A stretch of 64,000 bases of DNA, taken from positions 1,511 through 65,510 of the forward strand of contig CACYYO010000002.1 of assembly GCA_902778645.1 (NCBI GenBank). The letters run 5' to 3'. The position numbers were made by a program, and so were the translations under genes. Below, one piece after another: positions 1 through 64,000 of this stretch; positions within the stretch are counted from its first letter, which is position 1, and each line of letters begins with the position of its first letter. The stretch comes from an uncultured Rhodospirillales bacterium (GTDB lineage: Bacteria; Pseudomonadota; Alphaproteobacteria; RF32; CAG-239). The notes beneath the pieces are model-generated. The model ran no database searches. It was not told the DNA's origin and saw only the letters and a list, made by a program, of their open reading frames with translations.

Positions 1-1062
1 CAGAAGGAGAAGAGGCATCAGCAAAACTGATTTTAACTGTTTCTCCGGTAATTTCAGCCAAAATATCCAAGAGATAGCGGAAATTGTAGCCGATTTCCAA
101 AACCTCACCATCGTAGGCGGCTTCAACTTCTTCTTGTGCACTACCGAGTTCAGGGCTGGAGGTTGTAATGGAAACGTGATTTTTGCCGGTAATCATTTTG
201 ATGGCTCGAGTTCTCTCAGCAACAACGGAAACGCGGTCAACAGCGGTAGCCAAAGCTTTAACGCTCATCTCTAAAGACTTATCATTTCCGGTCGGAATAA
301 CGCGTTCATAGTCCGGATAAGTTCCGTCAATCAATTTAGATGTCAGCGTAACTTCTTCCAAAGTAAAACGAACTTTATTATCAGACATTGAAATTGTCAC
401 ATTTTCAACACTTGTGTCGTCTAATAATTTACGAATTTCACCGATTGTTTTTCTCGGAATAATAACGCCGTTAAGATTCTCGGCTCCTTGAGGTAAGGGC
501 GATTCGACACAAGCCAAGCGATGGCCGTCAGTTGCAACGATTCTCAAAACACTGGTTGCCCCGTTATTTTTAGCGTGCATATAGACACCGTTCAAATAAT
601 AGCGAGTTTCTTCAGTTGAAACGGCAAACTTAGTACGATCAATAACGCCCTTCAGTTCACCAACAGACATAGAGAAGTTAATTGGTAAGGCATCACCTGA
701 AATAACCGGAAAATCTTCAACCCCGATGCAAGAGAGAGAGAATTTTGATTTACCGCAAGCAATCGTTAACTGCCCCTTGTCATCAGGGAAAGTTAACTCA
801 ACTTCTGCCCCGTCAGAAAGTTTTCTGACAATATCATAAAGCATATGCGCAGGCGCGGTTGTTGCTCCCTGTTCACTGATTTTAGCATCAACAACTTCGG
901 TAATTTCCGTATCCATATCGGTTGCCTTAAAGCTGATACCATCAGCCAAAGCCTCGATTTTGACATTAGATAAAACCGGAATAGTGTTTCTTTTTTCAAC
1001 AATACTTTGAACATGGCTCAAAGTTTTTAATAAAGTAGCGCGTTCGATAATAAATTTCATTT
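1..1062 (-). CDS. dnaN: DNA polymerase III beta sliding clamp. The C-terminal part lies outside the window.
   Basis: Minus-strand ORF starting at ATG (complement of cat 1060-1062), translating MKFIIERATLLKTLSHVQSIVEKRNTIPVLSNVKIEALADGISFKATDMDTEI... It runs off the window start. It lies directly downstream of dnaA, as in the canonical dnaA-dnaN arrangement. Confidence 0.85.
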
Positions 1063-1225
1063 TTGGTACCATTTTTGTTATAAATTACTGCTACCGAAAA
1101 GATAGCACGCTTATTTCCTTTTGCGAAATATAAAGCACGATTCGTCAACAAGATTTTTAAGATAAAAAAACAGGCACCATGACAGTGCCCGTTCTGATTT
1201 TATTGACTAGGGATAGAAAACAATT

Positions 1226-2671
1226 CTAAGCATCAAGCGCCCGACGTAAAGCATCAACGCTTTCTGCCAAAGAGGCATCTTCAACAATCAGCTCCTCAAC
1301 CTTTCTAACCGCATGCATGACGGTTGTATGGTCGCGGTCAAACTTGCGCCCGATTTCCGGCAAAGAGCGAGAAGTTAACTGTTTTGCCAAATACATAGCA
1401 ATTTGACGAGGACGAGCTACTGTGCGTGCCCGGCGAGAAGACTGCATTTCTTTAACGGAAATATTAAAGTACTCAGCAACCTTCTTTTGAATCTCATCAA
1501 TCGTTGTTCTTTTATCATAAGAACGAAGCATATCTTTTAAGACATCTTGTGTCATATCCAAAGTGATTTCGTTATTCGAAAGCAACTGAGAATGAGCAAT
1601 CACACGACGCAAAGCCCCTTCCAATTCACGAATATTAGAAGTAATCTTTTGCGCTAAGAACTCAGATACTTTTTGCGGTAACTCAACCCCTAATTGACGC
1701 GCTTTGTTCTCTAAAATACCGATTCTTAAATCAAAGTCCGTCGGGTGAATATCAGCAACCAACCCACAGCTTAAACGGGACTTTAAGCGAGCCTCGATTC
1801 CCTCTAAATCGGATGGAGATTTATCGGCGGAAATAATAATCTGACGACCTTCTTCAATCAAAGAATTAAAGGTATAGAAAAATTCTTCCTGAGTGGTGTC
1901 TTTGCCGCCCATAAACTGAACATCATCAACCATCAAAACATCGACAGAACGGAATTGCTCCTTAAAAGCGGTCGTGTCTTTATAGCGTAAAGCACGAACA
2001 AACTTGTACATGAACTTTTCTGCAGACAGATAAACAATATTACGGCTCGGATCTTGTTGTTTGATATGCCATGCGATGGCGTGCATCAAATGCGTTTTTC
2101 CTAAACCGACCCCCGAGTATAAAAACAGAGGATTAAAAGAAACATTTCTCGATTCCGCAACCTTGCGAGCGGCAGCATAAGCAAACTCATTTGTTTTGCC
2201 GACAACAAAATTATCAAAAGTATATTGCGGATTCAAAGGAACGGATAAAGATTGATCCTGATTGGCTAAAAACTCATTATTGTTTGCCAACAAAGAATTA
2301 ATACCACTTTGATAAATATTAGCCGGAGACGGACTTGTCGAAATCTTTTTCAGTAAAGAACGGCAAGATTTTGTATAAAGCCCATGCCCTTCTTCTTGAA
2401 CAGCTTGAACAATAAAATTGATATTTTTTATCTCAGGATTCTTTTTCTCCCAAATTTTGTGGATTCGATCAGAGTAGTGAGTAATAACCCAGTTGCGCAT
2501 AAAGCGGGTCGGTACACAAATATTCATTGTACCGTCATTAAATGTACCGGGCGTCAAAGGTTTCAACCAGCTGTCAAAAGCGACATCACCGACTTCGTTT
2601 TTTAATTGGCTGCAAATCTGATTCCATTGGTCTTGTACGGATTCTAAATCATTGATTGCCTGTTCAGCCAT
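1226..2671 (-). CDS. dnaA: chromosomal replication initiator protein DnaA
   Basis: 481-aa ORF with an AAA+ Walker A motif (GVGLGKTHLMHAIAWH), sensor motifs and a C-terminal DnaA-box-binding HTH domain (TSRSLPEIGRKFDRDHTTVMHAVRKV). Confidence 0.97.
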   Translation of the reverse strand: MAEQAINDLESVQDQWNQICSQLKNEVGDVAFDSWLKPLTPGTFNDGTMNICVPTRFMRNWVITHYSDRIHKIWEKKNPEIKNINFIVQAVQEEGHGLYTKSCRSLLKKISTSPSPANIYQSGINSLLANNNEFLANQDQSLSVPLNPQYTFDNFVVGKTNEFAYAAARKVAESRNVSFNPLFLYSGVGLGKTHLMHAIAWHIKQQDPSRNIVYLSAEKFMYKFVRALRYKDTTAFKEQFRSVDVLMVDDVQFMGGKDTTQEEFFYTFNSLIEEGRQIIISADKSPSDLEGIEARLKSRLSCGLVADIHPTDFDLRIGILENKARQLGVELPQKVSEFLAQKITSNIRELEGALRRVIAHSQLLSNNEITLDMTQDVLKDMLRSYDKRTTIDEIQKKVAEYFNISVKEMQSSRRARTVARPRQIAMYLAKQLTSRSLPEIGRKFDRDHTTVMHAVRKVEELIVEDASLAESVDALRRALDA

Positions 2672-3029
2672 TTTCTCTCCCCATTCAAAAGATAATTAAT
2701 ACAAATATAATCGTGGTTATATTCTGTTTATGCCAATCGGATTCTTTATAGTGATATAACCTCATTTTAATCTGACCGACATGAACATATTCCATATTCT
2801 TCAACTTCTGTTTGGAATTAGGTTTCTCAAATACCTCTTTATAATAAAGAACGATTCTTTGTCGTACCTTTCAAAATACCATATCTTTGAATATTTCTAA
2901 AACACAACACTCTCGCCGAAAAATTAAGAAACATCGTATGTTATCTTCCATCAACGGCAACAGTCGTTCTAGCTTTACAAAAAGTTCCCCGTATTCGAGA
3001 GCAAAGATAATAACAATAATAATATACTC

Positions 3030-3228
3030 GGATAATCATTCGTAACACCTGTAAGATAACACAATTATTAACTTAACGGCTTTAAGAAAAACTCCTGAAC
3101 AATCATCCCTTAAAGTGATTCGGATAACCATCCGTATCACCTGTAAGATAACACAATTGTTAATCTAACAGCTTTAAGAAAAATTCCTGAAGGATCATCC
3201 CTTAAAGTGATTCGGATAATAAACTGAA
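3030..3228. repeat. About 92-bp direct tandem repeat, 2.1 copies, in the dnaA upstream region. Each unit begins with a DnaA-box-like TTATCCGAATCAC when read on the minus strand.
   Basis: Unit 1 (about 3031-3122) and unit 2 (about 3123-3214) are roughly 90% identical: ggataa(t/c)cat(t/c)cgta(a/t)cacctgtaagataacacaatt(a/g)ttaa... The motif gtgattcggataa recurs at 3024, 3116 and 3208 with a 92-bp period. Confidence 0.6.
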
Positions 3229-3334
3229 AAAAAATAATTACAACAGAACATTTCAAGAACATTTAAATTATATTTCTTGACAAGGTTTTTTTCAGAGTCT
3301 TTTTCCAGAGTCGTTCTAGAGTCTTGAAAATACA

Positions 3335-3377
3335 GATAAAAACACAAAACTCCATAACCTGAAAACAGGGTATGGAG
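3335..3377 (-). terminator. Rho-independent terminator downstream of rpsT
   Basis: On the minus strand: ctccataccctgttttcaggttatggag hairpin (plus 3350-3377) followed by a T-rich tract ttttgtgttttt. Confidence 0.5.
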
Positions 3378-3414
3378 CTTGGCAATTTTTGTAGATGAAA
3401 TTACTTTAATAAAC

Positions 3415-3675
3415 TTAAAGAGCTTTCACTTTTTTAGAAAGACGAGAAACAGTACGAGCAGCTGTATTCTTTTTCAAAACACCCTTGCTGACAGCCTTCA
3501 TTAATTCAGACTCAGCAACCTTAAAAGCAGCAGCTGCAGATTCTTTATTATTTTCGAGAACGGCAGCCAAAACTTTTTTTACAAAAGTGCGAACACGGCT
3601 TCTGCGAGCACCATTAATGATGCTTCTTTTATTGTTTCTGTTAATTCTTGTTTTTGCCGATTTATGATTGGCCAT
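3415..3675 (-). CDS. rpsT: 30S ribosomal protein S20
   Basis: MANHKSAKTRINRNNKRSIINGARRSRVRTFVKK... is typical S20. The true start is the internal ATG at 3673-3675, not the upstream start given in the ORF track. Confidence 0.9.
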   Translation of the reverse strand: MANHKSAKTRINRNNKRSIINGARRSRVRTFVKKVLAAVLENNKESAAAAFKVAESELMKAVSKGVLKKNTAARTVSRLSKKVKAL

Positions 3676-3727
3676 TTTTATTATTCCTATTTTTATAGTT
3701 AAAAACAAAAGAATGATTCTGGGAACT

Positions 3728-3756
3728 TTATAAACTCTTCACTGTCGATAAGTCAA
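3728..3756 (-). promoter_or_regulatory. Sigma70-type promoter candidate for rpsT: TTGACT, 17-bp spacer, TTATAA
   Basis: Minus-strand reading ttgacttatcgacagtgaagagtttataaa. The -35 is at 3751-3756 and the -10 at 3728-3733, about 50 nt upstream of the rpsT ATG. Confidence 0.45.
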
Positions 3757-3793
3757 CAAAAATATTCTCAAAAACCGAAAAAAATAAGATTTT

Positions 3794-4552
3794 TTATGCT
3801 TTTATAACGTTTTGAGAAAGTGTGTTAACTAAAACCTGATGAAATTTTTCAGAGTCGAGACAGTCTAAACTTAATTGCTGTTCCAAAAACAAATCAGACA
3901 GGATAGTATTATCATTTGTGAGTCTTTTCACGGTTGACAGCAGATTTTGAGGAATATTTGCCAATCTTCTGGTTATTTTAATGGATTCCTCCATAAGCGC
4001 CGAAAAAGGGACAATTCTGCTAACCAAACCATGTCTTTCTGCTTCTTCGGCAGACAAGGCTCTGCCGGTCAAAATCATATCGGCGGCGACAGCTTTACCG
4101 ACCCGTTGGCTGAGCAACCGACAACCACCGAAACAAGGGAGAAGAAAGATACTTAATTCCGGCAATCCGAAGCGAGCATTATCCGTTGCTAAGACAATAT
4201 CACTACATAAAGCAATCTCACATCCGATTCCCAAAGCAAAGCCGGAAACGAGAGAAATAATAGGTTTTTTTGCATATAAAAGGGCTTGAAAATCTGTTTG
4301 CATACGGTGGAGTTTGCTTTTAGCCTCTTCTTGATGGGTTGCAAGCTCTTTAATATCAAGACCGGCGGCAAAAGATTTTTCCGCTCCGCGGATAACAATG
4401 ACCTTAACTTCCGGATTCTTCTCAAAATCAGAAATCTGCGTAGCAAGCTCATGAAGCATATTTTCTCCGACAGCATTAAGGGTGCCGGGATTATTAAGGG
4501 TTATCATCCCGACGAAATCATGAAACTCTGCAGCAATATACTTATTATCCAT
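3794..4552 (-). CDS. enoyl-CoA hydratase/isomerase (crotonase) family protein
   Basis: 252 aa with a crotonase-fold signature: ...FAAGLDIKE..., ...ALGIGCEIALCSDIVLATDNARFGLPE... Confidence 0.85.
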   Translation of the reverse strand: MDNKYIAAEFHDFVGMITLNNPGTLNAVGENMLHELATQISDFEKNPEVKVIVIRGAEKSFAAGLDIKELATHQEEAKSKLHRMQTDFQALLYAKKPIISLVSGFALGIGCEIALCSDIVLATDNARFGLPELSIFLLPCFGGCRLLSQRVGKAVAADMILTGRALSAEEAERHGLVSRIVPFSALMEESIKITRRLANIPQNLLSTVKRLTNDNTILSDLFLEQQLSLDCLDSEKFHQVLVNTLSQNVIKA

Positions 4553-4564
4553 TATTTTATTCCT

Positions 4565-4939
4565 CTAAACCCTGTTTTTGACTGTAATGCGTACGTTAAG
4601 CGGTTTACTCGATTCCTTATGGATGCTGAGCGATTCGCTGTCTCGATAGAACAGCAAAGTATTATCAATCAGCCCCTGATAGGTCCAACCCAGTTGTGGC
4701 AAAGATTCCTTATAAAAAGAACTGATTTTCTTAAAGCCAACCTTAGAAGATGTCAGATAAACCTCAATAAAACGAGATTCTTCATTGCCGAAAGAAATCG
4801 TTTTCTCTGTATCTTGAGTTAGTCCTTTCATTAAAGGAACATCTTCGAGTCCGTCAATAAATCGAAAATCTTTAGCCTCTGCCGACAACATCAGGCAAAA
4901 ACAGCAAAAGATAAGCAAAAAAAGTTTTTTCATTTTCAT
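4565..4939 (-). CDS. Small secreted or periplasmic hypothetical protein
   Basis: Likely start MKMKKLFLLIFCCFCLMLSAEA (signal peptide) at 4937-4939, overlapping the fpg stop. No recognisable domain. Confidence 0.5.
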   Translation of the reverse strand: MKMKKLFLLIFCCFCLMLSAEAKDFRFIDGLEDVPLMKGLTQDTEKTISFGNEESRFIEVYLTSSKVGFKKISSFYKESLPQLGWTYQGLIDNTLLFYRDSESLSIHKESSKPLNVRITVKNRV

Positions 4940-5772
4940 CACCTCTGCTTTGTTGCGCAATAGTAGCTGGATCTGCCGCCTTGCACTGTTTTTTGGATTC
5001 CTTTTGTCTTTTCTAAAAAACAAGTGCACCCAGGACAAGATTGCCCTGTTTTACCATAAACGCAATGTTTGTTTTGAAAATATCCCAAGCGACCATCCGG
5101 TTGACGATAATCTTTCAAGGTAGAACCGCCTGCCGCAATAGCCTCAGAAAGGGTTTTCCTTATGCCTTTTATAAGAGCATGACACTCTTTGAGAGAAAGA
5201 GTTTGTGCGGATCGCATGGGTAAAATGCCGGCCAAAAACAAAGCTTCGGAGGCATAAATATTGCCGATTCCTGCAATTAAAGCCTGGTCAAGCAAAGCTT
5301 GTTTTATGGCTAAAGAACGCTTTTCAAGTTTCTTTTTTAACCACGTACCGGTCAAATTTTTATCAAAAGGATCGATACCTAAATTCTTAAAAAGACGATT
5401 CTCAAAAATCTCTTTATCATCAAGGCACAAACAAAGACCAAACCGTCGCGGATCGTTATAAATCATATAACCGTTAGAGGTTTCAAAAACAAGATGATCG
5501 TGTTTTTGCGTCGGTAATTTATTTTTTTCAAGACGCAGTGTTCCGCTCATACCCAGATGAAAAACAATTACTTTGCTGTTACTCAAAAAGCAAAGAATAT
5601 ATTTTGCGATTCTTTTATAGGAGACGATTCTTTGTTTGATAACGGATTCTCTGAAATCTTTTGGAACAGGTTGCCGTAGATGAGGATTTTTAATGCAGAC
5701 ATCTAAAATTGTTGCTGCGCCAAGTTCTTTTTCAATAACCGACTTAACGGTTTCAACTTCAGGCAATTCAGG
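4939..5772 (-). CDS. fpg: formamidopyrimidine-DNA glycosylase (MutM/Fpg)
   Basis: N-terminus MPELPEVETV (catalytic Pro2 after Met removal) and a C-terminal zinc finger CPGCTCFLEKTKGIQKTVQGGRSSYYCATKQR. True start at 5770-5772. Confidence 0.9.
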   Translation of the reverse strand, partial: PELPEVETVKSVIEKELGAATILDVCIKNPHLRQPVPKDFRESVIKQRIVSYKRIAKYILCFLSNSKVIVFHLGMSGTLRLEKNKLPTQKHDHLVFETSNGYMIYNDPRRFGLCLCLDDKEIFENRLFKNLGIDPFDKNLTGTWLKKKLEKRSLAIKQALLDQALIAGIGNIYASEALFLAGILPMRSAQTLSLKECHALIKGIRKTLSEAIAAGGSTLKDYRQPDGRLGYFQNKHCVYGKTGQSCPGCTCFLEKTKGIQKTVQGGRSSYYCATKQR

Positions 5773-5917
5773 CATCGATTCCCTCACGACGAATGTTTTT
5801 TACTATTATAAGCACCTATGATGAGTTTGCAAATATTTTATTAAATTGTCGATTACCGGACTTGCTAATCTTGGAGATATGCGTTAAATAAAAAAGAAAA
5901 TAAAAAAAGAGCACGAT

Positions 5918-6466
5918 ATGAAAAAGCCGCAAAGAACACGAAAATATTTTGCCCCGCAATCCGATAATACCGAGAGAAAATGCGATCACGAGGGCTGCCA
6001 AAAGGCAGGAATTTATCGTGCCCCGAAGGATAAAAGACTGAGAGAATATTATTGGTTTTGCTTGGAACATGTCCAAGAATATAACGCCAAATGGAATTAT
6101 TACGGGGATGCCGATACAGAAGAAGAATTAAATAACGCAAAAGCAAAAATGCACTTTAATGGTGGAAAGTCAAAAATCAAATACCGCTTTGGCGCAAAAT
6201 TTAAGGATTCTTTTGGTTTTTTCAGCGAATATGCCGAAGAATTTACATCTGCCGCACCGGAAACATTTTTTACCGCAGAGGAACGCGGGTGGATTCGCAC
6301 AATGGAGATGGATTTCAACGATTTGAGTATTGCCACACTCAAAAAACAATATAAAAAACTCGTCAAAAAATATCATCCCGATATTAATCGGGATGATAAA
6401 GATGCTGAAGAAAAGTTCAAGCAATTAACCAATGCCTATAGTGCCCTGCTGGCTAAACTGTCCTGA
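5918..6466 (+). CDS. J-domain co-chaperone-like protein with an N-terminal Cys/His zinc-binding region
   Basis: C-terminal J domain with the HPD motif (LKKQYKKLVKKYHPDINRDDKDAEEKFKQLTNAY). N-terminal CDHEGC...C..H cluster. Confidence 0.75.
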   Translation: MKKPQRTRKYFAPQSDNTERKCDHEGCQKAGIYRAPKDKRLREYYWFCLEHVQEYNAKWNYYGDADTEEELNNAKAKMHFNGGKSKIKYRFGAKFKDSFGFFSEYAEEFTSAAPETFFTAEERGWIRTMEMDFNDLSIATLKKQYKKLVKKYHPDINRDDKDAEEKFKQLTNAYSALLAKLS

Positions 6467-7292
6467 TGTTTTGTTCCTGCCGCCGCTGAAGAAGTTTCTT
6501 AAAACTGACTTTTGGCTCGGATACCCGATGCCTTTTTTTGCGGTGATGAGAATTTGGTTTTCTGCCGGTCTTTTTTAAGAGAAGTTGTGCTACCTTTTGG
6601 TCATCATTTTTGGTATTAGTAATATTAATAACATCATTAATTTTCATTCCTTGAACAGCGGAAAATCCGCCGATTTTTTGCAATCTTTTAATGCCTCTCA
6701 TCAAATCTTTTATCTTTTGATCATCAAGTTTTGCAAAACCGATCTTTATATCCGGCGCAACATTGTGTTTGATGGCCATTTCAAAAGTCTCTTTTCCCCA
6801 ACCGTTATTCTGCATATTTTCTGCAACATCTTGAGGAGACAAATTTCCAAGACCTGCTTTTTGGGCTAAACGATTTATCCGTGAAAGAGCGAACAGCTTA
6901 GAAGTATTTTGCTGATTTTGAATGTTTTGAGATGTTTGTTTTTGGTTTATAATCTGTTTTTCTTTTTCATTTAACCCCTGAAAAAGAGAGGTGTCTGACG
7001 CCTTGGTGTTATCCAAAAACAGTAAAGAATTATCAAAAACAAAACTATATTCTTCTTCATCTTCGTCGTCGTCATCTAAAGCTTCTTTTATTTTTTTTCG
7101 CATTTTTTTGAGATGAGAGCTGAAAGGCGCATTAATTTGCGAAGCAACGGAAGAAGACTTTGCGTTGGATTCTTTTGCTTTAATCTGTGCATATACATTT
7201 TGTTGCGCATCGAGATGCCGAGAGAGTCGTTCTTTCTTCCCGAAACTTTTTTTCTTCCACTCAATATTCGGATTCGTGGTTTCATTATCCAT
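6453..7292 (-). CDS. Hypothetical protein with an acidic stretch (DDDDEDEEE) and a Q/N-rich low-complexity region
   Basis: 279-aa ORF convergent with the J-domain gene, overlapping it by 14 nt. No domain recognised by eye. Confidence 0.45.
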   Translation of the reverse strand: MDNETTNPNIEWKKKSFGKKERLSRHLDAQQNVYAQIKAKESNAKSSSVASQINAPFSSHLKKMRKKIKEALDDDDEDEEEYSFVFDNSLLFLDNTKASDTSLFQGLNEKEKQIINQKQTSQNIQNQQNTSKLFALSRINRLAQKAGLGNLSPQDVAENMQNNGWGKETFEMAIKHNVAPDIKIGFAKLDDQKIKDLMRGIKRLQKIGGFSAVQGMKINDVINITNTKNDDQKVAQLLLKKTGRKPNSHHRKKRHRVSEPKVSFKKLLQRRQEQNIRTV

Positions 7293-7328
7293 ACCAAACC
7301 TCCATTAAATCTCCTCTAAAAGGCGTAG

Positions 7329-9053
7329 CTACTCTGCTTCTTTGCCAACATAACCGGATTGCTTGACAAGAGAGCAAACAACCATAATCGAATCATCAGA
7401 CAATAAAACAGAAAGAACATCTATCCTGATACCATCACTCCTTGTTAAACGGAAAGATTTTGTGCTTGCACTCATAAGGTGCGCAAGAATGTCCTCTTTG
7501 AGATCTTGCCAATTTTCAACATGAGCAAAGAAACGCTGTTGGTCATCTAAAACCTCGGCAATACTTGGCTCCTTTCTCAAAAACAACTCATCGGATTGCC
7601 AGAGCTTGAGATAGGCCTGATTAAATGCTTTTAAACGACCGTTAGAACCAAAGATAATGACGGCATCAAACAAATTATTAAGGATTTCATCTTGTACCTG
7701 TAATAAAGCGTTGTAAGCCTGTTGGGTAGCTAATCGGTCAGAAACATCTTCAAAAGCAAAAACAAGCCCCCCCATCGGATAAGGAGACCGCACGCGGCGA
7801 ATAGTGTTTCCGTTTGGCAGATGCAACAAATCTTCCTTAGGTTCAAGGATAGAGGTAAAGGCTTTTAATTCATCATTTTTATATTGTCTGAAATCAGGAA
7901 CTTCCGGCAACAATCTTTTTTCTCTAATGTTTTCAAGAAAAGAAGAGTATGATGGTGCCGATTCCAACCATTTACTTTCCTGCTTCCACAAAGAAACAAA
8001 AGCCTTGTTGTAAAAAGAAAGTTCGCCATGACTGTCGAAAACGGCAAAAGCAGTTCCCAGTGTGCCCAGAATTTCCAAATGAGCATTTTGATGAAGTTTC
8101 AAATCGCGCTTCAGATGATCAAGCTCGGTAATTTCGATTAATGAGCCGACAGTCCATATTTTATCAAGATACCCTTGCAGATGAAAAGGAGATTCGCAAA
8201 CCTCAAAAGAGCAGTGCTGTCCGTTTTTTATAAGGTTTTCATCTTGTTTTTGGGGGCGATTCAGGGCTTGAGCCTGAGCCGCCAAGGTTTTCGCAACACT
8301 TTTTCCGCCGACACTTAACAGTTCTATTTGTTGGCGAATGACATCGCTTTTACTGACGTTTTTAGTAAAATCAAGATATTTTTTGTTAATGACGACCAAA
8401 TTTTGTTGTTCATCGCGCAACCATGCCGGATAAGGGAGATTATCAATAATATCTTCTAATTGTTGAAAGCGCGTTTCCGCAACCTTTTTCTCATGCTCTA
8501 AATAAGAGATTCTTTGAACCTCCTCGCTGACATCACGAAACCAAATCATATCGCAATAGAGATTACCGTCGGTAGCATTAATCCTTGCACCGGCCAGATG
8601 CAGTTGCTTCGTACCGTTTTTTAGGCTGAAATTTTCATCGAATGAGACACCGTCTTCCCTCAGCAAAGCAAGATATTTTTGAATTTTCAGAACATCATCT
8701 TTGGCAAAACACTTCAAAACATCATTAAAAGAAGAAGACGTGCCTTGCGGTAAATTTAAGATAACCGCCAAACGCCGAGAACAGCGCTCTTTAACGTAAT
8801 TTTGAGGGTCATTAACTTTCTCGTCAGGGTAAATAAAAGCAAAATACCCGTCTTTTGAGGCGTAAAGCGTTTCAGCATAACGCTCACGATCACGGTTAAT
8901 AAAATAATTTTTCTGCGTCAGTTTTAGAACTCTGATTTGCGAATAAACAAGCATACTCAGCAATACAACAAAAACCGCAAATAGGATATACCATAATTCC
9001 GGTGCGGCATAAAACATGTCCAATAAGAGTTCTTTATTCATTTTTTTTGCCAC
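7329..9053 (-). CDS. Membrane-anchored multi-PAS sensor protein. No HisKA or HATPase kinase domain is present.
   Basis: N-terminal TM helix (LWYILFAVFVVLLSMLVY) followed by repeated PAS-like modules (..LDKIWTVGSLIEITELD.., ..FDAVIIFGSNGRLKAFNQAYLKLW..). The ORF ends without a kinase core. Confidence 0.55.
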   Translation of the reverse strand: MAKKMNKELLLDMFYAAPELWYILFAVFVVLLSMLVYSQIRVLKLTQKNYFINRDRERYAETLYASKDGYFAFIYPDEKVNDPQNYVKERCSRRLAVILNLPQGTSSSFNDVLKCFAKDDVLKIQKYLALLREDGVSFDENFSLKNGTKQLHLAGARINATDGNLYCDMIWFRDVSEEVQRISYLEHEKKVAETRFQQLEDIIDNLPYPAWLRDEQQNLVVINKKYLDFTKNVSKSDVIRQQIELLSVGGKSVAKTLAAQAQALNRPQKQDENLIKNGQHCSFEVCESPFHLQGYLDKIWTVGSLIEITELDHLKRDLKLHQNAHLEILGTLGTAFAVFDSHGELSFYNKAFVSLWKQESKWLESAPSYSSFLENIREKRLLPEVPDFRQYKNDELKAFTSILEPKEDLLHLPNGNTIRRVRSPYPMGGLVFAFEDVSDRLATQQAYNALLQVQDEILNNLFDAVIIFGSNGRLKAFNQAYLKLWQSDELFLRKEPSIAEVLDDQQRFFAHVENWQDLKEDILAHLMSASTKSFRLTRSDGIRIDVLSVLLSDDSIMVVCSLVKQSGYVGKEAE

Positions 9054-9128
9054 AAAAAAGTTGTTTATTACAAGAAAGTATACTATAAAGCAGAAATAAG
9101 CAAATCATAAAAAACAAAAGTGAATAAA

Positions 9129-9797
9129 ATGAAATATACCCTAGCCTTTGATACCACAGCCGCAGCTTGTTCCATAGCACTGTTTGCTGATGAAAAATAT
9201 TCGGACGGTTTTGTTAAAGAGATGGATTTTGGTCAGGCCGAAACCCTGATTCCGGAAATTGACAAGTTACTCAAAAAACATCAATTAACATTTCAAGAGA
9301 TTGATTTACTGGTTGTCTGCACCGGTCCTGGATCTTTTACCGGAGTGCGCTCCGGTATATCGGCTGCACGGGCATTCGGGTTAGCATGTCCGCACATGGA
9401 GGTTTTAGGAATAACCGCTTTCGAGGGATATACTCATGCCCTGACTTATTCCCCTGAGGAGATAGCAGAAAGAAACGTTGTCATTATTGAGACGAAGAGA
9501 GAAGACTTTTATTTTCAGATTTTTGATAAACATTTACAACCGATTTGCCCGGCCTCTGCCGCAAATAGAGAAGACATAATCAAGGAATTACGTGATAAAA
9601 AAGTTACTTTTCTGGGTGATGGTGTAGAGCGCTTTTTAGCAACATCGACCGGATTGAGTTTGCATGCAATCAAGTCAGCACATTTCCCGGATATCAAAGA
9701 TATTGCTTTGTGCGGCATTTATAAATATCACAAAAAGGAACACAATTATCCAAAGCCTCTGTATCTTCGCGCTCCTGATGTCTGTGTCAAAAAATAG
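9129..9797 (+). CDS. tsaB: tRNA threonylcarbamoyladenosine biosynthesis protein TsaB (YeaZ)
   Basis: MKYTLAFDTTAAACSIALF... and LLVVCTGPGSFTGVRSGISAARAF are typical of the TsaB/Kae1 inactive paralog. Confidence 0.85.
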   Translation: MKYTLAFDTTAAACSIALFADEKYSDGFVKEMDFGQAETLIPEIDKLLKKHQLTFQEIDLLVVCTGPGSFTGVRSGISAARAFGLACPHMEVLGITAFEGYTHALTYSPEEIAERNVVIIETKREDFYFQIFDKHLQPICPASAANREDIIKELRDKKVTFLGDGVERFLATSTGLSLHAIKSAHFPDIKDIALCGIYKYHKKEHNYPKPLYLRAPDVCVKK

Positions 9798-9799
9798 CT

Positions 9800-11203
9800 T
9801 TACAAAGAAAGGTGATTCTTTTTCTTATCGAGAACGGATTGAAGTATCTTATTTGTTTCCGTTCGATCAATGAGCTCAATAATTTCGAGTTCTTTTCTAT
9901 CTAACGGACGGTTGATTCCGATGGCGTCATAAAAAGATTTGCTTTGTTGGTAAAATTCTCCGGCTTGAATGCTGTCACCATTAGCATAGAAATACTGAGA
10001 GAGGACTTTACGTGCATTTGCCTCTTGCGGCTGATAAGATGTTTGGTTACTTAATTTCAGAACATTTCGGTATGCCCAATTAGCTTTATCTTCAAAACCT
10101 AATTGTTTATATAAATCCGCACACCTGCTCCAGGCAACAGGATTATCCGGATTCATTTCTACCGCCAATTCAAAAGAAGCGGAAGCCAGATTAATATCGT
10201 TTATTTCCGCGAGGGTGCCGAAATAACAGGCGTAATCAGACGCTTGTTTAAAAAGAGCATTCCTTTGGACCATATTTTTTGTAGAGACGGCTTGTGTGAT
10301 TTTATCATCCATTAAGGCCTCGAGAAGAGCCATTGCGTAAGAGGTGTCTCCTGAAATTAATCTTAAAATACAATCCTCATCAGAGGGCAAATCTTTTAAC
10401 TTTCGTACGCGATCAAAGGCATTTTGAGAGCACAGACTTAAAAATTCTTTGATAGAATGAACGGTTTGTAAAATGGATTCTTCAGATAAATCTTCTTTAC
10501 AGCGATACATAAGGGCTTGAGCAATCTTAAGTTCATCAACGTGTCGCCCGATCATATTAACAATCATACTGATAAGATTTTGCAAATTTTTTCTCAAATC
10601 GATGGCTTGCGGAGAAGAAGAGGAAGACAGAGAGGGTGAAACCTGTTGATTTTTTCGAAAGTTTTTCCAATCCAAATCAACCAGGGGACTTTCCTTAATC
10701 TTTTTAGGGAAGTCGTGATAGTCTTCGACACGGGAAACGTTTATCTCCTGAAAAAGAGCAGACGCTTTTTCACTTAAGGGCTCTTTGACAGAAGCTTTTT
10801 CAGGGATCTCTTGCGATTTGCTTAATTCGTTTTCCAACTCTGTTTCCAAAGCCTCTTCAAAAGCAGGATCTTCAGAATCATCCGTCTCAGAAGCATCCTC
10901 TGCACGAGGGGCGGAGGAATTTCTAGCGGAGGGGTTTCTTCTGAAAAAAAACGAGAACAGACGGAAAACACAAAATAAACCAATAAAAAAGAGTGTGACA
11001 ACAAAAATTGCTACAAACATAAAAGCTATGGTATGCACGGCATGAGAAGAACTAAGAAACGATTCAATGGCAGTCACTAAAGAACTAAACCAATCAATAG
11101 GTTTATTAAAAATATCAGAAATAAAATCAGAATTTTGAAACTGACTTGTCATAACTTTAAAGGCACCATTTACAAATAATAAAATAGCGGCTAGAATAAC
11201 CAC
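9800..11203 (-). CDS. Membrane-anchored protein with an acidic linker and C-terminal TPR-like repeats
   Basis: N-terminal TM helices, an acidic segment (EDASETDDSEDPAFEEALETELENE) and a C-terminal TPR-like region (..AVEMNPDNPVAWSRCADLYKQLGFEDKANWAYRNVLKL..). Confidence 0.5.
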   Translation of the reverse strand: MVILAAILLFVNGAFKVMTSQFQNSDFISDIFNKPIDWFSSLVTAIESFLSSSHAVHTIAFMFVAIFVVTLFFIGLFCVFRLFSFFFRRNPSARNSSAPRAEDASETDDSEDPAFEEALETELENELSKSQEIPEKASVKEPLSEKASALFQEINVSRVEDYHDFPKKIKESPLVDLDWKNFRKNQQVSPSLSSSSSPQAIDLRKNLQNLISMIVNMIGRHVDELKIAQALMYRCKEDLSEESILQTVHSIKEFLSLCSQNAFDRVRKLKDLPSDEDCILRLISGDTSYAMALLEALMDDKITQAVSTKNMVQRNALFKQASDYACYFGTLAEINDINLASASFELAVEMNPDNPVAWSRCADLYKQLGFEDKANWAYRNVLKLSNQTSYQPQEANARKVLSQYFYANGDSIQAGEFYQQSKSFYDAIGINRPLDRKELEIIELIDRTETNKILQSVLDKKKNHLSL

Positions 11204-11283
11204 ATAAAAAACATTATAGTCTGAACTTTTTAAAATACAATAGAGACGTAAAATCTTTTGTATTTTTTATGAAAAGATAAAAT

Positions 11284-12198
11284 ATGGGGTATTTAAGTCA
11301 AAAAAAGAAACTGGCAAACAACAGAGAATTATTAACAGTTTCATTATGGATAGAGTTAATTTGCTGCACTGTTTTGCTGTTTTTTAGAGAAAGTACGGTT
11401 GCTTCATTTATCAGCAACTATGCTTTTCAGCTATATATATATGCTTTGATTGTTTTGGCTTTTGCTGTCATAAACAGATTTTATTGGCAGTCCGGAGGCT
11501 TATTACTGGGTGTTTTCATTTTGTTTTTGATTATAGGACAAGGTGGGGACGTATTTTTCACCACCGAGCCGATGGGCCTGCAAGAACTGAAAGTTATGTA
11601 CCAATCCGATGTTGCATCACTATCGGAAAGTGAAAAAAAAGTTAGCAAAACCCAAACAGATATTGCCGGAATTATTCAATCGCTGAACAAAAACACCACA
11701 TGGCAAACGCCTCGGACTGCCCTGAATCTGTCATCACGTGCAGATGATAAAAATCTGATTATGACACCACACCCGATTATTCGCTCGGGAGAAGTTTTGC
11801 TTTCAGAAAAAAACAGAGCCGGATTTGCAGAACTAAAAATAAATAATATGGAACAAATAATTTTTATAACGCTCGATTTTTCAAAAACAACCCGACAAGA
11901 ACAAAACGTTGCCCTGAATAATTTGGCAGAATTCATCAATATGCAGGATTCTCCGGTAATTGTTTTCGGAGACTTCGGGCAAGAAGCCTGGTCAAAAAAC
12001 TTTTTGGCGTTCAAGGATAAAACAGGACTTGAAGTCAAAAATAAAATTCTTTTGAAAAAGATGAAATGCGGCTATAATCCCTTTTCTATACCAAGCATTA
12101 ATCTCTTGGCCTACAAAGATTTCGGGGTAAAGGAAATGGCCTTTTTATCAAGCAGAGAAAATCCGCACCAGCCGCTGATAATGACTCTTAATTACTAA
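11284..12198 (+). CDS. Membrane-anchored endonuclease/exonuclease/phosphatase (EEP) family-like protein
   Basis: Four N-terminal TM helices. The C-terminal region has EEP-like motifs: VIVFGDFGQEAW (resembling the GDFN motif) and a terminal ENPHQPLIMTL (resembling SDHxP). Confidence 0.45.
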   Translation: MGYLSQKKKLANNRELLTVSLWIELICCTVLLFFRESTVASFISNYAFQLYIYALIVLAFAVINRFYWQSGGLLLGVFILFLIIGQGGDVFFTTEPMGLQELKVMYQSDVASLSESEKKVSKTQTDIAGIIQSLNKNTTWQTPRTALNLSSRADDKNLIMTPHPIIRSGEVLLSEKNRAGFAELKINNMEQIIFITLDFSKTTRQEQNVALNNLAEFINMQDSPVIVFGDFGQEAWSKNFLAFKDKTGLEVKNKILLKKMKCGYNPFSIPSINLLAYKDFGVKEMAFLSSRENPHQPLIMTLNY

Positions 12199-13651
12199 GA
12201 AAACGAAGATATTTTTGCAATTGCGCGGAGAGGTCATCATCTTCGGTTTCTTTTGCGAAGTCGAGGGCTGTCTGTATATTTTTTCTTGCCGTTTCTTTTT
12301 GACCGCACCGAAACTCAACTAATCCCATGTTTGCATAATCAATGGCAAGGGCATTAAGGCGTACGCCTCTTTGTTCCAAATCAAGAGATTGCTGGAACAG
12401 CCCTTTTGCCCTCTGTAAATCTTTCTGCCGCATATAAAGAATACCGAGCAGGTTATAGGCATTTGCTAGGTGAAAACAACCGCAATCTTTTTGCCCGTTG
12501 GTAATAATCTGGCGCAAAATCTTCTCTGTCTCAGTATCATTGCCAAGCCTGAATAAGGATTGAGCTTGCAGATATAAACTATCCAAAAATCCGGAGATAT
12601 TGTCTGTTTTTTTGTAAAGGGAGGAGGCTTGCAAAGCTTTTTGGGCGGCTTTTGCAAAAACTTCCTGAGCCCAAAAGCAATTTGCCTCCAGTTCGGTAGC
12701 AAAAGCGATTCCGACAGTATTTTTATATTGAGAATGAATTTTTTTAGCTTGTCGCAAAGCGTTCGTTGCTTTTTTGTAATCTTTTTTCAGCAAAGACAGA
12801 AGAGCTTGTTGGTTAAAAATCTCTGCCAACGGAACAAAGCGTTGATTGTCTCTAAAAATCTGAGCAGAACGACAAAGATAATCTTCTGCCTCTTCAAAAC
12901 GTTCTTCACCGATCATCAAAATTCCCAAATGACCTAAAGTTTGCGCTTCACCATCACTATATTTGAGGTTTCGGTAGATTTTCAAGGCGCTTAAAAACAA
13001 AGTTTCCGCCACATCACCCATAAAACTGATTCTATATATTGTTCCCAAATGCAAATAAGTTTGCGCTTCTTCATAGAAACATTTTTGCCGATGGAGCAGA
13101 GCTGCAACGTCATAAAATTGGCGAGAAGCATACTCCAAATCTCCGTTTTTGAGGGCAACCTTACCCAAATGCAGAAGATAATGAGCCCGAAGATATGGAG
13201 AAAGATTTTTCTCTGATACCTTATCCCAAAACAAAGAGGCAAGAGAGGTGTTTTCAGTAACCTCATGGAGCCAAGCAAGCCAAACAGCCAATTCGGAGTT
13301 TTTTGGATTCTTTTTATACAATTTTGTGAGTGAAGGAATAACCTTACCGGGTGCATCAAAAGCTTTCAACAACAAAGAAAGGGATTTTCTGCTTTTTTTT
13401 AAGAGAGCGGAGACTTGCTGTATATTCGCTGACAAAAGAGCAGATTCAAGTTTTTTTGATCGTTGCCGTAAAGCACATTTAATTGATTCCCTGACAACAT
13501 ATTCTGAGAAAAAGAGAGGATGATTGGCAGCAATTTTCCGCAAAGTATGTTTGCAAAAAAAATCAAACTTCAGACGTCGCATAAAAAGCGGAAAAATAAA
13601 AATAATTCCGCAAAGCGATAAAAAAACAATGATGTAAAAAAGATAATTCAT
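12188..13651 (-). CDS. TPR repeat protein with an N-terminal TM anchor
   Basis: 487 aa. Multiple TPR-like units (..AQTYLHLGTIYRISFMGDVAETLFLSALKIYRNL.., ..ANAYNLLGILYMRQKDLQRAKGLFQQSLDLEQ..). Confidence 0.65.
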   Translation of the reverse strand: MNYLFYIIVFLSLCGIIFIFPLFMRRLKFDFFCKHTLRKIAANHPLFFSEYVVRESIKCALRQRSKKLESALLSANIQQVSALLKKSRKSLSLLLKAFDAPGKVIPSLTKLYKKNPKNSELAVWLAWLHEVTENTSLASLFWDKVSEKNLSPYLRAHYLLHLGKVALKNGDLEYASRQFYDVAALLHRQKCFYEEAQTYLHLGTIYRISFMGDVAETLFLSALKIYRNLKYSDGEAQTLGHLGILMIGEERFEEAEDYLCRSAQIFRDNQRFVPLAEIFNQQALLSLLKKDYKKATNALRQAKKIHSQYKNTVGIAFATELEANCFWAQEVFAKAAQKALQASSLYKKTDNISGFLDSLYLQAQSLFRLGNDTETEKILRQIITNGQKDCGCFHLANAYNLLGILYMRQKDLQRAKGLFQQSLDLEQRGVRLNALAIDYANMGLVEFRCGQKETARKNIQTALDFAKETEDDDLSAQLQKYLRFLSN

Positions 13652-13735
13652 AAATTCTTTAACGCTAAATTAGTTTTTCAGCGCTTATATTAACATAGCA
13701 TACAGAAATTTCAAGTATAAGGGGGTAATAAACCA

Positions 13736-16174
13736 ATGAGTATCACAAAATTAAAAAGTTCAGAACTGTACCGTGTTTGCGATCCGAAAAAATTCGATTT
13801 CAGCAGTACCGCCGACTTGGAAGAAAGAATGTCCGCTCTTGGGCAAGATAGAGCCATCAGTGCGGTGGAATTAGGCATCAATATCAAATCAAAGGGCTAC
13901 AATTTATTCTGCTTAGGCCCTGAGGGAACAGGCAAAACCAGCCTTGTTAAAAGGATTCTCGAAAAAGAGGCAAAAGAGCGTCCCACCCCTGATGATTGGG
14001 CATATGTATACAATTTTGATGAACCCTATAAACCAAAGGCAATCAGTTTTCCTGCCGGAACGGCGACGGAATTTGCCAAAGACATTGATAAATTGATTGA
14101 TGAATTTTCAACCGCGATTCCGAGTATTTTAGAGAGTGAGGAATACAAAGCGGCAGAAAGCATCATTAAAGAGAAATTCAAGCAGAAAAAAGAAGAATAT
14201 ATTAAGATTCTGCAAAAGAAAGCAAAAGGCAAAAGTGTCTCGATTCTGCAAATGCAGGTTGGCTTGGTTGTTGCCCCGATGAAGAATGGTGAGGTCTTGT
14301 CTCCGGAAGCTTTTGATGAGTTGCCTGAAGATGAAAAGAAAGCACTGATTGATGATCTCAACGCCATGCAGCAGGAAATTGAAAATACGGCCAACGATAT
14401 GCCGTCATGGGAAGAAAAACAACGCGAAGAAACGAAGACATTGCGTGAGAAATTTATTAAGTTAACCGTCAAAAAACCGATTGATGATCTCAAAAAGAAG
14501 TACAAAGCAGATAAAGGCGCGGTTGACTTTTTGAAAAACGTGCAAAAACACATTATTGACAATATTGATGAGTTTGTCCCCTGTCAGGAACAGCAAAATC
14601 AGTCAGCCGGAGAAGATGACCCGTTGGGGATGCTTTTGAGCCGTATGAACAAACCGGACGAAGACAAATTTTCAAAGCTGAAAGTAAATGTCATTGTCAA
14701 AAACGAAAAAGACAGCGGTGCGCCGATAGTTATTCTTGACCACCCGACACAAAGCAATTTGGTCGGACGTGTTGAGCGTATCCAACAATTAGGCGCTTTG
14801 GTAACGGACTTTACCTTGATTAAGGCCGGTGCTTTGCATCGTGCAAATGGCGGATTCCTGCTCATGGATGCGCGTAAATTATTAGTTCAGCCCTATTCTT
14901 GGGATTCGCTAAAACGTGCCTTGTCATCCAAAAGTGTCAAAATTGATTCGCCGGCAGATGAAAGTACTTTTATGACAATTACGCTCGATCCGGAGCCGAT
15001 TCCTTTAGATGTAAAAATTATTTTAACCGGAGATGAAGAGCTTTTTGAATTACTGTCAGAGAAAGATCCTGATTTCCGTGATTACTTTAAGGTAGAGGCA
15101 GATTTCGGTATTTTAATGGATAGAACCGAAGAAAACGAACAAGAATATGCCAAACTTATCGGATCATTATCGAAGAAAAAACGGATTCGTTCACTTAACA
15201 AGCAGGCGGTGGCAAGAATTATCGAATATTCTTCACGCTTAGCGGAGGATTCGGAGAAACTTTCGGCCCATATTACATCGATTGGAGATTTGCTGCGCGA
15301 GGCTGACTATTGGGCACGCAAATCTAACTCTAAACAAATCGGTAAAAATCATATTGAGCAAGCAATCAATGAGCAGATTTACCGCTCCGGCCGCATTAAA
15401 GAGGCGATGCTTGAGCAAATTGATAAAGGCACGATAATGATTGATGTGACCGGCAAACGTGTTGGTCAAATCAATGGTCTGGTCGTCTACAATTTCTCCC
15501 AAAATTCATTTGGTAAGCCGTCTCGTATCACGACACAAGTTCGTATGGGTAAGGGCGAGTTTATTAATATTGAGAGAGAAATTGAGTTGAGCGGACCGAT
15601 TCACACCAAAGGTGTCTTAATCTTATCATCACTGTTGGCAAACAGATTTGCCAAAGAATCACCCCTGTCTTTGTCTGCATCAATCGTGTTTGAGCAATCT
15701 TATGGCGGGGTTGACGGGGACAGTGCCTCTTCAACGGAATACTATTGCCTATTATCGGCCATTTCAAATATTCCGATTAAGCAAAGTATTGCTGTGACCG
15801 GCTCGGTTAACCAGTTTGGAGAAATTCAGCCCATCGGCGGTGCGAATGAAAAGATCGAAGGATTCTTTGATGTTTGTAAGCACCGTGGCTTAACTGGTGA
15901 CCAAGGCGTCATTATTCCGAGAACCAACATCACCTCTCTAATGTTGCGGGAGGATATTCTCCAGGCCGTTGATGAGGGAAAATTCCATATTTATGCGGTT
16001 GATACGGTTGATGATGGTATTGAAATCTTGACCGGTATGCCGGCAGGCAAACCAAACGCCAAGGGTGATTACCCGCGCGGAACGGTTAATTATGAGGTCA
16101 AGAAAGGCTTAGAGCACTACTACAAACGCTATGCATACTATGCTCGTGACACTCATGGTTGCTTAGGGAAATAA
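13736..16174 (+). CDS. Lon-like ATP-dependent protease (AAA_32 + Lon_C architecture, COG1067 / YcbZ-LonB-like)
   Basis: Walker A motif GPEGTGKTSLVKRIL. The C-terminal Lon proteolytic domain has a Ser-Lys dyad context (..GVDGDSASSTEYYCLLSAISNIPIKQSIAVTGSVNQFGEIQPIGGANEKIEGFF..). Confidence 0.85.
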   Translation: MSITKLKSSELYRVCDPKKFDFSSTADLEERMSALGQDRAISAVELGINIKSKGYNLFCLGPEGTGKTSLVKRILEKEAKERPTPDDWAYVYNFDEPYKPKAISFPAGTATEFAKDIDKLIDEFSTAIPSILESEEYKAAESIIKEKFKQKKEEYIKILQKKAKGKSVSILQMQVGLVVAPMKNGEVLSPEAFDELPEDEKKALIDDLNAMQQEIENTANDMPSWEEKQREETKTLREKFIKLTVKKPIDDLKKKYKADKGAVDFLKNVQKHIIDNIDEFVPCQEQQNQSAGEDDPLGMLLSRMNKPDEDKFSKLKVNVIVKNEKDSGAPIVILDHPTQSNLVGRVERIQQLGALVTDFTLIKAGALHRANGGFLLMDARKLLVQPYSWDSLKRALSSKSVKIDSPADESTFMTITLDPEPIPLDVKIILTGDEELFELLSEKDPDFRDYFKVEADFGILMDRTEENEQEYAKLIGSLSKKKRIRSLNKQAVARIIEYSSRLAEDSEKLSAHITSIGDLLREADYWARKSNSKQIGKNHIEQAINEQIYRSGRIKEAMLEQIDKGTIMIDVTGKRVGQINGLVVYNFSQNSFGKPSRITTQVRMGKGEFINIEREIELSGPIHTKGVLILSSLLANRFAKESPLSLSASIVFEQSYGGVDGDSASSTEYYCLLSAISNIPIKQSIAVTGSVNQFGEIQPIGGANEKIEGFFDVCKHRGLTGDQGVIIPRTNITSLMLREDILQAVDEGKFHIYAVDTVDDGIEILTGMPAGKPNAKGDYPRGTVNYEVKKGLEHYYKRYAYYARDTHGCLGK

Positions 16175-16439
16175 ACAGGGTGAATTTACCTGCCAAGAGG
16201 CTGTTCAAGATAAGACAAAGAGCGGACTGTCTATTGGGAACAGAGCAAAAAATGAGCTGACAAATACAAAAAACATAGGCATAGTAGGTGACTATAAAAT
16301 AGAAACGCCGTATATCAACCAATTTATGGCAGAACAGGCAGAAATGATAAGCAGAAAGTTCAATAATAGTGCTGTTGAGAAGAAAATTGATGCAGGGAAT
16401 TTAAGAATAAACCTTATTAAATAAGGTGAGGAAGACACG

Positions 16440-16850
16440 GTGGCAACCTTTTTTTGTTGCTGCCGTGCCTTCATTCATCGGTCACGCGGCACTTCTTTTT
16501 TATTATTGCCATCCCGACCCTACTTTTGTCACTCCGGTGCTTGACACCGGAAACGAAGTGAGCAAGCTGCTTTAGCTGTCGCGCTCCATCCACAGGAATA
16601 AAGCCATATCCCTATGGATACCCGAATCAAGTTCGGGTATGACAGAAAGAGGAGTTCCTTATTATCCCTCCCCTGCATGAGGGGAGGTTAGGAGGGGTAT
16701 TATCCTCCCGACCGAAGCGGAGGGATCTGCGCACGACCTCTCCCCCCAACCTTGTCTTTGTCACCACTCTCAGAACTCTCGACTGCGCTCGAGGTGACAC
16801 CCGTTCTCCCCAAAAAAGAATTGTAACAATTTTATGAATATTAACCAATA
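16440..16850. repeat. Cluster of short palindromic repeat elements. It holds family C (ccacag..aagccatatccctatggatacccgaatcaagttcgggtatgaca) and family A (cctcccctgcatgaggggaggttaggaggggt).
   Basis: Segment 16578-16645 is near-identical to 21001-21060. Segment 16665-16725 shares the CCTCCCCT-N-AGGGGAGG-ttRGgaggggt palindrome with 32351-32391 and 33642-33685. No ORF is supported in this region. Confidence 0.6.
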
Positions 16851-16940
16851 ATTATCGATTCCTGACTTAAGATATATTCACTTAAGTGGAAAAATATGCT
16901 ATACTGAGCAGAATGTTACGGTAGCAAACGAGACTAAAAA

Positions 16941-17588
16941 ATGTACATTTGGATGATATTAGCGACTTTTATGGTGATGCTGGCGGCATATAATTTATCG
17001 CCACGTGCAGATATTGCACATGTCCAAAATGCCCCTCAGGCGGAGGCAGCAATCACCAGGTTTTTGGCTTGGCACAAAGGAGCGGAAAAATACGCCATAG
17101 CTTATAAAGGTGCTTTATCAGAATCAGAATCACTAGGATGTGCTGTGCTCAATGATTACCTGCCGATGGGCTACATCTGTGTGGATAACGAATCTTCCTC
17201 AACAATCTATTACTTAAACCCGGCAACAGGAGAATCTCCTGAAGAAGGTGTTCTTGGTAAATACTTTGTTGTTTCATACCAGCATGTTCCTGACAAATGG
17301 TTGAATGTTGCGACCAATAAAATTTTAGGTGATTTTTACCATGCATTAGCCAGTCGTGTTCCGGCGGGGGTAACTTGCGGGATAATGGTTGCGGAAAATG
17401 AAGAGTTTTTATCCAATTGCGAAGAAACCCCAAAAAAAGACCGCGATAATAAACTATGTAGCAATTACGTTGTTGAGGGGGCGACGGCGCTGGATAAATC
17501 CATTCCACCGAAAGCTATTAGTGATTTGGAAGATGAATGCACTGATTCAGACAAAGCTCCATGTATTGTTTGTGTAAAAAAGATCTGA
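16941..17588 (+). CDS. Hypothetical membrane-anchored Cys-containing protein, co-oriented with the downstream prepilin-like giant gene
   Basis: 215 aa with an N-terminal hydrophobic helix MYIWMILATFMVMLAAYNL. Its stop lies 14 nt before the next gene's start. Confidence 0.5.
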   Translation: MYIWMILATFMVMLAAYNLSPRADIAHVQNAPQAEAAITRFLAWHKGAEKYAIAYKGALSESESLGCAVLNDYLPMGYICVDNESSSTIYYLNPATGESPEEGVLGKYFVVSYQHVPDKWLNVATNKILGDFYHALASRVPAGVTCGIMVAENEEFLSNCEETPKKDRDNKLCSNYVVEGATALDKSIPPKAISDLEDECTDSDKAPCIVCVKKI

Positions 17589-17602
17589 TAGGAGGACGAG
17601 CC

Positions 17603-20600
17603 ATGAGGAAAATAAACAGCAAATCCGAATTAGGTAGTATGATGATTGAGGCGATAGCCATGCTGGGCTTGATTGCCATGGTCACCCCTGTCCTCTACAA
17701 AAAATCAGCGGAGCGAACCTCAGAGTTGCAGGATATCAACACTGCCGGAGAAATTCGTTCGATTATCAAGGCGGTTGATGACTACGTTGGCGCCAATTAT
17801 AACAAAATTGTCGGAAAAGGAGATGGAAACGAAGATCGGACAGTCACAACCGGATGTACCGGAAAGACGGAAATTAACGGAAGTGATGTGGAACATAACG
17901 AGATAACATATGATATGGGTGATGGTGATTATAAAGAGATTCCTCTGGGACACCTTTGTCAGTTTCTCCCTTATGGTGTCTTGGATGGGGAAAACCACGT
18001 AAGAGCCTCAAAGTTATTCTCAAACTACAAAATTGTCTTAAAACAGAAAGGAGAAGTAACAGAGGACGATCCTAAAGCCCGACCGGTTATAACCTCTTTT
18101 GTGGTGACCGATCCGTACAATGAATTACCGATTCTCCGTGCTTCAAGCATATCTTCTATGATTGGTGGTAATGGTGGTTATGTTACAGAAAAACCGGATA
18201 AAAGCCTTGAAATAAGCGGTAATATGGGCATATGGGGCGTCGATAAACCTCAAGAGGAGCTTGGTGTCGAGGTTAAAAAGCATGCAATTGTTGCCGCCTC
18301 TATAGAGGGAATTTCTTCCCAAACCGCCACAGTCGAGGCTGGTGAGGATGACAGTGATAACTTCTTATATCGTACACCTCAAGAGGATAAAGAGTTAAAT
18401 ACGATGAGCACGACTCTTTTCATGGGGAGCACGGGTGAGGGTGGTGAGCTCCACGATATCGTCAATATCAAAGGTTTAGCTGTCGGGGCTGAGGACACGG
18501 GCAACCACGCGCTTTATATCGCCGGCGGGGACATCCAGATTGGTAACGATGCCGCCGTAAATATCAGTGATAGCGGTGATATCACGGTGACGGGCAACAT
18601 TAAGGCTGACGGAACTTTAGACATAGGTGGTACCGCAACTTTCGGCTCGAATGATGAAATTACATTAGCTGATGGCGACGGTACATTTACTGGTGCTTTA
18701 TCAGCGCTAACCGGTGATTTTGGCGGTGCTGTCACCATCAATGCAGGTGAAGGAGAAGTTAAAAAAACCACCATCAACCAACCGCTGGAGGTGGTGTTCG
18801 AAGATCAAAACGGAACAAAATGTATTTCTGTGGGCGATAACGACTGTGCTCTTAAGGTAACCGGTGGAGCCTCTATCAGCGGCAACCTGCATGTCGGACA
18901 TATTTTCAACGCTGAAGATTTACATGCACGGAATACATTAACTGTCGGTGGAAACGCTGCAAATAAGGGAAAATATTTGAGAGTTGCAGAAGGCGAATTT
19001 AAATTTGGTAATTTAGGAGAGAATGAAACCGGTACACCCACCATCTCAGCCACCAACACAACCTTTGATGTCACAGCCTCCGGTAATGATGGTCATGCGA
19101 CCCTCACACATGGCAATAACAGCCTCAATGTCAACGCTTCCGGTGTCACCATGACCGGTGGTTCTGGGAGTGGCAGCGATGCAGTAAGCGCCACTATCAC
19201 TGCCAGTGCTGCAGGAAATGTCAGTATAAACTCTGACGCTGGCAAAACCATTAAAATGAACACCGATGACTTCGTCGTAACAAATACCACCGATGGTGGC
19301 ACGATTACATCTGACGTAAACAGTTTCAAAGTCCGCCCGACGAACACAACTGGCACGAGTACCAATGGTTATTTTGAAATCAAACATAATGGCACAGCGG
19401 ATGGTAATTATAATGAGCATATGGTTGTTGATAAAATGGACACTTATTTTACAGGAACAAATGCAGCTAAATCTAATGTCTACCTCCGCGATTCGGTCTT
19501 CAAACTGCAAAATAGCGACAACAATGACGTCGTTCGTATTGGGCAAACAGCAGATTCTAATGCGCAAATCGACATCTCCGGTGAAGGCGTAACTATGGCT
19601 GATGCCCCGAATGGCAATAAAGTCTTACGTGTTAATTTGTCTTCTTCTCTGGCTGCACATGATACTAGCTATCCCATCTATATCCGCAAAGGTGCCATTG
19701 AGATGACAGCAGGTGAAAATGAGCCGAGACCCTACATCCAAACTGAAAAACTTATTTCTACCAAAACGGTTCCTGATTTGCTGGATGATAATGGAGGGCA
19801 TTCTGGTGCGGGAATTCACTACGCTGTCGACCCGGCATATACATCCATCATGCATGATATCAAACTCACCACGCGTGGCGGTGCTCGCCTGAGCGATATT
19901 TTGCCTGATTTTATCAACAAAGGTATCTATGTCGTCGACAACACCGCCCCAGCCTTAGGAGTAGATTGCTCAATAGATGGGGAGACATCACACGGGAGAT
20001 GGCTCGACAACAAGAGCGATAGCAATCCAGGATATTTTAACATGTCTGTAGCAGATAAACTTGCCGTAATTCCTTGCGTAGCGGCGGATAAAAAAGTGAG
20101 CCCATGGGCGGGGTATGTTCCGATTCCAACGTGTCCGCACGGATATTCGGCGGTTATAACGGTCGGTTTAGCCAATGCCGCTATGGCACAGGGCGGTCAT
20201 CTAGCTCCAAAGACTAAGTGGGGAGGGAGTGGAAACACTCTTGAGGATTTAAAAGAAGCACCGGATAGTAACAGTGGCGCTTATAGCGGGTCAACCACAA
20301 GCCCCGAAGATATTGCTCCGGGGAATCCAGGGGCTCCGTACGCCCTGTATAATCAAAAGAATACATGGCTGAAATCAAGTATTCACTTATACCCGACAGC
20401 AGCAGAACCTCAGGGTTGGGATGTCTTGCTGGGATTTGTCTACCCATATGAATGGTATAAAAGCTTTATACCCCAAGCAGGAAGGAATCTTGATTATTTT
20501 GATTACCAAGGAGAAGATGACGTCTCTATCGGTTCAGAAACAGGATTTAATGATCAACTGATTTGGAATATGTTCCCGGTCTATACCAAAACCATTGAGA

Positions 20601-20848
20601 GTTACGCAACCGTTTATTGCTACTTTAACCGTAATGGTAGTCCGTGTAACTCATGGGATAAAGATGGCAATTGCACAGGGTATGATACGGGTCATCCTTA
20701 TTTCAATAGCTCTCTCGTTGATAAATACTATAACCAGCTGAAAAACTTCAGAGAGCGTCACTCAAAGACCGGCGGTGCGAACGATGGAGACAATCCGTAC
20801 ACAGGCCGTCTGAATAACGATGATGCTGATTTCAAAGGATACTGGTAA
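17603..20848 (+). CDS. Giant protein of about 1080 aa with a type IV prepilin-like (class III) signal, and large G/T/N/D-rich beta-repeat and Cys/aromatic C-terminal domains. Putative pilin-like adhesin.
   Basis: Strong SD (aggagg) and ATG at 17603. N-terminus MRKINSKSELG|SMMIEAIAMLGLIAMVTPVLY has a basic leader ending in Gly, Glu at +5 and a hydrophobic helix of about 20 aa. The ORF track start at 17561 is probably too far upstream. Confidence 0.6.
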   Translation: MRKINSKSELGSMMIEAIAMLGLIAMVTPVLYKKSAERTSELQDINTAGEIRSIIKAVDDYVGANYNKIVGKGDGNEDRTVTTGCTGKTEINGSDVEHNEITYDMGDGDYKEIPLGHLCQFLPYGVLDGENHVRASKLFSNYKIVLKQKGEVTEDDPKARPVITSFVVTDPYNELPILRASSISSMIGGNGGYVTEKPDKSLEISGNMGIWGVDKPQEELGVEVKKHAIVAASIEGISSQTATVEAGEDDSDNFLYRTPQEDKELNTMSTTLFMGSTGEGGELHDIVNIKGLAVGAEDTGNHALYIAGGDIQIGNDAAVNISDSGDITVTGNIKADGTLDIGGTATFGSNDEITLADGDGTFTGALSALTGDFGGAVTINAGEGEVKKTTINQPLEVVFEDQNGTKCISVGDNDCALKVTGGASISGNLHVGHIFNAEDLHARNTLTVGGNAANKGKYLRVAEGEFKFGNLGENETGTPTISATNTTFDVTASGNDGHATLTHGNNSLNVNASGVTMTGGSGSGSDAVSATITASAAGNVSINSDAGKTIKMNTDDFVVTNTTDGGTITSDVNSFKVRPTNTTGTSTNGYFEIKHNGTADGNYNEHMVVDKMDTYFTGTNAAKSNVYLRDSVFKLQNSDNNDVVRIGQTADSNAQIDISGEGVTMADAPNGNKVLRVNLSSSLAAHDTSYPIYIRKGAIEMTAGENEPRPYIQTEKLISTKTVPDLLDDNGGHSGAGIHYAVDPAYTSIMHDIKLTTRGGARLSDILPDFINKGIYVVDNTAPALGVDCSIDGETSHGRWLDNKSDSNPGYFNMSVADKLAVIPCVAADKKVSPWAGYVPIPTCPHGYSAVITVGLANAAMAQGGHLAPKTKWGGSGNTLEDLKEAPDSNSGAYSGSTTSPEDIAPGNPGAPYALYNQKNTWLKSSIHLYPTAAEPQGWDVLLGFVYPYEWYKSFIPQAGRNLDYFDYQGEDDVSIGSETGFNDQLIWNMFPVYTKTIESYATVYCYFNRNGSPCNSWDKDGNCTGYDTGHPYFNSSLVDKYYNQLKNFRERHSKTGGANDGDNPYTGRLNNDDADFKGYW

Positions 20849-20854
20849 AACTTG

Positions 20855-21075
20855 CCGATTCTTCACCGTCATTACCCGGCTTGACACCGGAGTCCACAGT
20901 AAAGCAGCCATATTCCTGTGGACTCCGGCTCGGAGGCCGGAGTGACAGAAAAGAAAAAATTCCTCCCCTTTTCTTCACCGTCATTACCCGGCTTGACCGG
21001 GTAATCCACAGGAAAGCAGCCATATCCCTATGGATACCCGAATCAAGTTCGGGTATGACACCGAAGAAAGAAAGC
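20855..21075. repeat. Family C palindromic repeat elements. The 5' module ttcttcaccgtcattacccggcttgac occurs twice, joined to two different 3' modules.
   Basis: 20858-20960 is a perfect long palindrome (accggagtccacag...ctgtggactccgg; ccggctcggaggccgg). 20972-21060 matches 16578-16645 and partly 28128-28200. Confidence 0.65.
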
Positions 21076-21092
21076 CCTCCCTTCCTGTCCCA

Positions 21093-21488
21093 TCACCCCT
21101 TTTTCAGAAGAGCCTGCAAAATAGGTTGATCAGCCGGCGGAAAATCATATCTTTGCAAATCCTCCAGTGCCACCCAACGTGCCTCCTCATGATCCGGATG
21201 AAACGACAAATCCTCCTTTTCACAATCCGCAAAAAAAGCGTTCAACTCAATAGTTCCGAATTCATAGGTATATGTCGAACGCATAAAATACGCTTTAACT
21301 GTAATCGGGAGATTCAATTCTTCAATCAATTCTCGTTGCAGACATTGTTCCAGTGTTTCCCCTTCCTCCAGCTTGCCGCCCGGAAACTCCCACAAAAATT
21401 CTAAACTTTTGCCCCTTTTCCGTTGAGCAATTAAAATCTTTCCCTGATGCCGAATGATTCCGGCAGCCACTTTTTTAAGCGCCATCAT
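21093..21488 (-). CDS. mutT: NUDIX hydrolase (MutT-like 8-oxo-dGTP diphosphatase)
   Basis: Nudix box GGKLEEGETLEQCLQRELIEELNL. Confidence 0.85.
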   Translation of the reverse strand: MMALKKVAAGIIRHQGKILIAQRKRGKSLEFLWEFPGGKLEEGETLEQCLQRELIEELNLPITVKAYFMRSTYTYEFGTIELNAFFADCEKEDLSFHPDHEEARWVALEDLQRYDFPPADQPILQALLKKG

Positions 21489-21534
21489 ATCTCCTTTATC
21501 ATCAAAAAATATATATACAATTATCGCAAGTCAT

Positions 21535-21563
21535 CTTGCCATTCAAATAAAATTGTGCTGATA
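21535..21563 (+). promoter_or_regulatory. Sigma70-type promoter candidate: TTGCCA, 17-bp spacer, TGATAT
   Basis: -35 at 21535-21540 and -10 at 21558-21563, about 36 nt upstream of the ATG at 21600. A strong SD aaaggag follows. Confidence 0.4.
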
Positions 21564-21599
21564 TAAAAAAGTAATTTTTATTCAAAAAGGAGAAATTAT

Positions 21600-21917
21600 A
21601 TGAAAAAATTGTTATTAGCTGCTGCTTTAGTTGCTTTAGTCCCCAACGCATTCGCCGGAGATTTGGCATCGTCATTGGATAAAATCAACTCTAAAGTTGT
21701 TGCCGCACAAGAAAAGGTCGATTCTGCAAAAGCAAAATTACAAACCGAACAAGAAGAAGCTGTCGCAAAAGTCGATTCTCTGACCGCTGAACAAGAAGCT
21801 GAAGCAGCCGAAGCTAAGTCAGAACAAGAAGCTGAAGCCGCCGAAGTCGCTGAAAAAGTTAATACACTCAAAACAAACGTTGACAATCTCACAAACAGCC
21901 TGACTGTGACAGAATAG
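21600..21917 (+). CDS. Small secreted coiled-coil protein with E/A/Q-rich tandem repeats
   Basis: Signal peptide MKKLLLAAALVALVPNAFA, then repeats AEQEAEAAEAKSEQEAEAAEVAEK. Strong RBS. Confidence 0.6.
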   Translation: MKKLLLAAALVALVPNAFAGDLASSLDKINSKVVAAQEKVDSAKAKLQTEQEEAVAKVDSLTAEQEAEAAEAKSEQEAEAAEVAEKVNTLKTNVDNLTNSLTVTE

Positions 21918-21934
21918 TTGTCTGCTGAAAAAGA

Positions 21935-21970
21935 AAGCGGTAGTGTCATGTGCATTACCGCTTTTTTATT
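21935..21970 (+). terminator. Rho-independent terminator
   Basis: Hairpin agcggtagtg..cattaccgct followed by tttttt. Downstream, 21985-22050 carries family C repeat fragments (gtcattccggcc twice; ggcctccgagccgg). Confidence 0.5.
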
Positions 21971-22051
21971 TGCCGTTGCGGCCTGTCTTTTATTATGGTC
22001 ATTCCGGCCTGTTTTTTTTATTGTCATTCCGGCCTCCGAGCCGGAATCTCC

Positions 22052-22402
22052 TTACCATGCATTTTCAATATGCTCAACCGCACAAGGAAAAGTAACCAAA
22101 ATCGCATCAAAACGAATATCATAGTCTGCAAATTGGGGATTCTTTTTCAAAAAGGCGGCTGCCCCGTTTTTAATACGCTGTTGTTGCGCAGGTTTGATAG
22201 CATAAGCGGCTTTATCTAAGGAAGAGCGCTTTTTAACCTCAACAAACACGAGAGTATGCCTTTTACAAGCAACAAAATCAACTTCTCCGGCATGTGTTCC
22301 TTTTCCGGTAATCAAATTTTTTGCAATAATTCGATATCCTTTGAGCCGCATAAGCCATCGTGCCATCGATTCTGCTAAATGTCCGGCCAGATTATTGTTC
22401 AT
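22052..22402 (-). CDS. yraN: YraN family (UPF0102) endonuclease
   Basis: GEVDFVACKRHTLVFVEVKKRSS motif. It overlaps the rsmI stop. Confidence 0.8.
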   Translation of the reverse strand: MNNNLAGHLAESMARWLMRLKGYRIIAKNLITGKGTHAGEVDFVACKRHTLVFVEVKKRSSLDKAAYAIKPAQQQRIKNGAAAFLKKNPQFADYDIRFDAILVTFPCAVEHIENAW

Positions 22403-23228
22403 TTTTGATCCTCAAAGCGAGTTCATAAACCTCGTTTTTGTTCAAACCAAAGCCGGCAACAATCTCCTTAACGGCAGACTTGAGCGGCATCTTTTTCATC
22501 TTTTCTTTCAGGAGCGATTCGACATTAATTTCAGGTTCAAGCTCATTCTCAGAGGGCGGAGCAATCATAATCACAATTTCCCCTTTAGGGGCTTTATCGG
22601 TGTAATGAGCGATTAGCTCTTCCGCTGTCCCGCGCAAACATTCTTCATACATTTTCGTCAGTTCCCGAGCAACGGCAACTTCCCGATTCTCAAACAACTC
22701 ATTGATAACGCTTAATGTTTTGAGCAAACGTGGCGCCGTTTCATAGATAACCAAAGTGCTCGGAATATTTCTTAAATCGCTCAAAAAATCGATTCTGGCC
22801 TTTTCTTTGTTCGGAACAAAACCGGCAAACATAAAACGATTCGTTGGTAATCCCGAAAGTTGCAAAGCGGCAATAACCGCGCAACACCCCGGAACTGTTG
22901 TAACATAAATCCCCTTTTCGCGGCAACGGCGCACAATTTTATAACCGGGGTCAGAAATAAGCGGCGAGCCGGCATCACTGATTAAAGCAATGCTTTTTCC
23001 TGATTCTAAAATATCAAGAAGTTTAGGGGATTGCTCTTCCTCATTATAATTCTGATAAGTGATAAACTCTCGTGTACAGCTGATTCCTAACAAAGAAAAC
23101 AATTTTTTAGTGACCCGCGAGTCCTCACAGGCAATAACATCGGCTTCTTTAAGCACTTGAACGGCACGCGCCGAGATATCATTTAAGTTACCGATAGGAG
23201 AAGCAACAAGATATAATCCGTTTTTCAT
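22392..23228 (-). CDS. rsmI: 16S rRNA (cytidine1402-2'-O)-methyltransferase RsmI
   Basis: Tetrapyrrole-methylase fold N-terminus MKNGLYLVASPIGNLNDISARAVQVLKEADVIACEDSR. Confidence 0.9.
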   Translation of the reverse strand: MKNGLYLVASPIGNLNDISARAVQVLKEADVIACEDSRVTKKLFSLLGISCTREFITYQNYNEEEQSPKLLDILESGKSIALISDAGSPLISDPGYKIVRRCREKGIYVTTVPGCCAVIAALQLSGLPTNRFMFAGFVPNKEKARIDFLSDLRNIPSTLVIYETAPRLLKTLSVINELFENREVAVARELTKMYEECLRGTAEELIAHYTDKAPKGEIVIMIAPPSENELEPEINVESLLKEKMKKMPLKSAVKEIVAGFGLNKNEVYELALRIKNEQ

Positions 23229-23269
23229 TATCTGACTTTACTTTAAAATTTTTTTAAGTTACGTTCTAA

Positions 23270-24688
23270 ATGTATGATTTTCTATTTTGGGGTAAAAAGC
23301 AAGTGTTAAAAAAAATATCGTCTGTTTTTATTGTTTTAGGTCTGTGCGCCTGTGCCTCACGCGGTATCAGAACGACAGGGGGGCAAAATGAACTCTATAC
23401 GGAGACAAACGAGATAAACGTTGTTCGTCATGATGATTTTAGGGTAGGTGTCTTGTTGCCTTTGAGCGGCGAGTTTTCCAAGCAAGGGAACGGGCTCAAA
23501 AATGCGACCATGATGGCAATGGATGACATCAATGACAGTGGTCTTGTTTTGCAATATTATGATACTAAAGGAACGCCGGAAGGTGCCTCAATTGCTATTG
23601 AAAATGCACTTAACCAAGGTGCACAAATGATAATCGGCCCAATGTTGAGTTCGTCTGTCCAAGCGATTACCCCGGCAGCCAAGAGTAGCGGTGTTCCTGT
23701 CATTGCGTTTAATTCTGCCTCAGAGGTCTTGCAAGATGGCATTTATACAATGGGTCTGCTTTTAGATGAGCAGGTTGACAGAGTGATGACCTATAGTGTG
23801 CAACAAGGCAGAACACGCTTCGGTATATTGGTACCGGATAATAATACCGGTATAGCCGTTGCCCGTGCAGCGGTTAAATCTGCAGCCAAAAATGGTGCGG
23901 CGGTCACGACAATTGCCTTTTATAAACCGGGGACAACCGATTTTACGGACGTGCTGAAGTCCATGACTAACTATTCGAGCCGCTCGTCAAGACTGAATCA
24001 GATGAAAGCACAGTATAAGTCTCAGGCTGCCGCCGGAAATGCCGAGGCAACAAGAATGATGAATAAACTGAACAAGCTGGATAGCTACGGCGATGTTGGA
24101 TTCGATGCTGTGCTGATTCCGGATTATGGCGCAACCCTAAAATCAGCAGTTGCCATGTTTGGTTATTATGATGTTTTCTCTCCGGAGATTAAGTTTATAG
24201 GAACCTCTATTTGGGAGAATACCAGTCTCAATAAAGAATCAACCATGCGCGGTAGCTGGTATCCGTCGTTATCTCGGCAGAACAATACCTATTTTATAAA
24301 CAAATATACGGAGCTGTTTGGCGAGCGCCCCTCAAGCTTGTATTCTCTGGGGTATGATGCAGTAGCTCTTGCATCAGCAATCTCACGCAGCGGTACAGAT
24401 AATTTGGATTATAAAATCACCAATCCCGAAGGATATTTGGGCGTTAACGGCGTTTTCCGCTTCTTTAATAACGGCTACAATCAACATAGTCTGGACATCA
24501 GAGAAGTCCGTGATAGCGGAACCTATATTGTTGACGCCGGACCTCGTAAATTTACAACCGATACCGGTTTAGTCGGTGGAGATATTATTCCATCCCAACG
24601 ACCGGCAATTTACGGGAAAAATCCGGCAACGGCAGAAGCTTTGATTTTCGGGCAGCCTCTGTCTCAAGAAGTTGTGACTGTCTATTAG
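23270..24688 (+). CDS. Periplasmic binding-fold lipoprotein, LpoA/LppC-like (penicillin-binding protein activator family)
   Basis: Lipoprotein-like signal (VLGLCACAS). Type-I periplasmic binding fold motifs (GVLLPLSGEFSKQGNGLKNATMMAMDDIN). It is transcribed divergently from rsmI with yraN adjacent, matching the E. coli rsmI / lpoA-yraN neighbourhood. Confidence 0.65.
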   Translation: MYDFLFWGKKQVLKKISSVFIVLGLCACASRGIRTTGGQNELYTETNEINVVRHDDFRVGVLLPLSGEFSKQGNGLKNATMMAMDDINDSGLVLQYYDTKGTPEGASIAIENALNQGAQMIIGPMLSSSVQAITPAAKSSGVPVIAFNSASEVLQDGIYTMGLLLDEQVDRVMTYSVQQGRTRFGILVPDNNTGIAVARAAVKSAAKNGAAVTTIAFYKPGTTDFTDVLKSMTNYSSRSSRLNQMKAQYKSQAAAGNAEATRMMNKLNKLDSYGDVGFDAVLIPDYGATLKSAVAMFGYYDVFSPEIKFIGTSIWENTSLNKESTMRGSWYPSLSRQNNTYFINKYTELFGERPSSLYSLGYDAVALASAISRSGTDNLDYKITNPEGYLGVNGVFRFFNNGYNQHSLDIREVRDSGTYIVDAGPRKFTTDTGLVGGDIIPSQRPAIYGKNPATAEALIFGQPLSQEVVTVY

Positions 24689-24744
24689 CACGATTTTTTC
24701 CTTGCAAAAACGCAGAGATAAAGGTATAAAAAAGCAAGTTTATC

Positions 24745-24838
24745 ATGGAGAACGGCGGGTTAAGAATTCGCCAATCCGGTCAGGTTCGGAAGGAAGCAGC
24801 CGTAACGAATGACCTTAAGGTCGCTTGTTCTCCGCCTT
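24745..24838 (+). ncRNA. ffs: Signal recognition particle RNA (small bacterial SRP / 4.5S RNA)
   Basis: ccggtcaggttcggaaggaagcagccgtaacgaatgac matches the conserved SRP domain IV (GGUCAGGUCCGGAAGGAAGCAGCC). Terminal helix ggagaac (24747-53) pairs with gttctcc (24827-33). It lies immediately upstream of dnaX, a very common location. Confidence 0.7.
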
Positions 24839-24852
24839 AGTTTTGAAGAGAA

Positions 24853-26541
24853 ATGGCAGAAGAAAAAACAGATAATCAATATGTTGTTTTGGCGCGTAAG
24901 TATCGTCCCCAAAATTTTGAGGATTTGCTCGGGCAAGATGCGCTTGTGCAAACATTAACTAATGCCATCAAAAACAATCGCCTTCATCACGCATATATTT
25001 TGACCGGCATCCGCGGTGTCGGTAAGACGACAACCGCACGACTGATTGCCAAAGCTTTGAACTGTACGGGTTTGGATGGTAAAGGCGGACCGACAATTCA
25101 CCCTTGCGGTGTTTGTGAGAACTGTAAAGCCATTGCCGCTGGTCGCCATATTGATGTTTTGGAGCTTGATGCTGCCTCTCGCACGGGTGTCGACGACATG
25201 CGCGAGATTTTAGATGGTGTCCGCTATAAACCGACCAACGCTCGTTATAAAATCTACATCATCGACGAAGTTCATATGCTCTCTAAAAGTGCGTTTAATG
25301 CTCTTTTGAAGACACTTGAGGAACCGCCTTCACATGTCAAATTTATTTTTGCGACGACGGAAATTCGCAAAGTGCCGGTGACGGTTCTGTCCCGTTGTCA
25401 ACGATTTGATTTGCAAAGGTTGGGGATTGAAGATCTGCTCAAGCTGTTTCATAAGATTGCCGAGGCTGAAAACCTCAAAGCTGACGAGGAAGCTCTTCAT
25501 ATGATTGCCAAAGCCGCTGACGGCTCGGCCCGTGATGGTCTCTCCCTTTTGGATCAGGCTATTTCTTTGGGTGCCGGAACGGTTAAAGCGGATATTGTTA
25601 AAAATATGATTGGTCTGGCAGATGTCACGCAAACTTTTGACCTTTTCGAAAATTTGATTAACGGAGATACAAAGCAGGTCATTATAACCCTGCAGGAGCA
25701 GTATAGAAACGGGGCAGATCCGTTGTCTCTTCTCAAAGATTTAATTTCTTTGACGCACCTGATTGCCAAAGTTAAATTAGTTCCGAGTTTTATAAACGAC
25801 AGTTCCGTCAGCGAGGCGGAGAAAGAGTTTTGCGCTAAAGTTAAAGATAAAATCAGCATTGCGATTCTTTCTAAAATATGGCAAATGATGATGAAAGGAA
25901 TCAGCGAATTACAGTTAGCTCCGATTCAAATTGATGCATTGGAGATGATTTTGATTCGCGTCGCTTATTCGGCATCGTTGCCAACCCCTTATGAGGTTTT
26001 GGAAGACGTAAAAAAAAACTCTAATTTAAATATTACCCCTAATCTGAGTCGCCGGTCGCAAGATCAAACACCGACACAACCGGCACCTGCAGAAAAAAAA
26101 ACATCATCTCAAACGCTTAATACCATAGAAGAAATGGTTTCTTTTTTGGAGCAAAAGAAGTACCCACTGCTTGTGTATTCACTAAAACACGATGTTTGCA
26201 TCACAGAATTTCAGCAAGGTTTGATAAAAATGACGATTGCGCCGGCACTGCACCCTGAGTTTATTCAAAACCTTGTCAAGACTTTGCGAGAAACAACCTC
26301 TCAAACATGGGAAGTTGAGATTGTCAAAGGTCCATTAGGTGAAACAATAGCGGATAAAGAAGCCGCCGCCCTTGCCGAACAGCAACGAGATGTTTTAGAA
26401 TACCCCTTAGTTCGGGCAATTATGGCCGAATTCAAGGGTGCAAAAATAGAAAGTTTGATTCGCCGTGTTCAACAATCAGAGGACGACGAGGCAGAAGATC
26501 AACCCACCACCGACATGATAGAAGAAGAGGAAACAGAATAA
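24853..26541 (+). CDS. dnaX: DNA polymerase III subunit gamma/tau
   Basis: Walker A GIRGVGKTTTARLIAKALNC, Zn module CGVCENC, and SRC and sensor motifs. Confidence 0.95.
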   Translation: MAEEKTDNQYVVLARKYRPQNFEDLLGQDALVQTLTNAIKNNRLHHAYILTGIRGVGKTTTARLIAKALNCTGLDGKGGPTIHPCGVCENCKAIAAGRHIDVLELDAASRTGVDDMREILDGVRYKPTNARYKIYIIDEVHMLSKSAFNALLKTLEEPPSHVKFIFATTEIRKVPVTVLSRCQRFDLQRLGIEDLLKLFHKIAEAENLKADEEALHMIAKAADGSARDGLSLLDQAISLGAGTVKADIVKNMIGLADVTQTFDLFENLINGDTKQVIITLQEQYRNGADPLSLLKDLISLTHLIAKVKLVPSFINDSSVSEAEKEFCAKVKDKISIAILSKIWQMMMKGISELQLAPIQIDALEMILIRVAYSASLPTPYEVLEDVKKNSNLNITPNLSRRSQDQTPTQPAPAEKKTSSQTLNTIEEMVSFLEQKKYPLLVYSLKHDVCITEFQQGLIKMTIAPALHPEFIQNLVKTLRETTSQTWEVEIVKGPLGETIADKEAAALAEQQRDVLEYPLVRAIMAEFKGAKIESLIRRVQQSEDDEAEDQPTTDMIEEEETE

Positions 26542-26861
26542 TGATGAACATACAAGGCTTAATGAAACAAGCACAAATGATGCAAAAGCATATGGAAGAA
26601 ACCCAGGGTAAACTGGCTCAGCAGGAAGTCGAAGGCACAAGCGGTGCCGGAATGGTTAAAGTGACCATGAATGGTAAGTTTGAAACCAAAAAAATCAACA
26701 TCGATAAGTCTCTGATTAATGCGGAAGAAAGCGAGATTTTGGAAGATTTATTGGTTGCTGCGCTAAACGATGCACGCGCAAAAGCTGATAAAGCGATGGA
26801 AGACGGTATGAAAGAAGTAACCGGCGGCTTAAACCTCGGCGGACTCAAATTACCGTTTTAA
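26541..26861 (+). CDS. ybaB: Nucleoid-associated protein YbaB/EbfC
   Basis: 106 aa, MMNIQGLMKQAQMMQKHMEETQ... Its start overlaps the dnaX stop (ATAATGATG). Confidence 0.9.
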   Translation: MMNIQGLMKQAQMMQKHMEETQGKLAQQEVEGTSGAGMVKVTMNGKFETKKINIDKSLINAEESEILEDLLVAALNDARAKADKAMEDGMKEVTGGLNLGGLKLPF

Positions 26862-27140
26862 GGAAACAGCCTCTCTGTCATCCTGAGCGAACACCTCATT
26901 TACCGTCATCCTGAGGAGTTCCTCTCTTTTATGTCATCCTGAGGAGTTCCGAAGGAACGACGTCAGGATCTCCGAACGCCAGTTCGGTAAAAAAGGAATC
27001 ATTATTATGGTAGGACTTCGTCCTAAGATCTTGACGTCACTACGTTCCTCAAGATGACAGGACATAATGAAGTCCCCTGAGCGAGAGAACCGAGCGTCAG
27101 GATCTCCTTTACAGCAGTTCGGTAAACCCTTATAAAAGGA
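26862..27140. repeat. Array of family B palindromic elements (gtcatcctgag(c/g)...ttccgaaggaacgacgtcaggatctcc...gttcggtaaa)
   Basis: Several nested or tandem copies, with hairpins gttcc-gaa-ggaac and gacgtc. A near-identical copy lies at 33677-33760. The distal end supplies the SD (aaaaggaaac) for the GIY-YIG gene. Confidence 0.6.
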
Positions 27141-27147
27141 AACATTA

Positions 27148-27435
27148 ATGAAATTAATGTATACATACATAATAACCAATAAAAAGTATGGAACCTTATA
27201 TATAGGGGTAACAAATAACTTAAGGCGTCGAATATATGAACATAAACAAAAAATCGTAAAAGGGTTTAGTTCTCGCTACAATTTGAATAGGTTAGTATAT
27301 TATGAAATTTTCGAAGATGAAATCAATGCGATAGAAAGAGAAAAGCAATTAAAACTATTTAAAAGACAAAAGAAAATAGAACTAATAAACGACTTTAATA
27401 CTAACTGGGATGATTTGTATAATAATATCATTTAG
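27148..27435 (+). CDS. GIY-YIG nuclease family protein (UPF0213-like, small standalone)
   Basis: MKLMYTYIITNKKYGTLYIGVTNNLRRRIYEHKQK has the GIY-YIG core with conserved Arg and Glu. Confidence 0.8.
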   Translation: MKLMYTYIITNKKYGTLYIGVTNNLRRRIYEHKQKIVKGFSSRYNLNRLVYYEIFEDEINAIEREKQLKLFKRQKKIELINDFNTNWDDLYNNII

Positions 27436-27450
27436 AAAAAGGAAACAGCA

Positions 27451-28044
27451 TTGTCCGGACAAGAAATTGAAAAACTCGTTAAACTGATAGCCAAACTTCC
27501 CTCCCTGGGAACACGGTCGGCACGCCGTATTACGCTGCAATTGCTCAAAAAGAGGGAAAGTCTGTTGTTGCCGCTTATCCAAAGTTTAACCGATGTTGCG
27601 GAAAACATCAAAACCTGCGAGATTTGCGGCAATTATGATACAACAAGCCCCTGTTCCATATGTGCCTCAGCAGAAAGGGATCAAAGCACAATTTGCGTTG
27701 TTCAAGATGTGTCAGACTTATGGGCGATGGAAAGAGTCTCTTTCTTCAAGGGAAAATACCACGTTTTAGGGGGCGTTTTATCGGCGCTGGACGGCATAAC
27801 CGCTGAGGACCTAAATATTGACAGCTTAGAGCAAAGAATAAGCCATGGAGGCATTACAGAGCTTATTTTGGCTCTGCCGGCAACTGTTGACGGACAAATT
27901 ACCACACACTATTTGCTCTCTCGATTCAAAAAATACAATCTCAAAATGACGACGCTGGCACAAGGGATTCCGATGGGCGGAGAGCTTGAATATATGGACG
28001 AAGGGACGATTCAACTGGCTCTCAACTCAAGGAAAGAGTTATAA
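27451..28044 (+). CDS. recR: recombination protein RecR
   Basis: HhH motif (LPSLGTRSARRITLQLL), C4 zinc finger (CEICGNYDTTSPCSIC) and Toprim. The start is probably TTG. Confidence 0.9.
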   Translation: MSGQEIEKLVKLIAKLPSLGTRSARRITLQLLKKRESLLLPLIQSLTDVAENIKTCEICGNYDTTSPCSICASAERDQSTICVVQDVSDLWAMERVSFFKGKYHVLGGVLSALDGITAEDLNIDSLEQRISHGGITELILALPATVDGQITTHYLLSRFKKYNLKMTTLAQGIPMGGELEYMDEGTIQLALNSRKEL

Positions 28045-28124
28045 AGGGAAGGCTGATGCCTGACTATTCCTTCCCTGTTCGAAGCGACAGAGAGATTGCA
28101 AATCTGGTGAGTTTGTTCTTTTTC

Positions 28125-28200
28125 GTCATCCCTTTCTCTTTATCGTCATTACCCGGCTTGACCGGATAATCCACAGCAAAGCAGCCATAAACCGGATGTA
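28125..28200. repeat. Family C palindromic element copy
   Basis: cgtcattacccggcttgaccggataatccacagcaaagcagccata matches 20972-21020 and 16578-16610. Confidence 0.5.
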
Positions 28201-28466
28201 AATGGTATACAAAAGGCTCTGTTCCTTGGGATACAACGAAATTGAAAGAAACAGATTGTTATACAGAATTTGTTGGAGCTCCTTGTAATTAATCACCACG
28301 ATATTATTAGCTAAAGAAGCTTAGTAAAATAATTTTTATAGGCAGAGACAATACTCACATTTACGTCCTTTCCCGTTTCGTATATTGCTATGTATACTAT
28401 TTCGAGTTATTTAGGATGTAGGGATAAATGCATCTATGTGCCAAATAGAAGATACGAAACAGTAGT

Positions 28467-28829
28467 CTAAAATTTAACCCGGGGGCCCTTTGAAGTATCA
28501 ATAGTATCAATACCAGTGCAACCACGCTCTTCATTCCAAGTCCCTCCTTGCTTTTTACACGATTCTTCTGTGTGGGCACGTGGAGTTTCAGAGTCAAGCC
28601 ATTCTTTATCATGTATCTGTTCCTCTACACTACTATAACATTTACAGTCATTGTTAACCCATGAACAGTGAGCTCCTTTTGAAACACAATCTTTTTTCGC
28701 CTGATCTTCCGCCTGCTTAGCTGCCCGCTTTGCGGCTGCTTCAGCCTCGAGTTGTTCCTTAGAGACGCAGACACCATTTCGTTTGACTTCTCCGGCAGCT
28801 TCATCACATCCGCTAGCCCCCATCTTCAT
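28467..28829 (-). pseudogene. Cys-rich 120-aa module. It is in frame with, and probably a detached C-terminal part of, the upstream giant VirB2-like gene.
   Basis: Same minus-strand frame as ORF 28977-32273. It is separated from that ORF by TAA (28977-79), 37 sense codons (EVQVQISSAAGSGSGAGSSQQGLSQTHIDCINVRQGK), TAG (28863-65) and 11 sense codons. Confidence 0.45.
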
Positions 28830-28976
28830 ATTGGTGCAATGTCCGGTAGCTTCGTCGCCGACCTATTTACCTTGGCGAACATTTATACAATCGATATGGG
28901 TTTGTGACAAACCTTGCTGAGAACTGCCTGCTCCGCTACCGGAACCCGCAGCAGACGATATCTGAACTTGAACTTC

Positions 28977-31900
28977 TTATTTCTTGCCTTCTTCCGTCTT
29001 TTTGGTATCAGTACATTTGCCTGAAATCTCATCAAATACGCCGCCCTGAGCAGCACACGCCTGTTGAGCAGCGGCACTTATCTGGTTTCTCTTGTTTTCA
29101 TTACTCTGGAAATCAAAATTGCCGGATGATTGTTGATACCTTGCTTCATCATACCCTTCGGTTACGCCAGTTAAAACTCCAAACAGAGTCCCCATGGCCT
29201 GTGCGCCATCACCCAATCCGAGCATACCACCCAAGCCTTCTCCTTCATTACGACCGGCCTCTGCCATAGCAGCGGTATTGCTGGCACCTGCAGCAGCCTC
29301 TGCTACCTTTTCCATACCGGTCAAAATCGTAGAACCGCCGCCTTTTCCGTCATTGTTCATCCAGTTATTAAAACCTGTTTGCTCGCTTTTAACCTGCTGC
29401 TCCAAATTTGCCAAAGCATTCTTTTCATTCTCGCTGCAAACCGAGGTCGAACATTTTTTCAGCAATTCTTCATATGTCTGGTTCAATACGCCGCGATATG
29501 CTTCTTGAGCCCTTGATGACCCCATATCTTGTACATTATTAGAAATTGCGCTGCCTGCTCCGGCCAAAATATTAGCCTCTACAGCCGTATTCCCGACCAT
29601 TGTTGCAAGAGCAGTTGTTGCATCTGTGACGTTAGAGAAGAAGTCACTGGCGCCGTCTTTTGCCGCCTTATAATTTGCTTCCGCCTGATCAACAACGGCT
29701 TGAGCGCTTTCCTCTCCGGATCTTGCATACGCCAAGTCACGCTCAGCCTGAGCAACCAGATTATCCCCTTCTCTTGTCGCCTGATCCAAAGCATACTGTG
29801 CTTGGTTTACCAGATTATCCCCTTCTCTTGTTGCCCGATCCAAAGCATATTGTGCTTGTGTGACTGCATTATTGGCATTATTATAATCAGCTTTTGCCGT
29901 ATTAAGTGCCTGATTGGCCTGAGATAAAAGATATTCGTCATCAGTAATATCTTTGCGCAGGTTTTCCATATCAGCACGAATCTCTTCTTCGGTTTTGTTG
30001 CCGTACTTGTTTGTGAGGTCCTGATATTCCTGACGATATTGTTTGGCATCCGCTTCTGCTTGCGCCATTTGCTCTTTAAGCTTGGCAATTTGCGCCGCCT
30101 CTGCCGGACGATTAGGGTCTAACTGATTAATTTGCTCTTGTAATCTGGCAACTTCATCATCTTTGGCTTTAGCTGCATCTAATAAATCATCTTTTTTGAG
30201 ATATTTATTCATATCTTCCAATTCTTTGGCGTGTTGAGCGCGTTGCGCTTGCAAGTTGTCAATATTTTCTTGGGCCTGATTAACAGCAGCCAATTTTTCT
30301 TCAGCCTCTTTCTTTGCAGCATCTAATTTATCTTGCTGTTCTTTGACAAGAGCATCTCTTTGTTTCTTCGCTTCATCAACACCTTTTTGTGCCTCATCAA
30401 TAAGATTATCTCTCTCTCTCTGTGCTGCGTCTAAAGCTGCCTGTTTTTCAGCAACATTGGCTTGCGCCTGATTCAAAATCTCGTTAGCTGTATTCAAATC
30501 CTGCTGTGCGGCACGGACGTAATCATTTGTGCCATTCCAAGCATCGCTAAATGCTTTCGCGGCGTCAATAGTGCCTTCCACGTAGTCTTTTACTGATTGA
30601 ACGCCCACAGCAGTATTACGAATAATGTTAAGACCATTCTTTATTGCATCAACGCCATCCATGAAGCTCCACCCTTTACCATCTGCCGCCGCTTTTAAGT
30701 CTGCCATATTAACATCCGGACATAAATTAGGGTTATTGCTGCATTCTTGAATCATTTGTTCCAATTCTTGCGGAGACATTGATGAGTAGGACGACGATCC
30801 GCCTGATCCGCTTGTAAAGTACTGCGCATGGTTACCATTAGGCAAGAAGTCTCCATATTGCAATGTAGACCCGTCATTATAAACGATTTCCTCAATCAAA
30901 GCGGTTGTCATAGAGAGAATAAATAGACCGATACCGATATTGGCCAACTGCTTAAAATTAATTTTACCGATAATTGCGCTATAAGCAAAGGCAATCATTC
31001 CGAAACCGGCTAAAATATAGACAATAGAACGTAAATCAGCGACAATAAGTGTAATTCGGCAAGCAAGGTATTGAAAGATACCAAACCCGCCACTTTGGGA
31101 CATATTGTCTTTAGCCTCTTTACACGTCGGCTTTGCCAGTGCGGCATTTACCTGTTTTTGAATATCAGTACTAGTTCCTGCTTTATCTCCATCTCCGATT
31201 CCTCCAGTAGAATCTGTATTTAAACCGTAGCCACAAGTTCCTTCTTCAATACAAGAATATTCACCGGAACGATTTAGAGCTTCTTGATAAGCTTTTGCTT
31301 CTGCCTGACATTCAGCAGACCCTTTTTCAAATTGACAATCATCATAAGCTTTTTTAGCCTGATCAAGTTTCTGCTGAGCTTGTCGTGCTTCTGCTGCTTT
31401 TGCCGCTGCCACACGATCTTCTCGAGCCTTTATAATACATTCTGAGATTGGTCCACCACATTTTTCAAAAGCAGCATGCTCTTCAGCTGTCGCATCAACA
31501 GAAAAAGTACAAGCTCTAAGAGTGGTACTATAAACCATTCCACCGGAACAAGAATTTTGGTTAACTTGTAAAGCCGTAGAATCAGCATTATTTTGCGCAG
31601 TTGCATTTTTATTATTAGCTTCAGTAGCCGCCTTTGCTTTTTTTCCGGCTTTTTTTGCTGCGTTTTGATAAGCATTATAAAGGTCCTTCAATCGAGAACA
31701 AACAGCATCATTCGGATTTTGTTTACAAGTTGCAATGGCGGCATCATATGCGGCCTCAGCTTCTTGTGCTGCTTTCTGTGCTGCCTCATTTTCTGCATTT
31801 GCTTTATCCGCTTTTTCTTGAGCGCTGTTAGCTTTTTTACTGGCTTTATCAGCATTACTATTGTCTTTTTTACATTGCGAAAGAGCAGATTTTGCATTAC

Positions 31901-32273
31901 GGAGCTGCGTTGCCATGCCTTCTTGACATTGCTTTAAAGCTGTTTGAGCGTTTGTTAAAGCGATACTCACATGCTTTGAAGCATCCATGCCACCGGAAGT
32001 ACATTTTTTATACTCCGCTTTAATGGTGTTATATACATCACAAACAGAATCCAACTTATCTTGAGCCGAAGTAACAGCTGCCTGTTGCGTTTGACAATTA
32101 CCATAAGCATTATAAGCAGAGACAGCACTCTGCGCATTTGCACAATTACCATAAGCCTCATCCCTGGTAATATCTTCAATATCAGTTTTCGCATTAGCTT
32201 CATTAACAGACAACAAAAATCCTAAGCACAGTAGGAATGAAACACCTCTCATCGCTTTATTAATCATTTTCAT
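28977..32273 (-). CDS. Giant secreted coiled-coil protein with an embedded VirB2/TrbC-like (T4SS pilin) double-TM hairpin
   Basis: Signal peptide MKMINKAMRGVSFLLCLGFLLSVNEANA. Cys-rich N-terminal domain and A/Q/K-rich coiled coils. The core LRSIVYILAGFGMIAFAYSAIIGKINFKQLANIGIGLFILSMTTALIEEIV aligns with the two small paralogs downstream. Internal duplicate NQAQYALD(R/Q)ATREGDNLV. Confidence 0.6.
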   Translation of the reverse strand: MKMINKAMRGVSFLLCLGFLLSVNEANAKTDIEDITRDEAYGNCANAQSAVSAYNAYGNCQTQQAAVTSAQDKLDSVCDVYNTIKAEYKKCTSGGMDASKHVSIALTNAQTALKQCQEGMATQLRNAKSALSQCKKDNSNADKASKKANSAQEKADKANAENEAAQKAAQEAEAAYDAAIATCKQNPNDAVCSRLKDLYNAYQNAAKKAGKKAKAATEANNKNATAQNNADSTALQVNQNSCSGGMVYSTTLRACTFSVDATAEEHAAFEKCGGPISECIIKAREDRVAAAKAAEARQAQQKLDQAKKAYDDCQFEKGSAECQAEAKAYQEALNRSGEYSCIEEGTCGYGLNTDSTGGIGDGDKAGTSTDIQKQVNAALAKPTCKEAKDNMSQSGGFGIFQYLACRITLIVADLRSIVYILAGFGMIAFAYSAIIGKINFKQLANIGIGLFILSMTTALIEEIVYNDGSTLQYGDFLPNGNHAQYFTSGSGGSSSYSSMSPQELEQMIQECSNNPNLCPDVNMADLKAAADGKGWSFMDGVDAIKNGLNIIRNTAVGVQSVKDYVEGTIDAAKAFSDAWNGTNDYVRAAQQDLNTANEILNQAQANVAEKQAALDAAQRERDNLIDEAQKGVDEAKKQRDALVKEQQDKLDAAKKEAEEKLAAVNQAQENIDNLQAQRAQHAKELEDMNKYLKKDDLLDAAKAKDDEVARLQEQINQLDPNRPAEAAQIAKLKEQMAQAEADAKQYRQEYQDLTNKYGNKTEEEIRADMENLRKDITDDEYLLSQANQALNTAKADYNNANNAVTQAQYALDRATREGDNLVNQAQYALDQATREGDNLVAQAERDLAYARSGEESAQAVVDQAEANYKAAKDGASDFFSNVTDATTALATMVGNTAVEANILAGAGSAISNNVQDMGSSRAQEAYRGVLNQTYEELLKKCSTSVCSENEKNALANLEQQVKSEQTGFNNWMNNDGKGGGSTILTGMEKVAEAAAGASNTAAMAEAGRNEGEGLGGMLGLGDGAQAMGTLFGVLTGVTEGYDEARYQQSSGNFDFQSNENKRNQISAAAQQACAAQGGVFDEISGKCTDTKKTEEGKK

Positions 32274-32350
32274 GGCACATCCTCCTAATAGTCCTTAGAA
32301 TTTTATATTAATAATTTCCCGTCTTTGTTCTTTTTTTTGCCCCTTTATAA

Positions 32351-32391
32351 TTCCTCCCCTTTTCAATAGGAGAGGGTCAGGAGGGGGTCTG
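32351..32391. promoter_or_regulatory. Family A palindromic element (ttcctccccttttcaataggagagggtcaggagggggt) in the promoter region of the giant VirB2-like gene
   Basis: Shares the CCTCCCCT-N-AGGGGAGG-N-GGAGGGG architecture with 16665-16706 and 33642-33685. Confidence 0.45.
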
Positions 32392-32403
32392 ATAACACCT
32401 TGT

Positions 32404-32925
32404 TTATCCGCCTGTCTTCAAGCTGTCGGTTATCATATCTGTCGTAATAACGGTATCCTCAACCATGTAGTTAATAATCGCCGCTGTTGCCGCAATTACA
32501 AACAACCCGATCAGAATAGCCGTCAACCATTTATAATTAATGTTTCCGAAAATGGAGCCGATAACCACCGCAATAATCCCAAAACCGGAAACCGCATAAA
32601 TAATCTCTCGCAAGCCGGTAAAGATTTTGCCGCCATGCGCCGCCAAATCACCAAATAAGGGACCCGAACTCCCACTCCCATGACCAAAATGAATAACGTT
32701 GGACATTCCTGAAGCAGCTGTTCCTACCACTTTTTTCGCTGCCTCCACAGCTTCAGGACTAGGATCTTCCGCCCACGAGTTCGTTGCAAATAAAATTGAA
32801 GAACACACAAACACCGCCAAGCTGGCAACAACCAATTTCTTAAAATTTATGTGCAACATTCTAAATATTTCCCTAAAAGAAACAAAAGGAAGGCGTTGTG
32901 AGCAATTTGTAAATAAATTTTTCAT
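32404..32925 (-). CDS. VirB2/TrbC-like T4SS pilin family protein (paralog 2, 173 aa)
   Basis: Signal peptide (LAVFVCSSILFATNSWA), then LREIIYAVSGFGIIAVVIGSIFGNINYKWLTAILIGLFVIAATAAIINYMV, two hydrophobic helices separated by a K/W loop. Confidence 0.6.
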   Translation of the reverse strand: MKNLFTNCSQRLPFVSFREIFRMLHINFKKLVVASLAVFVCSSILFATNSWAEDPSPEAVEAAKKVVGTAASGMSNVIHFGHGSGSSGPLFGDLAAHGGKIFTGLREIIYAVSGFGIIAVVIGSIFGNINYKWLTAILIGLFVIAATAAIINYMVEDTVITTDMITDSLKTGG

Positions 32926-32964
32926 AACAAACCTTCCTTTCTTTTTCAGTTAAATTAACATATA

Positions 32965-33327
32965 CTATTTTGTTGTACTGCTCTGGAAGGTATCACCCAT
33001 TGTACCTTCACCAGTACCGGCATAACCACTGGCACCTGTTGCGTATTCAACGATAGCACCGGCTGCCGCCAACAGGGCTAAACCGACTGCCAAGCCGGCA
33101 AACCATCCCCATTTAACCTTACCGATAATCGCTTGGTAAGCAATACCAACCAAACCGAAACCACCGATAACGAAGGTAATGGTTTTGACATGTTGGAACA
33201 CATTCATTGCTTTTCTCTCTGCAACCGTCATTAACGGTGAAGCTTGCGCAAAAGCATCAAGTGATACCAATGTCAAAACAAATGCCCAAGAGCAAATTGT
33301 CCAAATATTTTTTTTCAAGAAACGCAT
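32965..33327 (-). CDS. VirB2/TrbC-like T4SS pilin family protein (paralog 1, 120 aa)
   Basis: Signal peptide ending AFAQA, then ITFVIGGFGLVGIAYQAIIGKVKWGWFAGLAVGLALLAAAGAIVEYATG. Same architecture as Agrobacterium VirB2 (a GxFG helix, a K/W loop, a G-rich helix). Confidence 0.65.
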   Translation of the reverse strand: MRFLKKNIWTICSWAFVLTLVSLDAFAQASPLMTVAERKAMNVFQHVKTITFVIGGFGLVGIAYQAIIGKVKWGWFAGLAVGLALLAAAGAIVEYATGASGYAGTGEGTMGDTFQSSTTK

Positions 33328-33629
33328 AGTCTTTCTCCTTATCTAGTTATAAATTAATTTCATCTACCCTTTTAGAATACCTGATTTTTAAACATTTTCC
33401 AAGAAAAATCTGATAGCCCAAAAATGAAATAAGTTATTGAATTATCAACATAAATTTTCCTGTAACAAAAAATTCACAGTTGATAAACATCTACAAACAG
33501 TATTTTTATACACCCAAAATAGTAAATTTTTCTCTAACATTTTGAGCACCATATAACCCTTTACCTTGACCTTCGGAATCATCTGTAATAAATTACACGA
33601 TTATAAAGGCAAGAAAAGTGATGCCAACC

Positions 33630-33760
33630 TCTTTTTCTTCTGTCACTCCTCCCCTTGGTTTCAAGGGGAGGTTGGAAGGGGTTTTGTCATCCTGAGGAGT
33701 TCCGAAGGAACGACGTCAGGATCTCCTTTACGTTAGTTCGGCAAAAAAGGAATCATTACA
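33630..33760. repeat. Composite of a family A palindrome (33642-33685) and a family B element (33677-33760), lying between divergent virB2-like and porin genes
   Basis: tcactcctccccttggtttcaaggggaggttggaaggggtttt, followed by gtcatcctgaggagttccgaaggaacgacgtcaggatctcctttacgttagttcggcaaaaaaggaatcatt. The latter is near-identical to 26920-27000. Confidence 0.6.
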
Positions 33761-33772
33761 AGGAAAAAGTAA

Positions 33773-34897
33773 ATGCAAAAAAAGTTTTTATTCTATATTC
33801 TGGCAAGCACAGTCTTAACACTCCACCCGTCTCTGGCACAAGAAACGAAGCTTTCTGCCGCCGCAGCGTGGGATTCCTTTTATGGCTATACTTTTTTTGA
33901 TAAAGACTACAAACACAAAGACCATCGCCAGCATTTTACCAATCTCTTTGAGGTTAATCTGGGCGCAGAAAAAGAATTTGACAATGGCTGGTCACTGGCT
34001 CTTTACGCTGATTTATATGCCGGCATCAACAAAAGACAACGCAATTACAGCAACGGCCTGTGGGGGCATGAAATTTATGCGATTATAGATAATCCCTACG
34101 GGCGGGCAATGATTGGGGAGACACAAAACGTTGCGGCGCAGTTTCATATCAACGCCCCGAAGGCAGGAAAGTTCGGTATTAATGACAGTGAAGTCACCAA
34201 TTTTATAGCAAACCCCAACTGGCTCAAAGACAAGCATCACACTGCTTTTCGTACCCTTAATTCAACCGCGATTAACACAGATGGAACCGTTGCCAAACTG
34301 AGTTACATTTCCCCTGAGATTCATAATATAACCTTAGGTATCAGCTATATTCCCGACACTTACAGCCGCACCGGTCTTGTTAATAGAGACGCTCGCTATG
34401 CTGAAGATGACGGTTATGTCGGTGCGGCATATTATACGGCAGACCTTGGCTTTGCGGAATTGGAAAGTTCTCTCGGATACGCGGTCTTTAATAAAGATGA
34501 CCGAGACTTAAGCCTCGGTGCAAGCTTATATCGTCTGGGCTGGACAATCGGCGGCAGCTGGCGCAAAACAGATGTTGAGGGGAAAGACTATCCGATAACT
34601 CATATCAGCAATACCCCTAAATTACCGGATTTATTCGATAATTACCGCGAAGGGCAGGCTTGGGATATAGGTATCGGCTATCAGTTCGGTCCTCTCAAAA
34701 CCGCGCTGTCGTATTTTGAGAGCAAGGCCAAAAACACCTCTAATAAAGATAAAATATGGCTCTTGTCGAATGAGTTTCGCTATGATAAGCATCTGGCATT
34801 GTACTTAGCAGCAGCCAAAACGGACTTTGAGGGTGCATCAAACGCAGAAAGTAATCGCGGTTGGGCGTTGATGAGCGGCTTTAGTGTAGGATTCTAA
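33773..34897 (+). CDS. Outer-membrane beta-barrel porin-like protein
   Basis: Signal peptide MQKKFLFYILASTVLTLHPSLAQE. Alternating beta-strand pattern. C-terminal aromatic terminus ...GFSVGF. Confidence 0.7.
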   Translation: MQKKFLFYILASTVLTLHPSLAQETKLSAAAAWDSFYGYTFFDKDYKHKDHRQHFTNLFEVNLGAEKEFDNGWSLALYADLYAGINKRQRNYSNGLWGHEIYAIIDNPYGRAMIGETQNVAAQFHINAPKAGKFGINDSEVTNFIANPNWLKDKHHTAFRTLNSTAINTDGTVAKLSYISPEIHNITLGISYIPDTYSRTGLVNRDARYAEDDGYVGAAYYTADLGFAELESSLGYAVFNKDDRDLSLGASLYRLGWTIGGSWRKTDVEGKDYPITHISNTPKLPDLFDNYREGQAWDIGIGYQFGPLKTALSYFESKAKNTSNKDKIWLLSNEFRYDKHLALYLAAAKTDFEGASNAESNRGWALMSGFSVGF

Positions 34898-34899
34898 TA

Positions 34900-35526
34900 A
34901 TGCCTAATATACTTTTTTTATCGGATAACCCTCTTTTGCAAGCGGACTTGACCAACCAAATAGAGACGGTTTTGCCGGAATATAAAGTAACCACAACAGA
35001 TGACAACGAAACTGTTTTGGATATTGCCCTGTTGGATGGTAAAAAGTTTTTGGAACAATTCCGGCAAAAACACGCCAAAGTACCGGCGCTGATTTTTGAT
35101 TCTTCAGAGAACAGCGAATATACAGAGAATAACCTTAATACAATTGTCTATAAACCGATTGTTTTGGCAACCTTGCTTAATCAGATTAAATCAAGCATAA
35201 ATGTTTTTGCCAATTCTACCGAGGGTGTTTTACATTTTGGTTCGTACGAGTTGCACCCGGAAGACAAAACCCTTGTTAATCTGCAGAACAAGCAAATCAT
35301 CAAACTGACGGAAAGAGAAATCAGCATTATCAGATACTTATATAAATCTGCAAATAAACTTGTCAGTAAAGAAGAATTGCTTGAGAATGTTTGGGAATAC
35401 AGTGCAGAGACGACCACCCATACGATAGAGACGCATATTTACCGCCTGCGTAAAAAGCTGGAGCAAGAAAACACCGCCGCCCCGCTGATTGTAGCGGAAG
35501 ACGGCGGCTATCGGTTAGAGAGATAA
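34900..35526 (+). CDS. OmpR/PhoB-type winged-helix transcriptional regulator with a degenerate receiver-like N-terminus
   Basis: C-terminal trans_reg_C domain (LTEREISIIRYLYKSANKLVSKEELLENVWEYSAETTTHTIETHIYRLRKKL). The N-terminal domain lacks the usual acidic pocket (no DD pair; IALLDGKKF). The start lies 2 nt after the porin stop. Confidence 0.7.
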   Translation: MPNILFLSDNPLLQADLTNQIETVLPEYKVTTTDDNETVLDIALLDGKKFLEQFRQKHAKVPALIFDSSENSEYTENNLNTIVYKPIVLATLLNQIKSSINVFANSTEGVLHFGSYELHPEDKTLVNLQNKQIIKLTEREISIIRYLYKSANKLVSKEELLENVWEYSAETTTHTIETHIYRLRKKLEQENTAAPLIVAEDGGYRLER

Positions 35527-35539
35527 ATTATCTTATCTG

Positions 35540-38500
35540 CTATTGTATCTCTTTTACTTTCGTAAAGCGTTGATCTTGTGCCGCATTGCGCTTTGCAATA
35601 CCTCTTCTCTTTTCTGCCGCTTTTGTGGGCTCAAAGTTATAGTGTTCGGTGTCGTTTTGTAGTTCTTGAGCCGTCGGAAGTTTTTTCTTACCGCCGACAA
35701 AATCATTCATGTCGACGACAGCTTCCCGTTCGGCACTGTTCTTCTGTTCACGATTTGGCTGAGTAGCCTTAAACGTGCCATCGCTTACTAAACAGTGTTC
35801 TGCAAAGTTTGCAAAGTCTTCCGGCAATATGGTTTGCAAGAGGTTATGGCGAGAAATATTACTGCTCCATAATCCCTGACGAGCACTGGTGACAACATCA
35901 GATAATCCGCGAACATGCGCTTCCTGTGCAGATTCGTAATCGGCATCGAGCTTTAACTTTCCTTGTTTTCCACCTGATGTAAACGGAATCTTATCACTAT
36001 GCCCGGCAACGGCTTGGTCTATCATTTCTAACTGCCCTTTTAAATAATCCAACTTGGGCATATCCGGTGATGTAGACAGACGTCTTTCATCTAAGCGATT
36101 GCAGAAATGATTAAACAGTTTTTCTTTATTTTCATTTTCCGGTCCATAGATACAGACGAACAATTCCTTGCTGATAGTCATTTCTTCAGGTTCATTAAGA
36201 TTTTCTAAGGCTAAAGCCGGCTTCTTTTCCGGGAGAGTAATTTTATCCTTACCTGTAAGTTCATCAACTGCTTGATGAAATACGGAAGAATAATCAGGCT
36301 TGTTGACTGTTGTATTTGGTGTTTGGTACTCTTTTTTCTTCTTAAGCCTTTTCATAATCTCTTTAGCTTCTTCCGGAGTTGGTAAATATCCGGCAATCGG
36401 CTCTAAATTTTCGAGCTGCTTCGGCTCTTTCTGCTTAACCGGCTGTTTTGGCTTAGCTTCTTCGGCTTCTTGTTGTCTCCTCTTGGCCAATACTTCTTCT
36501 GTTTCCAAGAGCGCAACCGGCTGTTCTGGCTCTTTCGGCTTAACCGGCTGTTTTGGCTCTTTCGGCTTAACAGGCTGCGTCTGATCTACCGGCGTTTTAT
36601 CCACCGGTGTCTTGTCCACCGGTGTCTGATCTTCTTTTTCATTCTTCTTGGCATTCGCTCCAACACGTTCTGCCAAAGCACGATTTTCTCTCTGATTATC
36701 ATGAACCATGGTGAAAGGCAGAATATCTACACCCTCTTCGGTATGCTGGGTTATCCGCTGATACAGTTCTTCTTGCCCCGGATGATCGTGCGGTTCATAA
36801 CCGACATCAGCATCTTTATTATAAGAATCAGGATTCTTTCCATCACCCAAGCTGTCAAAATCCTTAATTTTACCCATATCATTAACGTCGCCCTCATGCT
36901 GTCCACCAACATGATTCTCGACAATTTGCAGAACTTGAGCATCTGCTTCAGTCAGGGGTTCTCCGCTAAGAAGTTTATGGTATGTATCTTGATAAGTTGT
37001 TGTATGACCGTTTTCGTCCGTATAGCTCAAGACTTCCCCAATCGGCTGACCGTTATCGGCAAGAGCATCAGCATTTGGTGCTAAAATATTTGCCTGGTAA
37101 AGTTTGTAAAGAAGCATGTCGCTGTTAGAAACAAACGCACCATTGACATAGCTGTTCATTTCATGGTGTGTTTCAGCCAACTTATCTAAAGAAGCAACAG
37201 CATCATTATATGCCGAGGTATTCTCATTATAAGATTTATCCGTCCAGTCATGACCTAAATACTCACTGTAGCGTGTTCCGCCGGTATGAGGATCATTGGG
37301 GTCTAATACTTGCTCCATACGATGCTTGGCAAAATCAAGTTCTTCAGCGGTATAATCACGCGTTGTAAACCCGTCTTTACCTTCTTGAACAAGAAAAGCA
37401 CCTTCATCAGTTTTATCACAATATTCTAAGGTATAACCCTGTTTTGTCAGTTCTTCTTCGGGCAAAGCTCGCAAGTTATCAAATTCACTTCTGTCTGTAA
37501 CAACACTGTCATGAGATGTTGTCCCCAACCCTGTGGCTTGCATACCAAGCCCGAGAGCATAACTGGTTCCCAGAGCTGTTCCGGTTGATAATGTAGCAGA
37601 AAAAGCAGCTACAGAAGCTGATTTCCACCAGCTTTCGCCTTTTTCTCTTTGACGGCGGAAGGTTTTAACAATGTTCGTCAGATTACCGACAGCCATTGCA
37701 CCAAATCCCAAACCTTTCGCTGCATCTTTGGCCGCAGCACCACCCAGCAGAGCGGCACCAGTTGCTAGTGCAGAAGTGGCAATTTCACCAACATGGTCTT
37801 TTAAGAATCCTTTTAAAGTAAGTTTACGATTATTTTTCTTCGCTTCTTCTTTGAGGCGCTTATACTTTGTTGATAAACGGAAAATTGCCTGCCCGCCGAC
37901 ATAAGCACCATAAGCAATATTACCAAAGGGAATAAGGCTTGATCCGTAACGGACAAGTTGGTTCAGCGCTTGTCTGCCCATATTATGCTTCATAGCTTTT
38001 ATTTGTGTTTTAGCAATCGTATAATAAGGATCAAAACGTTTAATGGCGGTATTATCAAAGCCTCTAATGCTTTCTGCCATATTCCCGACTGCATTTGTCT
38101 TCTTACCGATTTTCGTTCCCAAACGATTCAAATAGCCGAATGCATCATTCGTATAGCGAGCAAAGTTTGCAACTTGTACCTTATTATCTACCTTATAGTT
38201 TCCACCGGTACCATTAATAACGGCATCATAAGCGGCTTGCCCGGCAGCTTTAGCCTGTTGCTCACTCATCGGTTGCGGAATATAAGAAGGATTAGCCTGC
38301 CTTTTTTGTTCTTCCTGAGCCAAATGTTTAGCAGCCTCGTTAGCTGTCAACATTGCTGTTAATTCAGCGGCATAAGCTATATTAATCTCTTCTTGAATGG
38401 CGGCATCTAATTCTTCACCCTTTTTGCCCTTGTTTTTAACAGCCGCATTCATCGTTGCTTTTTTGATAACAGCCTCATTAAAGGAGTTGATGAAGTTGTC

Positions 38501-39463
38501 ACGTTGCGTATTATCTACAAATTCAATATTATCCCAAACCTGAGCCAAATCTTCCGGCGGATTTTTGATTTTTCTTTCAGCCTCATTTTCTTTAGCGAGT
38601 TCTTCGTTGACTCGTTTTTGAGCTCTCAAATACGTTTCGTTAATTTCATAGGCATCATCATGTGTTAAGCCCGTAAAACCATTAGCGTCATCATAAATAT
38701 TGATTTCTATTTCAAGTTTTTCACGACAGATTTCGATATTTTGCTTCAAGGCGTCATCATCAGGATTCTTTTCCTCAACATAATCATACATTAACCTTGC
38801 GCCGTCATAAACATCGGCAATATTTGTCTGGTCAACAGTGGTTTCACTATTGGCATATTTGTTTACCTTAGAAACCATGACCTCCATTAATGCCGCCCTT
38901 GAAGCCTGCATTTCTGCTTTGATGGCATCAGTGCTGGCATGATTTTCAGCTTCCTCCAACCATCGAGAGGTATCAACCAAACGTCTCGGCGGATAATATT
39001 CAAGAATCTCCTGTTTCAGGGCTTTATCTCTTTGGTTGAAATCATTTCGCTCATCTGCATTTAAGTTGGCTTTTGCCAAATTAATGGCATCTTGTTGAGC
39101 ATCATGATCTAAAGAAGCAAAATTTTCCGGCAGTTTATTCATTTGCGCTAAAATAGCACGGTCAATACCTACACGAATTGGAGCCCCGGAATTTAAGAAA
39201 TCAGTATTCTCGCCGCTGATAAGCTGCTGCCATTCATCAGAAGTAAAGTTAGTTTCAATGCGCTGAGAGTCATTTTGGTTTTGATTCTCGTTTTCACGCT
39301 CCCTTTTGGCGCGTTCTTCGGCAATCATTTGTGCCCTGAATTCATTTTTATTTTGTGCTGCTTCATAGGCGGCGCTATCTTCTCTTGAGGCAGTATTACC
39401 TGTATATTTTTCATTAAACCATGCTTCTAATGCATCATTAGTTATATCAGCCATTGCCGTCAC
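35540..39463 (-). CDS. Giant hypothetical protein of 1307 aa, effector-like: acidic coiled-coil N-terminus, central hydrophobic segments, tandem PVDKT / PVKPKEP repeats and a basic C-terminus
   Basis: No signal peptide (MTAMADITNDALEAWF...). Repeats QTPVDKTPVDKTPVDQTQPVKPKEPKQPVKPKEPEQPV. C-terminal tail KAAEKRRGIAKRNAAQDQRFTKVKEIQ. Confidence 0.6.
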   Translation of the reverse strand: MTAMADITNDALEAWFNEKYTGNTASREDSAAYEAAQNKNEFRAQMIAEERAKRERENENQNQNDSQRIETNFTSDEWQQLISGENTDFLNSGAPIRVGIDRAILAQMNKLPENFASLDHDAQQDAINLAKANLNADERNDFNQRDKALKQEILEYYPPRRLVDTSRWLEEAENHASTDAIKAEMQASRAALMEVMVSKVNKYANSETTVDQTNIADVYDGARLMYDYVEEKNPDDDALKQNIEICREKLEIEINIYDDANGFTGLTHDDAYEINETYLRAQKRVNEELAKENEAERKIKNPPEDLAQVWDNIEFVDNTQRDNFINSFNEAVIKKATMNAAVKNKGKKGEELDAAIQEEINIAYAAELTAMLTANEAAKHLAQEEQKRQANPSYIPQPMSEQQAKAAGQAAYDAVINGTGGNYKVDNKVQVANFARYTNDAFGYLNRLGTKIGKKTNAVGNMAESIRGFDNTAIKRFDPYYTIAKTQIKAMKHNMGRQALNQLVRYGSSLIPFGNIAYGAYVGGQAIFRLSTKYKRLKEEAKKNNRKLTLKGFLKDHVGEIATSALATGAALLGGAAAKDAAKGLGFGAMAVGNLTNIVKTFRRQREKGESWWKSASVAAFSATLSTGTALGTSYALGLGMQATGLGTTSHDSVVTDRSEFDNLRALPEEELTKQGYTLEYCDKTDEGAFLVQEGKDGFTTRDYTAEELDFAKHRMEQVLDPNDPHTGGTRYSEYLGHDWTDKSYNENTSAYNDAVASLDKLAETHHEMNSYVNGAFVSNSDMLLYKLYQANILAPNADALADNGQPIGEVLSYTDENGHTTTYQDTYHKLLSGEPLTEADAQVLQIVENHVGGQHEGDVNDMGKIKDFDSLGDGKNPDSYNKDADVGYEPHDHPGQEELYQRITQHTEEGVDILPFTMVHDNQRENRALAERVGANAKKNEKEDQTPVDKTPVDKTPVDQTQPVKPKEPKQPVKPKEPEQPVALLETEEVLAKRRQQEAEEAKPKQPVKQKEPKQLENLEPIAGYLPTPEEAKEIMKRLKKKKEYQTPNTTVNKPDYSSVFHQAVDELTGKDKITLPEKKPALALENLNEPEEMTISKELFVCIYGPENENKEKLFNHFCNRLDERRLSTSPDMPKLDYLKGQLEMIDQAVAGHSDKIPFTSGGKQGKLKLDADYESAQEAHVRGLSDVVTSARQGLWSSNISRHNLLQTILPEDFANFAEHCLVSDGTFKATQPNREQKNSAEREAVVDMNDFVGGKKKLPTAQELQNDTEHYNFEPTKAAEKRRGIAKRNAAQDQRFTKVKEIQ

Positions 39464-39650
39464 TCCTCAAAAGTTTTTCTTTGATTATATCAAAGACTTG
39501 CCGTCTTGTCAATATTTTGTCTAAAACAATAATGATTGAAGAGAGGCAAGTATTTTGTATAAACAAAATCATGAAATCACTTGCTTTCTGATAATAAACA
39601 CCTTAAATAAAGAATAAGTTAACAAAAATAAGATTTTAGCAGAACAAGAA

Positions 39651-40811
39651 ATGAGTGATACAGATTACTACGAAATATTAGGGGTTTCAAAAACCGCAAC
39701 CACCGACGAACTCAAGCGTGCCTATCGCTCTCAGGCGATGAAATACCATCCGGATCGCAATCCGAACAATCCGGAAGCCGAGGCAAAATTTAAAGAGATT
39801 AATGAGGCCTATGATGTCTTAAAGGATGAGCAAAAGCGTGCTGCTTATGACCGCTATGGCAAACAAGCTTTTCAAAGTGGCGGTATGGGCGGAGGGAATC
39901 CGTTTGGCGGTTTTGGCTTTGATTTTAGCGGCGCCTCCGGCGGCTTTAGCGATATTTTCGGTGATATATTTTCTGAATTTATGGGCGGTGGTCGTCAACA
40001 AAGGAATCCGAATGCACCGCAAGATGGCGCAGATTTACGCTACAATCTGGATATTACGCTCGAAGAAGCCTTCAATGGCGTAGAAAAAGAAATCACCGTA
40101 CCTCATGCAGAGCTTTGTGAAGATTGCCACGGACACGGAACCGCCGACGGAAAAGAAGCCCCCGTTTGTTCAACCTGCCATGGAAGAGGGAAAATTCAAT
40201 CGCAAAAAGGCGGCTTTTTCATTGTTGAGACAACTTGCCCGACCTGTAAAGGAAAAGGACGTGTTGTTAAAGAGTCATGCAAAAAATGCCATGGGGAAGG
40301 TCTTGTCCACTCAGAAAAGCAAATCAAAATTAAAATTCCGGCGGGAATCGAAACAGATACGCGTATGCGGGTAGCCGGTGCCGGAGAATCCGGCTTGCGT
40401 GGCGGGCAAAATGGCGATTTATATGTGTTTATTAATGTCTTGCCGCATAAACTTTATGTTCGTGAAGGGGCTAATTTGTATACGACGGTTCCGGTTTCGA
40501 TGGCATGCGCGGCCTTAGGCGGAAAAATAGAAATCCCAAGCATCGACGGACGCAAAATCAACATTGATGTTCCTGTCGGCACGCAAACCAATCAGCAACA
40601 AAAAGTCAGCAACGAGGGTATGCCGATTATCCGTTCCAAACGCAAGGGCGACCTGTTTGTCCGGTTTGTTGTTGAGACACCTGTTAATCTCAATAAACGC
40701 CAAAAAGAACTGCTGGAGGAGTTTCGCTCTTTGAGTAAGGATGAAAATTGCCAACCGCAAACCAAAGGATTTATGGATAAAATCAAGGATTTATTCAGCT
40801 CTGTTGCATAA
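39651..40811 (+). CDS. dnaJ: molecular chaperone DnaJ
   Basis: J domain with HPD, a G/F-rich region, four CxxCxGxG zinc-finger repeats and a C-terminal domain. Confidence 0.95.
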   Translation: MSDTDYYEILGVSKTATTDELKRAYRSQAMKYHPDRNPNNPEAEAKFKEINEAYDVLKDEQKRAAYDRYGKQAFQSGGMGGGNPFGGFGFDFSGASGGFSDIFGDIFSEFMGGGRQQRNPNAPQDGADLRYNLDITLEEAFNGVEKEITVPHAELCEDCHGHGTADGKEAPVCSTCHGRGKIQSQKGGFFIVETTCPTCKGKGRVVKESCKKCHGEGLVHSEKQIKIKIPAGIETDTRMRVAGAGESGLRGGQNGDLYVFINVLPHKLYVREGANLYTTVPVSMACAALGGKIEIPSIDGRKINIDVPVGTQTNQQQKVSNEGMPIIRSKRKGDLFVRFVVETPVNLNKRQKELLEEFRSLSKDENCQPQTKGFMDKIKDLFSSVA

Positions 40812-40902
40812 AAAAACAAATTTTGTTCATTTTGTCTATTTACAAAAGGGAAAACTTGTGCTATAACCACTCTCCCTGACAAAATTATTTAAATTATATA
40901 GT

Positions 40903-41427
40903 ATGGATAAGAAAAAATTGATCGCGCTGTCCGATTTCATGCGCGAGCAGTCGGTGACTGTATCGGACCTGGATGAGATGACTCAGTATGCTAAATTTTA
41001 CGGCGGAAATATTCCCTTGCTTGAGGAAGGAGAAAAACTGCCTGTTGCGCTCCTCTATGCTGATGGTGAGATATCTCCGAAATTCAAGCCGATGCGCAGC
41101 ATAAAGGCTGTTCATATTGAAAATGCTGATATTGGGCTGGAAGAACTGACGATCCCGATGTCGTATCTGGACGCTTTGCAGAATTGCCGACAGCTGCAAA
41201 AGCGGTTAATGACGGAGGAGCAAGCCATCATAATCTATCAGAACCTCAAAAAAATCAATGAAGTACTGAAAGAATTTGGCTTTGACTCTCTGCGAGAAGG
41301 GCGGTATTGGCTGGAGACCCCGGCCACAAAATCCTACTTGGCGAAAGCCATAGATTTCAGTTCCGGAAAAGTACAGGAGCTGAAAAGAAGTGAGAGTTGC
41401 AGGGTGCGCCCTGTATTCCTCACATAA
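40903..41427 (+). CDS. Hypothetical protein whose GC content and codon usage are visibly higher than its surroundings (possible horizontal acquisition)
   Basis: 174-aa ORF rich in GCG/CTG/CGC codons, unlike neighbouring genes. Followed by a terminator. Confidence 0.5.
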   Translation: MDKKKLIALSDFMREQSVTVSDLDEMTQYAKFYGGNIPLLEEGEKLPVALLYADGEISPKFKPMRSIKAVHIENADIGLEELTIPMSYLDALQNCRQLQKRLMTEEQAIIIYQNLKKINEVLKEFGFDSLREGRYWLETPATKSYLAKAIDFSSGKVQELKRSESCRVRPVFLT

Positions 41428-41439
41428 AATGAACAACAA

Positions 41440-41476
41440 AAACTCCTGAAACCGCATGGTTTGGGAGTTTTTTTGT
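41440..41476 (+). terminator. Rho-independent terminator
   Basis: aaactcc..(loop)..gggagttttttt. Confidence 0.5.
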
Positions 41477-41974
41477 GTGACAAAAGGTAACCTATAATAA
41501 TAGCCCGAATAACTCTCCCTCTCTCCAAAAACACTTGCTCCGACACAAACAAGTGTTTTTGAATGAGAGTGAACATAAATATATTTTGAACAAACTAAGC
41601 CGGTGCCCATAATAACCGCGCAATCAAATGACGCCGGATTAATTTTTCGTAATTTTAAAGCTTCTTTGCTTTTCGAATAAAACAAGTTTCTGCGTTTTAC
41701 TTCGTAACTTCTTTGTTACTATCAAATGGTTTCTGCCAAGTTATGTATCAGTACTGCTATGCCATCTCCCTATATATCTATAGCTATATAGAAAGATGTC
41801 ATTGAATTCATACTTGCGATTCTAGGGTCTATTTATTAACAAAAGATTTATAAGGAAAGCTATAATATAAGGCGATTCTCTGCAAATCAAGACTCCGATT
41901 CGTTTTGAGTCAAATTAAAAATTTTTTCGAATCGGAAACAGAATCGCAATTTACGAAAAACAGAATCGGAAAAA

Positions 41975-43090
41975 TTAAATTAAATGCTCATTTCTTTTTC
42001 TGAGTAAATCTTTTTGATCGAGACGCTTACGGCTGACAGCGGCCCAAGAAGAGTCAGTAGGAACTTCCCTCGGTTTGGGCAAGGAAGAGACAGGATCCAA
42101 CAACAGCGCCGGCGCCGGAATAGGCATGTCTTTTATTCTATCAATAAGTTTTGCCGGCTTTTTTTCTAAATATTCCATAAACATCTGGAAAATCTGATAA
42201 TTTCCAATCATTTCCGTAACATCAAAAACATACCCCCTATTATAGGTATTAACAAAATAATCTTCAGTACTTGAAATGGTTGTACGATTAAAACGAGCGG
42301 TTTTGCCGCTAAGACTGTCTTGTTCACTTAAAACAGTATCAACAGCGACCGTATTCGGAAAAACGGTAACGTAATGGTATCCGCTGCGACTGTTTTGCTT
42401 AGAACGAGGAAAAACGACACAAACAGCATAGGGATTTTTCTTAAAGATAGCCGCCAAATCAGCTCGGATATTTGATGATTCATTCTTATCACCAAAAGAT
42501 TTTTTCAAATCGTCAATAATAGAACGGCAAGAATTAGGACCTGTTAGGCAATCAAAAAGCAATCTGTATTCCTCAAACTTCGTCTCATCAACAGCCTGCA
42601 AGAAAGAACCCAACCCCGCAGAAGCACAAAAGAATCCGGGATCAATTGTAATACCTTGTTTTTTATAGCGGTTGAAGAGACCCCGTAATGTTTTGGTGCG
42701 ATGACCTTTCTTTTCCGCCTCTTGGATGGTGAAAATATTTTCTTGTAAAATTTCCCATAATGTCTTTGCAAAGTTTTTTTGGCGTTCAATAATCATATCA
42801 CGGTGTTCTTCCATGAATCGAGCGTATTCCGGAGCAGCCTTTGCCTCGGTGGCTTTCGCTAATAATTGCGGAACAGATTTTTTTTGAACATTCTGTGCGT
42901 GCAGACTCAATTGGGCATTTGGAGCAGCGAATAAAACAAGCTTTAGTCCCAAAGCAAGCATGCTTTTGCGCACGGTATGAGAAACTCTATACTGTCTGTC
43001 AAAACGATGCCAAAAACGAAAAGCCTTTATCTTATATATTTTAGCATATTTTTGCAGTTTTTCCCAAAAAATATCTTGAGCCCCAACCAT
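41975..43090 (-). CDS. Secreted hypothetical protein, possible papain-fold Cys/His peptidase-like effector
   Basis: An internal Met at 42959-61 gives MLALGLKLVLFAAPNAQLSLHA (signal peptide), which is probably the true start. Candidate catalytic Cys (GFFCASAGLGSFL) and His (SGYHYVTVF) about 85 aa apart. No firm family assignment. Confidence 0.45.
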   Translation of the reverse strand: MVGAQDIFWEKLQKYAKIYKIKAFRFWHRFDRQYRVSHTVRKSMLALGLKLVLFAAPNAQLSLHAQNVQKKSVPQLLAKATEAKAAPEYARFMEEHRDMIIERQKNFAKTLWEILQENIFTIQEAEKKGHRTKTLRGLFNRYKKQGITIDPGFFCASAGLGSFLQAVDETKFEEYRLLFDCLTGPNSCRSIIDDLKKSFGDKNESSNIRADLAAIFKKNPYAVCVVFPRSKQNSRSGYHYVTVFPNTVAVDTVLSEQDSLSGKTARFNRTTISSTEDYFVNTYNRGYVFDVTEMIGNYQIFQMFMEYLEKKPAKLIDRIKDMPIPAPALLLDPVSSLPKPREVPTDSSWAAVSRKRLDQKDLLRKRNEHLI

Positions 43091-43306
43091 TGCTGCTTCT
43101 CTTTCACGTGTAATAAAATTGATGATGATAGCCTAACAGATAAGAATAAAATACACAAAAACAAGAACAAAAAAACGATAATTTTTAATTTTCCACACTA
43201 AAAACGAGTGACCGAAGCATTGAGCGATAGCGCAATGCAAGAACGAACCTTCAGGTGAGAGGACCGCCGCAAAAAAAGCCTCCGTCGCACAGCAAGGAGG
43301 CACTAA

Positions 43307-43385
43307 TTGGCGTCAGCGGCGGGACTCGAACCCACTACCCACAGTTTAGGAAACTGTTGCTCTATCCTGATGAGCTACGCCGACG
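43307..43385 (-). tRNA. tRNA-Arg (anticodon CCT)
   Basis: The reverse complement GCGTCGGCGTAGCTCATCAGGATAGAGCAACAGTTTCCTAAACTGTGGGTAGTGGGTTCGAGTCCCGCCGCTGACGC folds as a cloverleaf. Anticodon loop tt-CCT-aa, T arm GGGTTCGAGTCCC, acceptor GCGTCGG/CTGACGC. Confidence 0.85.
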
Positions 43386-43558
43386 CATAGCTACTTTATA
43401 CTGTAAACATAACAAATTTTCAAGTCAGAATTAAGAATAAAAGTATTGTTGTCTTAAACTGTGGATATTCCTTTACCAGCCTTGATTTGCGAGGAAAAAT
43501 AGTTATATTTCCAACAACTATTGAATTATTGTTTAACTATTAAAAATATATTATTTTT

Positions 43559-45115
43559 ATGAGCCACTACAACAACGAGGTAATCTACCAGATTTACCCC
43601 CTTACGTTTAACTACGCCCGTGGCAGCAAAACAGACCCGTACCCGACAGGTGCCTATGGCAACCTTAAAGGGGTGGCGGCGTATGCTGACTATGTTGCCT
43701 CCTTGGGGGTAGATGCAATTTGGATAACCCCATTTTATCCATGGGGTGGTCATGGCTTTGGATATGATATCACAGACTACTGTGCTATTGATCCGATGTA
43801 TGGCGATATTGAAGATTTCAGAGAGCTTTGCAATGTTTATCATGCAAAGGGACTGAAAGTCTACATTGACCAGGTCTACAATCATTGCTCAATAAAGCAT
43901 GAATGGTTTAAGAAGAGTGTTGAGAGAATAAAGCCTTATGATGATTTTTTCGTTTGGGCCGATCCCATTATGAAAAACGATAAGCTTTCTCCTCCCAACA
44001 ACTGGAAATCAATATGGGATTGTCTTGGCGAGAGTGCTTGGACATTTCACCCTTCGAGAGAACAGTACTATCTTCATAGCTTTGACTGGTCAATGCCTAA
44101 TCTGAATCTGAACAACCTTCTCGTACAAGAGGCCATTTTAGAAGTCTCTAAGTTTTGGTTTGACCTAGGCGTCGATGGTTTTCGGCTCGATGCCGTGACT
44201 CATTATGCCTGCGATGAACAGTTGCGTGACAACCCGCAAAATGAGTTTGGACATCAGCAGCGCCTGTTTGACATCAATTCACCGAACGGGGCAAAGTTTA
44301 TCAATCGCCTCAAAGCACTGGGAAACAGTTATCCTGTTCCCAAGACGTTGCTGGCAGAGTATTGGTATGACAAAAGCCCTCAAGGTTTAGCTAAAGCCCA
44401 GGAAATTTTTGCCAATAGTCATTGTGATGCTTTTTTTACCGGTGCTTTGAACGAAACCTTGCACCAGTTTAAGAAAAATATCCAAGATGAGTTTTTGGTT
44501 TCTCCGTATGGAGAAAAAATTAATTGGGCAATGAGCAACCATGATTTGGAGCGAGCAGCTTCTCGAATCTTTGGGCAAAATACCTCCAGAAAAAAGGTGA
44601 AAATGCTGATAAGCATGTTGCTAACCTTGCCGGGAAGCATTTGTATCTACCAAGGAGAAGAATTGGGGTTACCTAATCCTTGCTCAATTGATAAATGCAA
44701 AAATGCGGCAAATGACCCTCTTAACCTCTGGGCTCCGTACATATACCCTTGGGATGCCGGGCGTGCCGGTTTTGCAATGTCGGATAGCCGAGATGATCCG
44801 AGCCGCAATCTGGCACTTCGCCCTGCGCCGGTGCATTACCATTATGCGGTATCCAGGCAGTTTGATGAGGATTCTGTTCTGAATTTTACCCGCAGAGCGA
44901 TACAAGAGCGCAAAAAAAGTATTTTTAATGAGCATGGAAAGCTGTACTTCATTGAAAATACCGGAGATGATGTTTATGCCTACGTTCGCACCAACAAAGA
45001 AGGGACAATCAAAATTCTCTGTATCTATAATTTTGGCGCATATATGGCAGACATTACCTATGATGGTCAACACTACCATGTAGACCCCGAAAGATGGATA
45101 CACAAAAGAGTGTAA
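43559..45115 (+). CDS. Glycoside hydrolase family 13 (alpha-amylase family; alpha-glucosidase / oligo-1,6-glucosidase-like)
   Basis: GH13 conserved regions: DAIWITP, KVYIDQVYNH, GVDGFRLDAVTHY, and a catalytic Glu/Asp context. Confidence 0.85.
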   Translation: MSHYNNEVIYQIYPLTFNYARGSKTDPYPTGAYGNLKGVAAYADYVASLGVDAIWITPFYPWGGHGFGYDITDYCAIDPMYGDIEDFRELCNVYHAKGLKVYIDQVYNHCSIKHEWFKKSVERIKPYDDFFVWADPIMKNDKLSPPNNWKSIWDCLGESAWTFHPSREQYYLHSFDWSMPNLNLNNLLVQEAILEVSKFWFDLGVDGFRLDAVTHYACDEQLRDNPQNEFGHQQRLFDINSPNGAKFINRLKALGNSYPVPKTLLAEYWYDKSPQGLAKAQEIFANSHCDAFFTGALNETLHQFKKNIQDEFLVSPYGEKINWAMSNHDLERAASRIFGQNTSRKKVKMLISMLLTLPGSICIYQGEELGLPNPCSIDKCKNAANDPLNLWAPYIYPWDAGRAGFAMSDSRDDPSRNLALRPAPVHYHYAVSRQFDEDSVLNFTRRAIQERKKSIFNEHGKLYFIENTGDDVYAYVRTNKEGTIKILCIYNFGAYMADITYDGQHYHVDPERWIHKRV

Positions 45116-45121
45116 GAAAAA

Positions 45122-45156
45122 GAACCGCCGACAATGAAAAGTCCGCGGTTTTTTTT
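45122..45156 (+). terminator. Rho-independent terminator after the GH13 gene
   Basis: aaccgccgac..gtccgcggtt hairpin with one mismatch, followed by tttttttt. Confidence 0.5.
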
Positions 45157-46249
45157 ACGCCCTATCAAAATTAATTCGCGGGTCAACCAGAGAGTAGGTT
45201 ATATCACTGATAAGCTTCAGGACTAACCCCAAAAGAGCAAATATATAAAGTGTCCCGAAAATGACCGGATAATCACGGGTCATAATCGCTTCATAACCGA
45301 GCAGCCCCATACCATTGAGTGAAAAAATAACTTCAATCAGCAAAGAACCGGTAAATAACATTTTAATCAAAAGCGCAGGGAATCCTGCAATGACGATAAG
45401 CATGGCATTTCTGAAAACATGCCCGTAAAGGACTTGATTTTCGGTCAATCCTTTTGCTTTGGCGGTTAACACGTAAGGTTTATTAATTTCATCTAAAAAG
45501 GAGTTCTTTGTCAGCATGGTCAAGCTGGCAAAACCGCCGATAACCATAGCGATAACCGGTAGGGTGATATGCCAAAAATAGTCTCCGATTTTTCCTAAAA
45601 CAGAAAGATTATCCCAGTTGTCAGAGGTTAATCCTCGTAAAGGAAACCACTGGAAATAAATTCCGCCGGCAAACAAAACAATCAAAAAAACAGCAAATAA
45701 AAATACAGGGATAGCCGCCCCGATGACAATAGCAAAAGACGTCCAGACATCAAAAGAGCTACCGTCTCTTACCGCTTTTCTTATACCCAGAGGGATAGCT
45801 ATTAAATAAATAAGCAAAGTCGACCATAGTCCCAATGAAATTGAAACCGGCATTCTTTCTTTAATAAGTTGCCAAACGGTTTTGTTGTGGTAAAAACTTT
45901 GCCCGAAATCAAAGGTAGCATACTCTTTTACCATCTTAAGAAAACGAATATGAGCCGGTTTATCAAAGCCAAACTGTTTTTCCAAGGCTTTCACCAAATC
46001 TTCCGGAACACCCTGTGCACCTTGATATTTATTCTGTTGCGCAGTAGTCATATTAACTTGAGTTGTAGAACTGAGGGATGACTTTGCATCTGTATTCATC
46101 CCTTGGTACTTGGCAAGCATATATTCAACCGGACCGCCCGGAGCCAGTTGGATAATCACAAAGTTCAAAAACAAAATGCCGAGTAACGTCAGAGGAATAA
46201 GAAGAAGTCGCTTTAAAATATAATTTCTCATTTTGCCTCTTTCATCCAC
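45155..46249 (-). CDS. yejB: ABC transporter permease, YejB/OppB family (peptide / microcin C-type)
   Basis: Six TM helices and the ABC permease EAA-like region. The N-terminus MRNYILKRLLLIPLTLLGILFLNFVIIQLAPGGP is typical OppB/YejB. Confidence 0.85.
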   Translation of the reverse strand: MDERGKMRNYILKRLLLIPLTLLGILFLNFVIIQLAPGGPVEYMLAKYQGMNTDAKSSLSSTTQVNMTTAQQNKYQGAQGVPEDLVKALEKQFGFDKPAHIRFLKMVKEYATFDFGQSFYHNKTVWQLIKERMPVSISLGLWSTLLIYLIAIPLGIRKAVRDGSSFDVWTSFAIVIGAAIPVFLFAVFLIVLFAGGIYFQWFPLRGLTSDNWDNLSVLGKIGDYFWHITLPVIAMVIGGFASLTMLTKNSFLDEINKPYVLTAKAKGLTENQVLYGHVFRNAMLIVIAGFPALLIKMLFTGSLLIEVIFSLNGMGLLGYEAIMTRDYPVIFGTLYIFALLGLVLKLISDITYSLVDPRINFDRA

Positions 46250-48078
46250 CAGGTATGTGGCATAAAACCGGTTTTAACATCTGTTTGCGGTTGTTCGAAT
46301 TTATCCCAATACGCAACGCGCTGTGTCGGGGAATACCAGTGCGGAATAAGGTACCAACCATTGAGCAAAACTCTGTCAAGCGCCTTCACGTGAGCCTCAT
46401 AGTCTTCTTTTTTCTGTGCAGAGATAAGCCCTTTTATCAGGTCATCTACAACCGAATTTTTAAGCCCTAAAAGATTATAACTTCCTTTTATATCAGCAGA
46501 AGCACTCCCCCACATTTCCATTTGTTCGTTCCCCGGCATTCGGCTGACGTTGAAACCGGCAATGGCCATTTCATAATCGAAATTATCCAAGCGATTTTTG
46601 AAAACACTGGGTTCAATATTGCGGAATTTGAGCTTGATGCCGATTTTTTTCAAATTTGCAATAAAGGGAAGCATAACACGCGTGAAAGCTGCCCCGTTTG
46701 CCGAATTCCCGAGCACTTCAAATTCGAGAGGCTCACCCGTCTTAAGGTTAGTCATTTTCCCGTCAACAAAGTCATAACCGGCCGCTTTAAGAAGCTGAAC
46801 GGCCTTTTTCAGGTTAGAACGTGTCTCAAGAGGCGTTTTGTGCTGAGGTAAAACAGGCTCTGCCGTAAAAATACCTTCATCCAAACGGTCTTTATATTGA
46901 TTAAGAATATCAAGCTCTTTCCCTTCCGGTAACCCCTTGGCCTCCATTCCTGTGTTAGGGAAGAAGCTGGTAATACGCGCGTATTGGCGATAAAACAAAT
47001 TGTCATTTGCCCAATCAAAATTAAAGGCCATGGCAATAGCCTGCCGAACACGCTTGTCCTTAAATTTGTCTTTGCGGAGATTAAATGCAAAATTTTGTAA
47101 AGGTGCGGCGTTGTTATGCTTAAAATCTTTCTTAAGGACTTTGCGACTTTTGATGATGTCATTATCATAGCCGACAGCCCATATTTTGGCGATATATTCT
47201 TCTCTCGCATCAATATTTCCGGCAAACAAGGCTTGCAGGGTAACGGTTGTATCTTGATAGTAATCATAGCGCAATGTATCGAAATTAAACATACCCTTGC
47301 GTACTGGTAAATTTTTTGCCCAATAATCATCAAAGCGCTTGAATTGAATGAACTTATTGACCTCAAATTTATCTAAAACATAGGGACCGCTCCCCATAGG
47401 AGGAACTAAAGAGGGTTCTGCAAAGTCTTTATCTTTCCAATCTTTGAAGGAGTAAATGCTCATCTGTGCCAAAATGAGGGGCAATTCGCGATTTTCACTC
47501 CCTTTTTTAAAGTGGAAACGAACATGCCGGTCATTGACTTTTTCGACACGGTCAACATCGGCATAATAGACTTTATAGAAAGGCTGTCCTTTTTCTATCA
47601 GGGCATGATAACTGAAAATAACGTCATCTGCCAGCACCGGCTCTCCATTATGGAATTTGGCACGCTCATCTAGGATAAAACCGATATAACTTTTGTCTTG
47701 AGGAAGTTCAAAAGACTTTGCTAATAAGGGATAGACGGTTGAAACATCATCAACTGAGGTTACCCCCAACGTATCTAAAGTTAACGAGACTGTATAGCCG
47801 CCGTCAGATATTCCCTTAAAAATAAAGGGGTTGAAGTTGTCAAAAGTTCCGTAAGTGGGCATAACCATTTTTCCGCCCTTGGGGGCAAGGGGATTAACAT
47901 AAGAAAAGTTCTTAAAATCAGGCTTATAAACAGGTTCCCCGTAAAGAGCCAAATACGGCAGTGTTTCTGCGTGGGCTGAAAAACAAAATAAAAAACATAA
48001 AAGCGCAGAACTAATTTTACTTATTATACTTGTCGGCATCAGTCCACCCGCCAAACGGATAAGAAAAATTTTCATCAT
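46228..48078 (-). CDS. yejA: ABC transporter substrate-binding protein, family 5 (YejA/OppA-like)
   Basis: Signal peptide (..ALLCFLFCFSAHA) and the SBP_bac_5 fold. It overlaps the yejB start. The exact start is uncertain, with candidates at 48039 and 48078. Confidence 0.8.
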   Translation of the reverse strand: MMKIFLIRLAGGLMPTSIISKISSALLCFLFCFSAHAETLPYLALYGEPVYKPDFKNFSYVNPLAPKGGKMVMPTYGTFDNFNPFIFKGISDGGYTVSLTLDTLGVTSVDDVSTVYPLLAKSFELPQDKSYIGFILDERAKFHNGEPVLADDVIFSYHALIEKGQPFYKVYYADVDRVEKVNDRHVRFHFKKGSENRELPLILAQMSIYSFKDWKDKDFAEPSLVPPMGSGPYVLDKFEVNKFIQFKRFDDYWAKNLPVRKGMFNFDTLRYDYYQDTTVTLQALFAGNIDAREEYIAKIWAVGYDNDIIKSRKVLKKDFKHNNAAPLQNFAFNLRKDKFKDKRVRQAIAMAFNFDWANDNLFYRQYARITSFFPNTGMEAKGLPEGKELDILNQYKDRLDEGIFTAEPVLPQHKTPLETRSNLKKAVQLLKAAGYDFVDGKMTNLKTGEPLEFEVLGNSANGAAFTRVMLPFIANLKKIGIKLKFRNIEPSVFKNRLDNFDYEMAIAGFNVSRMPGNEQMEMWGSASADIKGSYNLLGLKNSVVDDLIKGLISAQKKEDYEAHVKALDRVLLNGWYLIPHWYSPTQRVAYWDKFEQPQTDVKTGFMPHTWWMKEAK

Positions 48079-49432
48079 TACTGACCTTAGGCTCGGGCAT
48101 TCCTTCATCATTATCAAAAGAGGGTTCTTTCCGGGCTGTCAAATCACGTTGTTTTGCTTCTTCCCACTCTCTCTTTAGCGTAGCTAAGCGATTTTGCGTG
48201 TTCTCAAACCCTTTTTCAAGTTCCGGAGTCACAACGGACGGTGCCGGCGCAAACAAATGGGATGGTGCATCGCTTTCTAAGACAATGTCGGGCATAGCAG
48301 GAGATTCCTCCTCAAGTGTCTCTGCCGAAAAATCTCTCGAGATGGTTTTCTCCTCTGTATCAGAAAGGGAAACAACAGAGACTTTTGAGATTTCCTCATT
48401 TTCGTCTTCTTGTCGTGCTGATTGACGTTGTAAATCAGATGAAGGAGAAGGCTCTGCGGAATTTTCTGTTTTTTCTTCGCCAAAACTCTTTGCAAAAGCT
48501 AAAGACAGCGGATCGGTCATTTCTTCACGATTAGCAGAAGCCTTTTTTTTGGTAAATGTTTCGACAAAGAGCTTGCGGGCATTTTCACTCAGTGAGGGCT
48601 TCTCTGCTTCTTCTGAGGTCGGTTCAATTTTTTGTTCGGAAAGGTTTGGTGTTATTTCCTCTTCAACAACCAAGGTGAAGTTTTTAGATGGTTCTTCAAG
48701 ATGAAAGTCATTTTCTTCAGTAAGTTGCTGATGAGTTAGAGATAAATCTCGGTTTTGCCTAACCGAATCTGCCGGTCCAGCCAAAAGGCTGAATACCTTG
48801 CCGAAAACACCCGTCTCAAGAACATTTAAGAAAATTCTCTCTTTATCATGACGCTCTAGAATATTAACCAAATTTTGATAACGAGAACAAAATTCCAAAA
48901 TAGTACCGCTCAAAACCGTATCCTGCAAAGATTTTTGCAAAAGCTTAGAAGGGAGAGCCGGCTGATTTTGGTACAACTCGATAAGAACTTTACCGAAAGC
49001 CCATTTCCCGCCATTATTAACCTTAACCCAAAGATTATCGATTTGCTCGCTGGAACATAAATTTCCTCGTTTAATAATGTCGGCTAAAAGTTCATTCATA
49101 TCGAGGACAAACATATCAAATTTATTCAAAATGGTACTGTCTTTAACACTGTCACGAGCCTCCAAAAGCATTTTAGCAATAGCATCGGTGTACTCTTGAG
49201 TTTTTTTCATTTGCTTGAAAAGAGTAAACATATTTTTGTTTAAGACGGAAGCGTTATTGTACTGGTAAATATAACCGAATACAAACCACAAAACTAAAAT
49301 AGGAACAACAACGACAGCGATGAGTAGCGTAAACTCAGAAACATTGCCTTCGCTCGCATTGTTAAAGGCATAAATTCCCCACGCAACGCTGGCAAAAATA
49401 GAAAAGAAAAAAGCGACAGATACCACGATCAA
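48017..49432 (-). CDS. Hypothetical membrane protein with an acidic, S/E-rich C-terminal half
   Basis: Two N-terminal TM helices and a low-complexity acidic C-terminus. No known domain recognised. Confidence 0.5.
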   Translation of the reverse strand: MIVVSVAFFFSIFASVAWGIYAFNNASEGNVSEFTLLIAVVVVPILVLWFVFGYIYQYNNASVLNKNMFTLFKQMKKTQEYTDAIAKMLLEARDSVKDSTILNKFDMFVLDMNELLADIIKRGNLCSSEQIDNLWVKVNNGGKWAFGKVLIELYQNQPALPSKLLQKSLQDTVLSGTILEFCSRYQNLVNILERHDKERIFLNVLETGVFGKVFSLLAGPADSVRQNRDLSLTHQQLTEENDFHLEEPSKNFTLVVEEEITPNLSEQKIEPTSEEAEKPSLSENARKLFVETFTKKKASANREEMTDPLSLAFAKSFGEEKTENSAEPSPSSDLQRQSARQEDENEEISKVSVVSLSDTEEKTISRDFSAETLEEESPAMPDIVLESDAPSHLFAPAPSVVTPELEKGFENTQNRLATLKREWEEAKQRDLTARKEPSFDNDEGMPEPKVSNDENFSYPFGGWTDADKYNK

Positions 49433-49619
49433 CTCCTTGCTTGCTCATAAAATTAACGCCAGTTTAGCCTTGTTAATCAAGAAAATCAATTATTTTCAAC
49501 GAATAATCAGAAATCTTTGCACAACAAAATCAACAAGAATGCAAAATAAGAGTCGAAATTTGATTTTTTTTGTGATAAGACAGAACAAAATCAGGTTTAA
49601 CCAAGAGTAGAGAATAAGA

Positions 49620-50591
49620 ATGAATCAAACGAATACGTTGATTTTGGATTTTGAAAAAAATATTGTTGAGATAGAAGCCAAATTGGAAGGGCTGAAATTA
49701 CTCGCTCAGAACGAAGATGTTGACATCAGTCAAGAAACAACAAGGCTCAAACAAAAGCTTGAGCGCCAAATGCGCCAAACATACGCTAATCTGACTCCTT
49801 GGCAAAAATTGCAGGTGTCTCGTCATCCGCAACGTCCGCATTGTCTGGACTACATTAATGCACTGGTGGAAGACTTTACGCCTTTGTGCGGAGATCGCTT
49901 TTTTGGGGAAGATGCGGCGATGGTTGGCGGAATAGGGCGTTTTCGCGATATGTCGGTCGTCGTTATCGGACAAGAAAAAGGTCATGATTTGGAATCAAGA
50001 ATGAAGTATAATTTCGGTATGGCAAAGCCGGAGGGATACCGCAAAGCGCAACGCCTAATGGATATGGCAGAAAAATTTAATATGCCGGTTATTGCCTTTG
50101 TTGATACAGATGGGGCTTTCCCCGGGATTGATGCCGAAGCGCGCGGGCAGGCAGAGGCAATTGCCTCATCTATCCAAAAATGCTTGAGGGTTAAAACACC
50201 GATTGTTTCCGTTGTCATTGGTATGGGTGGTTCCGGTGGAGCAATCGCCATTGCCACGGCTAATCGGATTTTAATGCTGGAAAACTCAATTTATTCGGTA
50301 ATTTCACCGGAAGGCTGCGCCTCCATTCTCTGGCGCTCTGCCGATAAGGTACAAGAAGCAACGCAAGCGCTATGCCTAACCGCACAAGACCTCCGAAAGT
50401 TCGGGGTGATTGATGAAATTATTAAGGAACCCTTGGGCGGAGCGCATCGTAATCCGCTGCAAACAATAGAAAAGGTTGGGGACAGTATCGCTAAACACCT
50501 GCGTGAGCTCAAAAACTTTAGCGGGGAAGAACTCAAAAAGCAGCGCACGGCAAAGTTTTTGGCAATGGGGCGTAACCTACCGGAAAACTAA
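49620..50591 (+). CDS. accA: acetyl-CoA carboxylase carboxyltransferase subunit alpha
   Basis: MNQTNTLILDFEKNIVEIEAKLEGLK... with the ..GGAHRNP.. motif and a crotonase fold. Confidence 0.95.
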   Translation: MNQTNTLILDFEKNIVEIEAKLEGLKLLAQNEDVDISQETTRLKQKLERQMRQTYANLTPWQKLQVSRHPQRPHCLDYINALVEDFTPLCGDRFFGEDAAMVGGIGRFRDMSVVVIGQEKGHDLESRMKYNFGMAKPEGYRKAQRLMDMAEKFNMPVIAFVDTDGAFPGIDAEARGQAEAIASSIQKCLRVKTPIVSVVIGMGGSGGAIAIATANRILMLENSIYSVISPEGCASILWRSADKVQEATQALCLTAQDLRKFGVIDEIIKEPLGGAHRNPLQTIEKVGDSIAKHLRELKNFSGEELKKQRTAKFLAMGRNLPEN

Positions 50592-50593
50592 TC

Positions 50594-51727
50594 ATGCAGA
50601 CATTGGATACAAATGTATTGATATTAGTCGGGATAGCAACGGTAGCGACGTTGCTGTTGGCTATTTTAATGTGTTTGCTTTTCAAAAAAAATAACCGTAA
50701 AGAATTCCATGTTTTAGCCGATACGTTGTTTCGCGGTCAAGCAGAACTGGCGGGGAGAATGTCGCAGTTGTCGGAATTTTCATCAACCCAACAAAACAAG
50801 TTATCAGAAGCCATCAATGAACAAAAAATATCAGTCTTAAGTATGATTGATGAGAAATTATTGGCCATGACCAAAAGTGTTGGCGAAGGACTGCAAAAAT
50901 CGACAAATAAAACGGCGGAAACAATACAGGATTTGCGAGAAAGGTTGGCGAAGATTGATGTCGCCCAGCAAAAAATTTCTCACTTATCCGAGCAGGTTGT
51001 GTCTCTGCAAGAAGTTCTGTCCAACAAACAGGCTCGCGGAGCATTTGGTGAAATTCAGCTCAACGACCTCGTTAAATCTATCTTGCCGCCCTCTGCATAT
51101 GAGTTCCAGTGTGTTTTGAGTAATCAGAAACGTGCGGATTGTGTCTTAAAACTTCCTAATCCGCCGGGTACGATTGTTATCGATTCGAAGTTTCCTTTAG
51201 AGAGTTATCAAGCCCTTCGTAATGCCTCTAACGACCGGGAAAAAATCGAGGCTGAGCGATTCTTTAGGGCGTCGGTTTTAAAGCACATCAAAGACATTGC
51301 GGACAAATATATTATCCCCGGAGAGACGGCAGAGTCTGCGCTGATGTTTTTACCGGCTGAATCAATCTATGCAGAACTGTATTCCAACTTTACGGATGTT
51401 GTTGAAAATTCATATCGCGCCAAAGTTTGGATTGTTTCGCCCACGACTTTGATGGCGACACTTAATACAATACGGGCTATTCTCAAGGATACCACGATGC
51501 GAGAGCAGGCTGGCGTTATTCAAAAAGAGGTCGGAGCCTTGATTGATGATATTTCGAGACTAGATGAGAGGATAGAGAGTTTATCTCGCCATTTTGATCA
51601 AGCGGCCAAAGACATAAATGAGGTGAAAATTTCCTCAGGCAAAATCGTCAGAAGAATCAATAAAATAGAGGATTTGCAATTGGAGGGAGAACCGCCGCAA
51701 TCTCTTAATCATTATGTTGCCGAGTAA
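50594..51727 (+). CDS. rmuC: DNA recombination protein RmuC
   Basis: N-terminal TM helix, long coiled coil and a C-terminal RmuC nuclease-like domain (..NPPGTIVIDSKFPLESY..). Confidence 0.85.
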   Translation: MQTLDTNVLILVGIATVATLLLAILMCLLFKKNNRKEFHVLADTLFRGQAELAGRMSQLSEFSSTQQNKLSEAINEQKISVLSMIDEKLLAMTKSVGEGLQKSTNKTAETIQDLRERLAKIDVAQQKISHLSEQVVSLQEVLSNKQARGAFGEIQLNDLVKSILPPSAYEFQCVLSNQKRADCVLKLPNPPGTIVIDSKFPLESYQALRNASNDREKIEAERFFRASVLKHIKDIADKYIIPGETAESALMFLPAESIYAELYSNFTDVVENSYRAKVWIVSPTTLMATLNTIRAILKDTTMREQAGVIQKEVGALIDDISRLDERIESLSRHFDQAAKDINEVKISSGKIVRRINKIEDLQLEGEPPQSLNHYVAE

Positions 51728-51840
51728 TAACTTTGGGATAACTTGCGAACATTTTTTTGCTTTTTATGAATTTGCGATATTGATTTATAAAACAAAAACG
51801 GATAACTTATAGGAAACACATAAAAAAGAAGAGGTATATT

Positions 51841-52122
51841 GTGACTAAATCAGAATTAATTGAAAAAATCTTAGCTAAAAATCCGCATTTGACATTGAAA
51901 GATGTTGATCGCGTTGTAACAACCGTTCTGGAGAAGATTATTACATCTTTAGCCAAAGGGGACCGTGTTGAGTTCAGAGGATTCGGTGCATTTTCAGTCA
52001 GAACGCGGACACCGCGTATCGCCAAAAACCCGAGAACCGGAGCTAAGGTTGCCGTTGAGGAGAGAAAGATTCCTCACTTCAAAACAGGTAAGCAATTGCA
52101 CGAACTGCTGAACCAAAAATAA
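51841..52122 (+). CDS. ihfB: integration host factor subunit beta
   Basis: (V)[80 protein letters not shown]. The start is GTG. Confidence 0.85.
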
Positions 52123-52146
52123 TTTTATTAAAGAGAGGGCGATGCT

Positions 52147-52551
52147 ATGGGATTTATTAAAACACTAATCGGATTGCCTATTATCGTTGTTATTCTGATA
52201 TTTGCTTTCGTGAATAATAATTTGGCGGAGTTTAGTCTTTGGCCGTTTTCGGTTGAAATAACGGTTTCTCAGAGTGTTGCAACGTTATTTTTTGTGTTGT
52301 TCGGTTTTTTGTTGGGGAGCTTTTTTTCGTGGATGTCCTATGCACCGCTTCGTAAGGATTTGCGTCGTCAGAGAAAAGACAATAAAAAACTGAGCAAACA
52401 GCAGCAAATATTGTCAGAAACAGTTTCTGATTTGCAAGAAGATTTAGAACAAATAAAAGCCGAAAAAGAGGCTCTTATGCCGGAGAAGCAAAGTTGGCTG
52501 AGCTTTCTGAAAAAACAGTCGACGCCGGCTGATAATAATGAAGGTGAGTAA
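52147..52551 (+). CDS. LapA-like (DUF1049) inner-membrane protein
   Basis: Two N-terminal TM helices followed by a coiled coil. Conserved position between ihfB and accD-region genes. Confidence 0.55.
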   Translation: MGFIKTLIGLPIIVVILIFAFVNNNLAEFSLWPFSVEITVSQSVATLFFVLFGFLLGSFFSWMSYAPLRKDLRRQRKDNKKLSKQQQILSETVSDLQEDLEQIKAEKEALMPEKQSWLSFLKKQSTPADNNEGE

Positions 52552-52556
52552 CGCGA

Positions 52557-53441
52557 ATGAATTGGATTACTGATTTTGTCCGCCCGAAAGTTCAAAAAGT
52601 AACAGTTAAAGAGGAGGATATTGCCGATAACTTATGGGTAAAATGCCCGGTTTGCGGCAAAATGCTTTTTTCTAAAGAACTCAAAAAGACCATGTATGTC
52701 TGCACGGAATGTGGTCATCATCTTCGTCTGTTTGTAGATAAGCGCCTCAAATTGCTGTTTGATGGAGAATACGAGGAAATAGCCTTACCGCAACCCAAAG
52801 AAGACCCGTTGAAATTCAAAGATTCAAAACGTTACATAGATCGCCTGCGCAATTATCGCAAGATAACGGGGCATAATGATGCGATTCGAGTTGCTCACGG
52901 AGAAATCGGGGGAATACCTTGTGTTGTTGCGGCGATGGATTTTGCCTTTATGGGGGGCTCGATGGGAATGGCCGTTGGCGAAGGTATTGTCAAAGCCGCA
53001 GAGTTATCTGCACGTAACAATTATCCGCTGATTATCGTAACGGCATCAGGTGGTGCACGCATGCAGGAGGGCATATTATCTCTTATGCAAATGGCAAGAA
53101 CCACGGCTGCAATCAATCAGGTCAAAGAGAAAGGGATTCCCTATATCTCTATTTTAACAGATCCGACGACCGGAGGAGTTTCAGCCTCTTTTGCTATGTT
53201 GGGAGATGTCCATATTGCAGAAAAAGGCTGCATTATCGGTTTTGCCGGTGCTCGAGTCATTGAGCAGACAATTCGCGAGAAACTGCCGGAAGGGTTTCAG
53301 CGTGCAGAATATCTTCTTGAGCATGGGATGGTTGATATTGTCGTCACACGTTCGGAAATGAAAGAAACTCTGGTTAAGGTTATCAGTATTTTAACGCACA
53401 AAAAACCAAGTATCAGCAGACCCTTGCTGGAGAATAAATAG
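52557..53441 (+). CDS. accD: acetyl-CoA carboxylase carboxyltransferase subunit beta
   Basis: N-terminal C4 zinc finger CPVCGKMLFSKELKKTMYVCTECGHH and the carboxyltransferase fold. Confidence 0.95.
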   Translation: MNWITDFVRPKVQKVTVKEEDIADNLWVKCPVCGKMLFSKELKKTMYVCTECGHHLRLFVDKRLKLLFDGEYEEIALPQPKEDPLKFKDSKRYIDRLRNYRKITGHNDAIRVAHGEIGGIPCVVAAMDFAFMGGSMGMAVGEGIVKAAELSARNNYPLIIVTASGGARMQEGILSLMQMARTTAAINQVKEKGIPYISILTDPTTGGVSASFAMLGDVHIAEKGCIIGFAGARVIEQTIREKLPEGFQRAEYLLEHGMVDIVVTRSEMKETLVKVISILTHKKPSISRPLLENK

Positions 53442-53464
53442 GACTAAAACGTAAAGGAGGAGAG

Positions 53465-54955
53465 ATGCTTTCTCTAAAACACATCCACATTAAATCCTTT
53501 AACGAAAATCTGGCATACTTGAACAAAAACTGTCTTGAATATTCGATTGAAGACATTACCGCGCTATCGCAAGTTGAAATTCAAACCGAAAACAGCAAAA
53601 TTTACGCCTTTTTGCAGATTGTTGATGATGATTCTTTCGTTTCACCGACACAGTTGGGACTGAACGAAGAGGCTTTTGCTAATTTGGGAGAACCGGTCGG
53701 ATCCGAGGTCTCAATCAGTATAGCCGCACCGGCACCGAGCCGAACGGCTCTAAAGAGAAAAATTGCCGGCAATATCTTGTCGCCTCAAGATTACAAATTT
53801 ATTGTCAAAGACATTATTAATCGCCGTTACTCAGATATCGACATTGCCTCATTTATTGTTGCCGGAGGTGCTTTTATCAGTGCCAATGAGGCATATGGCT
53901 TAACGGATGCTCTTGTTAATAATAGCAAAATAAAGTGGGATGATGATAATTTAGTTGTCGACCACCATTGCTTGGGAGGTGTCCCGGGCAACAAAACGGA
54001 TATTATTATTGCGGCCATTATAGGGGCATATGGTATGGCAATGCCCAAAACCGTTGCTAAAGCAACAACGTCATGCGCAAGCGTTGCTGATACGATGGGT
54101 GTTTTATGTAATGTTGACTTGCCGGAAGAGCGATTTAAAGAGTTAGTGACCTCCAATCGAGCAGTCATTGCCGATTATGAGCAGTTAGACATTGCAGAGG
54201 CTGTAAAATCAATATCAAAAGTTGAACGTCATTTGGGGCTGACGCAACAAGAATTTTTGCTTTCAGAAGTATTGGCTATCAAAATTGCCGCCGGGGTAAC
54301 GCACTTGCTGATTGATATCCCGGTAGGAGAAAATGCCCGTATCAAAACCACTTATGAGGCTATCCGACTACGCAAATTAGCAGAATTCATAGGTGACCGC
54401 ATGGGAATAGATATTGATGTTGTTATTACCGACGGGAGCGAACCGATAGGAAACGGCATCGGTGCTCTGCTGGAGGCAAGAGATGTGATTCAAGTCCTCA
54501 AAAATAAGCCGAATGCCCCACAAGATTTGATGGAAAAGTCGCTGTTTTTAGCCGGACGTATTCTGGAATTTAATCCGAACCTGCGCGGTGGTCAAGGGTA
54601 TGAAACGGCCTCGGAAATCCTAAAATCAGGCCAGGCGCTTGAAAAATTAAACGAAATAATCAAAGCCCAAGGGAAAAAGGAACAACCAGAAATCGGATCA
54701 TACGTGCGAGATGTGTTAGCACCGGAAAGCGGAGAAATTACGGCTATTGATAATGCGCAGATAAATCGCATCGGCATTTGGGCGGGAGTTCGACAGTATG
54801 TCGGGGCTGGCTTGGATTTACTTAAAAAAGTAGGTGATTTGGTCGATGCCGGAGAGCCTCTATACAGAATTTATGCCTGCACACAAGATGATTTGGATTT
54901 GGCGGAAACGGTTGTTGAAAATTCAATAGGATATACAATTAAAAACAACAGATAA
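53465..54955 (+). CDS. Thymidine phosphorylase-like (glycosyl transferase family 3; the roughly 500-aa putative thymidine phosphorylase type)
   Basis: ..VVDHHCLGGVPGNKTDIIIAAIIGAYGMAMPKT.. phosphate/ribose-binding region, and a C-terminal pyrimidine-nucleoside phosphorylase domain. Confidence 0.8.
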   Translation: MLSLKHIHIKSFNENLAYLNKNCLEYSIEDITALSQVEIQTENSKIYAFLQIVDDDSFVSPTQLGLNEEAFANLGEPVGSEVSISIAAPAPSRTALKRKIAGNILSPQDYKFIVKDIINRRYSDIDIASFIVAGGAFISANEAYGLTDALVNNSKIKWDDDNLVVDHHCLGGVPGNKTDIIIAAIIGAYGMAMPKTVAKATTSCASVADTMGVLCNVDLPEERFKELVTSNRAVIADYEQLDIAEAVKSISKVERHLGLTQQEFLLSEVLAIKIAAGVTHLLIDIPVGENARIKTTYEAIRLRKLAEFIGDRMGIDIDVVITDGSEPIGNGIGALLEARDVIQVLKNKPNAPQDLMEKSLFLAGRILEFNPNLRGGQGYETASEILKSGQALEKLNEIIKAQGKKEQPEIGSYVRDVLAPESGEITAIDNAQINRIGIWAGVRQYVGAGLDLLKKVGDLVDAGEPLYRIYACTQDDLDLAETVVENSIGYTIKNNR

Positions 54956-55066
54956 GAATAAAAAACTTATCTGAATATAAGAATATTTTAACAAAAAAGT
55001 AATATAATTTCTTTATAAAATATGCTAAGATTAGGATAAGGTCTAAAAAACTATAGAGGAACGGCA

Positions 55067-56170
55067 ATGATTAGAAAATATTTTATATGCTCTACGTTTA
55101 TTTTAGCTTTTATAACATTTATAAGACCGGTACACGCGGATATTGCACTAAACGATTCTAGTATATCCCTTGCAAAGGGTGAAGTCATCGCAAAAAAAGT
55201 TGAAAAAAATCACGCTTACATAAAATTAGCCGGAGCTAGATGGATTCTCGATGAGGAAGAAGATCAAGATGCCCTGGTTTTTGAGAAAGATAATCTTTTT
55301 CCTGAAATCACAGCTAATTGTAAAAGTGTAAAAAATGGTATGGGCAAAAAGTTTTCTTATATTCAAAAATGTAGCGCATGCCAGGAGGGATATGAACTCA
55401 ACGCCGATGGCATATGTGCGGAAAAAAAGTGTGAGGGATATAACAGCCCGACGGAAGAAATAGAAGGATGTGAAGTTGTTGAACCTTGCCAAAAGGGAAA
55501 GAATTTTGTGTACAAATGTGAGACATGTCTTACAGGATACAAGATAACAGATAAATACCTGTGTCAGGTAGATGATTGTGAGAATTACCCTCTTGATGCA
55601 AGGGAAGATGTAAATAATTGTAAAGAAGCCCCTATTTCCTGCAATAAAGGACAACATGTTTACTATGGTTGTCCGGAGGATAAATGTGATGCTGGATTTA
55701 AGTGGAAAAAAGGTTTTTGCGATACTATCACATGTGGTGCCGATTTTTCTTTAGACAGTTGCCCTAAGAATGGCAATTGCGAACTTTGTCAAAGTGGACG
55801 CTATTATAAGAAGTATAAGCTTAATTCTTGCTCTTCGGGATATATGGTAAAAGATAACAGTTGCGTTAAAACATCTGGAGCATTAGCATTTACAATGGCA
55901 ACAAAACAGAATACCCAAGAGGTTGTCCTATCGGTACAAGGTGAATGCACCATTGATTGGGGAGACGGAATTGTTGAAAATCATAACACGGGTGAAAACA
56001 TAGGTAATGACGTATCTCATGTTTACAAAACACCAGGCAATTACAATGTGCGTATTACCGGTGAACCGACCGGTGTATCCATAAAATCAGGACGAGAATA
56101 TATAACAGATGTCTCAGATACTTCTCTTTCAACCATAAATAAATATGATGATATTTTTTCAAATGATTAG
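55067..56170 (+). CDS. Secreted cysteine-rich repeat protein (EGF/furin-like CxxC...GY repeats)
   Basis: Signal peptide MIRKYFICSTFILAFITFIRPVHA, followed by at least six Cys-rich repeats (C.AC.EGYELNADGIC, CETCLTGYKITDKYLC, CELCQSGRYY...). Confidence 0.55.
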   Translation: MIRKYFICSTFILAFITFIRPVHADIALNDSSISLAKGEVIAKKVEKNHAYIKLAGARWILDEEEDQDALVFEKDNLFPEITANCKSVKNGMGKKFSYIQKCSACQEGYELNADGICAEKKCEGYNSPTEEIEGCEVVEPCQKGKNFVYKCETCLTGYKITDKYLCQVDDCENYPLDAREDVNNCKEAPISCNKGQHVYYGCPEDKCDAGFKWKKGFCDTITCGADFSLDSCPKNGNCELCQSGRYYKKYKLNSCSSGYMVKDNSCVKTSGALAFTMATKQNTQEVVLSVQGECTIDWGDGIVENHNTGENIGNDVSHVYKTPGNYNVRITGEPTGVSIKSGREYITDVSDTSLSTINKYDDIFSND

Positions 56171-56180
56171 GTAATTAGAA

Positions 56181-56212
56181 AGGAACAGCCTCTCAAAAGA
56201 GAGGCTGTTCCT
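56181..56212. terminator. Perfect 14-bp-stem hairpin (ggaacagcctctc aaaa gagaggctgttcc). Probable terminator for the Cys-rich gene.
   Basis: Perfect inverted repeat seen directly. A weak T-tract follows on the plus strand. Confidence 0.5.
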
Positions 56213-56557
56213 TATTGGCGCTTTAATGAAGAAATTTTTGCGCTTTCCACGCGAACACTTTTCTGTGACTGTCCGCAAGAGCGCTTCACACCTTGTTGTG
56301 AGTAACGAGGGAAAATATTCTCTCTTTGCAAAGTTTGCCTACATGTACCCTTAAGGTCTCTGCCTTTGGGTAAAGGCTCAGAGGCTGTTTCCTGAGAAAC
56401 AACAATAATTGGTAGCTTTTCGATGTGGGCGCAAACAGCATCAACCACAAATCGAACACCTGCGATAAAACGACCTTCGTTCATAATGATAATATTTTTT
56501 AATTTAACAATAATGGATAAGTGCACTGAGGATAATCTAAAGATCAAGAAGAGTCCA

Positions 56558-56590
56558 GCAAAAAAAGCACGACTGTTAAACGGTCGTGCT
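56558..56590 (-). terminator. Rho-independent terminator downstream of dnaK
   Basis: On the minus strand: agcacgaccgtttaacagtcgtgct followed by ttttttt. Confidence 0.5.
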
Positions 56591-56618
56591 TTTAAAGGAC
56601 AAACAATTTGTGTGCTGA

Positions 56619-58529
56619 TTATTTGACTTCTTCAAAATCAGCATCAACAACTTTTTCATCGCCATTGCCGGCAGATTGATTTTCTGCACCCTGAGCGCTG
56701 GCACCGGCAGCTCCGGCCTCCGGAGCAGCTTGCTTATACATAGCCTCACCGAGTTTGAGAGAAGCTTGCATCAAAGCCTCTGTCTTTTCTTTAATAGCGT
56801 TGGCATCATCACCTTCAGCAGCCTTCTTCAAAGCTTCTATGGCAGACTCAATCGCAGATTTTTCAGCAGCGCTGACTTTATCGCCATGCTCTTTCAACGT
56901 TTTTTCGGTGGCATGAACTAAGCCTTCTGCCTGATTCTTTGCCTCAACCAATTCTTTCTTTTGCTTATCAGCCTGAGCATTAGCCTCAGCGTCTTTAACC
57001 ATTTTTTCGATATCAGCATCGCTTAAGCCGCCGCTGGCCTGAATACGAATAGCTTGCTCCTTGTTGGTCGCTTTATCTTTAGCAGAAACATTAACAATAC
57101 CATTCGCATCAATATCAAACGTGACTTCAATTTGCGGCATACCGCGTGGTGCCGGCGGAATACCGACCAAATCGAATTGACCGAGCAGTTTATTGTCTTG
57201 AGCCATTTCACGCTCACCTTGGAAAACACGAATAGTAACGGCAGTCTGCCCATCTTCTGCCGTTGAGAAGACTTGGGATTTACGGGTTGGAATGGTGGTA
57301 TTACGATCAATCAAACGAGTGAATACACCGCCTAATGTTTCAATACCCAAAGATAACGGCGTAACATCAAGCAACAACACGTCTTTGACATCACCCATCA
57401 AAACGCCACCCTGAATAGCCGCACCGACAGCCACAACTTCATCAGGGTTAACACCTTTGTGAGGCTCTTTACCGAAGATTTCTTTAACTTTTTCTTGAAC
57501 CTTCGGCATACGTGTCATACCACCGACCAAAATAACTTCGCTGATTTCACTGGCTTTAATACCGGCATCAGCTAATGCCTTGCGGCATGGCTCAACCGTA
57601 CGTTCAATCAAATCTTCAACCAAAGATTCCAATTTAGCACGCGTTAATTTGATATTTAAGTGTTTCGGACCGGTTGCGTCAGCCGTAATAAACGGTAAAT
57701 TAATATCGGTTTGGGTAACGGATGATAATTCAATCTTAGCTTTTTCTGCCGCTTCTTTCAAACGTTGCAAAGCCAAACGATCATTTTTCAAGTCGATACC
57801 GGATTCCTTCTTGAATTCATCAGTCAAATAAGTAACCAAGCGTTGGTCAAAGTCTTCACCGCCGAGGAACGTATCACCGTTCGTGGATTTAACTTCAAAC
57901 ACGCCGTCACCGATTTCCAAAATAGAAATATCGAAAGTACCACCACCAAGGTCATAAACCGCGATTGTCCCGTTAGCTTTCTTGTCCATACCATAGGCCA
58001 AGGCAGCAGCCGTCGGCTCATTGATAATACGCAAAACGTCCAAACCGGCAATTTTACCGGCATCTTTTGTCGCCTGACGCTGAGAGTCATTAAAATATGC
58101 CGGAACGGTAATAACGGCTTTTTCGACCTTTTCACCGAGATAGCTTTCAGCATACTCTTTAATCTTTTGCAAAACGATAGCAGAAATTTGTGACGGAGCA
58201 TATTTATCGCCCTTAACTTCGACCCACGCATCGCCGTTATCGCCATTGATAATTTTGAACGGAACTAAAGCCTTATCTTTAGCGACTTCCGGAGAATCAA
58301 AACGACGCCCGATTAAACGCTTAATGGCAAACAAGGTATTCTCAGGGTTTGTTACAGCTTGGCGCTTTGCCGGAAAACCGACCAAGCGTTCATCATCTGT
58401 AAAAGCAACCATAGACGGGGTTGTTCTGGCGCCTTCGCTGTTTTCCAAAACTTTCGGATCTTTGCCTTCCATAATGGCAAAGCAAGAGTTTGTGGTACCT
58501 AAGTCAATACCGATAACTTTATTACTCAT
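56619..58529 (-). CDS. dnaK: molecular chaperone DnaK (Hsp70)
   Basis: [16 protein letters not shown]..., DLGGGTFD and other Hsp70 signatures. 636 aa. Confidence 0.97.
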
Positions 58530-58574
58530 AATTTTTGTCCTTTAGTAATTAATACAAATCAATTTCTACAAACT

Positions 58575-58603
58575 ATATAGGGAGCCGAAAGAGCGAGTGC
58601 AAG
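58575..58603 (-). promoter_or_regulatory. Sigma32 (RpoH)-like heat-shock promoter candidate for dnaK
   Basis: Minus-strand reading CTTGCA-ctcgctctttcgg-CTCCCTATAT, compared with the consensus CTTGAA-N13-15-CCCCATNT. About 45 nt upstream of the dnaK ATG. Confidence 0.35.
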
Positions 58604-58953
58604 TTTTAAAAGCAAAAAAAATGAAATATTTTTCATTATTTGACATTTGTAGAAAAATAAAAATGAAAGCATCTTTTGACTATTTAGAACTCTCAAAAAT
58701 AAGATAATGAACGGAATCAGCAAACTGATAGATTATAAAATTATGAAACTTATTAACATAAATATATATGTAATTTATTGAATTTTCAAAGTAAATATAT
58801 AAAGAAGAATTGTTTTTATAACAAATATTGATATTTATAACAAAATATGATAATAATATATATGCGCGTTTATAACATTTTATAAAAAAAGAATAAATTG
58901 CGCATCGTATTAAATTTTTTGAAAGGAATTAATTAAAATAAGGAGAAACGAAA

Positions 58954-59067
58954 ATGTCAGGAGAAACGTTTGACATCTTAAACAGTATTTTTAGTGGTCA
59001 AAAGCCATTAAGAAGAACTAATCCGAAAGTAGGAGAAGTATTATTATGTTGTACCGGGGCAAAATGA
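58954..59067 (+). other. 37-codon upstream ORF with a strong SD (aaggagaaacgaaaATG), ending 10 nt before and out of frame with the SAA-like ORF
   Basis: MSGETFDILNSIFSGQKPLRRTNPKVGEVLLCCTGAK*. The downstream ORF frame is open from GQNDWTSLNDVKTV..., so a +1 shift near ccggggcaaaatg would fuse them. Confidence 0.3.
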
Positions 59068-59077
59068 TTGGACTTCA

Positions 59078-59716
59078 TTGAATGATGTTAAAACAGTCGA
59101 TGTTCCATCAGCTGATACACCAAACCCGTATTTGCAACCGCAAAATACTGTTTTCGGTCAACCAACGCAATTTGCACAGAATAATATGCAAGCGAATGAT
59201 ATGTATAATGATTATCCAAATTTAAGAGATGATAAAAGGGATTTTTTCAAATCTGCAGTTGAAAGCGTCGTAAAAGCGATCCCTTCGTCTTTTGAACGCA
59301 ATAATCCTTTAACGCAATCATTAGGGGCGGCAAGAGACTTGGGTGAAAACTATATAAATATGGTCAATGCCAATCTTAAAAGTTCTAAGGATATGTCTAC
59401 CCAAGGAACAACCTCGGATAATTATTACCATTGCTTAGGTAATTATAATGCAGCTAGTCGGGGAGATTATGGAGCTAAAACAGCGGAAATTATTGGTAAT
59501 ACACGAGAAATAGCTGATTGGGGAATAAATTGGCTTTTTAAGGATAAACCAATTTCACAAGCAAATGCTGATTTCAAAAATGATAGAGCCGTTAACTTAG
59601 ATGGTCGGAATATGGCTCAAAGCGGGCAATATAACTCAGCATGGGATGCTTGTGAAAAATATCGCCCTAAACAATACGATCCTAACGAGCGCTTGTATTA
59701 TTACCATAAATATTAA
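59078..59716 (+). CDS. Serum amyloid A (SAA)-like domain protein
   Basis: NYYHCLGNYNAASRGDYGAKTAEIIGNTREIADW parallels the vertebrate SAA core [33 protein letters not shown]. The tail ...YRPKQYDPNERLYYYHKY parallels SAA ...HFRPAGLPEKY. Confidence 0.55.
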   Translation: MNDVKTVDVPSADTPNPYLQPQNTVFGQPTQFAQNNMQANDMYNDYPNLRDDKRDFFKSAVESVVKAIPSSFERNNPLTQSLGAARDLGENYINMVNANLKSSKDMSTQGTTSDNYYHCLGNYNAASRGDYGAKTAEIIGNTREIADWGINWLFKDKPISQANADFKNDRAVNLDGRNMAQSGQYNSAWDACEKYRPKQYDPNERLYYYHKY

Positions 59717-59789
59717 AATTAGACTTGAATTAATAAGAAATTATTTTTAAACTCTATCAAATAGAAGAGTGTTAATATAGGAAATCACG

Positions 59790-60551
59790 ATGGAAGATAA
59801 TTCATATATTTATTTTCTTTTAGGATTAATGTTCTGTTTCAGTCAAATATATCTTTATTTTCGACGAGAAATATTAAAAAGCATAAAAACAAACATAAAA
59901 TATTATGATAGTATATGTTGTTTTCTTTTGGGATTATTTGCTCTCAACATATTAACACTCTTTTCTGTCTTTTACAATATTATAACATTTATTATCTTTT
60001 TTAGCTGGTTAGATTGGGTTCTGTACAAAAACGATCCTCAACATCAGCTATGGTGGCATCAGTTGACAAAAGGTAATTATTTTTATTTAAGCGTCATTAT
60101 TTTTACTTTTATAGGGCTTTTTCTTCAACATAAGTTTTACCTTTTTTCAAGTACATTAATTTGCACAATGATTCTATTATTTGGTTTTTTCTGGAAAAGA
60201 ATAAAACAACAGAAAAAAATAGGGTTATTTATAGATAGTCGGAACGTTGGGAGCAAAATAATCAATTGGATAGGAAATTTTATTCATAATATATTTTATT
60301 ATACTTATCAAACAGGCGTTATTTTCTTTTTTTTATTTTTACTTTTCAGAATCATTCTTTTACCCGTCATTGACCCGCTAGATGTCGATAGCTGCCTAGA
60401 CGGCTATTTCTGCAAAGAAGGCAATAGTTTTGATGATTGTGGTGACGGGAAGCCTTGTGTCATAACAAAAGAATACTGTCTTGAACATAATTATAAATGG
60501 ATAGAGCAACTTCGTAGTTGCGATATGAGTGGGGAAGTTCACAAACTCTAA
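59790..60551 (+). CDS. Polytopic membrane protein (about 6 TM helices) with a Cys-rich C-terminal tail. Very AT-rich.
   Basis: Hydrophobic helices throughout. C-terminus DSCLDGYFCKEGNSFDDCGDGKPCVITKEYCLEHNYKW. Confidence 0.5.
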   Translation: MEDNSYIYFLLGLMFCFSQIYLYFRREILKSIKTNIKYYDSICCFLLGLFALNILTLFSVFYNIITFIIFFSWLDWVLYKNDPQHQLWWHQLTKGNYFYLSVIIFTFIGLFLQHKFYLFSSTLICTMILLFGFFWKRIKQQKKIGLFIDSRNVGSKIINWIGNFIHNIFYYTYQTGVIFFFLFLLFRIILLPVIDPLDVDSCLDGYFCKEGNSFDDCGDGKPCVITKEYCLEHNYKWIEQLRSCDMSGEVHKL

Positions 60552-60598
60552 TAGCATTAAACATTCAAAAACCGGAGAAAGCTTTTTATCCTTGAATA

Positions 60599-60634
60599 AC
60601 AAAAAAAACGCTCCGAACTAATCTGTCCGGAGCG
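60599..60634 (-). terminator. Rho-independent terminator downstream of rpsA
   Basis: On the minus strand: cgctccggacagattagttcggagcg followed by tttttttt. Confidence 0.55.
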
Positions 60635-60658
60635 CCGTTAACGATAAAACAGCTAAAC

Positions 60659-62344
60659 TTAAGCTTTTTTCTTCAAAGCTTTGCCCAAGGCATCGCCTAA
60701 AGCTGAGTTAGAAGAGTCAGTATTAGAATATTCTTCTAAAGCTTTCTTTTCTTCATCAATCTCGCGAGCCTTAACAGACAAGCCGATTTTAACATTCTTC
60801 TTATCTACGGAAGTAACTTTAGCTTCCAAAACATCGCCTTCTTTATAGTTGTCGAGGTTTTGGTTAGCTTTATCCTTAGACAAGTCGGCTTTCTTAATAT
60901 TAGCCGTCAAACCATTGACATCAACAACGACACCTTTGTCTTCAACAGCCGTAATGGTTGCTTTAACAATGTCGCCTTTTTTGATGTTTTCTAAAGCGCC
61001 GGTAACAGCTTCTTCGCTTAATTGCTTAATGCCGAGACTGATACGCTCTTTTTCAACATCAACGTCGATGATTTTGGCTTGAATATCTTGACCTTTGGTG
61101 TAGTCCTTAACGGCTTCTTCACCGGCCTTATCCCAAGAGATATCAGACAGGTGAATCATACCGTCGATTTCGTCGCTCAAACCAACAAACAAACCGAACT
61201 CGGTAATGTTTTTGATTTTACCTTCAATAACAGATCCGACCGGATGCTCTTCAATATAAGCAGCCCAAGGATTCGGTGTGCATTGTTTGATACCCAAAGA
61301 GATACGACGTTTTTCCGGATCAACTTCCAAAACCTTAACTTCAACTTCTTGAGAAGTAGAAACGATTTTGCCCGGATGAACATTTTTACGTGTCCAGCTC
61401 ATTTCAGAGACGTGAACCAGACCTTCAATACCGTCTTCTAATTCAACGAATGCGCCGTAATCGGTAATGTTGGTAACTTTACCTTTGCAAACATCGCCGA
61501 CAGCGAACTTATTAGCAACTTCTTGCCATGGGTCACTTTCGAGTTGTTTCATACCCAAGCTGATACGTTGATTATCTTCATTGAACTTGATAACCTGAAC
61601 TTTAACGGTCTGACCGACAGACAAAACTTCTGCAGGGTGATTAATACGTTTCCAAGAAATATCGGTAACGTGTAACAAACCGTCAACGCCGCCCAAATCA
61701 ATGAATGCGCCGTAATCGGTAATGTTTTTAACAACACCCTCGAGAACAGAACCTTCTTTGATATCGCCGATCAATTCAGCGCGAGCTTCAGCGCGTGTTT
61801 CTTCCAAGACAACACGGCGAGAAACAACGATATTGCCTCTGACCTTGTCCATTTTCAAAATTTGGAACGGCTGAGAAATACCCATTAAAGGAGTAATGTC
61901 TCTGATAGGACGAATGTCGATTTGAGAGCCGGGCAGGAAAGCGATTGCCCCATTCAAATCAACCGTAAAGCCGCCTTTAACGCGACCAAAAATAACACCG
62001 TTAACGCGTTCGCCGGAGTTCAGGCATTTCTCTAAGTCTTGCCATACTTCTTCACGGCGTGCTTTTTCACGAGACAGAACAATCAAACCGTCTTTGTCTT
62101 CATATCTGTCAACATAAACTTCAATCTTGTCGCCAACATTGAGTTCAGGGTTTTGACCGAATTCACGAAGCGGAATACGACCTTCAGATTTCAACCCGAC
62201 ATCAACCATAGCGAAATCAGGTGTTAAACGAATAACAGTTCCTTTAACAACAGAACCGGTTAAAGAATTATCCCCGAACTGTTCGTTCAAAAGTTCGGCA
62301 AAGTTTTCGGTTGTTTCAGGAATTTTAAATTCAGCGTTTGTCAT
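60659..62344 (-). CDS. rpsA: 30S ribosomal protein S1
   Basis: Six S1 RNA-binding repeats. The true start is MTNAEFKIPETTENFAELL at 62342-62344. Confidence 0.95.
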   Translation of the reverse strand: MTNAEFKIPETTENFAELLNEQFGDNSLTGSVVKGTVIRLTPDFAMVDVGLKSEGRIPLREFGQNPELNVGDKIEVYVDRYEDKDGLIVLSREKARREEVWQDLEKCLNSGERVNGVIFGRVKGGFTVDLNGAIAFLPGSQIDIRPIRDITPLMGISQPFQILKMDKVRGNIVVSRRVVLEETRAEARAELIGDIKEGSVLEGVVKNITDYGAFIDLGGVDGLLHVTDISWKRINHPAEVLSVGQTVKVQVIKFNEDNQRISLGMKQLESDPWQEVANKFAVGDVCKGKVTNITDYGAFVELEDGIEGLVHVSEMSWTRKNVHPGKIVSTSQEVEVKVLEVDPEKRRISLGIKQCTPNPWAAYIEEHPVGSVIEGKIKNITEFGLFVGLSDEIDGMIHLSDISWDKAGEEAVKDYTKGQDIQAKIIDVDVEKERISLGIKQLSEEAVTGALENIKKGDIVKATITAVEDKGVVVDVNGLTANIKKADLSKDKANQNLDNYKEGDVLEAKVTSVDKKNVKIGLSVKAREIDEEKKALEEYSNTDSSNSALGDALGKALKKKA

Positions 62345-62676
62345 AAATAAATATATTTCAAAAAATGCCAACCCGAGCTTATTGAATCAACACAATAAAA
62401 GCCCCTTTGCGGGCGGACTTGCACGAGGTTAATGTCTGATATAGCGTGCCCTATCCTCACCAGACCAGCTGTTTATACCACTATCTTTTTATTTTTCAAG
62501 CATTTTCTTTCAAAAATCGTGATTTTTATCAGCTTTTTCTAAATTTGTAGACAAAGAAAGAAATATATGGTAAATTAAAATTAAAATTCGCCTTGTAAAA
62601 TTAAGAGACAATGGAACTTGTGAGGGAATCTGGAGCAAATCTTAAAAAACTCAGAATGGCTGATTAAGAGGAATGT

Positions 62677-64000
62677 ATGATGTTAAGCGAGGATTATAAT
62701 AAAAAGTTTAAGAAAGATCCGACTTATCAAGTTGCCGAAGCTTTACATCTGCGTTTGACATCTTATGAGGTAACGGATAAATCTTCTTTGGAAAATGCGT
62801 TAATCAACCTTAAAGAGGCTATTCAAAATCACCAGAAAAAGGAGAAAAACAGAGAGGTTGATCGCCAAATTTTAACAAGTAGACCTGAACTTCTTGAAAA
62901 ATATAATGCCATTGATGATGATAGGTTAAAGCCGGAAGATATTGCTCTAGCAAAAGCAAAAATGAAAGAATTGCGTTCGGAAAAGAGTACTTTTAAGGAA
63001 TCAATTGCTAATCCTATTATTATGAGCTTAGCTTCAGTTATGGGACTTGTTGCCAACAAACCGAATGGAGCAAAAGTTGATGCACCTTTTTTAGCATACA
63101 CAGCATCAAATTTATTATCAGAAAGTTCTCAGGAGTTATTAGGCATTGAGGCGGAGAAGCGCGCTTTTCGTGTTCAGACGAATATTTTAAAAAAACTGCA
63201 TCGTGAATTTGACCAATTTCCGATTGCTGAACGTTTGAAACGTACAAATGATGCCGATAAAATGCTTTATGATGTCCAAGCAATACAATTAAGTATGTCA
63301 AAAAATTATATTGCAAGAATCAATCGTTTTATGAGTGGTCTTTCTTCAGCAGCGTTTATCTGTGTTACAGCAGCTAGCGGCGGTACCGCCGCAATTCCAG
63401 TAATAGCTGGAGTTATAGCAACATCAGCTGTCGGTTCATATTTAATTAATAAAAAAGCAAATCCCAAGAAAGTTTCTGCAGAAAATGAAATCAGAGCGGC
63501 AGCTTCAGAACTTTCAGCTATCAATCGACAAATGTACGTTGCAAGCTATCAATTGGAAGTTTCGGATAAAAATAAAAAATCCGACAAAATGCTTGAAGAA
63601 AAAAAACATGATGTAAATAACAAATTTCAAAATTATTCAAAAGTATCCCGAAAATATGCTCTTACTTCATTAGCCTGCAAAACTGCTATTATTGGTGGAG
63701 CTGTGGCCGCAACTTCTATTTTGAGCCCGAGCGCACTGTTGGTAACAACAGGAGCAGCATTAGGCATTTATTCTTCCGTTGAGAGATTTGTAAAAAGTTG
63801 CTATGATGTCAAAAAAAGTGTCGGTAATTTTGCAAACGCTTATAAGAGTTTTAAGTCTAAGCTAAAAATCAGATTTGGAAAAGAAAAAATTAAAAGTAAC
63901 GCAAATACCATTGAATTGGATCACATTGTTGTTAATAAACGCGATGAAAAAGATTCATTGAAAGCATCCGAGGAGGTTTTGTTTTCAAGCAATGATAAAT
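62677..64000 (+). CDS. Hypothetical membrane protein. The C-terminus lies beyond the window.
   Basis: SD gagg then ATG at 62677: MMLSEDYNKKFKKDPTYQVAEALHL... Hydrophobic segments (..AAFICVTAASGGTAAIPVIAGVIATSAVGSYL.., ..AIIGGAVAATSILSPSALLVTTGAALGIY..). The ORF is open to the window end. Confidence 0.5.
   Translation, partial: MMLSEDYNKKFKKDPTYQVAEALHLRLTSYEVTDKSSLENALINLKEAIQNHQKKEKNREVDRQILTSRPELLEKYNAIDDDRLKPEDIALAKAKMKELRSEKSTFKESIANPIIMSLASVMGLVANKPNGAKVDAPFLAYTASNLLSESSQELLGIEAEKRAFRVQTNILKKLHREFDQFPIAERLKRTNDADKMLYDVQAIQLSMSKNYIARINRFMSGLSSAAFICVTAASGGTAAIPVIAGVIATSAVGSYLINKKANPKKVSAENEIRAAASELSAINRQMYVASYQLEVSDKNKKSDKMLEEKKHDVNNKFQNYSKVSRKYALTSLACKTAIIGGAVAATSILSPSALLVTTGAALGIYSSVERFVKSCYDVKKSVGNFANAYKSFKSKLKIRFGKEKIKSNANTIELDHIVVNKRDEKDSLKASEEVLFSSNDK

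What the first reader, a model, noticed from the sequence alone, without database searches (positions are those of the whole stretch)
16440..21075. Repeat-bounded islet encoding a roughly 1080-aa protein with a type IV prepilin (class III) leader
ORF 17603-20848 begins MRKINSKSELG|SMMIEAIAMLGLIAMV: a short basic leader ending in Gly, Glu at +5 and a hydrophobic helix of about 20 aa. This is the hallmark of prepilin peptidase substrates (pilins and pseudopilins). What follows is more than 1000 aa of G/T/N/D-rich repeats and a Cys/Trp/Tyr-rich C-terminal domain. That is far larger than structural pilins and more like a pilus-tip adhesin, but with its own pilin anchor. It is preceded by a co-oriented 215-aa membrane protein. 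Both sides are flanked by clusters of palindromic repeat elements (16440-16850 and 20855-21075), suggesting a mobile or recombination-prone islet. No pilus biogenesis genes (PilB/C/D or Tad) are nearby.
Basis: partly seen in the sequence, partly recalled or inferred. Interest (0 to 1): 0.7.

Follow-up and report, generated by a model that had tools for sequence, protein, structure and literature searches.

The report
Giant PilV-like pilin with leaderless partner
The window carries a conserved two-gene operon of uncultured gut Alphaproteobacteria that encodes a 1081-residue protein whose front end is a type IV pilin of the PilV (pilus-tip adhesin) kind. The gene just upstream encodes a small pilin-like partner with no leader peptide. 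This is an unannotated variant of a known kind of protein, not a mobile island.

Summary
ORF 17603-20848 encodes 1081 aa beginning MRKINSKSELG|SMMIE, preceded by a co-oriented 215-aa protein and flanked by palindromic repeats.

The prepilin reading is supported, but not by the proposed test: N_methyl/TIGR02532 profiles do not hit. The supporting evidence is:
- Gly(-1), Glu(+5) and the whole alpha1 helix are conserved in 120 homologues.
- An AlphaFold model of residues 1-252 (pLDDT 91) matches mainly type IV pilins, type IVb first.
- The family N-domain aligns with PilV, the tip adhesin of IncI-plasmid type IVb thin pili (hhalign 98%, E 2e-13). Two members pass Pfam's Shufflon_N cut-off.

The upstream protein is a distant paralogue of that pilin module, but it starts directly at Met1 with no leader and no Glu5.

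The pair is a strictly linked operon in at least 287 species-level genomes of gut Alphaproteobacteria. It sits at the same chromosomal site in the nearest relative. It evolves much faster than its neighbours.

The flanking repeats are dispersed REP/MITE-like elements, so "mobile islet" is not supported.

No assembly genes lie nearby. A prepilin peptidase exists in related genomes but could not be checked in this one. The C-terminal 800 aa match nothing known.

The parts
16941..17588 (+). Partner gene (215 aa). It is a leaderless, pilin-like bitopic protein that starts MYIWMILATF at Met1. An in-frame TAA lies two codons upstream. It has one TM-like segment (aa 1-19). R22, D24 and the C-terminal Cys pair C200/C208 are invariant.
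   Evidence: A homologue lies directly upstream on the same strand in 83 of the 86 sequences searched, and where both genes were located (82 loci) the gap to the large gene is 2-40 bp. Alignment A5 of 56 sequences. hhalign against the large protein's N-domain gives prob 86%, E 5e-6. Reciprocal HMM hits are exclusive to each other. No Pfam, NCBIfam or PDB match.
17591..17596 (+). GGAGGA ribosome-binding site, 7 nt before ATG 17603. It supports the 1081-aa start rather than ATG 17561.
   Evidence: Sequence. Homologues begin at the equivalent Met. P0001 is 100% identical over 1081 aa.
17603..17635 (+). Leader peptide MRKINSKSELG (11 aa, basic, ends in Gly-1). The predicted prepilin-peptidase cleavage site lies between 17635 and 17636.
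   Evidence: Leaders vary in length and sequence across 120 homologues but all end in an invariant Gly. This matches the class III signal definition in PMC10191384.
17636..17794 (+). Alpha1 helix of the mature protein (aa 12-64). It begins SMMIE with Glu at +5, then a hydrophobic alpha1N with T17-P18-x-x-Y21, then a charged alpha1C (LYKKSAERTSELQDIN).
   Evidence: E16, A17, L21, L23, T28, P29, Y32, K34, E37, R38, E41 and D44 are invariant. AF2 predicts a helix at 2-64. It is the only TM-like segment in the protein. The T-P-x-x-Y spacing is the same in PilV.
17603..18427 (+). PilV-like (Shufflon_N-type) type IVb pilin module, aa 1-275. It consists of alpha1 plus a beta-sheet head, with the motifs YLPYG, RASSISSMIGGNGGYV, GIW and LYRx7LNxMxTxLxMG.
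18428..19672 (+). Variable, G/T/N/D-rich (44%) beta-strand region, aa 276-690. It is probably an elongated beta-helix or fibre-like stalk and is the least conserved part of the protein.
19673..20848 (+). Conserved C-terminal domain (aa 691-1081, plus the stop codon). It is rich in Cys, Trp and Tyr, has 6 Cys, and ends in a nearly invariant Trp. It has no known relatives.
   Evidence: invariant columns. No Pfam hit in 56 members at E<=1. No PDB hit at E<=10. AF2 pLDDT is 80-93 for residues 770-870 and 920-1010.
19853..19927 (+). Ultra-conserved motif HDIKLTTRGGARLSDILPDFINKGI (aa 751-775), 97% mean column identity across 120 homologues. Its function is unknown. It is predicted with low confidence in isolation, which suggests a partner-binding or processing site (inference).
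   Evidence: pLDDT is below 50 for residues 747-767. It is used as a family-specific search pattern.
16440..16850 (.). Cluster of small palindromic (REP/MITE-like) elements in the Lon-partner intergenic region. It includes 16588-16644, which is 95% identical to 21004-21060.
   Evidence: The same elements occur in the relatives L101 and L102, partly at other positions.
20855..21075 (.). Two tandem palindromic elements of about 100 nt with terminal inverted repeats (TTCTTCACCGTCAT...ATGAC). They lie between the stop codon of the large gene and the convergent NUDIX gene, and probably act as a terminator or insulator (inference).
   Evidence: RNA fold -91.7 kcal/mol, z = -9.3. Further copies at 22022-22045, 28126-28189 and 32349-32364.
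16877..16905 (+). Best promoter-like site upstream of the operon (TTCACT-17-TATACT with an extended TG), inside a block that is 90-94% identical to relative L101 (92% over 354 nt by blastn) and about 97% identical to L102.
   Evidence: This is a consensus match only and has not been shown to function.

Best explanation
The locus is a vertically inherited two-gene operon of uncultured gut Alphaproteobacteria. It is not an island.

What the two proteins are:
- The 1081-aa product is a giant modular type IV pilin of the PilV lineage.
- It has a class III (prepilin) signal, a 53-residue alpha1 helix and a type IVb pilin head, about 275 aa in all. This part is homologous to the constant region of the IncI-plasmid thin-pilus tip adhesin PilV.
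- That module is fused to a variable beta-rich stalk of about 415 aa and a conserved, disulfide-containing C-terminal domain of about 390 aa with no known relatives.
- The upstream 215-aa product is a diverged paralogue of the pilin module that lacks both the leader peptide and Glu5.

Proposed mechanism (inferred):
1. Both proteins insert into the inner membrane through their N-terminal helices.
2. The lineage's stand-alone A24 peptidase, which has no methylase domain, removes the 11-residue leader after Gly11.
3. The two pilin modules pair through alpha1 and the head, as minor-pilin tip complexes do. The Glu5-less partner would act as the capping or priming subunit.
4. The stalk and C-terminal domain are presented outward as a ligand-binding adhesin. 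This exposure would explain why both genes diverge far faster than their neighbours.

Shown: the homology, the fold, the linkage, the distribution and the fast divergence. Inferred: cleavage, pairing, filament or tip location, and the adhesin role.
For: Signal and fold:
- The class III signal is conserved, with a variable leader, in 120 homologues.
- There is a single TM-like segment.
- The AF2 N-domain model has pLDDT 90.9, with a helix at 2-64 followed by a beta sheet.

PilV homology:
- hhalign prob 98%, E 2e-13.
- PF04917 is above its cut-off in two members.
- tblastn hits pilV in 1198 plasmids, E down to 4e-10.
- phmmer with E. coli PilV hits 11 family members, best E 6e-14.
- Shared motifs are visible.

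Partner:
- A homologue is found in 83 of the 86 sequences searched, directly upstream on the same strand wherever both genes were located (82 loci).
- hhalign against the N-domain gives prob 86%, E 5e-6, with reciprocal exclusive HMM hits.
- It is leaderless, with a stop codon two codons upstream of Met1 and MY.W at the start in nearly all of the 83 partner sequences, a few of which have a short extension upstream.

Peptidase:
- An A24 gene lies 2.2 kb from the pair on the L006 contig.
- The family has 413 clusters, with both catalytic Asp invariant and no methylase domain.
- Ca. Scatocola faecigallinarum has both the peptidase and the large protein (L023).

Extracytoplasmic location: 10 Cys, and a DsbA gene is a neighbour in 41 loci.

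Core gene, fast evolving:
- It is present in 287 species-level genomes.
- Gene order with relative L101 is identical.
- Flanking proteins are 81-98% identical, against 50% for the partner and 63% for the large protein.
- Nucleotide identity is 82-92% in the flanks and 46-70% inside the pair.
- The same trend holds in 149 species pairs.

Modular pilins and tip subunits lacking Glu5 are established concepts (PMC8179133; PMC10191384).
Against: - The window protein itself hits no pilin profile: PF07963, TIGR02532 and PF04917 all miss it, and it has no direct tblastn hit to pilV. The link to PilV is at family level.
- No major pilin, assembly ATPase, platform protein or secretin is found in the 64-kb window or in 2.04 Mb of sequence from about 80 related genomes. 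However, that sequence samples the same neighbourhood in each genome.
- A prepilin peptidase could not be shown in this genome.
- The peptidase is adjacent to the pair in only one lineage.
- The +1 residue is Ser/Thr/Gly, not the usual Phe/Met/Leu.
- A leaderless pilin-like partner has no described precedent that I know of.
- Nothing identifies a ligand. The C-terminal domain has no relatives.
Confidence: 0.6

Rival explanations
1. Exapted pilin module used only as a membrane anchor. The N-terminal helix would serve as an uncleaved or cleaved signal-anchor, holding a large periplasmic or envelope-spanning protein and its partner in the inner membrane. No type IV filament machinery or surface exposure would be involved, for example in an envelope-bridging or cell-wall-associated structure.
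For: - No assembly ATPase, platform protein, secretin or major pilin is seen near the pair in any of about 80 genomes or in the window.
- The A24 peptidase of the lineage stands alone among housekeeping genes.
- The partner has no leader at all.
- The protein ends in a nearly invariant aromatic residue.
Against: - Invariant Gly-1 and Glu+5, and PilV-type motifs through the whole head domain, are hard to explain for a mere anchor.
- The lineage keeps an A24 peptidase with intact catalytic Asp residues, which needs substrates.
- Divergence much faster than the neighbours suggests outside exposure.
- No AsmA/TamB or other envelope-bridge profile hits.
Confidence: 0.22
2. One reading: a mobile or horizontally acquired islet bounded by repeats, carrying an adhesin.
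For: - Palindromic repeat clusters lie on both sides, with one 57-nt copy shared between the two sides.
- GC content is slightly higher in the pair (0.44-0.47) than in the neighbours (0.41-0.43).
- The locus is a divergence hotspot with conserved flanks.
- Short-read assemblies break at the repeats (L001).
Against: - The same repeat families occur at several other intergenic sites in the window.
- In relatives they occur at different positions.
- The pair is present in at least 287 species-level genomes.
- Lon-pair-NUDIX synteny is identical in relative L101.
- No integrase, transposase or tRNA gene lies at the borders.
- There is no shufflon: no rci-type recombinase and no significant inverted repeats inside the gene.
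Confidence: 0.03
3. A flagellum-associated envelope component. The pair would belong functionally to the divergently transcribed fliL-fliM-DUF6468-FlbB-like operon next to it in most species.
For: - In about 58 of 82 loci the pair lies head-to-head with fliL, fliM, a DUF6468 protein, an MgtE_N/FlbB-like protein and an unknown 850-1064-aa protein.
- FliL and the unknown large protein evolve about as fast as the pair.
Against: - The adjacency is absent in the window's own clade and in L002, L006 and L033, although the pair is intact there.
- In L057 the pair is inverted relative to both flanks. This fits plain synteny.
- No known flagellar protein carries a class III signal (my own knowledge).
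- The homology is to a pilus adhesin.
Confidence: 0.07
4. A mating adhesin, as PilV is for IncI plasmids. The protein would mediate cell-cell contact for a chromosomal type IV secretion or conjugation system, such as the VirB2-like genes 8-12 kb downstream in the window.
For: - It is homologous to PilV, which determines recipient recognition in liquid mating (product names; the role is from my own knowledge).
- Three VirB2/TrbC-like genes lie at 28977-33327.
Against: - No T4SS genes lie next to the pair in any of about 80 related loci.
- There is no shufflon.
- The pair is a lineage-wide core gene, not plasmid-borne.
- The VirB2-like genes are separated from it by housekeeping genes.
Confidence: 0.05

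Closest known systems
PilV (Pfam PF04917 Shufflon_N), minor pilin and tip adhesin of the type IVb thin pilus of IncI1/IncK-type conjugative plasmids (R64 type)
   Same: - Class III signal with Gly-1 and Glu+5.
- Identical T17-P18-x-x-Y21 spacing in alpha1.
- Shared head motifs: YLPxGF, R...IA...G..GGYV, G.W, LYRx7LNxMxTxIxMG.
- hhalign prob 98%, E 2e-13 over 176 columns.
- A constant N-terminal pilin module followed by a variable C-terminal part.
   Different: - PilV is about 415-480 aa; this family is 830-1440 aa, with an unrelated, conserved C-terminal domain.
- PilV varies through an rci shufflon. Here there is no recombinase and no sfx-like repeats; variation is by sequence divergence.
- pilV sits in a complete pil operon directly after the peptidase pilU. 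Here the pair is an orphan with no machinery nearby.
- It is chromosomal, in Alphaproteobacteria, not plasmid-borne in Enterobacterales.
- The window protein itself is below the PF04917 threshold.
CofB / TcpB, large tip-located minor pilins that initiate type IVb pilus assembly (ETEC CFA/III, Vibrio cholerae TCP)
   Same: - A pilin module followed by beta-repeat and beta-sandwich domains.
- They are described as modular pilins presented at the tip (PMC8179133).
   Different: - There is no sequence-level similarity.
- CofB and TcpB are about 400-520 aa and are encoded inside their pilus operons.
- Trimerisation and pilus initiation have not been tested here.
Modular type IV pilins in general (Raynaud et al. 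2021, PMC8179133)
   Same: An N-terminal pilin 'carrier' module with a grafted functional module. They are expected to be tip-exposed and to bind ligands.
   Different: - That catalogue was built from IPR012902 hits with a recognisable extra domain, and its largest case was 860 aa.
- This family hits neither the Pfam (PF07963) nor the NCBIfam (TIGR02532) N_methyl model, so an IPR012902-based census would probably have missed it (inference: InterPro itself was not run). It has no recognisable extra domain and is larger.
- It also comes with a leaderless pilin-like paralogue.
Glu5-less capping minor pilins (GspK, PilK/PilX-type) of tip complexes
   Same: The partner protein has a pilin-like alpha1 and an alpha-beta region, lacks Glu5, and is encoded next to another pilin-like protein. 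Tip complexes are capped by a subunit without Glu5 (PMC10191384).
   Different: Known capping pilins are still made with a cleavable class III leader. The partner begins at Met1 of the hydrophobic helix. Its similarity to pilins is only indirect: hhalign 86% to the large protein's N-domain and 32% to PilV. No structure was predicted for it.

Membership tests
Type IV pilin / prepilin (class III signal peptide proteins) | Hydrophilic leader peptide ending in Gly or Ala | tested here: met
   The leader is MRKINSKSELG. Gly is invariant at -1 in alignments A3 and A4, while leader length and sequence vary. The definition is taken from PMC10191384.
Type IV pilin / prepilin (class III signal peptide proteins) | A hydrophobic stretch of 20-25 residues after the cleavage site, usually with Glu at +5 | tested here: met
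   The mature N-terminus is SMMIEAIAMLGLIAMVTPVLY. E16 (= +5) is invariant in 120 sequences. It is the single TM-like segment, residues 9-33.
Type IV pilin / prepilin (class III signal peptide proteins) | 'Lollipop' fold: an alpha1 helix of about 53 residues packed on an antiparallel beta-sheet head | tested here: met
Type IV pilin / prepilin (class III signal peptide proteins) | Match to the N_methyl profile (PF07963 / TIGR02532, which are member signatures of IPR012902) | tested here: not met
   No hit for the full protein or for its first 66 aa at E<=10. None of 31 family N-termini hit at E<=10.
Type IV pilin / prepilin (class III signal peptide proteins) | Processing by a prepilin (A24) peptidase encoded in the same genome | tested here: inconclusive
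It is present on the same contig as a family member (L006) and in the same species as another (Ca. Scatocola faecigallinarum). There are 413 related clusters in such MAGs. Cleavage itself cannot be tested here.
Type IV pilin / prepilin (class III signal peptide proteins) | Incorporation into a filament built by an extension ATPase, a platform protein and (in diderms) a secretin | not testable with these tools
   No such genes are found in the window or in 2.04 Mb of related loci. Whole genomes could not be read.
PilV / Shufflon_N (PF04917) | Score above Pfam's gathering cut-off for PF04917 | tested here: not met
   The window protein has no hit at E<=1. Among 31 N-termini, one scores E 0.067. 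Two full-length relatives do pass: P0064 at 37.6 bits and P0036 at 28.9 bits, against a cut-off of 27.5.
PilV / Shufflon_N (PF04917) | Homology of the N-terminal constant region to bona fide PilV | tested here: met
   hhalign of family against PilV gives prob 98%, E 2e-13 over 176 columns. tblastn of P0064 hits only pilV, in 1198 plasmids. phmmer with E. coli PilV hits 11 family members.
PilV / Shufflon_N (PF04917) | C-terminal segments switched by an Rci recombinase acting on sfx repeats (a shufflon) | tested here: not met
   No recombinase is found in the window. There are no significant inverted repeats within or after the gene apart from the REP-like elements.
PilV / Shufflon_N (PF04917) | Encoded within a type IVb pil operon (pilL-pilV), directly after the peptidase pilU | tested here: not met
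   The plasmid operon is shown. None of its other components has a homologue in the window or in the related loci.
Tad pseudopilins (TadE/TadF/TadG; PF07811, PF13400) | Match to TadE-like or TadG-like N-terminal profiles | tested here: not met
   No such Pfam hit at E<=10 in 31 N-termini. The small +1 residue and the methylase-less peptidase resemble the Tad type, but only in a general way.
Genomic island / mobile element | Integrase or transposase, attachment-site repeats unique to the borders, patchy distribution, and insertion relative to close relatives | tested here: not met
   There are no mobility genes. The border repeats are dispersed elsewhere. The pair is present in 287 species-level genomes. 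Gene order is the same in relative L101.
REP/MITE-like intergenic palindromic elements (flanking repeats) | Short, highly structured palindromic units present in many intergenic regions of the genome | tested here: met
   Fold z-score -9.3. Copies occur at six or more intergenic sites in the window and in relatives at shifted positions. Genome-wide copy number was not measured.

The most novel reading that the evidence does not exclude
The pair is a minimal, machinery-poor derivative of a type IVb pilus. A leaderless pilin-like subunit and a giant PilV-like pilin would need only a stand-alone prepilin peptidase to build a short envelope-anchored fibre or adhesin, without a dedicated major pilin, ATPase or secretin. 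That would be a new kind of type-4-filament-derived appendage, specific to gut Alphaproteobacteria. It would also include the first pilin-fold protein made without a class III leader.
Probability: 0.15. Interest if true: 0.8.

Novelty: new variant of a known kind. Interest (0 to 1): 0.5.

Why it matters
- **Gap in annotation.** The family is large: 794 clusters at 50% identity match at E<=0.001 and 235 at E<=1e-30, and at least 287 species-level genomes carry it. The window protein and the N- and C-terminal parts of dozens of relatives match no Pfam, NCBIfam or PDB sequence; only two relatives reach a Pfam cut-off (PF04917), and the few source names seen all read 'hypothetical protein'. It occurs in uncultured Alphaproteobacteria that are common in human, ruminant and poultry guts.
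- **Larger modular pilins.** Recognising the family as PilV-like extends the known size range of modular pilins from 860 aa to more than 1400 aa. Since the N_methyl (PF07963/TIGR02532) models miss the family, censuses based on IPR012902 probably miss it too.
- **Candidate surface determinant.** The pair is a concrete candidate for host, mucus or cell-cell adhesion, or for a phage receptor, in an unstudied gut lineage. Its fast divergence makes it a likely strain-level surface marker.
- **Two testable oddities.** Specialists could test the obligatory leaderless pilin-like partner, and the fact that the pair and its peptidase lie apart from any assembly genes.

Tried and rejected
Searches that found nothing useful:
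- Pfam and NCBIfam on the whole protein and on its first 66 aa gave nothing.
- Pfam on 31 N-termini and on 56 C-terminal domains gave no consistent weak hits.
- PDB profile searches with the full-length, N-terminal, partner and C-terminal alignments were not significant.
- Foldseek of the full AF2 model against the PDB gave only noise, because the model is multi-domain with pLDDT 66.6.
- tblastn of the window's own N-domain against plasmids found no hit. The PilV link needed a relative and profiles.

Attempts to find a prepilin peptidase or pilus machinery:
- For this genome, the A24 HMM against the window in six frames was negative.
- Exact look-up of P0001 returned only a 4.3-kb contig.
- Accession-number proximity via cluster members was uninformative, except for the Ca. 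Scatocola species match.
- A Walker-motif and class-III regex scan (over about 1.6 Mb of loci) and a phmmer scan with all IncI pil-operon proteins (over 2.04 Mb of related loci plus the window) found only PilV-family and A24 hits.

Searches limited by the tools:
- The representative-library search with the N-domain profile listed only family members in its top 150, so remote relatives stayed hidden.
- Short hits in that list (188-402 aa) looked like truncated or frameshifted fragments, not stand-alone small pilins.
- Literature searches for the lineage (RF32 / CAG-239 / Scatocola) gave nothing on pili.

Ideas considered and dropped:
- An S74 intramolecular-chaperone cleavage site at the conserved RLSD motif: the spacing is wrong and Pfam does not hit.
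- An AsmA/TamB-like lipid bridge: no profile hit, and the stalk is hydrophilic.
- A shufflon: there are no repeats and no recombinase.

Full report
**1. Observation**

- The ORF listing reports a 1095-aa ORF at 17561-20848 and a 215-aa ORF at 16941-17588 on the same strand.
- The ATG at 17603 lies 7 nt after GGAGGA. It gives 1081 aa starting MRKINSKSELGSMMIEAIAMLGLIAMV.
- This form is identical to a protein called in public assemblies (P0001), and it matches the starts of all homologues.
- The middle third is 44% G/T/N/D and the last third is 10.7% C/W/Y, against 23% and 3.2% in housekeeping proteins.
- There are no true repeats at the DNA or k-mer level.
- The intergenic regions on both sides hold palindromic elements. 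Positions 16588-16644 and 21004-21060 are 95% identical, and 20859-20922 and 20971-21034 are 88% identical.
- These elements are absent from shuffled sequence. The right-hand block folds with z = -9.3.
- Pfam annotation of 46 ORFs of the window, the main non-overlapping ones, shows a housekeeping neighbourhood that begins near dnaA. It includes Lon, NUDIX, RsmI, DnaX, RecR, DnaJ, DnaK, AccA/D and S1, and has no pilus biogenesis gene.

**2. The N-terminus is a real prepilin-type signal on a pilin fold**

PF07963 and TIGR02532 do not hit the protein, its first 66 residues, or any of 31 family N-termini, even at E<=10.
- The comparative evidence is nevertheless strong. A protein search found 168 relatives of 830-1300 aa.
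- In the 120 best relatives the leader varies in length and sequence. The Gly at -1, the Glu at +5 and most of the following 45 residues are invariant or nearly so. The consensus is G|(S/T/G)(L/M)(M/L)(I/V)EA.AML.LI..VTP.LYKK.AERT.ELQDIN.
- This is the definition of a class III signal (PMC10191384).
- It is the only TM-like segment in the protein.
- An AlphaFold model of residues 1-252, built on 35 sequences, has pLDDT 90.9 and pTM 0.82. It shows a helix at 2-64 packed on a beta sheet.

**3. Closest known relative: PilV**

- Two family members pass Pfam's gathering cut-off for PF04917 (Shufflon_N). This profile is the constant N-terminal region of PilV, the tip adhesin and minor pilin of the type IVb thin pilus of IncI-type plasmids. 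P0064 scores 37.6 bits and P0036 scores 28.9 bits, against a cut-off of 27.5.
- tblastn of P0064 against 72,556 plasmids hits 1198 records. All twelve records listed fall on annotated pilV genes, from query residue 11-12 to about 360, with E down to 4e-10.
- A profile-profile comparison of the family N-domain with three PilV sequences gives probability 98% and E 2e-13 over 176 columns. The alignment runs from the leader through the head domain.
- E. coli PilV hits 11 family members directly by phmmer, best E 6e-14.
- Shared motifs are visible by eye: T17-P18-x-x-Y21 in alpha1, YLPxGF, R...IA...G..GGYV, G.W, and LYRx7LNxMxTx(I/L)xMG.
- The window's own protein is too diverged to hit PilV or PF04917 directly. 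The assignment therefore rests on family-level evidence.

**4. The rest of the protein**

- Conservation is bimodal. The pilin module (1-275) and the C-terminal domain (691-1081) are conserved, and the stalk (276-690) is variable.
- One stretch, HDIKLTTRGGARLSDILPDFINKGI (751-775), is 97% conserved.
- The C-terminal domain has no Pfam hit in 56 members and no PDB hit.
- The full-length AF2 model is poor in the stalk. Fold searches with it are uninformative.
- Weak sub-threshold hits suggest a beta-helix or fibre-like stalk, but this is not established. They are to phage spike and tail-fibre chains, Bactofilin and DUF2345.
- Ten cysteines fit an extracytoplasmic location, as does a DsbA gene in the neighbourhood of 41 related loci.

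**5. The upstream gene is an obligatory pilin-like partner**

- A scan of one genome per species found 287 stretches encoding a relative. All 78 loci kept are MAGs, almost all labelled as uncultured Alphaproteobacteria or proteobacteria (one, L026, is labelled Lactobacillaceae), from human, deer, sheep, rabbit and chicken guts where the title names a host. The labels include 'uncultured Azospirillum sp.' and Candidatus Scatocola (taxonomy).
- In 83 of the 86 sequences searched, a homologue of the 215-aa protein is present. Wherever both genes were located (82 loci) it lies directly upstream on the same strand, with a gap of 2-40 bp.
- Nearly all begin MY(I/L/V)W..LATF at Met1, and a few have a short extension upstream. 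In the window an in-frame stop lies two codons upstream, so there is no leader, no Gly and no Glu5.
- Its profile matches the large protein's N-domain with probability 86% and E 5e-6, covering alpha1C plus the YLPxGF motif.
- In a search of 1624 neighbourhood ORFs, the weak hits listed for each of the two HMMs, outside its own family, were members of the other family.
- The match to PilV is weak, at 32% probability.
- It also has an invariant Cys pair near its C-terminus.
- I read it as a diverged pilin-module paralogue. By analogy with tip complexes capped by a subunit without Glu5, it may pair with the large protein.

**6. Not an island, but a divergence hotspot**

- The flanking repeats belong to small palindromic element families that also occur at 22022-22045, 28126-28189 and 32349-32364. 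A second family occurs at 26929, 27095 and 33682.
- In relatives the same elements sit at partly different positions.
- The nearest relative (L101) has the same gene order over 15 kb: TPR, Lon, partner, large gene, NUDIX, a 105-aa protein, UPF0102, RsmI, and an LppC-like protein.
- Between the two genomes the flanking proteins are 81-98% identical. The partner is 50% identical and the large protein 63%.
- Nucleotide identity is 82-92% outside the pair and 46-70% inside it, with conserved stretches at alpha1 and around the 751-775 motif.
- The same holds across the main clade. When UvrB is about 90% identical, the large protein is 57% identical and the partner 58%.
- FliL and an unknown neighbouring protein evolve about as fast.
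- The locus is therefore vertically inherited and fast-evolving, as expected for exposed envelope proteins. It is not mobile.

**7. Machinery**

- No ATPase, platform protein, secretin or major pilin is found in the window. None is found in 2.04 Mb of related loci when searched with all proteins of an IncI pil operon or, over about 1.6 Mb of those loci, with motif scans.
- These loci sample the same neighbourhood in each genome, so whole genomes remain unchecked.
- A prepilin peptidase (PF01478) lies 2.2 kb from the pair in one lineage (L006).
- Its family has 413 clusters of 226-240 aa. Those that carry a source name are called 'prepilin peptidase' (most as '[Alphaproteobacteria bacterium]') or a near equivalent.
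- It has both catalytic Asp residues invariant and no methylase domain.
- It stands among housekeeping genes near groES/groEL.
- Candidatus Scatocola faecigallinarum has both the peptidase and the large protein (L023).

**8. Other context**

- In about 58 of 82 loci the pair is head-to-head with a fliL-fliM-DUF6468-FlbB-like operon.
- This adjacency is missing in the window's clade and in three other lineages. In L057 the pair is simply inverted.
- I treat this as synteny, with a small probability of a functional link.

**9. Verdict**

- The finding is a genuine, unannotated family of giant PilV-like modular type IV pilins with a leaderless pilin-like partner. It is conserved in gut Alphaproteobacteria.
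- It is a new variant of a known kind. Modular pilins and PilV are known (PMC8179133).
- What is new is the size, the novel C-terminal domain, the partner, and the orphan status.
- The 'mobile islet' reading is rejected.
- The function as a tip or surface adhesin is inferred, not shown.

Noticed in passing
window 28977-33327 (-): Three consecutive genes each carry a TrbC/VirB2-like transmembrane hairpin. The 120-aa product hits PF04956 (E 2.5e-9). A 173-aa protein and a 1098-aa coiled-coil-rich protein have the same hairpin embedded (in the large one, around aa 415-460). No other T4SS genes were seen nearby.
   Followed up: partly
window 59078-59716 (+): A 212-aa ORF (TTG start) matches the eukaryotic Serum amyloid A family (PF00277, E 1e-13, 52 bits against a cut-off of 30.8). 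This is unusual for a bacterium.
   Followed up: no
window 35540-39463 (-): A 1307-aa protein has no Pfam hit. It has a Pro/Lys/Glu-rich repeat tract (PVKPKEPKQ), visible as DNA repeats at 36415-36585.
   Followed up: no
window 3028-3211: Two tandem 92-bp direct repeats (89% identical) lie in the intergenic region about 350-550 bp upstream of dnaA (1226-2671, minus strand). They may be related to the replication origin.
   Followed up: no
window 26929-26973, 27095-27126, 33682-33745: A second family of palindromic intergenic elements is present (GTCATCCTGAGGAGTTCCGAAGGAACGACGTCAGGATC). It is distinct from the elements flanking the operon, so the genome carries several REP/MITE-like families.
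   Followed up: partly
L091 3005-6199 (-), and equivalents in about 58 loci: An unknown 850-1064-aa protein with no Pfam hit is conserved at the end of the fliL-fliM-DUF6468-FlbB-like operon. It evolves as fast as the pilin pair and has a weak sub-threshold NCBIfam hit to the T3SS chaperone SctY (26 bits against a cut-off of 70).
   Followed up: partly
L013-L032 and others, just downstream of the large gene (for example L091 13181-13942): A signal-peptide protein of about 250 aa with no Pfam or NCBIfam hit follows the pair on the same strand in the main-clade loci inspected; the family occurs in 45 loci but sits elsewhere in L038 and L047. It may be a third operon member in that clade. It is absent from the window.
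   Followed up: partly
L101 3954-6391: In the closest relative, the Lon-like gene is called as two ORFs (131 aa and 640 aa), against one 812-aa ORF in the window. This could be a frameshift, a pseudogene or an assembly error.
   Followed up: no
L089/L090 9352-11412: In one lineage the stand-alone A24 peptidase is flanked on the same strand by two small proteins with no known domains (195 aa and 224 aa), followed by rpsA. They were not examined for pilin-like features beyond NCBIfam, which found no hit.
   Followed up: partly

Follow-up and report, generated by a model that had tools for sequence, protein, structure and literature searches.

Small single-domain GIY-YIG nucleases of about 94 aa make up the Ssn family (CDD cd10448), described by Chenal et al. 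(Nat Commun 2025; PMC11893778). The member from Neisseria meningitidis, SsnA, is specific for ssDNA: it binds the NTS hairpin CGTCATTCCCGCGMAVGCGGGAATCYRG in this form only, does not bind RNA, and cuts the same strand a few nucleotides upstream of the hairpin (PMC11893778). Cutting depends on three bases 5' of the palindrome and binding on the C just 3' of it, and mutation of Y6, Y17 or E64 abolishes cleavage; ssDNA-only binding together with cleavage upstream of the hairpin was reported for four homologues (PMC11893778). The cognate hairpin, termed Ssn-related motif (SRM), was found at least once near the gene in 71% of the homologues and on both sides of it in 42% (PMC11893778). The role demonstrated in Neisseria is the restriction of incoming ssDNA, not transposition, and SsnA of N. 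meningitidis reduces transformation by NTS-bearing DNA (PMC11893778). The arrangement NTS-ssnA-NTS was likened by the authors to an insertion sequence and to REP/RAYT; mobility was not demonstrated there (PMC11893778).

The locus analyzed here lies in a 64-kb stretch of DNA (the window) from an uncultured alphaproteobacterium. A preliminary description had reported a small GIY-YIG nuclease gene and palindromic repeats between ybaB and recR and had suggested that they form a mobile cassette. The association of such a gene with palindromes cannot be regarded as new, since it has already been published as Ssn/SRM (PMC11893778). Leaving the mobilisation step aside, the locus is very probably an inserted Ssn/SRM cassette. 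It shares with the published system a ~95-aa single-domain GIY-YIG protein, in which the tested Tyr, Tyr, and Glu are conserved, and oriented hairpins with GTC on the 5' side and C on the 3' side, present both beside the gene and scattered through intergenic DNA. It differs in that its hairpins fall outside the published SRM string and the loop of one hairpin family (B) is long and structured, in that the window copy has a degenerate left arm only and no right arm, and in that the window has an insertion, a 10-11-nt duplication, and an empty site, none of which is reported in PMC11893778. What is added to that work is a natural pair of filled and empty sites with a target duplication, and the cassette at the same site in a second lineage.

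The ssn protein and its relatives

A single GIY-YIG gene was found in the window by tblastn. This gene, ssn (27148-27435, plus strand), encodes a single-domain protein of 95 aa, which matched PF01541 (GIY-YIG) with an E-value of 1.2e-16 and a score of 61 bits against a cutoff of 22.6. The match spanned residues 4-76, and the sole other domain detected was the overlapping and related T5orf172. The product was 47% identical over 89 aa to the SsnA orthologue of N. gonorrhoeae (E=3e-31, the limit for homology in PMC11893778 being E<1e-10); the comparison was made with a 94-aa N. gonorrhoeae ORF (contig L101, 1486-1770), which carries Y6, Y17, and E64 at the numbering of the paper, and not with the N. 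meningitidis sequence. Residues Y7, Y18, and E65 of the window protein align to SsnA Y6, Y17, and E64 and were invariant in 20 homologues. Judging by this homology, the window protein is quite likely to nick ssDNA.

Homologues of the ssn product numbered 2754 at E<=1e-5, with 55-75% identity, and came from several phyla; none was found among phage records. NCBIfam contains no model specific for the Ssn family. The nearest solved structures by sequence were BH0048 (1zg2) and EF2693 (1ywl), with a weak match (family profile E=4e-6). These prokaryotic Slx1-like/UPF0213 proteins likewise consist of a minimal stand-alone GIY-YIG domain, and no repeat association has been described for them (PMC1564403). 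An assignment to the GIY-YIG homing endonucleases of the I-TevI type was rejected: the model TIGR01453 scored 18.3 bits against a cutoff of 56, and the protein has only 95 aa.

The G+C content of the ssn ORF was 25%, compared with 41% for the window. We do not take the low value as indicating a foreign origin. The ssn ORF had a lower GC than its locus in 78 of 79 genomes, by 10 points on average, and its GC tracked that of the host (r=0.88); low GC is therefore a trait of the family and not evidence of recent import.

An insertion into the ffs-dnaX-ybaB-recR block

The conserved block opens with ffs, the small SRP RNA gene (24744-24839; Rfam RF00169, 59.7 bits, E=1.3e-10), which is followed by dnaX (24853-26541; Pfam DNA_pol3_delta2, DNA_pol3_gamma3, DUF3646), ybaB (26541-26861; Pfam YbaB_DNA_bd, E=2e-31), and recR (27451-28044, TTG start; Pfam RecR_HhH, RecR_ZnF, Toprim_4, RecR_C), all on the plus strand. 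These four genes, the gap, and the nuclease ORF are located where the preliminary description had placed them. At the Rfam gathering threshold, ffs and one tRNA were the sole matches, and the repeats were unmatched. An apparent split of dnaX in contig L001 was dismissed as an N-filled scaffold gap.

The spacing between ybaB and recR in the window is 589 nt (26862-27450) and holds hairpin repeats and the intact 95-aa GIY-YIG ORF. Six relatives, represented by 11 contigs (L014-L020 and L109-L112) and encoding RecR 85-90% identical to that of the window, have the ybaB stop codon TAA, 11-12 nt, and the recR start. Both the GIY-YIG gene and the GTCAT hairpin were absent from the retrieved DNA of these 11 contigs. 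The same spacer is just 11-12 nt long in these six relatives, and the gap therefore represents a lineage-specific insertion of some 568 nt, accompanied by a 10-11-nt duplication of the ancestral spacer. The exact RecR and GIY-YIG proteins of the window were found solely on contigs that share its arrangement. The preliminary description had proposed an insertion between two otherwise contiguous genes, with an alignment across relatives as a check, and the comparison with the six relatives bears the proposal out.

An 11-nt exact direct repeat, AAGGAAACAGC, sits precisely at both junctions of the insert. The left copy (26860-26870, plus strand) overlaps the final two bases of the stop codon of ybaB, and the right copy (27439-27449, plus strand) is now the ribosome-binding region of recR. 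The duplication recreated the gene's own ribosome-binding site, so recR is still translatable. Removal of one copy of AAGGAAACAGC with the intervening DNA gives TAA-GGAAACAGCA-TTG, with a 10-nt spacer resembling those of the relatives. The empty allele is predicted to read ...CCGTTTTAAGGAAACAGCATTGTCC..., and an excision or circle junction is predicted as ...CATTTAGAAA joined to CTCTCTGTCAT.... The first GTCAT is found 6-7 nt downstream of the left border of the insert; a border at this position would fit the expected Ssn cut site, being near the published cut position. With an empty site, a junction duplication, a defined left border, and a young cassette in two lineages (see below), the question of whether Ssn cassettes are transposons becomes directly testable.

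Hairpin repeats in the window and in other genomes

The insert begins, after the left duplication, with CTCTCT and two truncated heads (26871-26932, plus strand; heads at 26877 and 26905) with a period of 28 nt, each consisting of GTCAT, the 5' half of a stem, and a T-rich tail; neither head gave a hairpin in DNA folding. Next comes a complete SRM-like hairpin, the left arm of family B (26933-26973, hairpin 26933-26970, plus strand), with GTC, a stem bounded by AT...AT, and C, and a folding energy of -9.6 kcal/mol as DNA. It is followed by a copy of the ssn 5' leader (CAGTTCGGTAAAAAAGGAATCATTATT; 26974-27009, plus strand), which ends in AAAAAAGGAATCATTATT and even retains a residual ATG at 27007 although it has no ORF. 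An inverted SRM-like hairpin on the minus strand (27027-27058; -9.2 kcal/mol, z -3.1) forms the right arm of this doublet, and its stem carries compensatory changes relative to the left arm (CCTGA/TCAGG to CTTGA/TCAAG). Together, the two arms and the leader with its start codon make 26933-27058 a doublet without an ORF. Beside the ORF lies a degenerate arm (27072-27107, arm proper 27072-27104, plus strand), whose head reads GTCCCCTGAGCG and not GTCATCCTGAGCG and whose fold is weak (-3.7 kcal/mol, z -0.5). The leader of ssn itself occupies 27108-27147 on the plus strand, with AAGGA at 27136-27140, 7 nt before the ATG, and includes a third copy of AAAAGGAAACA at 27134-27144. The stop codon of ssn is separated from the right duplication by 3 nt (AAA), and no right-hand hairpin follows the ORF within the insert.

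The preliminary description had spoken here of a dense array of family B elements. The repeats are real; the array is not uniform, being made up of two unfolded heads, one full hairpin with leader and ATG, one inverted hairpin, and one degenerate arm with a leader. The hairpins at 26933 and 27027(-) fold as DNA. A role of the hairpins as terminators was rejected, because 26500-27600 contained no terminator-like sites and because SsnA does not bind RNA (PMC11893778). Tandem truncated heads outside arms were also seen at 21988-22035 and 28126 in the window and in unrelated genomes (L021, L025, L064, L008, and L104).

Copies of these repeats occur elsewhere in the window. The 45-nt stretch 26929-26973 is repeated at 33682-33726 with 98% identity, and 29 nt of the leader (26976-27004) at 33730-33758 with 90% identity. 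The 19-mer CAGTTCGGTAAAAAAGGAA gave 2 matches, compared with 0.05 expected; the repeats exceed chance. Together these matches define a solo family B copy (33686-33758, plus strand) composed of a hairpin (33686-33723) and an ssn-type leader and located upstream of a porin gene (33773-34897; Porin_4 match). The AAGGAA of this copy lies about 20 nt upstream of the porin ATG, and the porin gene itself provides an AAGGA 8 nt upstream of its start codon. The earlier proposal that the repeat donates translation signals to adjacent genes is not supported, since recR uses the duplicated ancestral spacer and the porin gene its own Shine-Dalgarno sequence AAGGA. From the sequence, what had been called the repeat terminus is more simply explained as the 5' leader of ssn itself, apparently kept in ORF-less derivatives, and family B copies would have an end resembling a ribosome-binding site because such derivatives keep this leader. 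A metagenome scan for a master copy of family B yielded six solo family-B-like hairpins on unrelated contigs, with no ssn in the retrieved contigs.

Hairpins of at least four sequence families were found in the window, with the common layout of GTC, a stem bounded by AT...AT, and C, at 16618(-), 20868-20946, 20980-21059, 21998-22047, 28145, and 33686. Those at 20868-20946 and 20980-21059 are two ORF-less doublets of other SRM-like families with outward-facing heads; the former reads GTCAT...GTGAC, its right head being of the GTCAC type, and the latter GTCAT...ATGAC. The SRM-like hairpin at 28145-28170 (plus strand) lies downstream of recR and is preceded by the truncated head at 28126. The presence of one ssn gene in 64 kb beside at least four hairpin families is a point against reading the locus as an inserted Ssn cassette, and so are the six family-B-like hairpins from metagenomes, whose retrieved contigs had no ssn.

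The hairpins at 26933, 27058(-), and 33686 have the structure GTC/AT...AT/C (slashes marking the ends of the stem) and fold as predicted; the arm proximal to the ORF is degenerate. The degenerate SRM string HGTCWYN(0-2)YYVSBRHN(0-5)WNVSBRGN(0-2)RNCYNB gave no match at the GTCAT hairpins of the window, and its single match in the window was at an unrelated position, 45711. This string, drawn up by hand from 29 genomes, permits loops of 0-5 nt only; the loop of family B is long, structured, and about 21 nt in length. The mismatch counts against the assignment to Ssn/SRM. The locus was filed as an Ssn member with divergent SRM variants, because the critical GTC, the C, and the orientation are all present. 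The published search string therefore misses real variants, and genome counts of SRM repeats based on it are probably underestimates.

We analyzed 80 ssn-family loci on contigs representing one genome per species with a strict detector of GTCAT hairpins; they came from Alpha-, Gamma-, and Deltaproteobacteria, Cyanobacteria, Planctomycetota, Bacteroidota, Dehalococcoidia, CPR, and other groups. The density of GTCAT-headed hairpins was 4.56/kb within 150 nt of the ORF, compared with 0.16/kb elsewhere and 0.45/kb in distant intergenic DNA. The hairpins faced outward: 41 on the plus and 14 on the minus strand upstream of the gene, and 14 and 39, respectively, downstream. Outward-facing GTCAT hairpins bracketed 25 of 79 ssn genes but only 1 of 354 control genes (Fisher p=2e-19). 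A hairpin finder blind to the head recovered GTC/AT at the 5' junction and AT/CCA at the 3' junction, and 62 perfect hairpins comprised 28 distinct stem sequences; hairpin structure and junction bases are conserved, and stem sequence is not. These statistics independently reproduce the association of PMC11893778. The earlier suggestion that nuclease and palindromes belong together is thus well founded, both in the bracketing counts and in the published biochemistry (PMC11893778). Genes annotated as "95-aa GIY-YIG / excinuclease C-like" and the GTCAT-headed palindromes around them should accordingly be annotated as one unit.

The canonical unit measures about 360-400 bp from the outer GTCAT to the outer ATGAC. 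One such unit, of 366 bp, is found in Sinorhizobium meliloti (L102, 1443-1808). ORF-deleted derivatives with the same arms adjoin full elements in S. meliloti (L102) and on a Rhizobium plasmid (L113), and an identical homologue protein (P0005) was found in three distinct gene contexts. No target duplications were seen around canonical elements in the other genomes, where matching flanks were inverted and not direct; since canonical elements show no obvious duplication, that of 10-11 nt in the window is not a family trait. For the canonical element of the Rhizobium plasmid no empty site was identified, since other plasmids lack a conserved counterpart of this intergenic region.

Three other systems resemble this arrangement. 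In REP/REPIN repeats with their RAYT (HUH Y1) gene, too, inverted copies of an oriented hairpin lie on either side of a small gene, the hairpin having a short conserved head on its 5' side (GTAG in REP, GTC in the Ssn cassette); ORF-less doublets are likewise dispersed in intergenic DNA, and the chemistry takes place on ssDNA hairpins. Membership in that group was rejected, since the associated gene encodes a GIY-YIG hydrolase and not an HUH Y1 tyrosine transposase, so that a covalent intermediate is not expected. IS200/IS605 elements share subterminal hairpins recognised as ssDNA and, in comparison with canonical Ssn copies, the lack of target duplication; the catalytic fold of Ssn is different, the Ssn element is much smaller (~360-400 bp), and its ends are inverted repeats. 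The neisserial dRS3/NIME repeats have the same type of hairpin core, with ATTCCC-N8-GGGAAT inside the NTS, and the ssn gene of N. gonorrhoeae sits within a dRS3/NIME array; the stem sequences of the window are different, as is the host, an uncultured alphaproteobacterium.

Age of the cassette and readings of its mobility

The same composite cassette was found at the same site in a second lineage, represented by L005 and L006, which come from two independent samples; both this lineage and that of the window are known from two or more such samples. In a comparison of the window with L005, the flanks differed by 7.7% (163/2109), with dS values of 0.50 for recR, 0.42 for ybaB, and 0.30 for dnaX. 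The inserts were ~99% identical, differing by 1.4% (8/578; Fisher p=5e-10 for insert against flank), with a dS of 0.02 for ssn, and five of the eight differences fell within one converted patch. Because the insert differs by 1.4% and the flanks by 7.7%, the cassette is far more recent than the divergence of its two hosts. Lineage-specific flank alleles stand directly outside the borders of the insert on both sides (26870 and 27450). Either the whole cassette entered the same 10-nt target independently in both lineages, or an exchange of the cassette took along hardly any flanking DNA; ordinary homologous exchange predicts neither. These data suggest that the cassette moved recently and as a whole. 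The preliminary description had suggested a mobile, possibly nuclease-mobilised cassette. Mobility in some sense is supported by the target duplication and by an age far lower than that of the flanks. That nicking by the Ssn nuclease itself moves the cassette and its hairpins can be put forward only tentatively.

Our main reading, which we consider very probable, is that the ybaB-recR gap is a lineage-specific insertion of a composite Ssn cassette. By analogy with the SsnA proteins, the enzyme would bind the hairpin solely when the DNA is single-stranded and would nick the hairpin-bearing strand within a few nucleotides of GTCAT, on its 5' side. The window repeats are read as diverged versions of the cognate hairpin (NTS/SRM), with GTC, a stem bounded by AT...AT, and C, and the two solo copies of family B, at 26933-27058 and 33686-33758, as ORF-less derivatives retaining the ssn leader. 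A bolder reading, to which we assign a probability of roughly 0.3, is that hairpin-ssn cassettes are self-mobilising elements driven by the 95-aa ssDNA-nicking GIY-YIG enzyme. On this bolder reading the whole cassette would have inserted into the same 10-nt target, AAGGAAACAG, the ribosome-binding region of recR, in two lineages; its left end would lie at the expected Ssn cut site; and the tandem truncated heads might be footprints of repeated nicking and repair. The window copy itself may be immobile, as it departs from the canonical order of hairpin, gene, and hairpin: its ORF-proximal arm is degenerate, its right arm is absent, and its stop codon is 3 nt from the duplication. If the bolder reading is true, the canonical units of ~360-400 bp rank with the smallest autonomous mobile elements so far known from bacteria.

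A domesticated host factor is a possible, though doubtful, alternative. Ssn would then be a factor of ssDNA restriction or genome dynamics, cutting incoming or exposed ssDNA at hairpins, and the cassette would have arrived by ordinary recombination, through transformation and illegitimate or short-homology joining, in which the nuclease's own action is not involved. The lowered transformation by NTS-bearing DNA in the presence of SsnA (PMC11893778) agrees with this, as do the degenerate arm and missing right arm of the window copy, the single ssn gene in the window, and the lack of visible target duplication around canonical elements. However, the tract of low divergence stops exactly at the borders of the insert, with flank alleles 1 nt outside it (26870 and 27450), which counts against the recombination route because homologous exchange should co-transfer flanking DNA. 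The ORF-less derivatives and the identical copies in several contexts (P0005, three contexts) also resemble the decay and spread of a transposon.

Improbable, in our estimate, is a parasite of the homing type, in which the hairpins spread by other means and a selfish ssn cuts ssn-less hairpins and is copied into them by repair, so that the flanking arms represent a split target and not transposon ends. Such a parasite would account for an ORF always located between two complete hairpins, for the ORF-less doublets with the same arms, and for several hairpin families alongside one ssn gene. The empty ybaB-recR sites, however, contain no hairpin at all, and the insertion was therefore not homing into a repeat. 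Cutting of a single strand, and of ssDNA only (PMC11893778), is unlike the classic double-strand break of homing, and the protein scored far below the cutoff of the group I intron endonuclease model (18 against 56 bits).

A coincidence, with repeats piling up in permissive spacers and an unrelated small GIY-YIG repair gene beside them, might be suggested by the many hairpin repeats in other spacers of this genome, but it is hardly credible given the 10-fold enrichment over distant intergenic DNA, the orientation bias, and the bracketing of only 1 of 354 control genes, given that repeats and gene came together inside one duplication-bounded insert, and given that their partnership has been shown biochemically (PMC11893778).

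Leader copies and exchange within the cassette

The leader of ssn, the 95-aa GIY-YIG gene of the cassette inserted between ybaB and recR, contains a third copy of AAAAGGAAACA (27134–27144), identical over 11 nt to the RBS copy directly preceding recR (27437–27447). The remaining two family B leaders, each of which follows a hairpin, carry AAAAAAGGAATCA in place of AAAAGGAAACA. The presence of AAAAGGAAACA in the ssn leader may reflect either a chance likeness of RBS sequences or an exchange between the leader and the target by gene conversion. Hairpin and leader are separated by GAACGCC in this lineage (26974–26980) but by TTTACAGTA in L005, a second lineage with the same cassette at the same site; the two spacers differ as a block. 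The L005 version, TTTACAGTA, matches the spacer found at the second copy of the leader, and L005 also has a 24-nt leader duplication at the position corresponding to 27114. These differences suggest conversion and slippage among the copies inside the cassette.

Truncated heads and other repeats

Tandem truncated heads, each consisting of GTCAT, the 5' half of the stem and a T-rich tail, with a period of about 25–30 nt, were found at 26877–26932, 21988–22035, and 28126–28144. Such tandem heads were also present in unrelated genomes (L021, L025, L064, L008, and L104), and every array was placed outward of a complete hairpin. They are not mentioned in the available portion of the Ssn paper (Chenal et al. 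2025, PMC11893778). Repeated rounds of nicking and repair may have left them as footprints.

GTCAC-headed hairpins (GTCACTCCGGTGCTTGACACCGGA, GTCACTCCTCCCCTTGGTTTCAAGGGGAGG) and related CCCTCCCC/GGGGAGG palindromes were located at 16532–16560, 33642–33680, and 16660–16700; they may represent either additional variants of the SRM or a repeat family of their own. A 92-nt unit was present in two tandem copies with 89% identity (3028–3211).

Base composition and homologues of ssn

Among the fetched ssn loci (L021–L100, 80 genomes), the G+C content of the ssn ORF was on average 10 percentage points lower than that of the surrounding locus, the deficit being found in 78 of 79 genomes; nonetheless, it followed the G+C content of the host (r = 0.88). 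The closest non-identical homologue (75% identity; L007, 1400–3591) adjoins genes encoding a reverse transcriptase and bAvd, which constitute a diversity-generating retroelement; this proximity is probably a coincidence.

Sequences flanking recR

The 3'-terminal part of ssn, immediately upstream of recR, contains a promoter-like sequence, TTAATA-17-TATAAT (27395–27423), with 10 of 12 positions matching the consensus; judged by this match only, it could give recR transcription that does not depend on ybaB. The minus strand between the recR and porin genes (28977–33327) encodes a 1098-aa coiled-coil-rich protein (28977–32273) and a 173-aa ORF (32404–32925), both without a Pfam match, and a TrbC/VirB2-type pilin (32965–33327). 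These genes may belong to a type IV secretion locus. In Neisseria, hairpins were reported near genes of surface proteins, and the hairpins of the window are likewise situated near such genes.

What the first reader, a model, noticed from the sequence alone, without database searches (positions are those of the whole stretch)
28467..33327. Tandem cluster of three VirB2/TrbC-like pilin paralogs, one embedded inside a roughly 1100-aa coiled-coil protein
Three consecutive minus-strand genes (120 aa, 173 aa, 1098 aa) share a clearly homologous core: GFG-helix, then AY(Q/S)AIIGK(V/I)(K/N) loop, then a second Gly-rich helix. The architecture is a signal peptide plus two hydrophobic helices, as in T4SS pilins such as Agrobacterium VirB2. 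Tandem virB2 paralogs are known in Anaplasmataceae. To my knowledge, a VirB2 module in the middle of a huge secreted protein, with a Cys-rich coiled-coil domain of about 400 aa on the N-terminal side and an SMC-like coiled-coil domain of about 630 aa on the C-terminal side, is not a described arrangement. It could be a processed pro-pilin with surface-displayed appendages, or a new pilus-tip or adhesin fusion. No VirB3-B11 genes are in the window, so the partner machinery must lie elsewhere.
Basis: partly seen in the sequence, partly recalled or inferred. Interest (0 to 1): 0.8.

Follow-up and report, generated by a model that had tools for sequence, protein, structure and literature searches.

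The report
Giant protein with embedded T4SS pilin
Three neighbouring genes encode relatives of the small pilin subunit of bacterial type IV secretion systems, and the third carries that pilin module in the middle of a 1,100-residue secreted protein; I found no annotation or description of this architecture, and it is conserved across a whole group of uncultured animal-gut Alphaproteobacteria.

Summary
Three minus-strand genes (120, 173 and 1098 aa) share a homologous helix-loop-helix membrane core. The 120-aa protein passes Pfam's TrbC/VirB2 threshold. The core of the giant protein matches the small-pilin profile at hhalign probability 99.1% (E 1.7e-18).

The trio is not a one-off. The same order (small pilin A, medium pilin B, large pilin-domain protein G of 178-1752 aa) recurs in about 80 gut-alphaproteobacterial MAG loci. 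In 59 of 85 loci, virB4 starts about 400-500 nt after G. In the window's own sub-lineage the trio lies apart from virB4, next to a porin and a regulator.

In G the hairpin is the best conserved part (mean 71% identity, dN/dS 0.07). The Cys-rich N-domain and the tail are highly variable. The "SMC-like" coiled coil is a lineage-specific insertion.

In one complete relative genome, a perfect 996-nt inverted repeat can swap G's C-terminal tip.

In the window, G is cut short by two in-frame stops, and the fourth ORF (28467-28829) is its in-frame remnant.

Best reading: a specialised minor VirB2 pilin that displays variable appendages outside the cell. The homology is shown; the function is inferred. 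I found nothing describing it in the held literature. Verdict: new variant of a known kind.

The parts
33600..33627 (-). Promoter-like site TTGGCA-16 nt-TATAAT, about 270 nt upstream of the first pilin gene; candidate operon promoter
   Evidence: Best consensus match in the region (11 of 12). The number of such matches in the region is not above the shuffled expectation, so this is only a candidate.
32965..33327 (-). Pilin A, 120 aa: canonical small TrbC/VirB2-family pilin (signal peptide ending AFA|Q, helix, two-helix hairpin)
   Evidence: PF04956 37.7 bits, above the gathering cut-off of 27.9. AF2 helices 8-25, 31-68 and 73-97, mean pLDDT 74. Orthologous group A in 68 loci, mean identity 62%.
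32404..32925 (-). Pilin B, 173 aa: second VirB2 paralog, with an extension between the signal peptide and the core
   Evidence: BLASTP to A 4e-10 and to G 2e-13. No Pfam hit on its own, but its ortholog in L004 scores 29.0 bits on PF04956. Orthologous group B, 110-281 aa.
28977..32273 (-). G, 1098 aa: giant VirB2-domain protein (whole ORF including the TAA stop)
   Evidence: 83 homologs of 620-1533 aa share the same signal-peptide-plus-central-hairpin layout; the few that carry a source name are called 'hypothetical protein'.
32190..32273 (-). G residues 1-28: Sec-type signal peptide (…VNEANA|KT); not a lipobox and not a prepilin leader
   Evidence: Read directly from the sequence; hydrophobic N-terminal segment across the family.
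31089..32189 (-). G residues 29-395: Cys-rich (17 Cys) helical N-terminal ectodomain, highly variable between relatives
   Evidence: AF2 long helices at pLDDT ~90. 34% identity and dN/dS 0.46 against the closest homolog, whose hairpin is 97% identical. Length before the core ranges from 2 to 654 aa across loci.
30876..31088 (-). G residues 396-466: VirB2-like core (amphipathic helix, TM1 with GFG, basic loop GKINFKQ, TM2)
   Evidence: hhalign 99.1% against the pilin A profile. PF04956 matched by all 21 family cores tested at E <= 1. Mean 71.5% identity across the family; dN/dS 0.07.
30522..30875 (-). G residues 467-584: family-specific modules after the hairpin (DG..LQYGDFLPNGNH; C511-x6-C518-P-D; WS..D..IKN)
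   Evidence: Nearly invariant columns in alignment A2. Low AF2 confidence.
29649..30521 (-). G residues 585-875: antiparallel coiled-coil stalk (helices 584-692 and 762-875, with shorter helices 694-717 and 723-757 between them); contains an 18-aa tandem repeat; a lineage-specific insertion
   Evidence: AF2 pLDDT ~95. Only generic coiled-coil fold matches. Absent (7% coverage) in most homologs. Direct repeat at 29732-29839.
28980..29648 (-). G residues 876-1098: conserved Gly-rich C-terminal modules, ending in a Cys-loop (CAAQGGVFDEISGKC)
   Evidence: Conserved columns G980, G1011, G1024 and G1028. Cys-loop motif specific to the G family. Beta-hairpin 1078-1089 at pLDDT ~80.
28467..28976 (-). 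In-frame remnant of the ancestral 3' end of G, behind the stops TAA (28977-28979) and TAG (28863-28865). It includes the 120-aa ORF 28467-28829, which has no Shine-Dalgarno sequence and no signal peptide
   Evidence: Same reading frame as G. The read-through translation aligns with P0002 residues 1106-1221 (67% identity, E 4e-35). The TAG corresponds to TGG (Trp) in L085. It carries the G-specific Cys-loop motif. The stops are reproduced in a Logan assembly.

Best explanation
**What it is.** The three genes are an ancient triplicated virB2 (T4SS pilin) array belonging to a divergent, chromosomally encoded VirB4-type secretion system of uncultured gut Alphaproteobacteria. A is the ordinary major pilin and B is a second pilin.

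**G's proposed role.** G is a specialised minor pilin. Its VirB2 hairpin inserts into the inner membrane with the loop facing the cytoplasm. It is handled by the same assembly machinery as A and B and packs into the pilin lattice. Both large flanks then lie on the extracytoplasmic, outer face of the fibre. These flanks are the disulfide-rich helical N-domain and the C-terminal domain, which in this lineage includes a ~16-nm coiled-coil stalk and a Cys-loop tip. There they would serve as variable adhesive or antigenic appendages, most plausibly at the pilus tip or at sparse positions.

**Shown versus inferred.**
- Shown: homology of the core to VirB2/TrbC, conservation of the trio and its linkage to virB4 in relatives, strong constraint on the hairpin against rapid turnover of the flanks, and a DNA-inversion switch for the tip in one relative.
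- Inferred: membrane topology, incorporation into a pilus, surface exposure and adhesin function.

**The window's own copy.** In this genome G has lost its last ~170 residues to two nonsense codons, and the trio lies apart from virB4.
For: - **Family membership of A.** A passes the PF04956 threshold.
- **Homology of G's core.** G core against pilin A profile: 99.1%, E 1.7e-18. All 21 G cores tested match TrbC at E <= 1, by far the most frequently matched family.
- **Conserved array.** Order A-B-G in 68 loci, with identity of 44-62% within groups and ~26% between groups.
- **Link to T4SS.** virB4 begins ~400-500 nt after G in 59 of 85 loci, with a 96-aa two-TM gene in between.
- **Constraint pattern.** The hairpin is the most conserved part of G (71.5% mean identity against 22-29% in the flanks; dN/dS 0.07 against 0.46 in the N-domain), which is unlike a mere membrane anchor.
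- **Extracytoplasmic features.** Sec signal peptide, 17 Cys in the N-domain, and conserved Cys pairs flanking the hairpin.
- **Tip switching in a relative.** L004 carries a 996-nt, 100% identical inverted repeat that would exchange the last 123 aa for an unrelated 137-aa Cys-loop tail. Both forms occur as full-length proteins in public assemblies.
- **Geometry.** In solved F- and T-pili both pilin termini face outwards and the loop faces the lumen (from my knowledge of Costa et al. 2016; not tested here).
Against: - No experiment or multimer model shows that G enters a pilus.
- AF2 confidence in the hairpin is low (pLDDT 40-50) and pTM is 0.36.
- Structure searches with the pilin A model return only generic helical hairpins, and profile searches find no solved VirB2 sequence.
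- Appendages of 370 and 630 residues on every subunit would be hard to fit into a helical pilin lattice or through the outer-membrane channel, so G could only be a minor or terminal subunit.
- In the window's lineage no T4SS ATPase is nearby, and G is truncated by two stops, so this copy could be decaying.
- A long secreted coiled-coil protein follows virB4 in relatives and might already fill the VirB5 tip role.
Confidence: 0.5

Rival explanations
1. G never leaves the inner membrane. The VirB2-like hairpin docks it to the T4SS inner-membrane complex or to the pilin pool. The helical ectodomains span the periplasm as a scaffold, spacer or assembly regulator rather than a surface adhesin.
For: The ~110-residue antiparallel helices (about 16 nm) are of periplasm-spanning length. 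The bulky flanks are hard to reconcile with pilus packing. Other machine components in this clade are too divergent for Pfam, so unusual structural subunits are plausible.
Against: The coiled coil is absent from most family members. The flanks vary greatly in length and sequence (2-654 aa and 41-1179 aa). One relative switches the tip by DNA inversion. These are patterns typical of exposed, selected surfaces rather than an internal scaffold.
Confidence: 0.25
2. G in this genome is a decaying relic. The trio has been separated from its secretion machine and the giant gene is accumulating nonsense mutations, so it has no current function here.
For: Two in-frame stops cut off ~170 codons that are intact in the closest homolog. 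No virB3/virB4 lies within 29-30 kb on either side.
Against: A 1098-codon ORF remains open with a good ribosome-binding site. Hairpin dN/dS is 0.07 and C-domain dN/dS is 0.15-0.19 against L085. The same unlinked arrangement, with porin and regulator, is conserved in several related species that have intact G genes (L002/L006, L007, L008, L085). A and B are intact.
Confidence: 0.12
3. G is a pro-pilin. Proteases remove both flanks and release an ordinary small pilin; the flanks act only as chaperone-like or export pro-domains.
For: Known VirB2/TrbC pilins are matured by N- and C-terminal cleavage (RP4 TrbC, Agrobacterium VirB2; from my own knowledge).
Against: The genome already encodes two ordinary pilins next door. 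The flanks contain family-specific conserved modules, disulfide motifs and a tip cassette under inversion control, which would be pointless for discarded pro-pieces. No protease gene is linked.
Confidence: 0.06
4. The similarity is convergent: a generic hydrophobic hairpin that only looks like VirB2.
For: The window's G core is below Pfam's threshold (16.6 bits). There is no hit to solved pilins. Fold searches are non-specific.
Against: Composition-corrected BLAST gives 3e-11 and hhalign gives E 1.7e-18, with shared GFG and AI(I/F)GK motifs. G always sits directly after two bona fide TrbC genes and, in most loci, before virB4.
Confidence: 0.02

Closest known systems
VirB2 (Agrobacterium Ti) / TrbC (RP4) T4SS pilins, Pfam PF04956
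   Same: Signal peptide, amphipathic helix, two hydrophobic helices joined by a short basic loop. Gene position at the head of a virB3-virB4 operon (in relatives). A passes the family threshold.
   Different: Known members are ~100-150-aa precursors with no extra domains. G adds ~370 residues before and ~630 residues after the hairpin. Cyclisation and processing are unknown here.
Tandem VirB2 paralog arrays (Anaplasmataceae rvh, Bartonella Trw TrwL copies, six VirB2-like pilins of Patescibacteria; PMC12857230, PMC7789307)
   Same: Several sequence-divergent pilin genes in a row, thought to diversify the exposed fibre.
   Different: Those paralogs are all small. Here the three copies are ancient, fixed orthologous groups with different architectures, one of them giant.
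PilV minor pilin with shufflon of IncI plasmids (type IV pilus; PMC9045228)
   Same: A minor pilin whose C-terminal adhesin tip is exchanged by DNA inversion. This is analogous to the 996-nt inverted-repeat cassette at the 3' end of G in relative L004.
   Different: An unrelated pilin superfamily (prepilin leader, T2SS-like machinery). A multi-segment shufflon with a dedicated Rci recombinase, as against one long perfect inverted repeat with no recombinase seen nearby. No switch is present in the window.
VirB5/TraC pilus-tip adhesin
   Same: Proposed job: a helical, secreted T4SS protein that sits at the pilus tip and mediates contact.
   Different: No sequence relationship. VirB5 has no membrane hairpin. 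No VirB5 Pfam hit anywhere in these loci.
Extended VirB6 proteins of Rickettsiales (PMC12857230)
   Same: A core T4SS membrane subunit enlarged by big hydrophilic domains of unknown role, in Alphaproteobacteria with scattered T4SS genes.
   Different: A different subunit family (five or more TM helices).

Membership tests
TrbC/VirB2 pilin (PF04956) | Profile match above the curated gathering score | tested here: met
   Pilin A: 37.7 bits against 27.9. Orthologs in L004: A 46.6 bits and B 29.0 bits.
TrbC/VirB2 pilin (PF04956) | The same profile match for the window's B and for the core of G | tested here: inconclusive
   B: no hit at E <= 1. G core: 16.6 bits, E 0.0092, below threshold. PF04956 matches all 21 family cores at E <= 1 (best E 3.2e-6). 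Homology rests on hhalign 99.1%, E 1.7e-18 against the A profile and on BLASTP 3e-11 and 2e-13.
TrbC/VirB2 pilin (PF04956) | Signal peptide followed by a helix and a two-helix hydrophobic hairpin with a short positively charged loop | tested here: met
   Kyte-Doolittle scan of G and 83 homologs. AF2 helices 398-434/440-464 in G and 31-68/73-97 in A. Loops GKVKW and GKINFK read from the sequence. No dedicated topology predictor was available.
TrbC/VirB2 pilin (PF04956) | Small single-domain protein (mature ~70-120 aa) | tested here: not met
   Met for A. G is 1098 aa, with ~370 residues before and ~630 after the core.
TrbC/VirB2 pilin (PF04956) | Encoded with VirB3/VirB4 and other T4SS genes | tested here: inconclusive
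   Not in the 64-kb window. In 59 of 85 related loci virB4 (PF03135) follows G within ~0.5 kb. The rest of this genome could not be searched.
TrbC/VirB2 pilin (PF04956) | Fold resembling solved T4SS pilins | tested here: inconclusive
TrbC/VirB2 pilin (PF04956) | Polymerises into a pilus or is required for T4SS function | not testable with these tools
   Needs experiments on organisms known here only from metagenome assemblies.
   TIGR02168 scores 29.9 bits against a cut-off of 567, covering only residues 585-858. Foldseek matches are coiled-coil arms only, none at E <= 0.001.
Type IV pilus (T2SS-like) pilins | Short basic prepilin leader cleaved before a hydrophobic N-terminal helix (G|F/M-x-x-x-E) | tested here: not met
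   The N-termini of A, B and G are Sec-type signal peptides with A-x-A sites (read directly).
VirB5/TrbJ pilus-tip protein | Match to the VirB5 family profile | tested here: not met
   No such Pfam hit for G or for the proteins downstream of virB4 in relatives.

The most novel reading that the evidence does not exclude
G-type proteins are true building blocks of a T4SS pilus: VirB2 subunits that carry giant, disulfide-stabilised adhesin stalks on both termini. They would be the first pilin-adhesin fusions in the conjugative or T4SS pilus superfamily. Their distal tips and N-domains are exchanged by inversion and recombination to vary host or partner binding in common but uncultured gut Alphaproteobacteria.
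Probability: 0.35. Interest if true: 0.85.

Novelty: new variant of a known kind. Interest (0 to 1): 0.66.

Why it matters
**For T4SS biology.** VirB2 pilins are generally thought of as tiny subunits that pack tightly with lipid, with adhesion delegated to VirB5 or to separate adhesins. A conserved family in which the pilin hairpin sits inside 350-1750-residue secreted proteins would change that picture. It would show that T4SS fibres can be decorated through the pilin itself, as type IV pili are through large minor pilins. It would also give a handle for studying how pilins are recognised by the assembly machinery, because here the hairpin alone is under strong constraint.

**For gut microbiology.** The family sits in a chromosomal, vertically conserved T4SS of widespread human and animal gut Alphaproteobacteria that are known here only from metagenome-assembled genomes. 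Its hypervariable ectodomains and the inversion switch point to a host- or neighbour-contact organelle. The homologs that carry a source name are currently labelled "hypothetical protein"; most carry no name at all.

Tried and rejected
- **PDB sequence searches.** The G-core profile, the pilin A profile and pilin A itself gave no pilin hit. These pilins are too divergent, so the result is uninformative.
- **SMC relationship.** Rejected: the match is coiled coil only.
- **Finding the window genome's own VirB4.** The protein search returned 1179 near-identical clade VirB4s (82-90% identity). The one belonging to this genome could not be singled out.
- **Naming the relatives' machine genes.** Pfam on the genes after virB4 and on the 96-aa gene in the virB3 position gave no family hits. 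Their VirB5-like and VirB3-like labels rest on gene position and on my memory of motifs only.
- **Inversion cassette in the window.** I looked for one like that of L004. There is none, only short repeats.
- **ORF 28467-28829 as a separate gene or silent cassette.** Rejected in favour of an in-frame remnant of G.
- **Alternative genetic code to explain the stops.** Rejected: TAA, TAG and TGA all terminate well-supported genes.
- **Literature.** Searches for VirB2 fusions or extensions and for this clade's T4SS found nothing relevant.


Full report
**1.

The minus strand carries three consecutive ORFs:
- 32965-33327, 120 aa, here called A
- 32404-32925, 173 aa, B
- 28977-32273, 1098 aa, G

Each is preceded by a Shine-Dalgarno-like sequence. 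A near-consensus promoter-like site (TTGGCA-16-TATAAT) lies at 33627-33600.

The three products share a core that is well beyond chance. BLASTP gives A/B 4e-10, A/G 3e-11 (G residues 414-461) and B/G 2e-13. G has a Sec-type signal peptide (…NEANA|KT), 17 cysteines in residues 29-395, one central pair of hydrophobic helices, and a long C-terminal part.

**2. The core is a VirB2/TrbC pilin module**

- A scores 37.7 bits on Pfam PF04956 (gathering cut-off 27.9).
- B and G do not pass alone. G's core scores 16.6 bits. PF04956 nevertheless matches all 21 diverse G-family cores at E <= 1 and is by far the most frequently matched family (best E 3.2e-6).
- A profile of G cores aligns to a profile of A-type pilins with hhalign probability 99.1%, E 1.7e-18, over 68 columns. 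The alignment covers the pre-membrane helix, the GFG helix, the AI(I/F)GK loop and the second helix.
- AlphaFold predicts helix-loop-helix for the region in both G (398-434, 440-464; low pLDDT) and A (31-68, 73-97; pLDDT ~85).
- Sequence searches of the PDB and fold searches were uninformative, because the fold is too simple and the sequences too divergent.

**3. It is a conserved family, not a one-off fusion**

G has 83 homologs (620-1533 aa) in the large protein collection. All have the layout of a signal peptide plus a central hairpin. None has a Pfam domain. The few that carry a name are called 'hypothetical protein'.

A genome scan found 167 relatives. The 80 loci kept are almost all from uncultured animal- and human-gut Alphaproteobacteria MAGs; a few MAGs carry other labels. 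The names used include 'Azospirillum sp.', CAG:495 and Candidatus Scatocola.

In 68 loci with three hits, the order is always the same:
- A, ~113 aa
- B, 110-281 aa
- G, 178-1752 aa, median ~800

Identity is 62%, 57% and 44% within the A, B and G groups and ~26% between groups. The triplication is therefore ancient and the three genes form fixed orthologous groups.

An exhaustive profile search of 1.84 billion representative proteins finds only 681 at E <= 0.001. About 40 of the best 150 are longer than 500 aa.

**4. Link to a secretion machine**

No ORF of 150 aa or more in the window gives a VirB3-B11 Pfam hit. No window ORF clusters with the machine genes of the relatives.

In 59 of 85 loci, however, G is followed by this series:
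- a 96-aa two-TM gene in the virB3 position
- an 810-aa VirB4 (PF03135) starting ~400-500 nt after G
- then several secreted coiled-coil proteins and a ~220-aa secreted protein that Pfam cannot name

VirB4 is 82-90% identical across the clade, in sharp contrast to G.

The window's sub-lineage (window, L002/L006, L005, L007-L010, L085) has no virB4 within the 3-10 kb of downstream sequence held. In the window, L002/L006, L007, L008 and L085 the trio lies next to a porin and an OmpR-type regulator. In the window and L002 it is also near dnaA. Whether this genome has the machine elsewhere could not be tested.

**5. Anatomy and evolution of G**

Across 42 homologs the mean identity to the window protein differs greatly by region:

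| Region of G | Mean identity to window protein |
|---|---|
| Hairpin | 71.5% |
| N-domain | 22% |
| Post-hairpin region | 29% |
| C-tail | 28% |

The ~290-residue coiled coil (585-875) is simply absent from most homologs. It is a lineage-specific insertion between conserved C-terminal modules (DG..L.YG.YLP.GNH; C-x6-CPD; WS..DLKN.IKS; WLNN..GGG.TIL; LGD.LGA). AF2 models it as a confident antiparallel stalk of ~110-residue helices. The N-domain is modelled as confident long helices.

Against the closest homolog (L085, same synteny), Nei-Gojobori estimates computed are:

| Region of G | Amino-acid identity | dN/dS |
|---|---|---|
| Hairpin | 97% | 0.07 |
| C-terminal parts | ~79% | 0.15-0.19 |
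| N-domain | 34% | 0.46 |

The N-domain figures indicate allelic replacement or diversifying change.

A small Cys-loop motif, C-x3-[GNS]-G-x-[WFY]-x(4-8)-C, recurs in G tails. Outside G it occurs nowhere among 1124 other ORFs of the loci, except in the window ORF 28467-28829 (and its identical copy in L001).

**6. The window's G is truncated**

ORF 28467-28829 is in the same frame as G. Reading through TAA (28977-28979) and TAG (28863-28865) gives a sequence that aligns with residues 1106-1221 of the 1351-aa homolog P0002 (67% identity, E 4e-35). The TAG corresponds to a TGG Trp codon there.

- The stops are identical in a Logan assembly.
- The organism uses all three standard stop codons.
- The fourth ORF inside the reported coordinates is therefore the cut-off end of G. 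It is not a separate gene: it has no ribosome-binding site and no signal peptide.

**7. A tip switch in a relative**

The only complete relative genome is L004 (GCA_037071395.1). It has a 996-nt, 100% identical inverted repeat. One arm lies inside G and the other inside a promoterless opposite-strand ORF.

Inversion would replace the last 123 residues with an unrelated 137-residue tail carrying two Cys-loops. Both versions exist as full-length proteins (908-aa type and 916-924-aa type). The partial copy appears on dozens of contigs. No such repeat is present in the window.

**8. Interpretation**

Four observations point the same way: a strongly constrained pilin hairpin, hypervariable Cys-rich extracytoplasmic flanks, a fixed position in a virB2-virB3-virB4 operon, and tip switching. 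Together they fit a specialised minor VirB2 pilin that presents variable appendages on the outside of the fibre.

The geometry is compatible. In solved F- and T-pili both pilin termini face outwards (from my own knowledge). The size of the flanks argues for a terminal or sparse position.

The rivals are listed below with my confidence in each.
- An inner-membrane-anchored periplasmic scaffold (0.25). The variability of the flanks counts against it.
- A decaying relic in this genome (0.12). The stops and the missing machine support it. The intact 1098-codon ORF, the low dN/dS and the conserved unlinked synteny count against it.
- A processed pro-pilin (0.06).
- Convergent similarity (0.02).

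No tool could test pilus incorporation, so the functional part carries about 0.5 confidence. The homology and the family-level facts are near certain.

**9. Comparison and novelty**

Small tandem VirB2 paralogs are known from Anaplasmataceae, Bartonella Trw and Patescibacteria. Extended VirB6 subunits are known from Rickettsiales. Shufflon-switched PilV tips are known in the unrelated type IV pili (PMC12857230, PMC7789307, PMC9045228).

I found no report of a VirB2 module embedded in a large protein, nor of this clade's T4SS. I rate it a new variant of a known kind, and of real interest to T4SS and gut-microbiome specialists. Two things temper that interest: the evidence is purely computational, and this particular copy is truncated.

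Noticed in passing
L004:11359-14325 (relative GCA_037071395.1): A perfect 996-nt inverted repeat, with 975 nt between the arms, at the 3' end of the G gene. Inversion would swap the C-terminal 123 aa for an unrelated 137-aa Cys-loop tail. Both tail forms occur as full-length proteins in public assemblies. No recombinase gene was seen in the 10-kb flanks.
   Followed up: partly
Related loci, e.g. L004:1-8701 (minus strand), upstream of the pilin trio in about 50 loci: A divergently transcribed cluster: a 570-aa unknown, a TcpQ-like protein, a secretin, a PilO-like protein (PF06864), a 503-aa unknown and a T2SSE-family ATPase. The order resembles the R64/PAPI-1 type IVb thin-pilus genes (resemblance from memory), and it sits back-to-back with the VirB2-VirB4 operon.
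   Followed up: no
window:31089-32189 compared with L085: The N-domain of G is only 34% identical (dN 0.74) to the closest homolog, while the hairpin is 97% identical and the rest ~79%. This looks like allelic replacement of a module.
   Followed up: partly
window:28863-28979: Two in-frame stop codons (TAA and TAG) truncate G. The downstream 47 codons still show dN/dS 0.11 against the homolog, so the truncation is recent or the tail is still translated in some way.
   Followed up: yes
window:26928-27004 and 33682-33758; also 20966-21024 and 28130-28189, 20859-20922 and 20971-21034: Short (60-78 nt) intergenic direct repeats of ~90% identity. One pair brackets the block running from the GIY-YIG ORF and recR to pilin A. 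They may be REP- or MITE-like elements.
   Followed up: no
window:35540-39463 (-): A 1307-aa protein with no family hit, a hydrophobic Gly/Ala-rich centre and PK-rich repeats. It is syntenic in L085 (1328 aa), next to the regulator and porin that flank the pilin trio.
   Followed up: no
window:16941-20848 (+): Overlapping ORFs of 215 aa and 1095 aa with no Pfam hit, downstream of a LonB/LonC-like protease gene (13736-16174).
   Followed up: no
Proteins P0085-P0092 from the representative search: Some relatives of 180-830 aa contain 2-6 separate matches to the pilin core (for example P0087, 399 aa, 6 stretches). They could be tandem pilin-domain fusions or gene-calling read-throughs.
   Followed up: no
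Related loci, gene after virB4 (e.g. L016:14741-16546, L069:16794-18176): Secreted 460-640-aa coiled-coil proteins whose mature N-termini (QWPTLDISSVK, IIPTIDPTSIAN) remind me of the VirB5/TrbJ N-terminal motif. No Pfam support. They are multi-copy per locus (132 members in 56 loci).
   Followed up: partly
window:29160-29231 (G residues 1015-1038): A conserved Gly-rich, moderately hydrophobic segment (GGMLGLGDGAQAMGTLFGVLTGVT) near the C-terminus of G, with nearly invariant glycines across the family. It could be a glycine-zipper-like membrane-interacting element.
   Followed up: no
window:27148-27435 (+): A 95-aa GIY-YIG domain ORF sits between ybaB and recR in the otherwise classic dnaX-ybaB-recR cluster. 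It is also present in L001 and L085.
   Followed up: no
L062:5350-9115: G appears split into a 373-aa ORF and an overlapping 928-aa ORF in another frame. This is a frameshift, either real or a sequencing error.
   Followed up: no
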